Of a DNA stretch of 64,000 bases, positions 1 to 64,000 are shown one piece after another; within the stretch, counting starts at the first letter, position 1, and every line of letters starts with the position of its first letter. The translations under genes and the position numbers were made by a program. Source of the DNA: Octopus vulgaris. Taxonomy: Eukaryota. Where the stretch lies: assembly GCA_951406725.2 (NCBI GenBank), contig OX597841.1, forward strand, positions 22,382,001-22,446,000, given 5' to 3'. Below the pieces are notes generated by a model. That model saw nothing but the letters and a program-made list of their open reading frames with translations, had not been told where the DNA came from and did no database searches.

Positions 1-431
1 TATGAAATTTTGACCCCTTCCCCTTTACTCCCCAATTTCATCATTTCTGACTTTGTTCCCTAACCCTAACCCAAAAACCCTAACCCCAAAACCCTCCCTA
101 ACGCTAACCCTAAAACCATAACTCTAACCCCCAAACTCTAACACTAACCGTAACCATAACTACAAAAATTTTTGCAATTTTTTTTGAGGATCATTATCTC
201 CGTATTTTTTCGCATGTTTTGAAAAAAAAAATTCTGAAAAAAAGTTATTTAGGGGTGAGGGAGGGGTAATTTCAAAATCCCGATTTTTGCCTTTTTTTTT
301 TTGCAGATTCATGTATTCCGTTGTCGAAAACGGGGGTTTGTGTAGAATAAAAAAAGATTTTTAAAGCGGGGGGTCGGGGTATAAAAGGAAGTCCTGCCAT
401 ACCAGTTAACTACCAGGGTCCAGGTAATACT

Positions 432-720
432 TAACGGTATTTCGGCTGCCGTTACTTTCTGGGTTCAAATTCTGCTGAGGTCGACTTTGCCTTTCATCCT
501 TCCGGGGTCGATAAATTAAGTACCAGTTACGCACTGAGGTCGATGTAATCGACTTAATACCTATGTCTGTCCTTGTTTGTCCCCTCTATGTTTAGCCCCT
601 TGTGGGTAGTAAAGAAATAGGTATTTCGTCTGCCGTTACGTTCCGAGTTCAAATTCCGCCGAGGTCGACTTTGCTTTTCATCCTTTCGGGGTCGATAAAT
701 TGTGGGTAATAAAGAAATAG
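432..720 (+). mobile_element. Tandem SINE bodies (family B, Nin/Deu-like domain)
   Basis: GTTCAAATTC box B, GCCTTTCATCCTT...GGTCGATAAATTAAGTACCAG core and AAGAAATA tail; matches copies at 53924, 56627 and 60571. Confidence 0.75.
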
Positions 721-797
721 GTAATCGACATACGTACCACCCCTCCCCCGAAATTGCTAACCCCGGGCCAAAATTTAAAACAAGGATTTAATACGAG

Positions 798-966
798 ACA
801 CATGCGCACTAAACGTTCTTCCGCCTCCATTCATTACATCAGGACGAACATGTCTGGTGCCAGAATTTCTCTCAATTCACTCCCAAACACATTTATAATA
901 CATTTCTCAACCACCTGAAGCACTTCTAACAACAACACCATCCTTTATAAAGACATTTCCGTAAGT
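798..966 (+). promoter_or_regulatory. Putative promoter, non-coding exon 1 and 5' splice donor of ZNF gene 1
   Basis: CATGCGCA (NRF1-like) and CTTCCG (ETS-like), then a conserved ~110-nt C/A-rich segment ending CC|GTAAGT (GT at 961). The same module lies upstream of the other ZNF genes. Confidence 0.65.
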
Positions 967-1148
967 ATTAAACAATGAAAACATTTAATCTTTCGATACT
1001 TTGTGAATCAGATTTTGTTCCACATTTGGCTGCTATTTCTAGCTATGGCGGCAACCTCCTACACGCTCCATCGTTTCTTCTTTAAGTTTGTTTGTTGTGT
1101 GTTTTAGTTGGAGAAATGTTCTTAAAATAAACTCCAACTACAGAAATG

Positions 1149-1820
1149 GGTACTACTAGCGAACAGTGGTCCCTGTTGTCGCATCCGAGCTAGCTAGTCG
1201 TGACTAGTCGATCCTACAACGACCACCTAGCAAAGTGAATAAAACACAAAATATATAATTTTTTGGCAATCTTTCGTCTCTAGTAGACCTTTCCGTCGAT
1301 TTCCGTAAAAACCTTTTATTATTTTACATATGGGCTTGCGGGAACTTTTGAAGTAATGAGAGCGAAAGAGACTAAGAGAAAGCGATTGTATGACGAGGGA
1401 AGTTCTTTTGAAGTTACCGTGCATGGCAAGCATTGATGTACATGTGTGTGTGTGTGTGTGTTTGATGGGGTGTGGGAGACAGACAGTATGTTGTGTAAGT
1501 GAAGTGCTTCTGTTAGTGTGTGTGAAGAGACAGAGTAATGTGTGAAAGAGAGAGATGACTGAAATTTTTTACTCGGTGTATGTGTATATGTATGTATATT
1601 ACTTCAAAAGTTCCCGCAAGCCCATATGTAAAAAGAAAAAAAATTTTTTACGGAAATCGACGGAAAGGTCTACTAGAGACGAAAGATCGCCAATTTTTTT
1701 TTACACAAAGTAACTAATTTTTGTTAAACAAAGTAAATGACACAAAAACACAAAGGATCGACTAGTCATGACTAGCTGGCGCGTGTGCGCGCACCGGGAC
1801 CACTGTTCGCTAATAGTACC
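1149..1820. mobile_element. Merlin-type MITE family A
   Basis: TIR GGTACTACTAGCGAACAGTGGTCCC / GGGACCACTGTTCGCTAATAGTACC; perfect 8-bp TSD CAGAAATG (1141-1148, 1821-1828). Confidence 0.85.
1265..1691. mobile_element. Merlin-type MITE family C nested in MITE A
   Basis: ~45-bp TIR GGCAATCTTTCGTCTCTAGTAGACCTTTCCGTCGATTTCCGTAAAA; 8-bp TSD AATTTTTT; near-identical copy at 3366-3792. Confidence 0.85.
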
Positions 1821-2565
1821 CAGAAATGTTAAGAAGCCAATGCTTTATTATAATTTGTCGAGTGTTTGTTTCTTGATATAAGGTAAGGGACATAATTAGT
1901 AAGCGGGGCAAAATGAGTAATTCCTCATTTCTTCCTACACGCTCCATCGTTTCCACGTTCGTTTGTTGTGTTTTAGTTGGAGGAATATTCCCAAATAATC
2001 TCCAACCACAGAAATGTTGAGAAACCAATGTTTTATTATAATTTATCGATTGTTTGTTTCTTGATGAAGAGGAGGTGGCAAAATAGGTAAGTGGGGCAAA
2101 ATGAGTAATTTCTCCTTAGTTTCTTCTTTACCTGTTTGGAAACACTATATTGTGAGTACTGCTAATTTATATTTACGACTGGTCGTCGCAGTTGTTAAAG
2201 ATGCAGTCCGGAACAGTCAGTTGGCAGGTCTTTCTTTTATTTTCCAGAGATTTTTGCCTCATCTTTCAACCCGATTCTAATTGAGGTTTGCTAATTAAAA
2301 TATCTGAATGATGTTCAGTGTTTAACAATCAATATTCGTTTCTCTGTTGAATTGTTGGATTCCAAGTCAATTTTTTTTACCCCAGACAATTATGGAAAAT
2401 AATGTTTAAGGTGGGGCAAAATCAGTAATGTCTAATTTCCATATTTTCTTATTAACCTCAAGGTGTTAAAAAGAAGAAATTATTAAAATTCTCTGTAACA
2501 GGTTAATTAAACTTAATCACTGACATTTATCACGAAGAGATCATTAAGAAGCTATTGATAATATT

Positions 2566-2974
2566 TTACTCTCTTTTACGTGTTTCAGTCATTTGACTGC
2601 GGCCATGCTGGAGCAACGCCTTTAGTCGAGCAAATCGACCCCGGGGACTTATTCTTTTGTAAGCCCAGTACTTATTCTATCGGTCTCTTTTGCCGAACCG
2701 CTAAGTGACGGGGACGTAAACACACCAGCATCGGTTGTCAAGCAATGCTAGGGTGACAAACACAGACACACAAACACACACACGCACATACATATATATA
2801 TACATATATACGACGGGCTTCTTTCAGTTTCCGTCTACCAAATCCACTCACAAGGCATTGGTCGGCCCGGGGATATAGCAGAAGACACTTGCCCAAGATG
2901 CCATGCAGTGGGACTGAACCCGGAACCATGTGGTTGGTTAGCAAGCTACTTACCACACAGCCACTCCTGCGCCT
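2566..2974 (-). mobile_element. tRNA-derived SINE (family A)
   Basis: Minus-strand head AGGCGCAGGAGTGGCTGTGTGG...GGTTCAGTCCC (A/B-box-like), CTTGGGCAAG core and an internal microsatellite; many copies in the window. Confidence 0.8.
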
Positions 2975-3061
2975 ATGTTGATTTTTTTTTTTATTTTGTC
3001 GATCTTCATTAATTTCTCATCATTTGCAATTATTTTCTGTTCCTTTTTTCATTTGAAGTAT

Positions 3062-3317
3062 GGCATTCTTTCGATATTACTCGACAAAATCAAAACATTT
3101 TACTTCGGGTATTTCCGTGGGTTGTGGAGTATAGATTTTAAACTTGAAGAAAAAAAGCCTTGCATATTCGTTCTTTACCTGTTTCGTGTGTGTGTGTGTG
3201 TGTATGTAAAAATCCGCAAATTTCCAAGCAGAAAACAGAATCGAACTGTCATTTGCTTCCACGGAAATACCCGAAGTGAAATAGTTTGATTTTGTCGAGT
3301 TATATCGAAAGAATGCC
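3062..3317. mobile_element. Merlin-type MITE family B
   Basis: ~33-bp TIR GGCATTCTTTCGATATTACTCGACAAAATCAAA; imperfect TSD; related copy at 9017-9485. Confidence 0.75.
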
Positions 3318-3365
3318 TGAACTTATGATGTCTAAGGATAGATATTGATGAGTTTCATTCCTTTG

Positions 3366-3792
3366 GGCAATCTTTCGTCTCTAGTAGACCTTTCCGTCGA
3401 TTTCCGTAAAAATTTTTTTTTTTTTTTACATATGGGCTTGCGGGAACTTTTGAAGTAATGAGAGCGAAAGAGACTAAGAGAAAGCGATTGTATGACGAGG
3501 GAAGTTCTTTTGAAGTTACCGTCCAGGGGAAGCATTGATGTACATGTGTGTGTGTGTGTTTGATGGGGTGTGGGAGACAGACAGTATGTTGTGTAAGTGA
3601 AGTGCTTCTGTTAGTGTGTGTGTGAAGAGACAGAGAGAGTAATGTGTGAAAGAGAGAGATAACTGATTTTTTACTCGGTGTATGTGTATATGTATGTATA
3701 TTACTTCAAAAGTTCCCGCAAGCCCATATGCAAAAAAAATTAATTTTTTTACGGAAATCGACGGAAAGGTCTACTAGAGACGAAAGATCGCC
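3366..3792. mobile_element. Merlin-type MITE family C
   Basis: Same TIR as 1265-1691; perfect 8-bp TSD TTCCTTTG; paralogous empty site near 31700. Confidence 0.85.
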
Positions 3793-4049
3793 TTCCTTTG
3801 TTTTCAAATGTAATTCTGGATAAACTAAGAGACAAATTTACCTTTTCTTCTCTTACTCAGTTTGTCTCAGCCAAATTTGGGATCTTTTCCTTTTGAACGG
3901 CACATGGCAACACAATTTCTAGTTAACTAAACACTTTAAAACTTCGTATACTGGTAGAATGTATCAAAATAAAACATTTTTTTCTCTTGGCTTTCTTGAG
4001 AAAATTGTAATTCGTTTGTTTAACGTAGTTTAATTTTTCGAATTTTTAA

Positions 4050-4269
4050 CCCTTTTGATACCAACCTGGCTGAAACCACCTCTGGCTGTGAGTACAAATG
4101 TCTTGTTTCCATTAGTTTTGAAAGAAAATCTTCCACCAAATCTTAGTCACAATATATGTTCTTAACACTTGCTTTATGATAACTAAGTCATTTTACTAAA
4201 TTCTTTGTTATACTTAAAATAATTGACAGAAACACAGAGCATCTCAAAGCAAATACAGTAACAGAAGGG
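4050..4269. mobile_element. piggyBac-like MITE
   Basis: TTAA|CCC...GGG|TTAA with a short imperfect TIR; related copy in opposite orientation at 50580-50799. Confidence 0.6.
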
Positions 4270-4320
4270 TTAAGGTGGTGCTCCAGTATTGTATATATTT
4301 ATTTCTAGAGTTTATCTCTG

Positions 4321-4590
4321 TGGAAATGTTGAATCTGTATTTTTTTAAGTAGCCTCTCTATCTTACACTGTTGTTTCTTTATTATTTCAGAATATCAGAT
4401 GACATTGGCATAACTGAAGATACATTCTCATTATTTATCATCTTTTAAAGACCAAAATGGAAATATTGTACAGAACAGATATATAAGATTGTTTCTATAA
4501 ATCTGTGGTGGAATTCCTCTGATATATTTACTCTGAATTGTGTTATTAGCAAACCTTCTGGACATTACTGGCTGGAGTGTCCACAAGATG
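4321..4590 (+). promoter_or_regulatory. Conserved acceptor/5'UTR block of ZNF gene 1 with uORFs MTLA* (4399-4413) and MEILYRTDI* (4457-4486)
   Basis: Pyrimidine tract TTGTTTCTTTATTATTTCAG| (AG at 4389-4390); all three exon frames are closed; near-identical block before every ZNF ORF. Confidence 0.75.
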
Positions 4591-4761
4591 TGTCTCTTTG
4601 CAAATTAAACTTGGATAAATTTACTAACGAGTTTTGGGACAAAGGTAACACTGGACAGAAATACAGCAGTCAAAATATTTGGAAACAAAAGACTATAGAA
4701 GCAAGCAAGAAGAAAAAAAAATATATATATATATATATTTTGTGATTTTCCATGAAAAATA

Positions 4762-6504
4762 ATGGGAAAAAGTGAGAAACTAAAGAATTTGACTTTTCCA
4801 GAAGACAGAGTAAGAGGAAAACGAAAATTGTCACATGACTGTGATGTCTGTAAAAAGTCCTTCTCTCAGAGGGCCAGCTTAAAGAAGCACAAACATGTTC
4901 ATACAGGGGAGAAGCCATATCAGTGCAATATCTGTAGCAAAACATTCTCTCAGAAGGTTCACTTGACTACACACAAGCGTATTCATACAGGGGAAAAGCC
5001 ATTTCGCTGTGACATCTGTGGTAAATCTTTCTCTAACCGAAGTGATTTAAATTCTCACAAGCGTGTTCATACAGGAGAGAAGCCATATCAGTGTAACATC
5101 TGTAGTAAATCATTCTCTCAAAGTAGTGCTTTAACTCCTCACAAACGTATTCATACCGGGGAGACGCCATATTCCTGTAATATCTGTGGTAAATCATTTA
5201 CTGGCTACAGTGCTTTGACTGATCATCAACGTATTCATACAGGAGAGAAACCATATCAATGTGACATCTGTAACAAATCTTTCACTGTAAATAGTACCCT
5301 AACAAATCACAAACGTACTCACACAGGAGAGACACCATATTCTTGTGATATCTGTGGTAAATCATTCTCCCGAAATGACAACTTAGCTAAACATAAATAT
5401 GTACATACAGGAGAGAAGCCATTTCACTGTGATGTCTGTAATAAATCTTTCTCTCTAAGTAGTACCCTAACTAATCACAAACGTATTCATACAGGAGAGA
5501 CACCATATTATTGTGATATCTGTGGTAAATCATTCACTCAAAGTGGCAACTTAGCTACTCATAAACGCTTCCATACAGGAGAGAAGCCATACCACTGTGA
5601 TATCTGTGGTAAATCATTCTCCGTGAGTTCTAACTTAACTGGACACAAATATATCCATACAGGAGAGAAGCCATATCACTGTGATACCTGTGGTAAACTG
5701 TTCTCCACAAGTAGTTACTTGACTGTACACAAACGTATTCATACAGGAGAGAAGCCCTATCACTGTGATGTCTGTAGTATGTCATTCTCTAATCGAAGTG
5801 CTTTAAATTCACACATACGTGTTCATACAGGGGAGAAGCCATTTCGGTGTGATATCTGTGGTAAATCATTCTCTGGAAGTGGGAAATTGTCTAACCACAA
5901 ACGTATTCATACTGGAGAGAAGCCGTATCACTGTGATATCTGTGGTAAATCATTCTCTAACCAAAGTGCTTTCAATTCTCATAAACGTATTCATACAGGA
6001 GAAAAGCCATATCAGTGTGACATCTGTAGTAAATCATTCTCTGACCGAAGTGCTTTCAATTCTCACAAACGTACACATACAGGAGAGAAACCATATTCTT
6101 GTAATATCTGTGGTAAATCATTCCCTCGCAATTGTGCTTTGACTGATCATAAACGTATTCATACAGGAGAGAAGCCATATAAGTGTGACATCTGTAACAA
6201 ATCTTTCTCTGCCAGCAGTAACCTAACTACTCATAAACGTATTCATACAGGAGAGACACCATATCACTGTTATATCTGTGGTCTATCATTTTCTCAGAGT
6301 AGCGCTTTAACTAGTCACAAGCGTATTCATACAGGAGAAAAGCCATATCCCTGTGATATCTGTGGTCTATCATTTTCTGTAAGTAGTGCTTTAATTAGTC
6401 ACAAGCGTATTCATACAGGAGAGAAGCCATATCCCTGTGATGTCTGTGGTAAATCGTTCTCTCAAAGTAGTGCCTTAACTTCTCACAAGCGTATTCATAC
6501 GTGA
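4762..6504 (+). CDS. C2H2 zinc-finger protein (gene 1), 20 tandem fingers, short N-terminal leader
   Basis: 580-aa ORF of 28-aa CxxC-x12-HxxxH-TGEKP repeats; leader MGKSEK...FPED...LSHDC is shared with genes 4-6. Confidence 0.95.
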   Translation: MGKSEKLKNLTFPEDRVRGKRKLSHDCDVCKKSFSQRASLKKHKHVHTGEKPYQCNICSKTFSQKVHLTTHKRIHTGEKPFRCDICGKSFSNRSDLNSHKRVHTGEKPYQCNICSKSFSQSSALTPHKRIHTGETPYSCNICGKSFTGYSALTDHQRIHTGEKPYQCDICNKSFTVNSTLTNHKRTHTGETPYSCDICGKSFSRNDNLAKHKYVHTGEKPFHCDVCNKSFSLSSTLTNHKRIHTGETPYYCDICGKSFTQSGNLATHKRFHTGEKPYHCDICGKSFSVSSNLTGHKYIHTGEKPYHCDTCGKLFSTSSYLTVHKRIHTGEKPYHCDVCSMSFSNRSALNSHIRVHTGEKPFRCDICGKSFSGSGKLSNHKRIHTGEKPYHCDICGKSFSNQSAFNSHKRIHTGEKPYQCDICSKSFSDRSAFNSHKRTHTGEKPYSCNICGKSFPRNCALTDHKRIHTGEKPYKCDICNKSFSASSNLTTHKRIHTGETPYHCYICGLSFSQSSALTSHKRIHTGEKPYPCDICGLSFSVSSALISHKRIHTGEKPYPCDVCGKSFSQSSALTSHKRIHT

Positions 6505-7973
6505 GAAAAGCCTTTTCTCTGTAAATGGTGACTAGACCCTTTATATTGAAGGTTATTCTTTCGAATGTGATGTTTGTTTATTCACGTTATTTTCTCCAAC
6601 TCTATAGTTTATGTCACCACATCTCAGGTAACTTACCTGTGGGATATTCTTTTTCAATAAAAGCAATTTCCTCCAGATTTTGAATTTGTTTTGCATGAAT
6701 TTTGTTATGAAACTATTAAAACCAGTAGAGCATGGTTGTGTGGTAAGAAGCTTGCTTCCAGGCTTATTACGTGGACATGTTTTTGTGCTCCATACTATTA
6801 GCGTTGGATTTGTGTTGTTATTGCATATATATATGTTGTGAATCTTGCATGAAGTGGATTCGATCCACCATAGCCAAATTTAAATCAACACTGCTACAGA
6901 ACTTTTCCCATGGTGGAACAATGATTTTTCTCCGACAGCAGTTTTTACATTTTCCAGATGACTTTAGCTAGGCCGAAATAATGTCTTCACCACTTGACCC
7001 TTTCTAACCACTTCTACTTCATAATCTAGAATAGATAACAAGACTACCAACTAAATCTATTGTTCTAAATGATATATCTATCCTTTTGGATAGTTATAAA
7101 AGCAAGAACATCCCAAGCAAAAATCAGTTAGTCACTCCGGTGACAGCTCAGTGAGAATGAAGTCTGGCTGACCAGCTAGAACATTGGCCAGAGGGAGGAT
7201 TGAAGTTTACTGCCAGCAACTATGACACAACGTTCCATACCCTACAACTCTCACTATTCTGTTCTCTTACAACATCATTCTATCTCTCTCTGTAATTACT
7301 ACTAAACAATGAAGAGAACCCAAACTCAAACATTCTACCGCATCTAATTTTCGCATGCCTTTGGATATTCAAAACCTGCCCATTGAGGCTAGGTATTTGT
7401 AACGTAACGACAAATAAACATTTCCTAAAAACTTCATGCATTGTCTATCTTTCACATCTTACGGTATGCAATCACAATAGCAATAACTTTTTATCATCAT
7501 AACTGCGAAAGAGACACAAATAAGAAAGAAGAAAACAAAGGACCACTGATGAGGTCACAGGAGTGTGACGAAAGAACTCTGGCCGAAATAAGATTAAGGT
7601 TAATGTAAAAAATAAATAACACCAAATATATAGTGCATGTGTTTTTATTGGCTAAACTGGCAAAATGACCGTTCCGAAATATAACAATATTAATAATATT
7701 TACCAATCAATAAAAAGCCGTTACATGTATCGATAACTGGTGTCTGTGCTAGCGGGGTGCAAAGAGCAACATACGAGTGTGATCATTGACAGAGCGGCTA
7801 ACCGGCTCCTGTGCCAGTGGCACTTAAAAGACACCATTCGAGCGTGATCGTTACCAGCATTGCCTTACTGGCACTCGAGCCCCGAAAATTTCATTAAAAA
7901 TGATCCTTTTTTCTGGCAGTTACGAAGTAACAAATCTGAGGTGGGGCTCATTTGTGTAGGAATGCCCTAGTTC

Positions 7974-8529
7974 AGATCTTTCCGGTTTGAACGGCAGTTT
8001 TTAACATAATTTCGAGGTAACTAAAAGATTTTTGGCGTTAGGAAGGGCATCCAGCTGTAGAAACACTGCCAGATCAGACTGGAGCCTGGTGCAGCCTTCT
8101 GGCTTGCCAGATCCCCGGTCGAACCGTCCAACGCATGCTAGCATGGAGAACGGACGTTAAACGATGATGATGATGTATACTGGTAGAATGTGTTTATAAA
8201 ACATCTTTTTCTCTTGGCTTTATTGAGAAAATTATATAGTTTGTAAGATATTTGTTGTTGTTTTCTTCAATTTCTGCAATTTCAACCAATCAATGACGTC
8301 TATTGAGATAAAAAAAACATTCTGTGCCGTATGAATATGTCCCTCGTTTAAGAAACAGATTGGGTTTATTTACATTTGTAAAGAAAAAAAGATACCCTTT
8401 CCCCAACCCCTAACTAACCCTAACCCTAAAACAGATTGAAATGCAATAGATCGATTCTAGGGTCATAATTATGGGTGACAATTTCATATGACACCGCTAG
8501 AAAAACTGCCGTTCAAACCGAAAAGATCC
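7974..8529. mobile_element. Merlin-type MITE family D with nested SINE tail (8033-8175)
   Basis: TIR (G/A)GATCTTT..GGTTTGAACGGCAG / CTGCCGTTCAAACCGAAAAGATCC; TSD CCTAGTTC/CCTAATTC. Confidence 0.75.
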
Positions 8530-8675
8530 CCTAATTCCGTTAGGGTCTACTTCGCCTTTCGCTATTTTGGGGTTCCATAAAATAAATACCAGTCGACTAC
8601 TAGGGTCCAAGTAATCCACTTATGTACCACCCCTTCCCCGCAACTGCTGACCTTGTGCCGAATTTTGAAATTATA

Positions 8676-8832
8676 CGCATGCGCATTAAACACACTTCCG
8701 CTTTCATTGATTAGATCAGGAGAAGCCAGAATTTCTCTCAATTCACTCCCAAACACATTTGTAATACATTTCTCTCCCACCTGATGCACTCATAACAACA
8801 ACACCATCCTTTATAAAGACATTTGCGTAAGT
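8676..8832 (+). promoter_or_regulatory. Putative promoter/exon 1/donor of ZNF gene 2
   Basis: CGCATGCGCA at 8676, CTTCCG, conserved exon-1 segment, GTAAGT at 8827. Confidence 0.65.
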
Positions 8833-9016
8833 ATTAAACAACGAAAACATTTAACCTTTCGATACTTTGTGAATCAGATTTTGTTCCACATTTGGCTGCT
8901 ATTTCTAGCTATGGCGGGAACCTCCTACACGCTCCATCGTTTCTTCTTTAAGTTTGTTTGTTGTGTGTTTTAGTTGGAGAAATGTTCTTAAAATACATTC
9001 CAACCACAGAAATGTT

Positions 9017-9485
9017 GGCATTCCTTCGATTTAACTCGACAAAATCAAAACACTTCGCTTCGGGTATTTCCGTGAGTTGTCAAGTATGGATTTTAAACTC
9101 GAAGAAAAAAAAAGGGGCGATCCTTCGGTATAAGTACACACGTGGCTTTGTTTACATTTCTGAAGATAACAGAAGCCCTTTTCTCCGACCCTTAACCCTA
9201 AACCGCATATATATATAAAAAAAAAAAACCCACTTTCTTGAAATGTATCCGGTACCTATACCGAAGTTACGCCAAAAAGGTGTACACCTATACCGAAGTT
9301 ACGCCAAAAAGGTGTATACCGATACCGAAGTTACGCCAAAAAGAAGCCTTGCAGATTCGTTCTTACCCGTTTCGTGTGTGTATGTAAAAATCTGCAAATT
9401 TCCGAGCAGAAAACAGAATTGAACTGTCATTTGCTTCCACGGAAATACCCGAAGTGAAATGGTTTGATTTTTGTCGAGTTATGCC
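9017..9485. mobile_element. Merlin-type MITE family B with a nested GGCGATCC/GGCGTAAC-ended element (~9116-9337)
   Basis: GGCAT...ATGCC termini; perfect 8-bp TSD GAAATGTT (9009-9016, 9486-9493); the nested element ends in ~30-bp tandem TIR repeats. Confidence 0.8.
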
Positions 9486-9627
9486 GAAATGTTGAGAAAC
9501 CAATGCTTTATTATAATCTATTGAATGTTCGTTTCTGCATATAGAGGAGACAAGATTAGTAAGCGGGGCAAAATGAGTAATGTCCCATTTCTCCCTGCGT
9601 ATTTGGAATTATTATTTTATAGGTATC

Positions 9628-10380
9628 GCTACTAACGAACAGTGGTCCCGGTGCGCGCACTCGCGCTAGCTAATCGTAAGTAGTCGATCCTATAACGACT
9701 TGCGCGTGTTTGTATTTCAAGGCTGATTACATACTCTTTAACTTCTTTCAGTCATTTGACTGCGGCCATGCTGGAGCTCCGTCTTTAATCAGGCAACTCG
9801 ACCCCGGGACTTATTCTTTTGTAAGCCCAGTACTTATTCTATCGGTCTCTTTTGCCGAACCGCTAAGTGACGGGGACGTAAACACACCAGCATCGGTTGT
9901 CAAACAATGCTAGGGGGACAAACAGACACACAAACATATACACACACATACATATATATATATATACATATATACGACAGGCTTCTTTCAGTTTCCGTCT
10001 ACCAAATCCACTCACAAGACATTGGTCGGCCCGGGGCTACAGCAGAAGACACTTGCCCAAGATGCCACGCAGTGGGACTGAACCTGGAACCATGTGGTTG
10101 GTAAGCAAGCTACTTACCACACAGCCACTCCTATCAAAGAAAATTAAATAATAGTTTTTGAACAAAGTAAATAAATTTTTAAACTAAGCAACTAAATTGG
10201 CGTAACTTCGGTATAAGTACCGCATAAATTTCGAGAAAGTGTTTTTTTTCATATATGGGTTGTTAGGGTTAGGGTTAAAAAATTAGGTTTAGGGTTAGGG
10301 TTAAAATGTCGTAGGGTCGACTATTTACGGTCTAGCTAGCACGAGTGCGCACACCAGGACCATTGTTCGCTAGTAGTACC
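9628..10380. mobile_element. MITE family A with nested SINE A (~9732-10131)
   Basis: Family-A TIR at both ends, left end clipped; a full SINE A lies inside. Confidence 0.7.
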
Positions 10381-10788
10381 GTATTTACGACTGAAAATTG
10401 GTCGCCAGGGTCGTTGAACTTGTAGTTCGAATCATTGACTAATCGCAGATCCTTTTATTTTCAAGAAATTTTCCCTCAACTTTCAACCCGACTGTAATTC
10501 AGGAAGGTCAATAAGATATCTGGATGATGTTTCGTCTTTAACAATCAATATTCTTTTCTCTGTTGCATTCTCCGTCTGAGATTACTTGACTTAGTCAAGA
10601 AGCGATGGATAATCTTTTATTCTGGGTATTTTTTATTTAGTCAATCTTCATTAATTTCACATCATTTGCATTTTTTTCTCTGAAACTAAGCGCTCAATGT
10701 ATTTATGTGTGTTTGTGCATATATATATATAGTATTATTATATGTAGAAAAATACAAACTTGGACAAGAACGCAAAACACTTAGAAAA

Positions 10789-10819
<31 letters not shown>

Positions 10820-10822
<3 letters not shown>

Positions 10823-11132
10823 GAAATCGAAATTGAACCAATCCTATGACTGGCATCTGGCAGATGCCAGGACCCCTGGACTGGAGATACGTGAAAAGCA
10901 CTATCCGAATCGTGGCCGATGCCAGCCTCGCCTGCCTCCAGTGCAGGTGGCACGTAAAAAGCACCCACTGCAATCACGGAGTGGTTGGCATTAGGAAGGG
11001 CATCAAGCTGTAGAAACATTGCCAGATAAGACCGGAGCCTGGGGCAGCCTTCTGACTTCCCAGATCCCCGGTCGAACCGTCCAACCCATGCTAGCATGGA
11101 GAACGGACGTTAAACGATGATGATGATGATGA
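10820..11132 (+). mobile_element. SINE family D, (GAT)n tail
   Basis: GGTTGGCATTAGGAAGGGCATC core (resembles the Meta-SINE domain) and tail GGACGTTAAAC(GAT)n. Other copies at ~16505, 24500(-), 25400, 26065, 36750, 42845, 45830 and 63121(-). Confidence 0.7.
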
Positions 11133-11702
11133 TATATATATATATAAACCAGCTTAGTGAAGAAGAAGAAACCAAACCAAACCAAACTGATCGAATCGAC
11201 GCAAAGGCACTCAGTCATACAATAGTGTAATAAATAAAATATATGCATACATACAAAGATATATGTACGTACCTACATCTACATGTATATATACATGCAT
11301 ATATAAGTATATATACGTGAGTACAGGACACCATTTTTTTAACAACAAAAAAACAGAGTACAAGACAACTACACAAAGAAAAATCCCCTTCAGCAGCTGT
11401 CCCTAGTTCAACTCTAGCTTGTTTCGAAGGTGAGGACAGAACACGTCTCGTCGAACTAGTCCTTCCTGCGAAAGAATTAAATAAAATATACACACACATA
11501 TATATGTGTGCGTGCGTGTATCATTTTTTGTTGGCCCATCAACATTTAACAACCAGTATTGGTGTGTTTATATCCCCGTAACTTAGTGGTTTAGCAAAAG
11601 AGATTGATAGAATAGGTATCAGGCTCATAAAATTTGATTGACTAAAGCCCTTTAAAGTGATGCTCCAACATGGTAAATTTTAATATGTAGAACTTACCTC
11701 TA

Positions 11703-11971
11703 TGGAAATGTTGAATCTGTATTTTTTTAAGTAGCCTCTATATCTTACACTGTTGTTTCTTTATTATTTCAGAATATCAGATGACATTGGCATAACTGAA
11801 GATACATTCTCATTATTTATCATCTTTTAAAGACCAAAATGAAAATATTGTACAGAACAGATATATAAGATTGTTTCTATAAATCTATGGCAGAATTCCT
11901 CTGATATATTTACTCTGAATTGTGTTATTAGCAAACCTTCTGGACATCACTGGCTGAAGTGTCTACAAGAT
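11703..11971 (+). promoter_or_regulatory. Conserved acceptor/5'UTR block of ZNF gene 2
   Basis: AG at 11771-11772; uORFs MTLA* and MKILYRTDI* intact. Confidence 0.75.
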
Positions 11972-12178
11972 GTGTCTCTTTGCAAATTAAACTTGGATAA
12001 ATTTACTAACGAGTTTTGGGACAAAGGTAACACTGGACAGAAATACAGCAGTCGAAATACTTGCAAACAAAAGACTATAGAAGTACAAAGAAGAAGACAT
12101 ATATATATATATATATATATTGTGAATTTTGAAGAATAACAGTGGGAAACTAAAGGATTTGACTTCTCCAGAAGATAA

Positions 12179-14288
<2,110 letters not shown>

Positions 14289-15261
14289 GAAAAGCCTTCT
14301 CTCTGAAAATGGTGACTAGACCCTTTATATTGAAGGTTACTCTTTCGAATGTGATGTTTGTTTATTCACGTTATTTTCAATTTGTCATACATTCACAGCA
14401 AATTACCACACAGCCACTCCTGCATCTATGTGTGTATTTTCAGAATGACATTGTTGGGTAGGTGTAAGAAGCCGACTCTGATTAGGTAGGATATTAAATC
14501 AAATATGGCTGGTTTAAATGCTAAAGAGTGGACACTAGAAGTACCAATATTTCTTTCCTCTTACAAAGACCATAACAGTAATTTTTGACTGTCATTGAAA
14601 ATCTTTATTTAATACAATTTATTTTAAATATCAGCAAATGCAGTGAATAAAGGATTTGAAAATACATTCTTTTAGCATTTATTTACATGTGAAAAATATA
14701 TATCTATGCACATATACTTGATATGATGCTCATGATTGCACATTCAATACAGTTGTAGGAATTAAAAAGTAATAAGCAGAATTGGTGAAAAATGACCACT
14801 CGGTACTTCTGGTGTTAACTAAATGTGTATCTATTCATATAGATGTGTGACTATCAATGTGACAATTCATAAGAACAATAAGCATTTTGAGCTCCTCCTA
14901 AATTGGTGGTAGTGTTCTGGGCTTTCTCCATGGCATTAACTAAGCTACTCATCAGAGAATTGCTGTAATTGTCAAAGTTCCTAGTATGCAAAAAAAAAAG
15001 GGGACACTCTGTAACTATAAATGTATTCACAATCTCCCAACTCTATAGTTTATGTCACCACATCTCAGGTAACTTACCTGTGGGATATTTTTTTCAATAA
15101 AGGCCATTTCCTCCAGATTTTGAATTTGTCTTGCATGAATTTTGTTATGAAACTATTAAAACCAGTAGAGCATGGTTGTGTGGTAAGAAGCTTGCTTCCG
15201 GGCTTATTACGTGGACATGTTTTTGTGCTCCATACTATTAGCGTTGGATTTGTGTTGTTAT

Positions 15262-15303
<42 letters not shown>

Positions 15304-16444
15304 GAATCTTGCATGAAGTGGATTCGATCCACCATAGCCAAATTTAAATCAACACTGCTACAGAACTTTTCCCATGGTGGAACAATGATTTTTCTCCGAC
15401 AGCAGTTTTTACATTTTCCAGATGACTTTAGCTAGGCCGAAATAATGTCTTCACCACTTGACCCTTTCTAACCACTTCTACTTCATAATCTAGAATAGAT
15501 AACAAGACTACCAACTAAATCTATTGTTCTAAATGATATATCTATCCTTTTGGATAGTTATAAAAGCAAGAACATCCCAAGCAAAAATCAGTTAGTCACT
15601 CCGGTGACAGCTCAGTGAGAACGAAGTCTGGCTGACCAGCTAGAACATTGGCCAGAGGGAGGATTGAAGTTTACTGCCAGCAACTATGACACAACGTTCC
15701 ACACCCTACAACTCTCACTATCTCTAATTCTTTTCTCTTACAACATCATTCTATCTCTCTCTGTAATTACTACTAAACAATGAAGAGAACCCAAACTCAA
15801 ACATTCTACCGCATCTAATTTTCGCATGCCTTTGGATATTCAAAACCTGCCCATTGAGGCTAGGTATTTGTAACGTAACGACAAATAAACATTTCCTAAA
15901 AACTTCATGCATTGTCTATCTTTCACATCTTACGGTATGCAATCACAATAGCAATAACTTTTTATCATCATAACTGCGAAAGAGACACAAATAAGAAAGA
16001 AGAAAACAAAGGACCACTGATGAGGTCACAGAAGTGTGACGAAAGAACTCTGGCTGAAATAAGATCAAGATTAATGTAAAAAATAAATAACACCAAATAT
16101 ATAGTGCATGTGTTTTTATTGGCTAAACTGGCAAAATGACCATTCCGAAATATAACAATATTAATAATATTTACCAATCAATAAAAAGCCGTTACATGTA
16201 TCGATAACTGGTGTCTGTGCTAGCGGGGTGCAAAGAGCAACATACGAGTGTGATCATTGACAGAGTGGCTAACCGGCTCCTGTGCCAGTGGCACTTAAAA
16301 GACACCATTCGAGCGTGATCGTTACCAGCATTGCCTTACTGGCACTCGAGCCCCGAAAATTTCATTAAAAATTATCCTTTTTTCTGGCAGTTACGAAGTA
16401 ACAAATCTGAGGTGGGGCTCATTTGTGTAGGAATGCCCTAGTTC

Positions 16445-17002
16445 AGATCTTTCCGGTTTGAATGGCAGTTTTTAACATAATTTCGAGGTAACTAAAAGAT
16501 TTTTGGCGTTAGGAAGGGCATCCAGCTGTAGAAACACTGCCAGATCAGACTGGAGCCTGGTGCAGCCTTCTGGCTTGCCAGATCCCCGGTCGAACCGTCC
16601 AACGCATGCTAGCATGGAGAACGGACGTTAAACGATGATGATGATGTATACTGGTAGAATGTGTTTATAAAACATCTTTTTCTCTTGGCTTTATTGAGAA
16701 AATTATATAGTTTGTAAGATATTTGTTGTTGTTTTCTTCAATTTCTGCAATTTCAACCAATCAATGACGTCTATTGAGATAAAAAAAAACATTCTGTGCC
16801 GTATGAATATGTCCCTCGTTTAAGAAACAGATTGGGTTTATTTACATTTGTGAAGAAAAAAAGATAACCTTTCCCCAACCCCTAACTAACCCTAACCCTA
16901 AAACAGATTGAAATGCAATAGATCGATTCTAGGGTCATAATTATGGGTGACAATTTCATATGACACCGCTAGAAAAAACTGCCGTTCAAACCGAAAAGAT
17001 CC
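16445..17002. mobile_element. MITE family D (duplicated copy of 7974-8529)
   Basis: Same termini, TSD and nested SINE tail. Confidence 0.75.
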
Positions 17003-17148
17003 CCTAATTCCGTTAGGGTCTACTTCGCCTTTCGCTATTTTGGGGTTCCATAAAATAAATACCAGTCGACTACTAGGGTCCAAGTAATCCACTTATGTAC
17101 CACCCCTTCCCCGCAACTGCTGGCCTTGTGCCAAATTTTGAAATTATA

Positions 17149-17305
17149 CGCATGCGCATTAAACACACTTCCGCTTCCATTCATTAGATCAGGAAAAGGC
17201 CGAATTTCTCTTAATTAAATCCCAAACACATTTATAATACATTTCTCTACCACCTGATGCACTCATAACAACAACACCATCCTTTATAAAGACATTTGCG
17301 TAAGT
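17149..17305 (+). promoter_or_regulatory. Putative promoter/exon 1/donor of ZNF gene 3
   Basis: CGCATGCGCA at 17149; GTAAGT at 17300. Confidence 0.65.
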
Positions 17306-18676
17306 ATTAAACAATGAAAACATTTAATCTTTTAATACTTTGTGTTTCTGACACTTTTGGATTTGTGCGTAATTTGGCTGCTATTTCTAGCTATGGCGGC
17401 AACCTCCTACACGCTCCATCGTTTCTTCTTTAAGTTTGTTGTGTGTTTTAGTTGGAGAAATATTCTTAAAATAAACTCCGACCACAGAAATGTTGGCAAA
17501 AAATTATTTACTTTATTCGAAAAATATTATTTAATTTTCTTTGATATGTAGGATCGACTACTTACGACTAGCAAGCGCGAGTGCGCGCACTGGGACCACT
17601 GTTCGCTAGTAGTACCCGTAAATATTATGCAGCGATACCTATAAAATAACAATTCCAAATACGCAGGGAGAAATGAGACTTTACTCATTTTGCCCCGCTT
17701 ACTAATCTTGTCTCCTCTATATGAAGAAACGGACATTCAATAGATTATAATAAAGCATTGGTTTCTCAACATTTCGGCATTCTTTCGATATAACTCGACA
17801 AAAATCAAACCATTTCACTTCGGGTATTTTCCGTGGAAGTAAATGACGGTTCGATTCTGTTTTCTGCTTGGAAATTTGCGGATTTTTATATACACACACG
17901 AAACGGGTAAGAACGAATATGCAAAGCTTCTTTTTGGCGTAACTTCGGTATAGGTACCGGATACATTTCAAGAAAGTGCTTTTTTTTATATATATGGGGT
18001 TTAGGGTGGGAGAAAAGGGCTTCTGTTATCTTCAGAAATGTAAACAAAGCCACGTGTGTACTTATACCGAAGGATCGCCATTGGCGTAACTTCGGTATAA
18101 GTACCGGATACATTTCGAGAAAGTGTTTTTTTTTTTTTTCATATATGGTGTATTAGGGTTAGGGTTAAAAAATTAGGTTATGGGTTAGCGTTAAAATGTC
18201 GTAGGATCGACTATTTACGACTAGCTAGCGCGAGTGCGCGCACCGGGACCATTGTTCGCTAGTAGTACCGTATTTACGACTGAAAATTGGTCGCCAGGGT
18301 CGTTGAACTTGCAGTTCGAATCATTGACTTATCGCAGATCCGTTTATTTTCAAGAAATTTTCCCTCAACTTTCAACCCGACTGTAATTCAGGAAGGTCAA
18401 TAAGATATCTGGATGATGTTTCGTCTTTAACCATCAATATTCTTTTCTCTGTTGCATTCTCCGTCTGACATAACTTGACTTAGTCAAGAAGCGATGGATA
18501 ATCTTTTATTCTGGGTAATTTTTATTTAGTTGATCTTCATTAATTTCACATCATTTGCATTTTTTTCTCTGAAACTAAGCGCTCAATGTATTTATGTGTG
18601 TTTGTGCATATATATATATATATGGTTGGTCAAAGTGATCAAGTGAAGTGATATATATATGTATATGATATATATG

Positions 18677-18736
<60 letters not shown>

Positions 18737-19165
18737 CCTCCTTTCAGTTTCCATCTACCAGCACGTTAACAAAAAAAGGTTAAAACTCACACATACGTGT
18801 AGGCGTAAAACTAACATGCGTATCTACACATATACACACACACACAAGCGCAGACACAAGTATTGGACACAATATTAGCGTTAATGGCAGCAAAGAAGCA
18901 AGTTTGAACTTTTAAATAAGTGCAAAAATAAAAAATATATATATATATATATACACACACATATATATGTGTGTGTGCGTGTATCATTTTTTGTTGGCCC
19001 ATCAACATTTAACCACTAGTATTGGTGTGTTTATATCCCCGTAACCTAGTGGTTTAGCAAAAGAGACTGATAGAATAGGTATAAGGCTCAAAAAATTTGA
19101 TTGACTAAAGCCCTTTAAAGTGATGCTCCAACATGGTAAATTTTAATATGTAGAACTTACCTCTA

Positions 19166-19434
19166 TGGAAATGTTGAATCTGTATTTTTTTAAGTAGCCT
19201 CTATATCTTACACTGTTGTTTCTTTATTGTTTCAGAATATCAGATGACATTGGCATAACTGAAGATACATTCTCATTATTTATCATCTTTTAAAGACCAA
19301 AATGAAAATATTGTACAGAACAGATATATAAGATTGTTTCTATAATTCTGTGGTGGAATTCCTCTGATATATTTACTCTGAAATGTGTTATTAGCAAACC
19401 TTCTGGACATCACTGGCTGGAGTGTCTACAAGAT
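19166..19434 (+). promoter_or_regulatory. Conserved acceptor/5'UTR block of ZNF gene 3
   Basis: AG at 19234-19235; both uORFs intact. Confidence 0.75.
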
Positions 19435-19730
19435 GTGTCTCTTTGCAAATTAAACTTGGATAAATTTACTAACGAGTTTTGGGACAAAGGTAACACTGGA
19501 CAGAAATACAGCAGTCGAAATATATGTAAACAAAAGACTATAGAAGCAAGAAGAAAATATATATATATATATATATTGTGAATTTTGAAGAATAACAGTG
19601 GAAAACTAAAGGATTTGACTTCTCCAGAAGATAAAGGGGAGATAAAAATTGTCACATGACTGATGTCTATAAAAAGGCTTTCTTTTAAAGGAGCAGCTTG
19701 AATAAGCAAAAACGTGTTCATACAGGGAAG

Positions 19731-21491
19731 ATGCCATATTCCTGTAATATCTGCAGTAAATCATTTTCTGGCTGCAGTGCTTTAGCTGACCATAAACGTA
19801 TTCATACAGGAGAGAAACCATATCAGTGTGACGTCTGTAACAAATCTTTCACGGTAAATTGTAACCTAATTAATCACAAACGTATTCATACAGGAGAGAA
19901 GCCTTATCAGTGCAACATCTGTAGCAAATCTTTCTCTCTAGGAAGTACCCTAACGAAGCACAAACGTATTCATACAGGTGAGACACCATATTCCTGTAAT
20001 ATCTGTGGCAAATCGCTCTCAAGCAAAAGCAGTTTAACTTCTCACAAGCGTATTCATACAGGTGAGAAGCCATATCGCTGCAATATCTGTAACAAATCTT
20101 TCTCTCTAAGAAGCACCCTAACTAATCACAAACGTATTCATACAGGAGAGACACCATATTCTTGTGATATCTGTGGTAAATCATTCTCCCGAAATGACAA
20201 CTTAGCTAAGCACAAATATGTCCATACAGGAGAGAAGCCACATCCCTGTGATGTATGTAACAAATCTTTCTCTCTAAGAAGCACCCTAACTAATCACAAG
20301 CGTATTCATACAGGAGAGACACCATATTCTTGTGATATCTGTGGTAAATCATTCTTCCGAAATGACACCTTAGCTAAACATAAATATATCCATACAGGAG
20401 AGAAGCCATTTCACTGTGATGTCTGTAACAAATCTTTCTCTCTAAGAAGTACCCTAACTAATCACAAACGTTTCCATACAGGAGAGAAGCCATTTCGCTG
20501 TGATGTCTTTGATAAATCTTTCTCTCTTAGTAGTACCCTAACTAATCACAAACGTATTCATACAAGAGAGGCACCATATCCTTGTGATATCTGTGGTAAA
20601 TCATTCTTTCAACGTGGCAACTTAGCTACTCATAAACGCTTCCATACAGGAGAGAAGCCATATCACTGTGATATCTGTGGTAAATCATTCACCGTGAGTT
20701 GTAACTTAGTTGAACACAAATATATCCATACAGGAGAGAAGCCATTTCACTGTGATACCTGTGGTAAACTGTTCTCTACAAGTAGTTCCTTGACTGTACA
20801 CAAACGTATTCATACTGGGGAGAAGCCCTATCACTGTGAGATCTGTAGTAAATCATTCTCTAATCGAAGTGCTTTAAATTCACACATACGTGTTCATACA
20901 GGGGAGAAGCCATTTCGGTGTGACATTTGTGGTAAAACATTCTCTCGAAGTAATGACTTAACTGAACACAAACGTATTCATACAGGAGAGAAGCCTTATC
21001 ACTGTGATGTCTGTGGTAAATCATTCTCTAACCGAAGTGATTTAAATTCTCACAAACGTATTCATACAGGAGAAAAACCATATCATTGTGACATCTGTAG
21101 TAAATCATTCTCTGACCGAAGTGCTTTCAATTCACACAAACGTACACATACAGGAGAGAAACCATATTCTTGTAATATCTGTGGTAAATCATTCCCTCGC
21201 AACTGTGCTTTGACCGATCATAAACGTATTCATACAGGAGAGAAGCCACATCACTGTGACATCTGTAACAAATCTTTCTCTGCTCGCAGTAACCTAACTA
21301 CTCATAAACGTCTTCATACAGGAGAAAAGCCATATCCCTGTGATATCTGTGGTCTATCATTTTCTGTAAGTAGTGCTTTAATTAGTCACAAGCGTATTCA
21401 TACAGGAGAGAAGCCATATCCCTGTGATGTCTGTGGCAAATCATTCACTCATCGTAGTGGCATAACTTCTCACAAGCGTATTCATACATGA
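19731..21491 (+). CDS. C2H2 zinc-finger protein (gene 3), 21 fingers (one C>F degenerate); ancestral N-terminus disrupted
   Basis: Open ZF array; first in-frame ATG is in the linker TGKMP at 19731; in-frame TAA upstream near 19686. Confidence 0.8.
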
Positions 21492-22695
21492 GAAAAGCCT
21501 TTTCTCTGTAAATGGTGACTAGACCCTTTATATTGAAGGTTTTTCTCTCGAATGTGATGTTTGTTTATTGGCATTATTTTCAATTTGTCATACATTCACA
21601 GCTGTCAAAGTTTGCTGTTGTAATTTTACCCGTTACTTACTTGTTTGTCATTTGACTGCGGCCGTGCTCGGGCACCTTCTTTAGTCAAACAAATCGACCG
21701 CAGGACGTATTCTTTGTAAGCCTTATATTTATTCTATCGATCCCTTTTGCTGAACCACTAAGTTACGGCGATGGAAATACACCAGCATCGGTTGTGAAAT
21801 GATGTTGGGGGGACAAACACACAATCATTTGCTTATATTTAAAATAAATTGTATTAAATAAATATTTTCAATGACACTTAAAAATGACCGCTATGGTCTT
21901 TGTAAAAAGTAAGGAATGTTGATACTTCTAGTGTTAACCATTTACCATTTAAAAACCAGCCATACCCGGACCAAATATTCTACCTATTTTATTTTCAAAC
22001 TAGTCAAACACACACACATATATATATATACGAAGGGCTTCTTTTCAGTTTCCGTCTACCAAATCCACTCACAAGGCTTTGGTCAGCCCAACGCTATAGT
22101 AGAAGACAATTGCCCAAGGTGCCACGCAGTGGGACTGAACCCAGAACCATGTAGTTGGTAAACAAGATGCTTACCACACAGCCACTCCTGCGCCTATGTG
22201 TGTATTTTCAGAATGACATTGTAGGGTAGGTGTGAGAGGTCAACTCTGACTAGTTTGAACATAAAATAGGTAGAATATTCTGGCTGGATATGACCATTTT
22301 AAATTCTAAAGTGTTAACACTACAAATACCAACATTTCGTTCTTCTTACAAGGACCATAGCAGTTATTTTTGGCTGTCATTGAAAATCTTTATTTAAAAT
22401 AATAATAATAATAATAATAATGAAATTATTGCATACAGTGCTCAGGCGCACCACAACTTGTCAAAAGTGCGTATAAAGTATATGCAGTAATGTACAAATG
22501 TCTGGGAAGTGAACAGTGTATGAGTCAGATACATGCTTGTGTGTGTATGGAGGGGAGAAAGATCAGGTGTAGTGTTGGCGAATCTCAGGAAGCATGGAAG
22601 TTTTGAAGGATGCAGTGCTCCGAATTTTAAGTATAAACAAATGCAGTGAATAAAGGATTTGAAAATACATTCTTTTATCATTTATTTACATGTGA

Positions 22696-23851
22696 AAAAT
22701 ATATATCTATGCACATATACTTGATATGATGCTCATGATTGCACATTCAATACAGTTGTAGAAATTAAAAAGTAATTAGCAGAATTGGTGGTAAATGACC
22801 GCTCGGTACTTCTGGTGTTCACTAAATGTGTTTCTATTCATATAGATGTATGACTATCAATGTGACAATTCATAAGAACAATAAGCATTTTGAGCTCCTC
22901 CTAAATTGGTGATAGTGTTCTGGGCTTTCTCCATGGCATTAACCAAGCTACTCATCAGGGAATTGATGTAATTGTGGAAGTTCCTTCTATGACAAAAAAG
23001 TAAATAAATAAGGGACACTCTCTACAACTGTATTCACACAGGAATGGAGAAAGAACTGTGTGTGGTAACAACTTCCCACCTCTATAGTTTGTAAGATAAC
23101 TTACCTGTGGGATATGCTTTTTAAAAACATGAGCTCCTCCTAAAATGGTAGTGTTTTGGGCTTTCTCCATAAAAATATATATCTATGCACATATACTTGA
23201 TATGATGCTCATGATTGCACATTCAATACAGTTGTAGAAACTAAAAAGTAATAAGCAGAATTGGTGAAAAATGACCGCTCGGTACTTCTGGTGTTAACTA
23301 AATGTGTATCTATTCATATAGATGTATGACTATCAATGTGACAATTCATAAGAACAATAAGCATTTTGAGCTCCTCCTAAATTGGTGATAGTGTTCTGGG
23401 TTTTCTCCATGGCAATAACCTAGCTACTCATCAGGGAATTGATGTAATTGTGGAAGTTCCTTCTATGACAAAAAAGTAAATAAATAAGGGACACTCTCTA
23501 CAACTGTATTCACACAGGAATGGAGAAAGAACTGTGTGTGGTAACAACTTCCCACCTCTATAGTTTGTAAGATAACTTACCTGTGGGATATGCTTTTTAA
23601 AAACATGAGCTCCTCCTAAAATGGTAGTGTTGTGGGCTTTCTCCATAAAAATATATATCTATGCACATATACTTGATATGATGCTCATGATTGCTCATTC
23701 AATAGAGTTGTAGAAATTAAAAAGTAATAAGCAGAATTGGTGATAAATGACCGCTCGGTACTTCTGGTGTTCACTAAATGTGTATCTATTCATATAGATG
23801 TGTGACTATCAATGTGACAATTCATAAGAACAATAAGCATTTTGAGCTCCT
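22696..23851 (+). repeat. 476-bp tandem repeat (~2.4 copies) of the ZNF 3' flanking segment
   Basis: Near-identical ORF-track peptides 476 bp apart (22955/23431); homologous single segments downstream of genes 2, 4 and 5. Confidence 0.9.
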
Positions 23852-24029
23852 CATTTTGGAATTGAAACAAAGGACAAGATGTGTTGAATATTGAACCTGA
23901 TGAAGTGGAAGTGAAGAAAAAGGTTCAAAAGATTACAGAACATTGAAGTGGCATGGGATGATGAGGTTACTCTTCCATCCATAGTCATTATAGACCACAT
24001 ACCTGTCTTTGTGTGTGTATATATGTATA

Positions 24030-24440
24030 CTCTTTACTCTCTCTTTTACTTGTTTGAGTCATTTGACTGTGGCCATGCTGGAGCACTGCTTTTAGTCGAG
24101 CAAATCGACCCCAGGACTTATTCTTTGTAAGCCTAAAACTTATTCTATCGGCCTCTTTTTGCTGAACTGCTATATAATGGTATAAATATACCAGCATCGG
24201 TTGTCAAAGTGATGTTTGGGGGACAAACACAGACACACAAACACACATATACATACATATATACATATTTATATACGACAGGCTTCTTTCAGTTTCCGTC
24301 TACCAAATCCACTCACAAGGCTTTGGTTGGCCCGAGGCTATACTAGAAGACACTTGCCTAAGGTGCCATGCAGTGGGAGTGAACCCGGAACTGTGTGGTT
24401 GGTAAGCAAGCTACTTACCACACAGCCACTCCTGCGCCTA
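24030..24440 (-). mobile_element. SINE family A
   Basis: Full-length match to 2566-2974. Further copies at ~21645-22196 (split), 26606-26960, 57410-58003 and 59835-60150. Confidence 0.8.
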
Positions 24441-26261
24441 TGTGTATAAGTAAATATATTACATGTTATGTATATAGGTATTTCCTATATTATATTATCA
24501 TTATTTAATGTCTGCTTTACAGTCTGGTATGGGTTGGACGGCTTGATTGAAAACTGGTAAGCTGGTGGGAATGTACCAGGTTCCAATCTGAATCTGGCAT
24601 GGTTTCAATGGCTGGGTGCCCTTCCTAACGCCAACGACTCTGACAATGTAGGAGGTGTTTTTTACATTCCACTGGCTCAGGTGCCAACGACATGACACTA
24701 GAATCGGTCATGTTCCGGGTTCAATCCCACTGCGTGGCACCTGGGGCAATTGTCTTCTACTATAGCGTTGGGCCGACCAAAGCCTTGTGAGTGGATTTGG
24801 TAGATGGAAACTGAAAAGAAGCCCTTCGTATATATATATATATGTGTGTGTTTGACTAGTTTGAACATAAAATAGGTAGAATATTTGGTCCGGGTATGGC
24901 TGGTTTTTAAATGCTAAATGGTTAACAGTAGAAGTATCAACATTCCTTACTTTTTACTAAGACCATAGCGGTCAATTTTAAGTTCTCGTCTGGCTTCACA
25001 TATCTACACAAGTAGGCTATTATTGCCAAAGGCCTTGGTCGTCTGTCACTACCTCCATAAGGCCCAATGCCCTTAACGGTGCTTTTCATCTGTCACTGCC
25101 ATGGGTGTCAGCCAGGCAGGATTGCCATCGGCTGCAGCTGCGATTTCATTTTGCTCAACAGGTCTTCACAAGCACAGCATATCACCCAATGATTGAACGG
25201 TGCTTTCAACAGGCCAGTTACATGACACAAGGCATCGGCCACAACCACAATCTCACTTGGCTTCATATCACTGCTCCATGAGTTCATGTATATATATATA
25301 TGTATATATATATATATGCACCAGCTTCACATAGAAGCCACAGCCCATCCAAAGTGCCTTGGATTGCAGGACGGCCTGCAGTGCTTACCTTGGATCATAG
25401 GGCGATCTGCTGTACTTGGGGAGACCTATTGAGTCAAGTACGTCAACATCAAAAAATCAAATGGAAATCATAGTTGTGATACCTGTGCCAGTGGCACGTA
25501 AAAAGCACCCATTACACTCACAGTGGTTGGTATTAGGAAGGGCATCCAGCTGTAGAAACACTGCCGGATCAGATTGGAGCCTGGTGCAGCTTCCTGGCTT
25601 CCCAGACTCCCGTTGAATCGTCCAACCCATGCTAGCACGGAAAACGGACGTTAAACGATGATGATGATGATGATTATATACATATATTGAAGGAAAGACA
25701 ATGGAGAAAAATTGGATGCATGAATAATTTATTCGTATGTTATAAAATGATGAAAATTTCTCTTAAAAACATAAAATAGAAATAAATTGATTATAAGTTG
25801 TAAAGCTCAAAAAAATTATAGAACCTATATATATGTTTCAGTACTGGTTGATAAAAAATTCTAAGCATTTGGTTAAATACTAAGAAAGGTATCATATTCT
25901 AAGTATATGGGTAAGAACTTCTTCAGGGTTATTATGAGCTTATAGAACTTAGGTTATCATTTTTCCTTTGAAGTATGCATACACAATATTAATTAGTTTA
26001 AGAAGTGAAATGATGTGTATAGAAAGGGTATCTAGGTGGTGGGTTATAGATATTCATGAATATACTACACTCATGGAGTGGTTGGCGTTAGGAAGGGCAT
26101 CCAGCTGTAGAAACACTGCCAAATCAGACTAGAGGCTGGTGCAGCCCCCATGGCTTACCAGACCCCGGTCGAATCGTCCAACCCATGGAAAACGGACGTT
26201 AAATGACGATGAGGATGATGATACCACATGGTAGAAATTAAATAAAGAAAATATACATAAA

Positions 26262-26480
26262 GAGGCGCAATGGCCTAGTGGTTAGGGCAGCGGACTCGCG
26301 GTCGCAGGATCGCAGTTTCGATTCTCAGACCGGGCGTTGTGTGTGTTTATTGAGCGAAAACACCTAAAAAGCTCTACGAGGCTCCGGCAGGGGGTGGTGG
26401 TGATCCCTGCTGTACTCTTTCACCACAATGGCGGTGCCCCAGCATGGCCACAGCTCAAGAGCTGAAACTGGAAAAACAAA
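26262..26480 (+). mobile_element. tRNA-derived SINE family C
   Basis: GAGGCGCAATGGCCTAGTGGTTAGGGCAGCGGAC...GTTTCGATTC head (A/B boxes); copies at 43224-43513 (+) and 47855-48185 (-). Confidence 0.75.
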
Positions 26481-27231
26481 AACAAAAACAATAAAAAATA
26501 AATTTGGACATACATATTGAAATTAATGTGTTTACATGTTGGGATACGTAAATCCATATATAGTTACTCAGAAGTATTTGTTTGAATATACCTATATATA
26601 TATATACTCTTTTTTTACTTGTTTCAGTCATTTGACTGTGGCCATGCTGGAGCACCACCTTTAGTCAAGCAAATCGACCCCCAGGACTTATTCTGTCGTT
26701 CTCTTTTGCCGAACCGCTCGGTTTATGGGGAAGAAAACACACCAGCATCAGTTGTCAAGCGATGTTGGAGGGACAAACACATACATACATACATATACAT
26801 ATATACGACCGGCTTCTTTCATTTTCCATCTACCAAATCCACTCACAAGGCTTTGGTCGGCCCGAGGCTATAGTAGAAGACACTTGCCCAAGGTGCCACG
26901 CAGTGAGACTGAACCCAGAACCCTGTGGTTTGTAAGCAAGCTACTTACCACACAGCCACTCGTATGCTATATATACATATATATATATAGTCATAAATAC
27001 ATGTACATACACATAAACAGATATATATATATATATACATATGATATACACTCAGACATACAGTCTTGGGTGTATTATCACAACTTATAAATCATATATA
27101 GACTCTATGCTAAAATTATGTTTTTAATAAATAAATTCTATCAGAAAGGGTAGGTTATGTTTAGACTTGTTCAGTTAATATGTTGGAAGCTGAAGAAAAA
27201 TTTGATTTTATACTGGATATTATCAACTGTG

Positions 27232-27540
27232 TAGAGAACGAATATGACAAAAAAAATTGCGTAAAGGAACCTTGGTGGTGAGTGGGGAAAGGACTTTCGG
27301 AAAATTCACAAGATCCAATTTTTCCGTCGTAACTTTCAGGAAAATGGATATATATTTATTATTTTTTTTACAGAATCCCAAGTTTTTGGTTATGGAGGAT
27401 CCGATTCTGAAAAAAAAAGATTGTTTATCAAAATTTCAATCCCCCTCTCCACCCTTTTGTTTTTTTTCCGGAAATTTTTTTTATTTTTGCGAATTACGTA
27501 GAAAAATACAAAGATTACTATTCTGAAAAAAAAATTGTCT
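27232..27540. mobile_element. Unclassified interspersed repeat fragment (probable DNA transposon end)
   Basis: Homologous inverted segments at ~29810-30035 and ~62400-62810 (GGAGGATCCGATTC, ACAAGATCC motifs). Confidence 0.45.
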
Positions 27541-27668
27541 GTAAAATTGGCTGTGGTAAATAGCTTGCTTACCAACCACATGGTTCTGAGTTCCGTCCCA
27601 CTGCGTGGCACATTGGGCCGACAATTGCGTTTGGTAGACGGAAACTGAAACAAACTCATATATATATA

Positions 27669-27711
<43 letters not shown>

Positions 27712-27736
27712 ATGTGTGTGTGTGTGTATATATATA

Positions 27737-29310
27737 TCTCTTATTATAAAAGGCAGATTTTATCTGCCTCCCTTTGTATCTTATAGAAATCTACAATATA
27801 GGATTTCTTCAATTACAATTTACCTAGCATTTTTAAGAGTAGAATGCATCGGGTCGTGACAGGTCCACTTTTTAAAATTTCAACCCCAATTAAGCAAAAT
27901 TTAGAGAAAACTCACATTGTGGTGTATGAGTCAAATGCTTCTCTTAGTGTGGGTTACAGCACACACACAGTGTGCAACGAATAAAGTGAAACTAATTCAC
28001 TTTCTGTAGTGAGTGACTATTTCACTCTACGTTCCCACTTCCACTTTACACACATAGACACGCAAATATATAAATAAAATTGTAAGCTAACGTGTGTGTG
28101 TGTGCGTGAGTGTGTGACAGGAAAGTTTTTTACGACGAATATAAGACCTATATCCAAGTAGCAGAAAGATCGCCCAAAAGTGTATATAGATATTTAAATG
28201 TATTTATATATTCATCTATACACAGATGTATGTATAATGTGTGTGTATATATTTCCATAGAGGTAACCTTTCACTCCATACAAATTTTTTTTAAGACGAA
28301 TATAAGATCTAAAGTTATCTCTAAGAAAAAGAAAGATCGCCCAAAAGTGTATATAGATATTTAAATGTATTTATATATTCATCTATACACACATGTATGT
28401 ATAATGTGCGTGTATATATTTCCATAGAGGTAACCATTCAATCCATACAAAGTTTTTTAGGACGAAAATATTTATATATAAAAGAAAGGTTGTGTGTCTG
28501 TCTACTCCGATTTAGATTCCTAACTACTCCCACATTTTGCAATGCAGTTTAACCAAAACCGGGTATCTTATAGTCGTGATTCATATCGAGCCCTTCTGGG
28601 TATTAGCGCGCGTCTACGATGAGTCTATGATTTTACAAATAATTTACCATCATTTTTTTCCATTTTAATGCATATTTTTTTAAATAAAGGGAAGTTACTC
28701 TCAAACTTCACACCAATATGCGTGCTCATATGCGACGTAATATCACATCAGCAGCATTTCCTCACACCCTCCTTGCACTTGGCGAAGGCAAAATACCAGG
28801 GGATGAAAATGGTAATATTGCCATCGATTCCATTTGTACCATTGTTAAGACGCCTTCTGATCTCAGAGATGCAGTGTTCCAAGATCTACAAGCTAATTAT
28901 CAGAATATGGATTGGATTGGCCAAAAGGCTATACTGGCCCCGAGGAATAAAACTGTTCACCATATTAATGATGAAATGCTAAAACTCATTCCTGGGGAAG
29001 TCTATGTATATCAGTCTATCGATACAACTCCTGACCCAGAGGACGTCATCAACTATCCAATAGAGGTACTCAATTCCTTTGAGCACCCCGGACTACCACC
29101 ACACTTTCTCAAACTTAAAGTTGGTGCCCCTATACTGCTCATCAGAAATTTGGTTCCCCCAAAACAATGCAATGGCACACGTTTGGCGTTAAGTCCTTAT
29201 CTCCCACCGTAAACTTATATCAATATTTGCCTGAATAATCATCATAATTCAGTGCAATCATTAACAGTACTTTCAAGCAATTCAGCCCCGAGCAACGCCG
29301 GGTAGTTCTA
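27737..29310 (+). mobile_element. Helitron derivative
   Basis: 5' TC start, internal helicase fragment, 3' hairpin CCCGAGCAACGCCGGG followed by a degenerate CTAG; segment 28470-28700 matches the Helitron at 54992-55465. Confidence 0.75.
28718..29212 (+). pseudogene. Helitron PIF1-like helicase C-terminal fragment
   Basis: Motifs AILAPRN, YPIEVLNS, GLPPHFLKLKVGAPILLIRNL, CNGTRL. Confidence 0.9.
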
Positions 29311-29508
29311 TGTATGTGTGTGTGTTTCTGTGTTTGTCCCCCTCCCCCGCCGATGCTGGCATGTTTACGTCCCCATAACTTAGCGGATTAGCTAAAGAGG
29401 CCGATAGAACAAGTACTAGACTCACAAAGAATAAGTCCAGGGGTCGATTTGCTTGACTAAAAGCAGTGCTCCAGCATGGCCGCAGTCAAATGACTGAAAC
29501 AAATAAAA

Positions 29509-29553
<45 letters not shown>

Positions 29554-30082
29554 CTCCCCTCCCAATTCTACGGCCTTGGCCTTCAAGCAACCCACCCACA
29601 TGCTAGAAATAACAGCCAAATCTGACAAATAATATAACGAAAGAAATGTTATTATCAATCTACTCACCTTTCTGCAAGGATTTCTCTCAGAGTAATTTCC
29701 CGCAGAAATATGGGGTTTTTTTCGATTTTTTTTGTTTCAATCTACGTGGGGAAAATACGAAGATTAAGGGGGGAAAATAAACACAGATTCAAATTTTAAT
29801 TAAAACTTTTTTAAATGAGAAATTCCGACCCAAACCCCGCTGAAAAATTACGAGGTGGGGGGGGGATCGAAATCTTGAAAAGGCGATTTTTGAATTCTTT
29901 TTTTTTTTTTTTTTTTCTGAATCGGATCCTCCGTAACCAAAAACTTGGGATTCCGTAAAAAGAATAATAAATATATATCAATTTGTCCCGAAAATTATGA
30001 CGGAAAAATTGGATCTTGTGAATTTTCCGAACCCCCCCCCCCATGCTGGCCTTGTGCCAAAATGTGAAATCAATATATTATA

Positions 30083-30250
30083 CGCATGCGCACTAAACGT
30101 TCTTCCGCCTCCATTTATTACGTCTTGACAAAAGTGTCTGATTCCAGAATTTCCATTAATTCACTCCGAAACGCATTTATAATAGATTTCTTTACCACCT
30201 GACATAGCAACAACAACAACACCATCCTTTGTAAAGACATTTCCGTAAGT
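30083..30250 (+). promoter_or_regulatory. Putative promoter/exon 1/donor of ZNF gene 4
   Basis: CGCATGCGCA at 30083, CTTCCG, GTAAGT at 30245. Confidence 0.65.
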
Positions 30251-31057
30251 ATTAAACAACGAAAACATTTAACCTTTCGATACTTTGTGAATCAGATTTT
30301 GTTCCACATTTGGCTGCTATTTCTAGCTATGGCGGCAACCTCCTACACGCCCCATCGTTTCTTCTTTAAGTTTGTTGTGTGTTTTAGTTGGAGAAATGTT
30401 CTTAAAATAAACTCCGACCACAGAAATATTGAGAAACCAATGCTTTATTATAATTTATCACTTGATATAGGGAAGGGGAAGAAATTAGTAAGCGGGGCAA
30501 AATGAGTAATTTCTCATTTATTTCACACTTTCCATCGTTTCCACGTTTTTTGTTGTGTGTTTAGATGGGGAAATATTCCCAAATAAACTCCGACCACAGA
30601 AATGTTGAGAAACCAATGCTTTATTATAATTCACCAAATATTTGTTGCTTGATAAAAGGAAGGGGTCGAAAGTTGTAAGCGGGGCAAAATGAGTAATTTC
30701 TCATTTTCTTCCAACCTGTTTGACATTATTCTATTTTAAGCATCGCCTCGTCATTTTCTATTTATGAATAAATATTTATGGCCATCATAGTTGTTATTCC
30801 TGAAATTGAGTCCGTAAGAGTGAGGTGGCCAGTCACCGTTTTATATTCAACAAATTTCTCCTCAGCTTCCAAAACCGATTATTTAAGGTCGACCGGTCGT
30901 CAAACAGAACAAGAAACACGCACTTGACAAGGCGACCCCTCGTCATGGAAACCAGCGAACAAGTTTCTTTATAAGTCTCAACTCAGAACGAAAAATCGCC
31001 CTCAACCTCCTTATATATCGCAAGTGCATATTTTTTCTATGGAAAACGCAGGGGTGG

Positions 31058-31204
31058 GTGGTCCCGGTGCGCGCACTCGCTCTAGCTAATCACGACTAGT
31101 CGATCCTTACTTTGTGTTTTGGTATTTTATTTACTTTGCTAGGTAGTCGTTGTAGGATTGACTAGTCACGACTAGCTAGCGCGAGTGCGCGCACCGGGAC
31201 CACT
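31058..31204. mobile_element. Short MITE family A palindrome (outer TIR ends lost)
   Basis: GTGGTCCCGGTGCGCGCACTCGC...GCGAGTGCGCGCACCGGGACCAC. Confidence 0.7.
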
Positions 31205-31314
31205 CTTCTTAAGATGGGGTGGGGTGCTTCCTCGATTTCACCAGAAATTTTTTTCAACTTTTTTTGTATGTTATCATCTTAGTTGTTTTCCTTTCCTGTA
31301 GCAGAGATAAATGA

Positions 31315-31560
31315 TTACCTGGCCAGGTACAGGTGTAGATAGTTTGAACGAATACCTGGCCTTTTCACCCATTCTTTTAAATCCTGCCAAAAGCGTTCGA
31401 TGTTTTGTGAGTGCATTTTTGGTGTCAACAAAATTTTCTTTGTGGTTTATCCTGTAATGTTGATAACCCAATGTTTGTATATCTTTTGTAAGACACCCAG
31501 GAATCTCTGTAGGTAACCGAACCAGGTTTGATGTATTTTTGAATTTGTGGAAGCAGTGAG
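31315..31560 (-). pseudogene. Decayed Merlin/ISXO2-type transposase fragment
   Basis: Manual translation across two frameshifts: SLLPQIQKYIKPGSVTYRDSWVSY / DIQTLGYQHYRINHKENFVD / HSQNIERFWQDLKEWVKRPGIRSNYLHLYLAR*. Confidence 0.8.
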
Positions 31561-33152
31561 TTTTTCTATTTATTCGATATTCATTAATTTCACATCATTT
31601 GCAATTTTTCTCTGATTCTCTTTCATTTGAATTCGATACTTAAATAGCTTTTTGCATTTCTGATCTTTAAGATGTCGAAGGATAGATATTGATGTGTTTG
31701 AGTCTTTGTTTTCAAATGTAATTCTGGATAATTTGAAGAGACAATTTCACCTTTTCTTGCCTCTGCCAAATTTCTCTTTCTACACACTCAAAGAGAACAA
31801 TGATAATTTCCTGAAATACTGATTCTGTTATAATGTTTTCAATGCATTCAGGGAAGGCCATTTGCTTAGCTGATAAACTTTTTGTAATCATTCGTGAAAT
31901 CTCCTCATGGGGCAAAATGAGTAATGACTATTTCCAATAATTTATCCCCACCCCCCGACTACAGATCTAGTTTCACCCCACCTCTGAGTTTGGAAGCTCC
32001 ACTTGCATTCAGTGAGTGCACAAAGATCCAGGACCCTGTCAGTAGTTGACCCCTTTGGCTTGAACCCTAACTGCTGGGAAGCAAGCAGATGATTTCATGC
32101 CCTGTCCAGGGTCATCATGGCAAATACCTAGGCGGGAACTGAAAGGAGTTATAATAGCAGCCCTGCAGTTGTGGTGGTCCCCTTTTCTTGTCAGGTGGTA
32201 TGATACCAAAGGGTTTTTCTAACTCGGATCAACTGAACAGCCTGCTCTTGAAATTAATGTGCAAGTGGCTGAGCACTCTAAAGACACCCATAACGAAGCT
32301 CTGAGTTATTGTGATACCCTGGGATAAGGCTGGTCCTTCCAGTTGCAGGTACAATCCCCTTTTGTCATCAGACTATACAGAGACAAAAAAAAAAGTTTAA
32401 ACTTCTTACCACGTGGACATGAAGATTTCTTCATGTCCACATGGTAAGAAGCCAATTAATACATCTCTCCATATAGTAGAATTGGTTCGACTGTGGCTTT
32501 GAAGATTTCAAGTTTGAAGTCTCTACTTAGATTTGATGACCAGATCTTATGCATGTCATTTCAGGTAGAAGAAATAACTGAAGGACCAAATACAGCCTTA
32601 GTGCCGCCTAGGGATTCTAGGGGAGCTGGCTGGCGAGTTCGGCCTGAAGCTGAATGTGGTCTTTGTGCCTTCAGAGACAAAAAGGCAGATGCTCTAACCA
32701 GGGTAAAAAGGGCCTGGTTAGGGGAGCCAGAAGAATCAAAGCAATAGGTAGCCGCAGTGTGTCAGATATCAACATTTGAGGCCTAACGTATAAACACGGT
32801 AAGGGACCATAGGATGAAACCAAAATCCCTGAAAGACCCGGATAAACCTAGCCAACAGACGAAAAGATCCAATTGGACCGTTTCCTCATATCCGTGTTTT
32901 GTATAGTCTGACAAGCTGTCCACGAAGCTGGTGCTTTGATGTAGATGAAGCCTTTGGTAATTCTGGGACCAGAATTAAAATTTTTCTTTTAATAATTACT
33001 GCTCCATTCCTTAGAGTGTGCTTTTGTGATCTATGTTTTATTGACTATATGTGTGTGTGTGTGAATGTGTAACTGGAGTTGAGAAATATGTCAGCTTCAC
33101 TCTGGATTTTCTGATGTAAATTTTAATAAATTTAAAGTTCTGTTGTTTTCTA

Positions 33153-33419
33153 GGGAAATGTTGAATCTGTATTTTCTAAGTAGCCTCTCTATCTTACACT
33201 GTTGTTTCTTTATTCTTTCAGAATATCAGATGACATTGGCATAACTGAAGATACATTCTCATTATTTATCAGCTTTTAAAGACCAAAATGAAAATATTGT
33301 ACAGAACAGATATATAAGATTGTTTCTATAAATCTGTGGTGGAATTCCTCTGATATATTTACTCTGAAAATGTTATTAGCAAATCTTCTGGACATCACTG
33401 GCTGGAGTGTCTACAAGAT
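33153..33419 (+). promoter_or_regulatory. Conserved acceptor/5'UTR block of ZNF gene 4
   Basis: AG at 33220-33221; both uORFs intact. Confidence 0.75.
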
Positions 33420-33579
33420 AAGTCTGTGTAAGAATTAAACTTGGATAAATTTACTAAAGAGTTTTGGGACAAAGGTAACACTGGACAGAAATACAGCAGT
33501 CGAAATACTTGCAAACAAAAGACTATAGAAGCAAAAAGAATAAAAAAATTATATATACATTGTGAATTTCAAAGAAACA

Positions 33580-35172
33580 ATGGAAAAAAGTGAAAAACTA
33601 GAGGAGATAGTTTTTCCTGAAGATGCAGAAAAAGGAGGGAGAAACTTATCACATGACTGTGATGTCTGTAAAAAGTCATTCTCTCATAAGGGTTACTTGA
33701 ATGTGCACAAACGTATTCATACAAAAGAGAAGCCATTTCGCTGTGAAATCTGTGGTAAATCATTCTCTCAAAGTAGTGCTTTAACTTCTCATAAACGTAT
33801 TCATACAGGAGAGAAGCCATATCAGTGTAACATCTGTGGTAAATCATTCTCTTGGCTTGGTATTTTTACTAATCATAAACATTCCCATACAGGAGAAACA
33901 CCATATTCTTGTGATATCTGTGGTAAATCATTCTCTCAAAAACATAATTTGACTTTACACCAACGTATTCATACAGGCGAAAAGCCATTTCACTGTGAAA
34001 TCTGTGGTAAATCGTTCTCTCGAAAAATTGAGTTGATTTCACACCGACGTATTCATACAGGGGAGAAGCCATATCAGTGCAACATCTGTAACAAATCTTT
34101 CTGTCACTTGAGTAGCCTGACTATTCACAAGCGTGTTCATACAGGAGAGAAGCCATATCAATGTAACATCTGTAGTAAATCATTCTCTAACCAAAGTGAT
34201 TTAAAATCTCACAAACGTTCCCATACAGGGGAGAAGCCATATCAGTGCAACATCTGTAACAAATCTTTCTGTCACGTGAGTACTCTAAGTACTCACAAGC
34301 GTGTTCATACAGGAGAGAAGCCATATCAATGTAACATCTGTAGTATATCATTCTCTCAGAGTAATAGCCTAATTACTCATAGACGTATTCATACAGGGGA
34401 GAAGCCATTTCAATGTCTCATCTGTGGTAAATCATTCTCTGCCCGAAGTACTTTCATTTCTCACAAGCGTGTTCATACAGGAGAGAAGCTATATCAGTGT
34501 AACATCTGTAGTAAATCATTCTCTAACCAAAGTGATTTAAAATCTCACAAACGTTCCCATACAGGGGAGAAGCCATATCAGTGCAACATCTGTAACAAAT
34601 CTTTCTGTCACTTGAGTACTCTAAGTACTCACAAGCGTGTTCATACAGGAGAGAAGCCATATCAATGTAACATCTGTAGTATATCATTCTCTCAGAGTAG
34701 TAGCCTAATTACTCATAAACGTATTCATACAGGGGAGAAGCCATTTCAATGTCTCATCTGTGGTAAATCATTCTCTGCCCAAAGTACTTTCATTTCTCAC
34801 AAGCGTGTTCATACAGGAGAGAAGCCATATCAGTGTAACATCTGTAGTAAATCATTCTCTAACCAAAGTGATTTAAAATCTCACAAACGTTCCCATACAG
34901 GAGAGAAGCCATATCCGTGTCATGTCTGTGGTAAATCATTCTCTTCAGCCAGAAACTTGACTACACACGCACTTGTTCATACAGGGAAAAAGCGATTTCA
35001 CTGTGACATCTGTGGTAAATCATTCTCTATACAATATAACTTCACTAACCACAAACATATTCGTACAGGAGAGAAACCATACCATTGTGATATCTGTAGT
35101 AAATCATTCTCCCGCAATAGCAGCTTAGCTTCTCACAGACGTTTCCATACAGGAAAGAAGCCATATCGCTGA
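33580..35172 (+). CDS. C2H2 zinc-finger protein (gene 4), 18 fingers
   Basis: ATG of the MEKSEK leader at 33580; internal 4-finger repeat; stop TGA at a Cys position. Confidence 0.93.
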
Positions 35173-35265
<93 letters not shown>

Positions 35266-36466
35266 TAGGTCATTCACTCAACATGGCAGATAACCTCACA
35301 AATGTGTTCATACGGGGTCGAAGCGATCCCACTGATATTTGTAGTAAACCCTTCCCTGTAAGGGGTGACTGACCCCTTTACCATGCAGATTATTCTGTCA
35401 AATCTGATTTTATTCAAATTATTTTCAGTTTGTCTCCCATTATTTCACAGCTTTCAAATTTTGATGACGTGATTGTTTATTTTCAGAATGACATTGTAGG
35501 GTAGGTGCAAGAGGCTGAATCTGACTGGTTTGATCATAAAATAGGTAGAATATTTGGGTTGGATATGGCCGCTTTAAATTCTCAAGGGTTAACCCTACAA
35601 GTATCAACATTACTTACTTCCTACAAGGACCATAGCGGTCATTTATGACTGCCATTGAAGATCATTGTCCAATACAGTTTATTTTGAATATCAGCAAATG
35701 CAGTGAATAAAGGATTTGAAAATACATTCTTTTAGCATTTATTAACATATAAAAAATATTTATCCATACACATGAAATGATGCACATGATTGAAAGGCAA
35801 AGTTGACCTCGGTGAAATTTGAACTCAGAATGTAACGACAAACGAAATACGGCTACACATTTCGCCCGGCGTGCTAACGTTTCTGCCAGCTTGCTACCTT
35901 GGTGATAAATGACCCCTCGGTATTTGTAGTGTTCACTAACTGTGTATCTATTCATATAGATGTATGACTACCAATGTGACGATTCATAAGAACAAGCATT
36001 TTGAGCTCCTCCTAAATTGGTGATGGTGCTGTGGGCTTTCTCCATGGCAATAAACAATACATCAGAGAATTGGAGTAGTTCTATGGAAAAAAAGGGACAC
36101 TCTCTCTAAATGTAAATGTATTCACACAGGAGAGGAGGTAGGACAGTGTGTGATAACAACCTCCCAACTGTATAGTTTATGTCACCACATCTCAGGTAAC
36201 TTACCTGTGGGATATGCTTTTTAAAAACATGAGCTCCTCCTAAAATGGTAGTGTTGTGGGCTTTCTCCATAAAAATATATATCTATGCACATATACTTGA
36301 TATGATGCTCATGATTGCACATTCAATACAGTTGTAGAAATTAAAAAGTAATAAGCAGAATTGGTGAAAAATGACCGCTCGGTACTTCTGGTGTTAACTA
36401 AATGTGTATCTATTCATATAGATGTATGACTATCAATGTGACAATTTATAAGAACAATAAGCATTT

Positions 36467-37720
36467 TCTCCCAACTGTGATATAACTCCCACTGTTCCAG
36501 ATAGAGTTCGTTAAAACTTGCCAAACCTGTTACTTCACAATATGTAAGACATTTGCAATGTATTTTTATAAAGGGTTGTAATAAATAAATCGCATTGAAT
36601 TTACGTGGTTCTTCTTGTCATTCTTTTGTATTCGGTAACTCCAGGCAGACAGACTAGACCAGTGAATGCATAACAACACACAGGTACATCAAGATGAACC
36701 AGCCACAGTTAACTCGCAAGCAAAACTCATAACCAACACTCATTATATATATATGCGGCCGTGGCACGTAAAATACTCCAATGCGACCGTACGACAGGCA
36801 CCCATGCCAACCCCCTTTGCTTGTGAAGACATGTTGGGGCAAGCGAAATCGAAATCGAATTGAACCAGCCAGGATCCCTGGTCTGGTGGTACGTAAAAAG
36901 CACTATCCGACTCGTGGCCGATGCCAGCGCCGCCTCGACTGGCTTCCGTGCCGGTGGCACATAAAATACACCAATCTGACCGTGGCCGTTGCCAGCCTCG
37001 CCTGGCACCTGTGCAGGTGGCACGTAAAAAGCACCCACTACACTCACGGAGTGGTTGGCGTTAGGAAGGGCATCCAGCTGTAGAAACATTGCCAGATTAG
37101 ACTGGAGCCTGGTGCAGCATTCTGGCTTCCCAGAACCCTGGTCGAACCGTCCAACCCATGCTAGCATGGAGAACGGACGTTAAACGATGATGATGATGAT
37201 GATGATGATGATACGTATCTATATACGTCTTTGTGTTTGTCTCTCAGTATTGCTTGACAACTGGTGGTGGTCTGTTTGCGGTCTCATGTGTCATGCAAAT
37301 GACACCCCAGCCAGTGACACGTACAGCCACCCGTTACACTCGGAGTGGTTGGTGTTATAAAGGGCAACCAACTGTTGAGAACATGCCAGAGGAGATCACA
37401 ACCAAAGCTGTCCAACACACAGAACTGAGCCATGAAGATGCTACAGAATTTCAACTGTGATACAACTCCCACCGTTCCAGATAGAGTTCGTTAAAACTTG
37501 CCAAACCTGTTACTTTACAATATGTAAGACATTTGCCATGTATTTTTATAAGGGGTTGTAATAAATAATAGTTGCATTGAATTTACCTGGTTCTTATTGA
37601 CATTCTTTTATATAAAGGGAATTCCAGGAACACAGAATAGACCAGTGAATGCATAACCAACACACAGCTACGTCAAGACAAGCCACTGTTAAGTGAGGCA
37701 CGAATCATAAACAATACTAT
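36467..37720 (+). repeat. ~260-bp direct repeat pair (36467-36725 and 37453-37715) separated by SINE D and other sequence
   Basis: Shared CAACTGTGA...GTTCCAGATAGAGTTCGTTAAAACTTGCCAAACCTG...AGACCAGTGAATGCATAAC. Confidence 0.75.
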
Positions 37721-37804
37721 ATATACATACATACATGAATATATGTATATGTGTGTATGTCCTTGTGTCTGTGTTTATCCCCAGGTATTATTTGACAAAT
37801 GTTG

Positions 37805-40800
37805 TGAGAAGAGTAAACCATTGTTCCCAACAAGTCAGAAGAGTAAAACGTTCGCTGCAAAAAAGTAAAATCAATTGTTCCCTACTAGTAAGAAGAGCAA
37901 ATTGTTGTTCCCTGCGAGTGAGAGGCGTAAATCGTTGTTCCCTGCAAGTGAGAGGAGCAAATCGTTGTTCCCTGCGAGTGAGAGGAGCAAATGAGAGGAG
38001 CAAATCGTTGTTCCCTGCAAGTGAGAGGAGCAAATCGTCCTTCCCTGCAAGTGAGAGGAGCAAATCGTTGTTCCCTGCAAGTGAGTGAGGAGCAAATCGT
38101 TGTTCCCTGCAAGTGAGAGGAGCAAATCGTTGTTCCCTGCGAGTGAGAGGAGCAAATCGTTGTTCCCTGCAAGTGAGAGGAGCAAATCGTTGTTCCCTGC
38201 AAGTGAGAGGAGCAAATCGTTGTTCCCTGCAAGTGAGAGGAGCAAATCGTTGTTCCCTGCAGAGTGAGAGGAGCAAATCGTTGTTCCCTGCGAGTGAGAG
38301 GAGCAAATCGTCCTTCCCTGCAAGTGAGAGGAGCAAATCGTTGTTCCCTGCAAGTGAGAGGAGCAAATCGTTGTTCCCTGCAAGTGAGAGGAGCAAATCG
38401 TTGTTCCCTGCAAGTGAGAGGAGCAAATCGTCCTTCCCTGCAAGTGAGAGGAGCAAATCGTTGTTCCCTGCAAGTGAGAGGAGCAAATCGTTGTTCCCTG
38501 CGAGTGAGAGGAGCAAATCGTTGTTCCCTGCGAGTGAGAGGAGCAAATCGTTGTTCCCTGCAAGTGAGAGGAGCAAATCGTCCTTCCCTGCAAGTGAGAG
38601 GAGCAAATCGTTGTTCCCTGCAAGTGAGAGGAGCAAATCGTTGTTCCCTGCGAGTGAGAGGAGCAAATCGTTGTTCCCTGCAAGTGAGAGGAGCAAATCG
38701 TTTCCCTGCAGTGAGGGCAAATCGTGTCCAGTGAGAGGAGCAAATCGTTGTTCCCTGCAAGTGAGAGGAGCAAATCGTTGTCCCTGCAAGTGAGAGGAGC
38801 AAATCCTGCAAGTGAGAGGAGCAAATCGTTGTTCCCTGCAGTGAGAGGAGCAAATCGTTGTTCCCTGCAAGTGAGAGGAGCAAATCGTTGTTCCCTGCAA
38901 GTGAGAGGAGCAAATCGTCTTCCCTGCAAGTGAGAGGAGCAAATCGTTGTTCCCTGCAAGTGAGAGGAGCAAATCGTTGTTCCCTGCAAGTGAGAGGAGC
39001 AAATCGTTGTTCCCTGCAAGTGAGAGGAGCAAATCGTTGGTCCCTGCAAGTGAGAGGAGCAAATCGTTGTTCCCTGCAAGTGAGAGGAGCAAATCGTTCT
39101 TCCCTGCAAGTGAGAGGAGCAAATCGTTCTTCCCTGCAAGTGAGAGGAGCAAATCGTTGGTCCCTGCAAGTGAGAGGAGCAAATCGTTGTTCCCTGCGAG
39201 TGAGAGGAGCAAATCGTCCTTCCCTGCAAGTGAGAGGAGCAAATCGTTGTTCCCTGCGAGTGAGAGGAGCAAATCGTTGTTCCCTGCGAGTGAGAGGAGC
39301 AAATCGTTGTTCCCTGCAAGTGAGAGGAGCAAATCGTTGTTCCCTGCAAGTGAGAGGAGCAAATCGTCCTTCCCTGCAAGTGAGAGGAGCAAATCGTTGT
39401 TCCCTGCAAGTGAGAGGAGCAAATCGTTTTCCCTGCAAGTGAGAGGAGCAAATCGTTGTTCCCTGCAGCAAGTGAGAGGAGCAAATCGTTGTTCCCTGCA
39501 AGTGAGAGGAGCAAATCGTTGTTCCCTGCAAGTGAGAGGAGCAAATCGTTGTTCCCTGCAAGTGAGAGGAGCAAATCGTTCCCGTGCCCTGCAAGTGAGA
39601 GGAGCAAATCGTTTCCCTGCAAGTGAGTCGAGAGGAGCAAATCGTTGTCCCTGCGAGTGAGAGGAGCAAATCGTTGTTCCCTGCAGTGAGAGGAGCAAAT
39701 CGTTGTTCCCTGCAGTGAGAGGAGCAAACGTTGTTCCCTGCAGTGAGAGGAGCAAATCGTTTCCTGCAGTGAGAGGAGCAAATCGTTGTTCCCTGCAAGT
39801 GAGAGGAGCAAATCGTTGTTCCCTGCAAGTGAGAGGAGCAAATCGTTGTTCCCTGCGAGTGAGAGGAGCAAATCGTTGTTCCCTGCAAGTGAGAGGAGCA
39901 AATCGTTGTTCCCTGCAAGTGAGAGGAGCAAATCGTTGTTCCCTGCAAGTGAGAGGAGCAAATCGTTGTTCCCTGCAAGTGAGAGGAGCAAATCGTTGTT
40001 CCCTGCAAGTGAGAGGAGCAAATCGTTGGTCCCTGCAAGTGAGAGGAGCAAATCGTTGTTCCCTGCGAGTGAGAGGAGCAAATCGTCCTTCCCTGCAAGT
40101 GAGAGGAGCAAATCGTTGTTCCCTGCAGAGAGGAGCAAATCGTTTCTTCCCCTGCAAGTGAGAGGAGCAAATCGTTGTTCCCTGCAAGTGAGAGGAGCAA
40201 ATCGTCCTTCCCTGCAAGTGAGAGGAGCAAATCGTTGTTCCCTGCAGTGAGAGGAGCAAATCTGTTCCTTCCCTGCAAGTGAGAGGAGCAAATCGTTGTT
40301 CCCTGCAAGTGAGAGGAGCAAATCGTTGTTCCCTGCGAGTGAGAGGAGCAAATCGTTGTTCCCTGCAAAGTCAAATCGTTTTCCCTGCAAGTGAGAGGAG
40401 CAAATCGTTGTTCCCTGCAAGTGAGAGGAAATCGTTTTCCCTGCAAGTGAGAGGAGCAAATCGTCCTGTTCCCTGCAAGTGAGAGGAGCAAATCGTTGTT
40501 CCCTGCAAGTGAGAGGAGCAAATCGTTGTTCCCTGCAGTGAGAGGAGCAAATCGTTGTTCCCTGCAAGTGAGAGGAGCAAATCGTTGTTCCCTGCAAATC
40601 GTTGTTCCCTGCAGTGAGAGGAGCAAATCGTTGTTCCCTGCAAGTGAGAGGAGCAAATCGTTGTTCCCTGCAAGTGAGAGGAGCAAATCGTCCTTCCCTG
40701 CAAGTGAGAGGAGCAAATCGTTGTTCCCTGCAAGTGAGAGGAGCAAATCGTTCTTCCCTGCAAGTGAGAGGAGCAAATCGTCCTTCCCTGCAAGTGAGAG

Positions 40801-41838
40801 GAGCAAATCGTTCCCTGCAAGTGAGAGGAGCAAATCGTTGTTCCCTGCGAGTGAGAGGAGCAAATCGTCCTTCCCTGCAAGTGAGAGGAGCAAATCGTTG
40901 TTCCCTGCAAGTGAGAGGAGCAAATCGTTCTTCCCTGCAAGTGAGAGGAGCAAATCGTTGTTCCCTGCAAGTGAGAGGAGCAAATCGTTGTTCCCTGCAA
41001 GTGAGAGGAGCAAATCGTTGTTCCCTGCAAGTGAGAGGAGCAAATCGTTGTTCCCTGCAAGTGAGAGGAGCAAATCGTTGTTCCCTGCAAGTGAGAGGAG
41101 CAAATCGTTGTTCCCTGCGAGTGAGAGGAGCAAATCGTTGTCCCTGCAAGTGAGAGGAGCAAATCGTTGTTCCCTGCAAGTGTTGTTCCCTGCAGTGAGA
41201 GAGCAAATCGTTCGTTCCCTGCAAGTGAGAGGAGCAAATCGTTGTTCCCTGCGAGTGAGAGGAGCAAATCGTTGTTCCCTGCAAGTGAGAGGAGCAAATC
41301 GTTGTTCCCTGCAAGTGAGAGGAGCAAATCGTTGTCCCTGCAAGTGAGAGGAGCAAATCGTTGTTCCCTGCAAGTGAGAGGAGCAAATCGTTGTTCCCTG
41401 CAAGTGAGAGGAGCAAATCGTTCTGAGAGGAGCAAATCCCTGCAAGTGAGAGGAGCAAATCGTTGTTCCCTGCAAGTGAGAGGAGCAAATCGTTGTTCCC
41501 TGCAAGTGAGAGGAGCAAATCGTTGTTCCCTGTTTCCTGCAAGTGAGAGGAGCAAATCGTTGTTCCCTGCAGAGTGAGAGGAGCAAATCGTTCTTCCCTG
41601 CAAGTGAGAGGAGCAAATCGTTGTTACCTGCGAGTGAGAGGAGCAAATCGTTGTTCCCTGCAAGTGAGAGGAGCAAATCGTTGTTCCCTGCAAGTGAGAG
41701 GAGCAAATCGTTGTTCCCTGCAAGTGAGAGGAGCAAATCGTCCTTCCCTGCAAGTGAGAGGAGCAAATCGTTGTTCCCTGCAAGTGAGAGGAGCAAATCG
41801 TTGTTCCCTGCAAGTGAGAGGAGCAAATCGTCCTTCCC
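37805..41838. repeat. 30-bp satellite/minisatellite, ~130 copies
   Basis: Consensus GAGAGGAGCAAATCGTTGTTCCCTGCAAGT; recurrent variants TCGTCCTTCCC and TGCGAGT; degenerate units at the left edge. Confidence 0.98.
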
Positions 41839-42075
41839 AAATATTTCTTACATTTGCTTGGTTCTTCAATTCTTTGTTGTTTTATATCATGTTGGAGATA
41901 CGACGGTATCCTTTGGTAGGAATTTAGTCTCTCTTTTTCTTTTAATTGTTTCAGTCATTTGACCGCCTTTAATCGAGCATATCGACCCCAGGACTTATTC
42001 ATTATAAGCCTAGTAATTATTCTATCGGTCTTTTTTGCCGAATGTCCATATAAAATATCTAATTATTCAAAATTG

Positions 42076-42466
42076 GGATCTTTTCAGTTTGAATGACAGT
42101 TTTTTCTAGCGGTGTCGTATGAAATTGTCACCCATAATTATGACCCTAGAATCGATCTATTGCATTTCAATGTTTTAGGGGTAGTGGGAGGGTATCATTT
42201 TTTCTTCAGAAATGTAAATAAACCCAATCTGTTTCTTAAACGAGGGACATATTCATACAGCACAGAATGTTTTTTTTACCTCAATTGACGTCAGTGATTG
42301 GTTGAAATTGCAGAAAAAACAAATATCTTACAAACTACAGAATTTTCTCAATAAAGCCAAGAGAAAAAGATGTTTTATGTAACACATTCTACCAGTATAC
42401 GAAGTTTAAAAGCGTTTAGTTACGTGGAAATTATTTTAAAAAACTGCCGTTCAAACCGAAAAGATC
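42076..42466. mobile_element. MITE family D
   Basis: GGATCTTTTCAGTTTGAA / CTGCCGTTCAAACCGAAAAGATC; inverted relative to 7974-8529. Confidence 0.7.
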
Positions 42467-43189
42467 AATAGAGAACCACAAAAATAACTTGGTAACTGAC
42501 GATGTGATCATATCACACACACACACATATAGTTGAATGTGTGTGTCTATTCGTACGCACGTATATGCATGCAGGTGTTGATTTGTATGTCTAGATACGT
42601 GCATATATATTTAGATGATAAACTTTGGCGAAGTCTTACAGTTCCAGTGACGCCTCGGGATCTGTAGTCTTCGAATGAACTTTCTTCTTTCTGGAACTGA
42701 GAATTCTAATGTCAGAAGTTTGGTACTTAGACTGTATGTATATGTGCACACATGTATGTTACTATCTATGTATACGTGAGTGGAAGGGCGTATGAATATA
42801 TGTGTATATAACATATTTCTACTATATATATATACATATATAGGTGCAGGTGGCACGTAAAAAACACCCACTACACTCGCGGAGTGGTTGGCGTTAGGAA
42901 GGGCATCCAGCCGTAGAAACACTGCCAGATCTGACTGGGCCTGACGAAACCTTCCAGCTTCACAGACCCCAGTTGACCCGTCCAACCCATGCTAGCATGG
43001 AAAACGGACGCTAAACGATGATGATGATGATATATATATACATATAATATATAATTATATCATATGCAGAAAAATACAAACTGGGACAAGAACGTAAAAC
43101 ATTTAGAAGACGATACAAAAAACACAGACGGGACATACGAAGCCCTCAATCTTCAGTCAAGAACCGGATCATCCTAGTAATTTCGGCTG

Positions 43190-43224
<35 letters not shown>

Positions 43225-44046
43225 GAGGCGCAATGGCCTAGTGGTTAGGGCAGCGGACTCGCAGCTTCGATTCCCAGACCGGGCATTGTGAGTGCTTATT
43301 GAGCGAAAACACCTAGAAGCACCAAGACGCTCTGGCAGGGGTGGTGGTTATCCCTGCTGTACTCTTTCGGCACAACTTTCTCTCACTCTTTCTTTTGTTG
43401 GCCTGCTCGCTTAGCCAGCGGGGTGGCATCATTTGAAGGCTAAAGCAATGCAAAGCGCATTGTGACCAGCGATGTGTAGCAGCATCCGATAGCCTGGTCG
43501 GGCAAGTGATCACGTGTTATACATATATATATATGTGAGTATATATTAGGTTGGTGCATAATTATTGCAGCTTCTTGATAAATATTTTTGGTCTTTCCTT
43601 GTGGGGCACAAACAAATACGTAGTGTATCATGTTAAGAAGAAACATTTTCTTTAATAATTTCTGCATTAATTCAAACGATAATTGTCCCGTGATATTATC
43701 ACTGACCTCTCAGAATACTTATCTCTCGCAGTATCTAAATAAAATCATTCTTTCCATACTAGCATGGGTTGGATGGTTCAACTGGGGTCTGGGAAGCCAG
43801 AAGGCTGTACCAGGCCCAGTCTGATCTGGCAATGCTCTTTATATTTCTCTACACCTTGCAAAATTATCTTTTAGACCTCTCAGAAGTCTACAGATTTATG
43901 TCAAGAAATAATAATTTTGGGTACATAAACACACATCATCTGCTTATTAACAAGAAAGAAAAAATAAACAAGAGAAAAACTATATGACATATAGAGACAA
44001 CAACAACAGGCCAGTGTGTTTATACGTTTTATTAAGCTGGATTCAA

Positions 44047-44300
44047 GAAGCATCAGATGTGGTGTGCAAGAGAGGCGACTGCGCTGGTATGGTCATGTGT
44101 TGTGAATGGATGAGGACAGCCGTGTGAAAAATTGTCACACCCAAGCAGTTTAGGGAACCTGTGGAAAAGGTTGACCCAGAAAGACCTGGAATGAGGTGGT
44201 GGAGCACGACCTTTGAATACTGACCCTCACTGAGGCACTGATTACTGACGGAGACCCTTGGAGATATGCTGGGCTTGAGAAGACCTGACAAGCCAAGTGA
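44047..44300 (+). pseudogene. RTE-like LINE ORF C-terminal fragment
   Basis: Translates to RSIRCGVQERRLRWYGHVL*MDEDS...G*PRKTWNEVVEHDL, matching the RLRWxGHV...GRPxxTW pattern, with stops. Confidence 0.75.
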
Positions 44301-44313
44301 GACCATAACCCAT

Positions 44314-44455
44314 GCGGAAATGTTTTTATAAAGGTTAAGTGCATCAAGTGGTTGAGAAATGTATTATAAATTTGTCAGAGAGTTAAGAGAAATCCTAGAA
44401 CCTGAAATGTTTGTCCAGAAGTAATGAATGGAAAGAGAAGTGAATTTAATGGGTA
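44314..44455 (-). promoter_or_regulatory. Decayed orphan copy of ZNF exon 1
   Basis: Reverse complement matches TTTATAATACATTTCTCAACCAC..GATGCAC..CCTTTATAAA.ACATTTCC; donor mutated to GCATG and NRF1-like site lost. Confidence 0.55.
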
Positions 44456-44644
44456 TCTTATACTCTCTTTAACTTGTTTCAGTCATCTGACTGCGGCCAT
44501 GCTGGAGCCTTTAGTCGAGCTGATAGGATCTTTTGTTGCGAGATAAGCGGTCTCCTGTCGGACGAAGAAGCAACCCCAGACTAAACAGCGGTAACATACT
44601 TAGGGAGATGCAGTAATGGGCCATCCTGTTAGCTCACAAGACTC

Positions 44645-45236
44645 GGATCTTTTCCTCTTGAACGGCAGATGTCAACACAATTTCTAGTAAACTAAACACT
44701 TTCAAACTTCGTATACTGGTAGAATGTGTTTATAAAACATCTTTTTCTCTTGGCTTTATTGAGAAAAATCCATTATTTTGTAAGATATTTCGTCTGAAAA
44801 TCCGAGCATTTCGGCAATTTTAACCAATCGATTACCTCCATTCAACTAAAATCATTTGCTGTGTCTAAAACAGACAACATCCTGTAACTAACCCTAAATT
44901 TTTTTTTTCTTAATTGTTAAATTAATTTAATTCCATTGCTTTAGTTTTTTTTACATGCGTAACAATTAAATTAATTTAACAATTAAGAAAAAAAAAGGTT
45001 AGGGTTAGTTACAGGATGTTGTCTCAGTTTTAGACGCAGCAAACGATTTTAGCTCAAAAGAGAGCATAGGATTGGTTAAAATTCGAAAACTTAAACTACG
45101 TTAAACAAACAAATTACAATTCTCTCAAGAAAGCCAAGAGAAAAAAATGTTTCATTTTGACACATTCTACCAGTATACGAAGTTTTAAAGTGTTTAGTTA
45201 ACTAGAAATTGTCTGCTGTTCAAAAGGAAAAGATCC
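44645..45236. mobile_element. Fold-back MITE related to family D
   Basis: GGATCTTTTCC...GGAAAAGATCC; TSD CAAGACTC/GAAGACTC; the arms are complementary almost to the centre (~44945). Confidence 0.8.
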
Positions 45237-45587
45237 GAAGACTCTTAACTCAGCGATGTAGCTAGGACGAGGTAAGTAAAGGCCCACTTCAAAAAAGTCC
45301 AGTCTTCACGGGTTTGAGAAAGTTTGTGACCAGTGCGAATAAGACCAGAGAGCCCCTGCGGTATGGCTGGAGGCAATACAATCATTCATACAGCATCGTT
45401 CTCTGCGTGGGTTAACAAAGGGCCCGTTCAGACCTTAGGTAGCAAGGCCTGTCCATAATGTGTAATGCAGTCTCCATCGAATGCTGCGAAAACTGGCTAT
45501 GGGCCTGCAACCTACCCTGGGTGGTGTGGGATGGATGTACGAAGTTTACGTACTCCGAAACCCCAAACAGGATCCAAAAGGGAGCAA

Positions 45588-45815
45588 ATCCTGACAGCTG
45601 GTAACCGGGATGCCACGACCCCTACAGGTAAGAAGCAGGAACTAATGGAGGAGGCCAGATGCTACTTGTTAGATGTTGTCGGGGACTTCCTTGACAAAGT
45701 TGCGTGGTTCTGATTATGTAGATTTTGATGGAAGATGCAAACTCCACTACTCAGGTGTTGTACTAGGAATAAGTGCACTGGCAGGGGTGGGAATACTCAC
45801 AGGTACACGGCTATC
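45588..45815 (+). pseudogene. LINE APE-endonuclease N-terminal fragment (RTE-like)
   Basis: ILTAGNRDATTPTGKKQELMEEARCYLLDVVG / TSLTKLRGSD...LHYSGV...ALAGVGIL resembles the GTWNV..GK..EL...LDIVGISETK..G...YSG...GVGIL pattern, with one frameshift. Confidence 0.65.
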
Positions 45816-48600
45816 AAAATGTGTTATGGACCCTGACTGGCTTCTGTGCTGGCGGCACGTAAAAAGCACCAACTGATCGTGGCCGCTGCCAGCCTCCCCT
45901 GGCACCTGTGTCGGTGACAAATAAAAAACACCCACTACACTCATGGAGTGGTTGGCATTAGGAAGGGCATCCAGCCGTAGAAACATCGCCAGATCAGACT
46001 GGAGCCTGGTGCAGCCCTCTGGCTTCCCAGATCCCAGTTGAACTGTCCAACTCGTGCTAGCACGGAAAACGGATGGTAAACGATGATAATGATGATGACC
46101 GGGTCCTATTGGAAGGGAGGATTTATCTCTTGAACTTTCAGCTGGAAGATAGGCCTTGCTACAAAATTATGCATCAAACAGTGAGTCTTGAGCTAAGCGC
46201 CTTCCTTGATGAAGTTATAATGAGTTGAAATGGCCATGTTTAATGGTGGAGGTTGTCTGGTTTATATGGTGATAGCTGGTTTCAGTAAGGTTTGTGTATA
46301 TAGATAAAGGATGAGGAAACTAGGACTAAATTGCAACAAGGCGGCGAGATGCTTAGCAGTATTTCATCTGCCGTTACGTTCTGAGTTCAAATTCTGCCGA
46401 GGTCGATTTTGCCTTTCATCCTTTCGGGGGTCGATTAAATAAGTACCAGTTACGCATTGGGGTCGGTGTAATCGACTTAATCCGTTTGTCCCGTTTTAAA
46501 TGGCTTTGTGGGGTGACTGGGGAAATGTAAAGATGTGCACCACCACCCTTGGATGGTTTTGAATCACCATAGAAAGTGCAAGCCCTCTAACTGAAAAATT
46601 GTGGATTTGTATAAAGGACACACACGCAGACATTTTGCCGCTTATATATATATATATATAGAGAGATATGTGAAAGAGAGAAATACTTATCAATTTTCAG
46701 TGTTACACACCTGTATTCACCTTTATCTCACCTGTTAATGAGCTTTTTCTATTAGGTGCATTCTGTTATGTAAATGTATTCATTAAATGGTATAAGAGTA
46801 CATAGTACTTTATTTTCAATGAAAATGTTTGAATGAGAAAGATTAAAATCTTGTACCGATTACACCTGTATTTTTATTAATTCAAATTAATGTACCTCAT
46901 CTTGAAAAGTGGCAAAATTTTTGGCAGTTGACACCTGGGATAATTCTAGTAACAAATCAAATGGTTGAGATGTATTAAGAATTTCAATTTTAGTGTTTAA
47001 CCATGTTATTGCTTTCACACCTGTTAATTAAATTAACCTGCCCATTAAAGTCAAATTTTAAGCAGCAAGATCAGCTGAAGTTTCATAACTATAATCCACT
47101 GTTATATTAGCACCCACAAACAAAATTTCAAATCTGTATGTAAAAAAAAAAAAATTAACAAAATTACAGGTAAACATTGCGGTGACACCTATGAAACCTG
47201 AATAGTTGAAAATAACATGAACAAATAAGCATTACATTTGACAAATTAATATGAACACTAAAAAATTTAGAGCTGAATAGCAAGGTAGACAATAGGCTTC
47301 CTACACATATATATATATAAATGATGGGCTTCTTTTAGTTTCCATCTTCAAAATCCACTTACAAGCTTCTCATCACACAGCCACACCTATTGGGTTTAAC
47401 AGTTTCATAACAAGATTCAAGCAAAAGGGATTAATAATCCGGAAGAAAGTGCTTTCATAAAGAAAAACTACCCAACAGGTTAGAGTTGGGAGGCTGTTAC
47501 CACACACTGTTCTACCTCCTCTCCTGTGTGAATACATTTATAGTTACAGAGTATCACCTTTTTTTTCATTTTGGCATACTAGGAACTTTGACAATTACAG
47601 CAATTCCCTGATGAGTAGCTTGGTTACTGCCATGGAGAAAGCCCACAACACTATCACCAATTTAGGAGGAGCTCAAAATGCTTATTGCTCTTATGAATTG
47701 TCACATTGATAGTCATACATCTATATGAATAGATACACATTTAGTGAACACCAGAAGTACCGAGCGGTCATTTTTCACCAATTCTGCTTATTACTTTTTA
47801 ATTTCTACAACTGTATTGAATATGCAATTGAAAACATCATTTCATTTTTTTTTTTTTCTAGTTTCAGCTCAAAGCTGCGGCCATGCTGATGCACCGCCGT
47901 TTAAAAATCCGACCAGTCCATCAGATGTAGTTACACATCGCTGGTCACAATGCATCCGCATTGTTTTAGCCTTCGAATGACGCCACCCCGCTGGCTAAGC
48001 GAGCAGGCCAACAGAAGAAAGAGTGGTGAAAGAATACAGCAGGGATCACCACCCCCTGCCGGAGCCTGATGGAGCTTTTAGGTGTTTTCGCTCAATAAAC
48101 ACTCACAACACCCGGTCTGGGAATCAAAACCGCGATCCTACGACCGCGAGTCTGCTGCCCTAACCACCGGGCCATTGCGCCTCCACATATATACAGGTAT
48201 ATATTTTTCGCATGTAAATGAATGCTAAAAGAATGCATTTTCAAATCCATTATTCAATGCATTTGTTTATATTTAAAAAAATTGTATTAAATAAGATTTT
48301 CAATGACAGTCAAAAATGATCACTATGGTTCTTGTAAGTAATAAGAAATCTTGGTACTTCTAGTGTTAACCCTTCAGCATTTAAACTTGCCGTATCTGGC
48401 TTAAACATTCTACCAATTTTAGTTCAAACAAGTTAGACACAGCCTCTCATACCTACCCTACAATCATCAAAACTTGAAAGCTGTGGGTTAATGCATGACA
48501 AATTGAAAATAATGTGAATAAATAACCCTCACATTCGACAGAATAATCTGCATGGTAAAGGGTTCAGTCACCCCTTAGAGATTATGATTTAGCACAAATA

Positions 48601-49773
48601 TCAGTGGGATTGCTTCTTCCCCTGATGAACACGTTTGTGAGAAGTTAAGTTGCCACGTTGAGTGAATGATTTACCACAGATATCACAAGAATATGGCTTC
48701 TCTCCAGTATGAATACGTTTGTGTGTAGTCAAAGAACTAGTTCTGGAGAACAATTTGCCACAGATATCACAGCGATAGGGCTTCTCTCCTGTATGAATAC
48801 GTTTGTGTCCAGTTAAGACACCCTTTTGAGAGAATGATTTGTCACAAAAGTCACAGTGATATGGTGTTTCTCCTGTATGAATGCGTTTGTGATTAATCAC
48901 GCTATTTTTGAATGAGAAAGATTTGTTACAAATGTCACAGCAATATGGTTTCTCTCCTGTATGAACACGTACGTGGGTAGTTAAAGCACTCCTCTGAGAG
49001 AATGATTTACTACAGACATCACAGTGAAAAGGCTTCTCTCCTGTATGAACACGTTTGTGAGATTTTAAAATACTTTGGACAGAGAATGACATACCACAGA
49101 TATCACAGTGATATGGCCTCTCTCCTGTATGAATACGTTTGTGTGTATTCAAGTTACCTTTTTCGAAGAATGATTTATCACAGATGCCACAGTGAAATCG
49201 TTTTTCCTTTGTATGAACACATATGTGAGAATACGAAGCCCTTCGACCAGAGAATGGTATACCACAGACATCACAGGGATATGGCTTCTCTCCTGTATGA
49301 ATATATTTGTGTGTGGTCAAGCTACTTTCCCGAAAGAATGATTTACCACAGATGTCACAGCGAAATGGCTTCTCCCCCGTATGGAAACGCTTGTGAGAAA
49401 CTAAGATGCCACTGCGAGAGAATGATTTACCACAGACATCACAGTGAAAAGGCTTCTCCCCTGTATGAATACGTTTGTGAATAGTCAAGTTATAATTTCG
49501 AGAGAATGATTTACCACAGATGTCACAATGATAAGGCTTCTCTCCTCTATGATTACGTTTGTGTACAGTCAAGGTATAATTTCGACGGAATGAGTTACCA
49601 CAAATGTCACAGTGATGGGGCTTCTCTCCTCTATGAATACGTTTGTGCGCATTCAAGCTGCTCTTTTGAGAGAAATACTTTTTACACACATCACACTTAT
49701 GCGACAATTTTTGTGTCCCTTTTTCTTTATCTTCAGGAAAAATCAGTTCCTTTATTTTCTCACTCTTTTCCAT
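48601..49773 (-). CDS. C2H2 zinc-finger protein (gene 5), 13 fingers
   Basis: 390-aa ORF, MEKSEK leader, ends [12 protein letters not shown]. Confidence 0.95.
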
Positions 49774-49909
49774 TATTTTTATTCTACTTCTTGCTTCAGT
49801 AGTCTTTTGTTTCCAAATATTTCAACTGCTGTATTGCTGTCCAGTGTTATCCTTGTCTCCAAACTCTTTGGTAAATTTTTTCCCAGTATAATTTGCAAAC
49901 AGATTTATC

Positions 49910-50180
49910 ATGTAGACACTCCAGCCAGTGATGTCCAGAAGGTTTGCTAATAACACAATTCAGAGTAAATATATCAGAGGAATTCCACCACAGATTTATA
50001 GAAACAATCTTATATATCTGTTCTGTACAATATTTCCATTTTGGTCTTTAAAAGATGATAAATAATGAGAATGTATCTTTGGTTATGCCAATGTCATCTG
50101 ATATTCTGAAATAATAAAGAAACAACAGTGTAAGATATAGAGGCTACTTAAAAAAATACAGATTCATCATTTCTATAAAG
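49910..50180 (-). promoter_or_regulatory. Conserved acceptor/5'UTR block of ZNF gene 5
   Basis: Exon starts at 50105 on the minus strand; both uORFs intact. Confidence 0.75.
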
Positions 50181-50579
50181 ATAAACTCTAGAAATAAACA
50201 TTTAACTGAGCAACAGAACTTTCTAATTTATTAAAATTCACATCAGAAAATCCTGTTTGAAACCAACAGATTCCTGAACTCTGACTACACATTCACATTT
50301 AATTATACATATGTATAGGGAGAGTTTATGAAAAAAACAAAAGACGAAGACAGGTGGTGTACAAAACAAACAGATGTATTAGTATAACACTCAGGTTTTA
50401 GTAAAGAAAGGCTTAGTGATGCATATATGGCTACAGGACATCACCTACTGTGTAAACAACATGAAATACGTAGACAAACAAGTTAAATATGCAAACAAGA
50501 GAAATAAAAATGGAAAACGAGGGCAATACAGAGAACAACCCTCCATCAGTTGCTGCCTGTCCATCTTACTCCTCAGTAA

Positions 50580-50799
50580 CCCTTTCGTTACCATATTTCT
50601 TTTGAGATGCTCTGTGTTTCTTTCAATTATTTTAAATATAACAAAGAATTTAGTAAAATAACTTAGTTATCATTCAACTAGTGTCAGGAACATAAATTGT
50701 GACTAAGGTTTGGTGGATAATTTTTATTCAGAACTTATGAAAACATGACATTTATACTCAGATCCAGAGCCGGTTTCAGCCGGGTTGGTAACGAAAGGG
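50580..50799. mobile_element. piggyBac-like MITE
   Basis: Perfect 14-bp TIR CCCTTTCGTTACCA; homologous to 4050-4269; TTAA flanks degenerate. Confidence 0.6.
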
Positions 50800-52084
50800 T
50801 TTGTAGACAGTTGCTCTCATAAATTCCAAAATAAAATTTTGGATTTATAGAGGGTCAAAGTTGGGAACAAAACTAGGACAGTGGAGGCATACAAGGAAAC
50901 CAAACGAAATACAACCATACGCGCAAGTCGTTGTAGGTTCGACTACTCATGACTAGCTAGCGCGAGTGCGCGCACCAGGACCGCTGTTCGCTAGTAGTAC
51001 CAAAGGATGTGCTAAAGTAGTTTGGTTTGTTGTGGTGATGGGGGGGGTGGGGGTGAGAAGCTCTCTTGTGAAGTGGGTGGGACACACAGCACTTCTAGAA
51101 CTCAGTTTCACTGATGTGGGTGGGTCTTCTCAGTTTGATTATAATCATGGAGGACTTCATCACAAACGAAACCATCCTCATGAGGGTGGGGCAGGGCATT
51201 ATGTCTTTGCACATGGAATACTTAAAATGCCATTTGTACACTTACTGTACCCTCGAACCGGCTGTGGACGATGTCCTTTAACCCAGAGTCTCTATATTTA
51301 TCTTACATAATAGGCGCAGGAGTGGCTGTGTGGTAAGTAGCTTGCTTACCAACCACATGGTACCGGGTTCAGTCCCACTGCGAATCGGGGACGTGCGATA
51401 CAAGTATATATCGTATATATACAAGTAAATACGTATATATCGATACAAGTATATATCGTATATATACAAGTAAATACGTATATATCGATACAAGTATATA
51501 TCATATATATCGTGCATGCGCCAGCCAGCTCGTAGGATCGACTGGCTACGTCTGGCTAGCGCGGACGCGCGTCTGCGTGTGTGCGCAAACCGGGACCACT
51601 CTGCGATACAAGTAGCCTTCGGTACTAAGCTTTATAAATATAGATTTGACACAGGTATAAGAGTTAGAACTTGAGGGTACTACTGGCGTATACAGGTCCC
51701 GTTGCGCGGCGACGCACGTAGTCGATACTACGACTAGGGCGTATGCAAATGAGTTCATTTGCGCATGAGCAAATCAGAACTGTATCGAACAAATTAAATA
51801 AAACGCAAGTAAATAATTCTTGAAAATTAATTGCCATTAAGGCAATCTTTCGTCTCTAGTAGACCTTTCCGTCGATTTCCGTAAATTTCTTTTCTTTTTT
51901 TTACATATTTTTTGAACAAAGTAAATAATTTTTTGGTAATCGAAAAATTGCCAATTTTTAAAACTTAATTATTATTTTTTTTTGGCACTGTCGTGCTTTT
52001 AGCTGTCAGAAGTGAAAGTCGTCAACTTCGTGTATTTACGTCAGGTTTGTACCTTCGTTAATTTACGCCGTTCATTTACGTACC

Positions 52085-52300
52085 ACCAATGACCACCACC
52101 CCCACCGCGATCACATACACCAATCATACACACGTGTGTGTGTGTATATGTGGCTATATGTCTGACTAATGTCTGTGTGTCTGTATAAATAGTTATATGC
52201 TTATATTATCCATTATAGTAATATTTGTCTGTTGAAATCCGTTTTAAGGCAGTCAATAGTTTAATTAAAGATGTGTCTATACATGTATATATACATGTGT

Positions 52301-52336
<36 letters not shown>

Positions 52337-52550
52337 GTGTAATGTATACACATGTATATATATATATATACATGTATAGACACATCTTTAATTAAACTAT
52401 TGACCGCCTTAAGACAGATTTCAACAGACAAATATTACTATATAACTACTTATACAGACACACAGACATTAGTCAGACATATAGCCACATATATACACAC
52501 ATACACACGTATGATTGTTGTATGTGATCGCGGTGGTGGTGGTCATTTGG
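52085..52550. repeat. Long inverted repeat (~210-bp arms around a TA-rich centre)
   Basis: 52085-52290 is the reverse complement of 52365-52550, with few mismatches and one small indel. Confidence 0.9.
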
Positions 52551-52746
52551 GCAGATTTGGTGTGATTTCTTTTTTAAAAACAATAATGAATAATGCAAGA
52601 ATACATCTATTTATAAAGTTTAAACAGAACATGGAATGAAATGCATTTATTTATAAACTTTAAACTGAACTTCACACAGATGTATATATATCTTTTTTTA
52701 CACAAATTAAACAAAGTAAATAAAAAAATTAATATCTCACATTTGT

Positions 52747-53628
52747 TCATCTCGCTTCTTCGAATGTGTACCATTCGGAAAGGTGTTTGAGAATATTCTC
52801 AAAACACTCTTTCCCACACTTCCCATATCGGTCCTTCCAAAGGAATTCGTCCAGATACAGCTCCAACATGTTGGAGTGTGCCCCCATCATCGTCTTAAAG
52901 CGCCTTTTCGCATTCTTCCAGTAACACGCCACAGAATTCGTGTGTACGTGTGTCACTGGATCAACGAAATTCTTGGAATGGTTGACTGTGAAATGGATGT
53001 ATTTGGGTGTCACATCCATTTCAGTAATCCCATTGTAAGCACCCCAACTATCCGAATAAACCGTAGTGCCTGGTCTTATAAATTTCTTGATGACGGGTAG
53101 CAGACTTTCGGAGGAATGGTCAGGTACGACGGCTAGAAAACCATTCTTGTCTTCTCTATCCCATCCTCCGAAAACAAACCTCTCTTGTGGCATCCCACCT
53201 CTGTTATATTTCCATTCACCAATTTCAACGATGTGCCCGACTCCACCAATTTGGTATGGGTTCTTGTGAAGGTGGTTGCTCGTAATATCGCGGAAATAGT
53301 AATACCACTGGATCACGGTGCTTTTGGACAAACCAGTCAGTGCTGTTGCTGCTGGAATCGCTATGTTGAGACTCCATGAAAATGTTAATGTGAGGAAATC
53401 ACGTAGCTTTAGCTTGGACTTTTCAAGGTAGGAATTCTTCCGGATGGACACCTTCACACCTTTGTGCGTCGGGCAGCGGAATATCTTCTCATCGTTGTAC
53501 TTTATCAGCGTCATCTCTTTCTGGCATTGTACACATCGGGGATGAACACTATTGAGCACTTTCTTCTCCTTCAGAAACGAATACGTCGTTTCAAAGTCTC
53601 TAAGAAGAGGCGAGAATTCAGACAACAT
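52747..53628 (-). CDS. Merlin/ISXO2 (IS1595-family) transposase-like ORF, catalytic residues apparently altered
   Basis: CxxC..CxxH zinc ribbon, GGVGHIVEIGE, KYNRG, VFGG, LLPVIKKFIRPGTTVYSDSWGAY, VNHSKNFVDP, HTNSVACYW, YLDEFLWK. Likely start at 53628; the ORF is open to 53739. Confidence 0.88.
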   Translation of the reverse strand: MLSEFSPLLRDFETTYSFLKEKKVLNSVHPRCVQCQKEMTLIKYNDEKIFRCPTHKGVKVSIRKNSYLEKSKLKLRDFLTLTFSWSLNIAIPAATALTGLSKSTVIQWYYYFRDITSNHLHKNPYQIGGVGHIVEIGEWKYNRGGMPQERFVFGGWDREDKNGFLAVVPDHSSESLLPVIKKFIRPGTTVYSDSWGAYNGITEMDVTPKYIHFTVNHSKNFVDPVTHVHTNSVACYWKNAKRRFKTMMGAHSNMLELYLDEFLWKDRYGKCGKECFENILKHLSEWYTFEEAR

Positions 53629-53923
53629 TTTCACACGAGTAATAATCTGTGCTACTAAAAAGTGCGGGAGAATAAAATTTACAAGACCACGTGGTAAGAA
53701 TTTAGTTAGCTCTGATTGGTTAGCTTGTAGTGACGTCATTCTTCAGGGTGCGCGTGCGGGGCTGCAACCTTCTGGAAAGGCCTAAGGAAGTTCCCTCATG
53801 CACATGCGCTAAAAAATGGGTAAAAAAAAAATTTCTATAGCGTTCCTTATTAGCGTCGGTCACTTGAGACACGGCTTTTGAAGGGAGAGGACGTGTGATG
53901 AGCCTATTCTCCTGTCCCAGTAT

Positions 53924-54676
53924 TGGCGGTGAGCTGGCAGAATCGTTAGCACGCCGGGTGAATTGCGTAGTCGTATTTCGTCTGCCGTAACGTTCCGAGT
54001 TCAAATTCCGCTGAGGTCGACTTTGCCTTTCATCCTTTCGGGGGGTCGATAAATTAAGGACCAGTTACGCACTGGGGTCGATATAATCGACTTAATCCCT
54101 TTGTCTGTCCTTGTTTGTCCCTTCTGTGTTTAGCCCCTTGTGGGTAATAAAGAAATAGCTATTTCGTACGTCGTTACGTTGTGAGTTCAAATTCCGCCGA
54201 GGTCGACTTTGCCTTTCATCCCTCCAGGGTCAATAAATTAAGTACCAGTTACGCACTGGGGTCGGTATAATCGAATTAATACCTATGTCTGTCCTTGTTT
54301 GTCCCCTCTATGTTTAGCCCCTTGTGGGTAATAAAGAAATAGGTATTTCGCCTGCCGCTACATTCTAAGTTCAAATTCCGCCGAGGTCGACTTGGCCTTT
54401 CATCCTTTCGGGGTCGATGTAATCGACTTAATCCCTTTGTCTGTCCTTGTTTGTCCCCTCTGTGTTTAGCCCCTTGTGGGTAATAAAAAAATAGGTATTT
54501 CGTACGTCGTTACGTTGTGAATTCAAATTCCGCCGAGGTCGACTTTGCCTTTCATCCCTCCAGGGTCAATAAATTAAGTACCAGTTACGCACTGGGGTCG
54601 GTATAATCGAATTAATACCTATGTCTGTCCTTGTTTGTCCCCTCTATGTTTAGCCCCTTGTGGGTAGTAAAGAAAT
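53924..54676 (+). mobile_element. SINE family B multimer with 16-bp TSD
   Basis: One tRNA-like head followed by four tandem bodies; TSD TATTCTCCTGTCCCAG at 53905-53920 and 54678-54693. Confidence 0.85.
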
Positions 54677-54991
54677 GTATTCTCCTGTCCCAGACGCTTG
54701 GGATTTGACCTGCTCCGTTGCTCCTGAATTTGTTGTGAGGTTTATCTTACAAGTGTTAAACTTCAGCATTGCTGCACCGACACCAAGAGGTTACTAATTT
54801 ACCAACGTGCCTTCTTTTTGTAAATAAGAAAATAAAGAGTCATATATTTTTCAAGGTTGCTTTCTTGTTCCTGGCTGGTAGTTTCTGGAAACAAAAATGG
54901 AAATTGTGTTGCACCCGAACAGTGTAAAGACACAACCAGTTCCTTTACAGGCTTTTAGGAGCAAATTCTTACAACTCCCTTTTATTTACAA

Positions 54992-55465
54992 CTAGCAGTA
55001 TCGCCCGGCGTTGCTCGGATTTCTAAGGGAAATAACTATATAAGCATTCTTAGAGTTATAGCAAAAAAAAATGGGAAAAAATGATGGTAAATTTTTTTTG
55101 AATCGTTGACTCATCGTAGACATTTTTAGAGAGTTACTTCCCTTATATAATAGCGAAAAAATGCATTAAAATGGAAAAAAATGATGGTAAATTTTTTTAA
55201 AATCGTTGACTCATCGTAGACATTTTTAGAGAGTTACCTCCCTTATATAATAGCGAAAAAATGCATTTAAAATGGGAAAAAATGATGGTAAATTTTTTAA
55301 AAATCGTAGACTCATCGTAGACGCGCGCTAATACCCAGAAGGGCTCGATATGAATCACGACTATAAGATACCCGGTTTTGGTTAAACTGCACCGCAAAAG
55401 GTGGGAGTAGTTAGGAATCTAAATCGTAGGAGACAGACACACAACCTTACTTTTATATATAAAGA
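54992..55465 (-). mobile_element. Non-autonomous Helitron
   Basis: Minus strand A|TC...CCGAGCAACGCCGGG hairpin...CTAG|T; internal ~100-bp tandem duplications. Confidence 0.85.
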
Positions 55466-56329
55466 TTCCCTATTATTGTCCCTTTCATTTTAGTAGCAGA
55501 TTAGTACTAGTGAAAATGTGCAGTTCGTAAAATATATTAAAAAAATACACTATTTTTTAAATGTATCCGGCACTTATACCGTAAGATCGCCGAATACCCA
55601 AATAATTTTTTAAACAGAGTAAATAACACATAAAAGCACAGCACAAAGTAAAGATCGACTAGTCATGACTAGCTAGCGCGGGTCCGCGAGTGCGCGCCCT
55701 GGGACCACTGTTCATAAGTCGTAATAATAATTAAGAAGAAAAAAAAACAGGACACAAACATATACAGAAGAAGCACACACACACACGGGGTCACAGAAAC
55801 GGCCGAATTCAATGCTTACATTATTTCGAGTCAAAACGAAAGATCGCCAAAGTTTATTGGCCGGAAGTGAGGTTTCCCCCACCCTGGTGTAGAAGGTAGA
55901 CTCCACAGCTAGAAATAGCAGCCAAATGTCGAACAGATCAAAGGACACATGAGACACAAAGTATTAAAAGATTAAATATTTTCAAAGGAAAAAGTGTGAT
56001 TTAAGGGAGATTTGGCTGTTGTTTCTAGCACATCCTAAGACAACCCTCCTCGTTTCACTTTCCCATCTTTTGAAGTTTTTCTCTTCATAAACAAATTTAT
56101 GATTTTTTTTCAACCCTATTCTTCGCCCCTGGATTGCTTCTGTTTACGATTTAAAATATCGGTGAGTGTGAGGCCGTTTCTGGCATTTATCCACAGTGAA
56201 AACACAAGAAACGTGGGAAAATGATGGAAAGTGTAGAAGGTAGCCTCCATAGCTAGAAATAGCAGCCAAATGTCGCACAAATCAAAGGACATCTGAGACA
56301 GGAAGTATTTAGAAATTAAATAGTTTAAT

Positions 56330-56494
56330 ACTTACGGAAATGGTTTAAAAAGGATGGTGTTGTTGTTAGAAGTGCGTCAGGTGGTTGAGAAATGTATTAT
56401 AAATGTGTTTGGGAGTGAATTGAGAGAAATTCCGGGGCCCGACACGCATGTCAAGACGTAATGAATGGAAGTGGAAATAGGTTGTGCGCATGCG
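56330..56494 (-). promoter_or_regulatory. Putative promoter/exon 1/donor of ZNF gene 5
   Basis: TGCGCATGCG at 56485-56494; minus-strand GTAAGT at 56335-56330; implies intron 56335-50106. Confidence 0.65.
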
Positions 56495-56626
56495 TATGAA
56501 ATATTGGTTTCACATTGGCCGTATTTCGTCAGGGGTTACGTTTTGAGTTCAAATTCGGCGGGGTGTTTAATTATTTGCATCTATGTGCGCGTCTGCGTGT
56601 AAGATGGTATATATATGTGCATGTCA

Positions 56627-57213
56627 GGTGGCGAGCTGGCAGAATCGTTAGCACGCCGGGGGAAATGCTTAGCGGTATTTCGTCTGCCGTTACGTTCTGA
56701 GTTCAAATTCCGTCGAGGTCGACTTTGCCTTTCATCCTTTCGGGGTCGATAAATTAAGTACCAGTTACGCACTGGAGTCGATGTAATCGACTTAATACCC
56801 ATGTCTGTCCTTGTTTGTCCCCTCTGTGTTTAGCCCCTTGTGGGTAATAAAGAAATAGGTATTTCATCTGCCGTTACGTTCTGAGTTCAAATTCCGCCGA
56901 GGTCGACTTTGACTTTCATCCTTTCGGGGTCGATAAATTAAGTACCAGTTACGCACTGGAGTCGATGTAATCGACTTAATACCCATGTCTGTCCTTGTTT
57001 GTCCCCTCTGTGTTTAGCCCCTTGTGGGTAGTAAAGAAATGGGTATTTCGTCTGCCGTTACGTTCTGAGTTCAAATTCCGTCGAGGTCGACTTTGCCTTT
57101 CATCCTTTTGGGGCCGATAAATTAAGTACCAGTTACGCACTGGGGTCGATGTAATCGACTTAATCCGTTTGTCCTCTCTGTCTTTAGCCCCTTGTGGGTA
57201 GTAAAGAAATAGG
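56627..57213 (+). mobile_element. SINE family B trimer
   Basis: Head plus three ~182-bp tandem bodies. Confidence 0.8.
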
Positions 57214-57612
57214 TACTAGCAACGGCCACGCTCAAATGGTGTTTTTACGTGTCACCTGCACAGGTGTCAGTCCAGCGGCCCTGGCAACGCCCTCGCTCGA
57301 ATGTTCTTTTCACGGACCACCGGCACAAGTGCCAGGGAGGTGCCGCTGGTGATATTGTTAATTAATTTAGAGGGAGGTCGTTTATAGCAGTTGTTGATTC
57401 AAATATACTTTTACTCTTTTACTTGTTTCAGTCATTTGACTTCGGCCATGCTGGAGCACCGCCTTTAGTCGAGCAAATCAACCCCAGGACTTATTCTTTG
57501 TAAGCCTAGGACTTATTCTATCGATCCGCTAAGTTACGGGAACGTAAACACACCACCATCGGTTGTCAAGCGATGTTGAGGAGACAAACACAGACACACA
57601 AACATATATATG

Positions 57613-57819
57613 GGTACTACTAGCGAACAGTGGTCCCGGTGCGTGCACACGCGCTAGCTAGTCGTAAGTAGTCGATCCTACAACGACTTTTTAACCATAA
57701 CCCCAACCTTAGTTTGTTTCTAAAAATAATTCATTAGTTTAAAAAATTATTTAGGATCGACTACTTAGGACTAGCGAGCATGGATGCGTGCATCGGGACC
57801 ACTGTTCGCTAGTAGGACC
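57613..57819. mobile_element. MITE family A inserted into the microsatellite of a SINE A
   Basis: GGTACTACTAGCGAACAGTGGTCCCG / CGGGACCACTGTTCGCTAGTAGGACC. Confidence 0.8.
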
Positions 57820-58429
57820 TATCTATATATACATATATACGACGGGCTTCTTTCAGTTTCCGTCTACCAAATCCACTCACAAGGCTGTGGTATGCCTGAG
57901 GCTATAGTAGAAGACAGTTGCACAAGGTGCCACGCAGTTGGAATGAACCCGGAACCATGTGGTTGGTAAGCAAGCTACTTACCACACAGCCACTCCTGCG
58001 CCTACAAACAATTTCTTCTTCTTTTAATGTTATTTCCTGTTTACTCAATTTGAAAACTCTTTCTATTGTCTTTTGTCTCTTGTGTCTGTGCGCCTAAGTT
58101 CATATATGAGTAGTGTCCCCTTAATATCAGGCAAAAATTGATAAAAATTTGAGAATTAAAATTAAATATCTTTTTTCTAATTCATAGAATTTTACTAAAC
58201 CTTTATCAATACATCCCTTTAACATAGCACATAGCCAGACTCAGCCTCTTGCACCTACCATACGATGCCATTCTGAAAATACACAACCACATCATCAAAA
58301 CTTGAAAACTGTGAGTTAATGGATGACAAATTGAAAATAATGTGAATAAATAAACATCACATTCGACAGAATAACCTGCATGGTAAAGGGTTTCAGTAAC
58401 CCCTTAGAGATTATGATTTAGCGCAAATA

Positions 58430-59266
58430 TTAGTGGGATTGCTTCTTCCCCTGATGAACACGTTTGTGAGAAGTTAAGTTGCCATGTTGAGTAAATGACC
58501 TTCCACAGATATCACAAGGATATAGCTTCTCTCCTGTATGGATACGTTTATGGGTCATTAGGTTACTACTGGTAGAGAAAGATTTATTACAGACATCACA
58601 AGAATATGGTGTCTCTCCTGTATGAATACGTTTATGTTTAGCTACGTTGCCACTTTGAGAGAATAATTTACCACAGATTTCACAGTGAAATGGTGTCTCT
58701 CCTGTATGAATACGTTTGTGTAAAGTCAAATTATTTTTTTGAGAGAATGATTTACCACAGATATCACAAGAATATGGTGTTTCTCCTGTATGAATACGCT
58801 TATGGGTAATTAGGTTACTACTGTTAGAGAAAGATTTGTTACAGACATCACAGGGATGTGGCTTCTCTCCTGTATGGAAACGTTTATGAGAAGCTAAGTT
58901 GCCACTTTGAGAGAAGGATTTACCACAGATTTCACAGTGATATGGTGACTCTCCTGTATGAATACGTTTGTGATTAGTTAGGTTAATACAGACAGAGAAA
59001 GATTTGCCACAGATGTTGCACTGATATGGTGTCTCTCCTGTATGAATACGTTTGTGTAAAGACAAGTTATATTTTCGAGAGAATGATTTACCACAGATAT
59101 CACATTGAAATGGCCTCTCCCCGGTATGAATACATTTGTGCCTATTCAAGTTACCCTTTCGAGAGAAGGATTTTTTACAGACATCACAGTCATGTGACAA
59201 TTTTTGTCTCCCTTTTTTGTTATCTTCTGGAAAAATATGTTCCTTCACTTTCTCACTCTTTTCCAT
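58430..59266 (-). CDS. C2H2 zinc-finger protein (gene 6), 9 fingers
   Basis: 278-aa ORF, MEKSEK leader, same C-terminus and proximal 3'UTR as gene 5. Confidence 0.95.
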
Positions 59267-59422
59267 TATTCTTCCTTCAACTTCACAATATACCTTCTTT
59301 TTTTATTCTTTTTGCTTCTATAGTCTTTTGTTTACAAATATTTCAACTGTCGTATTTCTGGCCACTGTTACCTTTGTCACAAAACAACTAAATTTATCCA
59401 TGTTCAATCTGCAACCAGACTC

Positions 59423-59691
59423 ATCTTGTAGACACTCCAGCCAGTGATGTCCAGAAGGTTTGCTAATAACACAATTCAGAGTAAATATATCAGAGGAATT
59501 CCACCACAGATTTATAGAAACAATCTTATATATCTGTTCTGTACAATATTTTCATTTTGGTCTTTAAAAGATGATAAATAATGAGAATGTATCTTCAGTT
59601 ATGCCAATGTCATCTGATATTCTGAAATAATAAAGAAACAACAGTGTAAGATATAGAGGCTACTTAAAAAAATACAGATTCAACATTTCCA
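59423..59691 (-). promoter_or_regulatory. Conserved acceptor/5'UTR block of ZNF gene 6
   Basis: Exon starts at 59621 on the minus strand; both uORFs intact. Confidence 0.75.
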
Positions 59692-60469
59692 TAAAGATAA
59701 ACTCTAGAAATAAACATTTAACTGAACAACAGAACTTTTTAATTTATTAATATTTACATCACAAAATCCTGTTTGAAGCTAAAATATTTCTAAACTCCAG
59801 CTCCACATTCATAAATACACACACACACACACTTTTTTACTGGTTTCAGTTGTTTTGACTGCGGTCATGCTGGAGCACCAACTTTAAAGGCTTCAGTCAC
59901 TAGAATCAATGCTAGGACTTATTTTTTGAGCTTAGCACTTATTCTATCAGCAACTTTTGCAAAACCACAAGTTTATGGGAGCATAAACACACCAACACTG
60001 TTTATCAAGTGTTGAAGGGGTGGGAGGACAACACACCCACACACACATATACATTGGGCTTCCTTCAGTTTCCATCTCCCAAATCCATTCACAAGGCTTT
60101 GGTCAGCCAGAAGCTATTGTAGAAAATACTTGTGATTGAGCCTGGAGCCATATCTGTGTGTGCGTGTGTATATAATTTATTTAAAGGTCACAATATACGT
60201 ATTAAAGCGCTACTAACAGCTCCATATGCTTTAGAAACCTGAAACATATTCTTCAGGCATAAACCATGTATCATAACAAGCTAAAGAAATAGAATAAGAG
60301 AAGAAACATGAAAATCTGTGGAGGGAGCATACAGAAAATGCAGGCAGTAAACAATGGTAATTGAAAAACAGAAACCAAAATGTAAAAAGGTAAAAGAGCT
60401 ATCCTCCTTAAACGATAAGGATGGGAAAATGTCAAGTGAGTCAGGAATAGGCAGAATTTTCCAATTCTT

Positions 60470-61144
60470 CAAAATATATTTATACATATGCTTGCGATCA
60501 CTGAAAATTTCTGACCTGGAGTTGAATAGAGGGGTACAGATCGTAGAGCTTAACAGAATCTGTGCCCTTTAAGGCGGCGAGCTGGCAGAAACGTTAGCAC
60601 GCCAGGCAAAATGCTTAGCGCTACTTTGTCTGCCGTTACGTTCTGAGTTCAAATTCCGCCAAGGTCAACTTTGCCTTTCATCCTTTCGGGGTGGATAAAT
60701 TAAGTACCAGTTATACACTGGGGTCGATGTAATCAACTTAATCCCTTTGTCTGTCCTTGTTTGTCCCCTCTATGTTTAGCTCCTTGTGGGCAATAAAGAA
60801 ATAAGAATCTGTGCCCTTTCAGCTGAACAATGTCTACAATTATGCAATCCCTTCACATAAGGTAGGGATTTCTCAATTACTTTCCATTTAATCACATGCA
60901 ATGTTTCGTTATCTTTCAGGGTCCATATGAAGTTCGTCAACTTTATTTTTGTCCCTATGTGATTGGAAGAGCGATTTTTAAATTCTCCTCCACATAATCC
61001 AACAGAGGCCTTCTTATTAGTTGTATTATTATTTAGGGTTGCAGTAACGTCTGTCTTATATACGATAGATTTAGTCATACATCTTTGGTCAAGTGGACAG
61101 GATACTGGGTTGCAACTGGATTCAGGCTTCTTGGTATTGAGCAC
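60470..61144 (-). pseudogene. Penelope-like GIY-YIG endonuclease fragment interrupted by a SINE
   Basis: CPLDQRC..KSIVY...VGLCGGEFKNR..NH...LTNFIWTLK...IKWKVI...CRHCSAE, resuming after the SINE as LFNSRSEIFS. Confidence 0.75.
60571..60803 (+). mobile_element. SINE family B monomer with 16-bp TSD
   Basis: TSD AGAATCTGTGCCCTTT at 60555-60570 and 60804-60819. Confidence 0.9.
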
Positions 61145-61229
61145 TGGTACTGATACTCTTCATATTGGGGGCAGATATGACAATTTCGTAGAACCCCTAT
61201 TTTCTCTATCTGTAGAAAAAACGGCCGTT

Positions 61230-61646
61230 GAAGAGAATATCTTACAAACATGTTACAAACTCTAGAATTTTCTCAATAAAGCCAAGAGGAAAAGATGTTT
61301 TATGTAACACATTCTACCAGTATACGAAGTTTAAAAGTTTTTAGTTACCTAGAAATTATGTTAAAAACTGCCGTTCAAACAAAAGATCCCCAATCTGTTT
61401 CTTAAACGGGGGACATATTCATACGGCACAGAATATTTTTTTACCTCAATAGACGTGAGTGATTGGTTAAAATTGACGAAATGCAAGAAATTAAAGTGGA
61501 AATATCTTACAAACTACAGAATTTTCTCAATAAAGCCAAGAGGAAAAGATGTTTTATGTAACACATTCTACCAGTATACGAAGTTTAAAAGTTTTTAGTT
61601 ACCTAGAAATTATGTTAAAAACTGCCGTTCAAACAGAAAAGATCCA
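61230..61646. mobile_element. Two tandem right ends of MITE family D
   Basis: AAAACTGCCGTTCAAAC..AAAAGATCC at ~61389 and ~61646, each preceded by the same ~140 bp. Confidence 0.65.
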
Positions 61647-61814
61647 TAAACTTTGCCTTTCACTTTTTTTCTGCTGGGGTTCAATAAAATAAATACCAGT
61701 TGACTACTCGGGTCCATGAAATCGACTGACACTTGACCCTCCCCGAAATTTCTGGTTTTCTACCAAAATCTTTAAAAAACAAAAGAAAAAAAGAAGAAAA
61801 ACCAGTATTTCATA

Positions 61815-61981
61815 CGCATGCGCACTAAGCGTATTTCCGCCTCCATTCATTCATTTTAACAAACTCGATTCAAGTCGGAATTTCTCTCAATTCACTCCCA
61901 AACACATTTATAATACATTTCTCAACCACCTGACGCACTTCTAACAACAACACCATCCTTTTTTAAACCATTTCCGTAAGT
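61815..61981 (+). promoter_or_regulatory. Putative promoter/exon 1/donor of a seventh ZNF gene
   Basis: CGCATGCGCA at 61815; GTAAGT at 61976. Confidence 0.65.
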
Positions 61982-62536
61982 ATTAAACTATTTAATTTCT
62001 AAATACTTCCTGTCTCAGATGTCCTTTGATTTGTGCGACATTTGGCTGCTATTTCTAGCTATGGAGGCTACCTTCTACACTTTCCATCATTTTCCCACGT
62101 TTCTTGTGTTTTCACTGTGGATAAATGCCAGAAACGGCCTCAGACTCACCGATATTTTAAATCGTAAACAGAAGCAACCAGGGACGAAGAATAGGGTTGA
62201 AAAAAAATCATAAATGTGTTTATGAAGAGAAAAACTTCAAAAGATGGGAAAGTGAAACGAGGAGGGTTGTCTTAGGATGTGCTAGAAACAACAGCCAAAT
62301 CTCCCTTAAATCACACTTTTTCCTTTGAAAATATTTACAATATTTTATTTTTTTGTTACCGAAAAGGTTTCTCCCATCGTTTTTAAGGGCAAAAATATGT
62401 TTTTTGGTGTTTTTTTTTCAAGTGAAAAGTGAAGAGGCTGGTGGTAAATGAAATTTTGATAATACGATTTTTCGAAAAAGTTTTTCCAGAATCGGATCCT
62501 CCATAACCAAAAAGTGGGATTCCGTAAAAAAAAAAG

Positions 62537-62589
<53 letters not shown>

Positions 62590-63344
62590 CAAAATGGGAC
62601 AAGAACGCAAAACATCCAAATAGACGATACAAAAAACACGGACGGGTCATTGGAAGCCTTCTTCAGTCAAGAACCGGATCATCCTCGCAATCCATTTTAC
62701 CCTAACTTATGACGGAAAAATCGGATCTTGTAAATTTTCCGAAAGTCCCCCACCCCCCGGGTCGTTAGCGCAGTTTTTTTTGTTTTTTTTTTCATATTCG
62801 TTTTCTTCATAGTTACGGACAAAACCCTTTGTAACTTTCGTCCTGTGTTTTGTCCCTTTATGTTTTAATTGGTTTTTGTTAGCCCTTGTGGCCAATAAAC
62901 GAACGAATTATTATTATTATTATTTTGTTGTCTTTGAACGACGATAATTTCCTGAAACAGTGATTCTGTTATAATGGTTTCAATGCATTTAGGGAAGGCC
63001 ATTTGCTTAGCTGATGTACTTTTTGTAGGCATTTAAACAAGAGGTCTATAATTCCCCTATTCATCAAGCAAAGTATAAACTCAACCACATTTCAAACTTC
63101 ACTTTCATAAATTTCACAATATCATCATCATCATCATCGTTTAGCATCCGTTTTCCATGCTAGCATGGGTTGGACGGTTCAACTGGGGCCTGGGAAGCCA
63201 GAAGGCTGCACCAGGCCCAGTCTGATCTGGCAAAGTTTCTACGGCTGGATGCCCTTCCTAATGCCAACCACTCCGTGAGTGTAGTGGGTGCTTTTTACGT
63301 GCCAGACGAGGCTGGCAAACGGCCAAGATCGGATGGTGCTTTTT

Positions 63345-63389
<45 letters not shown>

Positions 63390-63701
63390 GAGTGTATTTT
63401 ACCTTGTTAACAATTAACACGGAAAAATAAATAAATAGTTACCAGGGCAGCAAAAATCTCACAAGTAAAGATGTTGTAACTCCTTGTTTATAAAGGTTGA
63501 AACTTCGTGTTTACGTTGAATATTTTGAATAATATGAATAAAAAATGGAGTTAACGCAGGTTTAAACAAGTATTTTTACTTTCTACATATAATACAGATT
63601 CAACATACTATTCTCTTTTGAATAGTATCAGTGGAATTTTCGAAACATATGTAGAAAGTAAAAATACTTGTTTAAACCTGCGTTAATTCCATTTTGTATT
63701 C

Positions 63702-63754
<53 letters not shown>

Positions 63755-63900
63755 CACACCCATATGAATGTTGTGCTGTAAGAATGTGTAACTGGAATTT
63801 AGAAATATGTTAACTTCACACAAGATTTTCTGATGTAAATATTAATGAATTAGAAAGTTCTGTTGTTCAGTTAAATGTTTGTTTTTAGAGTTTATCTTTA

Positions 63901-64000
63901 TGGAAATGTTGAATCTGTATCTTTTTAAGTAGCCTCTATATCTTACACTGTTGTTTCTTTATTATTTCAGAATATCAGATGACATTCGCATAACTGAAGA
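63901..64000 (+). promoter_or_regulatory. Start of the conserved acceptor/5'UTR block of gene 7 (CDS expected beyond the window)
   Basis: TTCTTTATTATTTCAG| at 63970; uORF1 reads MTFA*. Confidence 0.75.

Follow-up and report, generated by a model that had tools for sequence, protein, structure and literature searches.

A 270-bp block in front of tandem octopus zinc-finger genes is probably kept uniform by gene conversion among paralogs

Seven zinc-finger genes and their recurrent block

The stretch of octopus DNA analysed here (the window, 64,000 nucleotides, G000:C28:22382001-22446000 of a 2.8-Gb assembly) contains seven tandem C2H2 zinc-finger (ZNF) genes in both orientations. The original prediction described an ultra-conserved non-coding module of about 270 bp in front of each of them. 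All seven copies that it listed are present, with a correction for gene 5, whose minus-strand copy starts at about 50174 and not at 50180, some 6 nt away. The features are the following.

801..808, plus strand: motif CATGCGCA, proximal to the promoter of gene 1 and kept ahead of exon 1 across paralogs, which we take to be NRF1-like
820..960, plus strand: exon 1 of gene 1, non-coding and with an approximate 5' end; donor GT at 961
4321..4588, plus strand: uniform, probably homogenised block of gene 1, last 70 nt of intron 1 and first 198 nt of exon 2 (5' UTR)
4345..4420, plus strand: core of the gene 1 block, with polypyrimidine tract, acceptor AG at 4389-4390, exon start at 4391, second AG at 4397-4398 and upstream ATG (uATG)
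4399..4413, plus strand: four-codon upstream open reading frame (uORF) of gene 1 (M-T-L-A-stop), with preferential retention of the start codon but of neither peptide nor stop
4451..4588, plus strand: 3' half of the gene 1 block, uniform inside the subfamily and without long-term constraint
4762..6504, plus strand: gene 1 coding sequence, a 26-residue leader and about 20 C2H2 fingers, with no further domain
8826..8827, plus strand: exon 1 donor of gene 2, by homology
11703..11970, plus strand: block copy of gene 2, exon start at 11773
17299..17300, plus strand: exon 1 donor of gene 3, by homology
19166..19433, plus strand: block copy of gene 3, a young duplicate of gene 2
30244..30245, plus strand: exon 1 donor of gene 4, by homology
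about 33154..33418, plus strand: block copy of gene 4, a chimeric gene
about 49908..50174, minus strand: block copy of gene 5, exon start at 50105, main ATG at 49773
56335..56336, minus strand: exon 1 donor of gene 5, by homology
59424..59691, minus strand: block copy of gene 6, exon start at 59621, main ATG at 59266
61975..61976, plus strand: exon 1 donor of gene 7, by homology
63901..64000, plus strand: block copy of gene 7, cut by the window end (the whole copy is 98% identical in the genome)

The expected layout of about 70 nt of intron and 200 nt of exon holds: the block is made of 70 nt of intron end and 198 nt of 5' UTR, because splicing joins position 960 of exon 1 to position 4391 of exon 2 (GT..AG). 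This joint is found in contigs from sequencing runs X1 and X6, whose status as RNA is a guess and in which paralogs are collapsed; it is absent from the contigs of X18 and X21, the latter being uninformative since they do not cover the block. In gene 1, the main ATG (4762) follows the block by about 170 nt. Most copies have a homologous promoter and exon 1 at 1-5 kb upstream, and a single first exon common to the whole cluster was rejected because most genes own an exon 1. No exon 1 is recognisable for gene 6 (minus strand), which faces the promoter and exon 1 of gene 7 head to head (59700-61980), possibly owing to a bidirectional promoter or a lost exon. In genes 2 and 3 (12080-12300 and 19540-19750), the start codon of the leader is lost and frameshifts precede long intact finger arrays. 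About 85 nt into intron 1 (1021-1051), next to a bin with a diversity of 0.033, the paralogs keep an ATGGCGG motif that is presumably YY1-like. Further AGs at 4397-4398 and 4449-4450 are candidate alternative acceptors. Splicing to the one at 4449-4450, which comes after a stretch rich in pyrimidines that distant paralogs keep, would skip the uATG; in a paralog at G000:C28 near 2337880, the 8 nt that separate the first two AGs are precisely deleted.

The cluster also harbours remains of mobile elements and satellites. An open frame of 331 aa with an ISXO2/IS1595-type transposase domain (Pfam E 7.9e-19; 52747-53742, minus strand) sits in intron 1 of gene 5, on the same strand as that gene; around it, in 51501-55000, there are no exact 14-bp inverted repeats more than 800 bp apart. 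A Pif1 helicase 2B-domain fragment (28688-29212, plus strand; Pfam E 5e-13) probably derives from a Helitron. A 30-bp minisatellite of about 128 units (37987-41838) yields long repetitive open frames, and the cluster has further satellites, e.g. a 105-bp unit across 20 kb at C28:22.13-22.15 Mb.

Beyond the window, we sorted the copies of the block into four groups, which leave out two split or orphan copies: 1) type A, 42 copies at least 94% identical within 536 kb around the window; 2) type B, 10 copies at 85-88% identity that form a single contiguous run within the cluster; 3) 11 A-type copies lying 11-20 Mb away from the cluster; and 4) 29 diverged copies (69-90% identity) on C9, C10, C21, C28, and C29. 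In the search of genomic DNA with the block, 40 of 547 candidates were scored. The 19-nt motif around the acceptor has 119 exact matches genome-wide, against none for the reversed control, so that the recurrence is not due to chance. As predicted, the block precedes ZNF arrays: of the 127 motif sites in the loci covered, 120 have at least four fingers downstream on the same strand, and four have none (one of them at a locus edge). Conversely, 119 of 130 finger arrays have the motif within 2.5 kb, five have a form that is diverged by eye, and the remaining six are interrupted fragments. These associations imply that the block is a part of the gene and not a dispersed repeat, and they contradict the idea of a young repeat scattered independently of ZNF genes. 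Elsewhere on the same contig, at 6.7-8.75 Mb (loci L101, L102, and L104-L108), there are seven near-identical dispersed copies with 6-7 fingers each. In two public proteins (P0001, P0002) tied to these loci by their leader, not by position, the fingers are joined to a C-terminal part of about 200 residues, for which Pfam gave no match.

Uniformity of the block and exchange among its copies

Genes 1 and 6 differ at 4 of the 270 positions of the block, as the original prediction had it, and at 10 of 27 residues (19 of 78 nt) in their leaders. Among the 42 cluster copies, the mean pairwise difference per 20-nt bin is 0.00-0.05 over 4321-4580 (0.10 in one bin) and reaches at least 0.15 in the bins from 4581 on, which gives the block a sharp right edge. 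For the 37 of these copies in which exon 1 was found, the median difference is 0.030 in the block, 0.109 in exon 1, 0.161 in the UTR after the block, 0.152 in the leader, 0.155 in finger 1, and 0.226 in finger 2. The median for the homologous upstream intron is 0.098, from 497 of 666 pairs, the others being dropped as non-homologous or too short. A drop in conservation had been described on both sides. It is sharp on the right, and real on the left but smaller than gene 1 suggests, because the upstream intron of gene 1 is replaced. The term ultra-conserved is apt inside the subfamily, whereas distant paralogs match the block at just 69-90%. Within the cluster, the similarity of blocks is unrelated to the physical distance between them (r 0.00).

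Three arguments support a focal gene-conversion tract, which had been named as the alternative to a constrained element. First, the differences between blocks saturate with the age of the pair. When pairs are binned by age (703 of 706 pairs fall inside the bins), the flanks differ by 0.015, 0.028, 0.057, 0.077, 0.128, and 0.176, and the block by 0.010, 0.022, 0.029, 0.023, 0.032, and 0.033: the divergence of the block levels off near 3% at any pair age. Twelve disjoint young pairs have a total of 51 differences in the block, for 56.5 expected at the flank rate and 10.3 expected for a slow element, taken as 0.18 of the flank rate, the ratio measured in 520 old pairs. The Poisson probability of 51 against 10.3 (P 1e-19) is overstated because differences cluster in tracts, and five of the 12 pairs show zero block differences because their flanks are near-identical too. 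The block is thus not a slowly evolving element.

Second, 33 of these 51 differences involve alleles that also occur in paralogs with a downstream divergence above 8%, for a chance of 0.106 per fresh mutation. Genes 2 and 3, which are about 97-98% alike on both sides of the block, have seven differences in it, four of which are alleles common in distant paralogs. Flanks share alleles likewise (23 of 38), so exchange is not restricted to the block.

Third, the variants of the block are freely shuffled among copies. The fraction of site pairs with four gametes is 0.36, equal to the free-recombination null of 0.36 (25 collapsed copies, 25 informative sites), whereas each of the six other segments stays under its null and keeps linkage. 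Beyond 40 nt, r2 within the block is 0.047 for a null of 0.041. The distances in the 3' half correlate with those of no other segment, and those in the 5' half correlate weakly with those of their neighbours (r 0.29-0.35). Disrupted genes (15), with 5.1 block differences, have not decayed further than intact ones (27), with 4.3 (P=0.30), in a crude classing that miscalls gene 1 itself. Minority alleles, which are unpolarised, include 23 GC-to-AT and 22 AT-to-GC changes, with no visible GC bias, and rare variants are in excess (37 of 62 are singletons).

Likely constraint in the acceptor region and probably at an upstream ATG

Strong constraint had been proposed for all of the 270 bp; some exists in the 5' part, in the acceptor region and at a preferentially kept uATG, and the claim does not extend to the rest. 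Positions +61 to +198 differ by 0.18-0.41 from 17 outgroup paralogs (outside A and B), where the UTR after the block differs by 0.23-0.33. Hence, the 3' half lacks long-term constraint, and over long times it evolves at the flank rate. The 5' half (-70 to +60, i.e. 4321-4450) differs from the outgroups by 0.07-0.28, about half the flank divergence, a value partly lowered because many outgroups were found by the exact motif.

Other subfamilies hold their own, different, and internally uniform versions of the block. Between B and A, the 5' half differs by 0.02-0.08, as it does within B, and at 4481-4570 B is a separate uniform pool (0.11-0.22 between groups against 0.00-0.04 within). A cluster at 3.2 Mb of C28, represented by 10 of its 13 genes, lacks most of the 3' half by deletion and shows a plateau of its own from about -40, while two old C21 clusters have no plateau, with differences of 0.18-0.37 in that region. 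The plateau is predicted by position and identity, not by a particular sequence.

The 11 remote A-type copies differ by 2.2-4.1% from the nearest cluster block and by 5-23% in their flanks. They have 7-12 differences from the cluster majority, against 5.1 in the cluster, which fits isolation, yet they show no decay to the flank level. Their similarity could reflect selection or long-range exchange. Cluster genes without a young relative have 1.8% in the block and 10% in the flank, so a recent departure of the remote copies would look similar. A protein of O. bimaculoides carries the A-type leader.

Within type A, three of 56 columns are variable at 4359-4414 (bounds chosen post hoc), against 54 of 212 in the rest of the block, where variable columns are evenly spread (22-29%). 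An invariant 19-nt core was discarded as an artefact of ascertainment: the motif seems invariant because copies were found by exact match, and neighbours in the clusters that were found through their arrays carry 1-4 or more changes. The best-kept feature of the exon is the ATG at +9, with 5 of 67 letters changed for 13.0 expected from the flanking exon positions (P about 0.01, in a post hoc test on 23 genes lacking the exact motif, uncorrected for phylogeny). An ATG lies within the first 16 nt in 24 of the 27 genes of two C21 clusters; it is missing in the three others, and in two of the 57 genes in and beside the main cluster. With the uORF at 4399-4413, the spliced leader has an AUG ahead of the main ORF. 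Its stop is not preferentially kept (stop positions differ by 0.19-0.23, like neighbouring ones), uORF lengths range from 2 to 48 codons, and the encoded peptide varies. Most leaders have 3-7 further uATGs after the first; other uATGs are somewhat depleted (732 against 1082 by base shuffling). The pattern of substitutions suggests that true constraint is limited to the acceptor region, which is likely, and to one upstream ATG, which is probable; a translational effect of the uORF type is a plausible function of the latter. A kept uATG just after the acceptor in more than 100 genes on several chromosomes would be a small lead on the translational control of cephalopod ZNF genes.

Probable gene conversion, rival explanations and known systems

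Our main reading, to which we give a probability of roughly 0.75, is that the block is kept uniform by repeated interlocus gene conversion among paralogs, with constraint limited to the acceptor region and probably one uATG. This process may involve 1) a constrained stretch of 60-70 nt around the acceptor, supplying perfect identity that would seed short conversion tracts; 2) a feedback by which the resulting uniformity favours more conversion; 3) tracts of a few hundred bases, which would keep the adjoining UTR uniform; 4) indels, transposon insertions, and diverged haplotypes, which may halt the tracts at about 4321 and 4589; and 5) an escape of the fingers from conversion, presumed because they diversify. 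At a simple equilibrium, where the difference equals the mutation rate divided by the per-donor conversion rate, each donor copy would have to convert at a rate some 30 times that of mutation, by our own estimate, which ignores allelic diversity. In a toy model with 13 settings and two seeds for each, a flat plateau with sharp edges arose in part of the settings, most clearly when barriers to the tracts were placed by hand and conversion was attempted often; without a constrained core, the plateau decayed in one of the two seeds at those settings. Such a model may serve as a plausibility check, not as evidence.

A bolder proposal, which we regard as unlikely, is that conversion is actively initiated at a dedicated hotspot where the untranslated exon begins. 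Such a hotspot would hold a common translational brake, formed by the uATG with its context, identical in dozens of genes, spread regulatory change through the family, and sometimes swap promoters between finger arrays, while the fingers diversify.

It is quite unlikely that strong purifying selection maintains the whole 270 bp as a cis element of the A subfamily, be it a DNA site, a small-RNA site, or an RNA-protein site, with conversion shuffling only the few variants that are tolerated. The sharp edges, the remote copies still within 2.2-4.1%, the excess of singletons, and near-identical contigs from organisms A and B (2 differences in 200 nt and 1 in 165 nt; organisms of unspecified distance) are in its favour. 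However, divergence is not proportional to pair age, as young pairs differ at the flank rate; the 3' half is unconserved not only in outgroups, where it diverges like the sequence after it, but even in the B subfamily inside the cluster; and variable columns are evenly spread outside the core. There is also no sign of a known RNA family or of an RNA structure: Rfam gave over 3800-5000 a best match at chance level (E 4.6, 17 bits for 100 needed), the folding of the block and of its exon part gave no signal (z +0.84 and -0.12), none of 56 pairs was compensatory, and 52 diverse copies had no consensus fold.

Crossovers in the block do make chimeric genes. Gene 4 is 98% like G000:C28:22202012 upstream and 98% like G000:C28:22212009 downstream, and it is, with gene 7, among seven triplets in which ancestry switches inside the block, although these were selected such that the switch had to fall near it. 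One could thus view the block as an actively initiated recombination hotspot and swap joint, where crossovers bring together the promoter and exon 1 of one gene with the finger array of another and cause tandem duplications. Linkage agrees with this view (r2 is about 0.12 among exon 1, intron start, and intron end over kilobases and 0.05-0.08 across the block). So do the young pairs that turn old, 9 of 57 across the block and none in the intron controls (of 43 and 50 pairs), and the plateau at the same position in three subfamilies. Yet, clade links break more often further downstream, in 17 of 24 cases into the finger array and in 6 of 29 between the post-block UTR and the leader, than across the block (3 of 21). 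The block is thus not the unique joint for swaps, since switches of ancestry are commoner in the finger array, and this weakened candidate seems to us very improbable.

Even smaller odds go to a single and recent sweep of one block haplotype through the cluster, adaptive or by chance, that is now decaying. The star-like variation (37 singletons among 62 variants) and the separate uniform types of the A and B 3' halves speak for it, but alleles of intermediate frequency (5-11 of 25 copies) occur in all combinations and were exchanged even between young duplicates, which requires continued exchange. Finally, there is a negligible probability that the block is a young transposon or other repeat, encodes a non-coding RNA, or contributes a cryptic coding exon, in spite of the high identity of copies and of an open stretch of about 89 codons in one frame of gene 1, given the fixed place of the block ahead of the fingers, the negative result in Rfam, and the indels of 1-3 nt and stops among paralogs. 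These indels and stops rule out a coding frame or one opened by editing, and all three exon frames are, as predicted, closed in every copy whose translation was inspected. When the open stretch was compared with proteins 150-2000 residues long, one candidate came up and none was scored, which is weak evidence.

The block offers a clean case of a sequence that looks ultraconserved among paralogs without the matching constraint. Octopus ZNF genes are mosaics in which promoter, leader, and fingers differ in history, and this affects gene trees, orthology, and read mapping in this large family.

Short sequence-independent uORFs are known from 5' leaders, where the start codon is kept and the encoded residues vary. 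The octopus ZNF leaders resemble them in this respect and differ from them in that the stop is not preferentially kept and that most leaders have several further uATGs.

We found no account of the block in the literature searched, in line with the original prediction, which knew of none either; an annotation of these UTRs may exist in supplements. The genes resemble the clustered, domain-less tandem C2H2 expansions of cephalopods in the parts covered of three studies (PMC12513265, PMC9068888, PMC10547256). The covered text of PMC12513265 makes no mention of UTR, exon, upstream, or gene conversion, and the covered passages of PMC10547256 make none of UTR or conversion. The sole conversion passage in the covered part of PMC9068888 suggests homogenisation by gene conversion for cephalopod protocadherins, not C2H2 genes, and that of PMC9699675 mentions C2H2 genes in general terms only.

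Known systems account for much of what we observe. In vertebrate clustered protocadherins, EC4-6 are described as homogenised by regional gene conversion while EC2-3 are diverse (PMC4978886, in the part covered). The octopus genes are similar in being tandem paralogs with a homogenised region beside a specificity-determining region that escapes; they differ in belonging to a C2H2 family and in a tract that is not coding ectodomain but the end of an intron and part of the 5' UTR (about 270 nt). According to the covered parts of two further sources, non-allelic gene conversion in humans has a mean tract of 250 bp and slows with divergence (10.1101/135152), and conversion among Caenorhabditis paralogs occurs in local high-identity stretches and is stopped by indels or mobile elements (PMC3966223). 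The octopus block would match these cases in a tract of about 250 bp, in a dependence on identity, in the local identity within diverged paralogs, and in the halting of tracts by indels and mobile elements. Unlike in them, some 40 donors in both orientations share one patch, and, unlike in humans, where GC bias is reported, none is visible in the block. Regional conversion in tandem families is well known, and the block is explained mainly by this known process.
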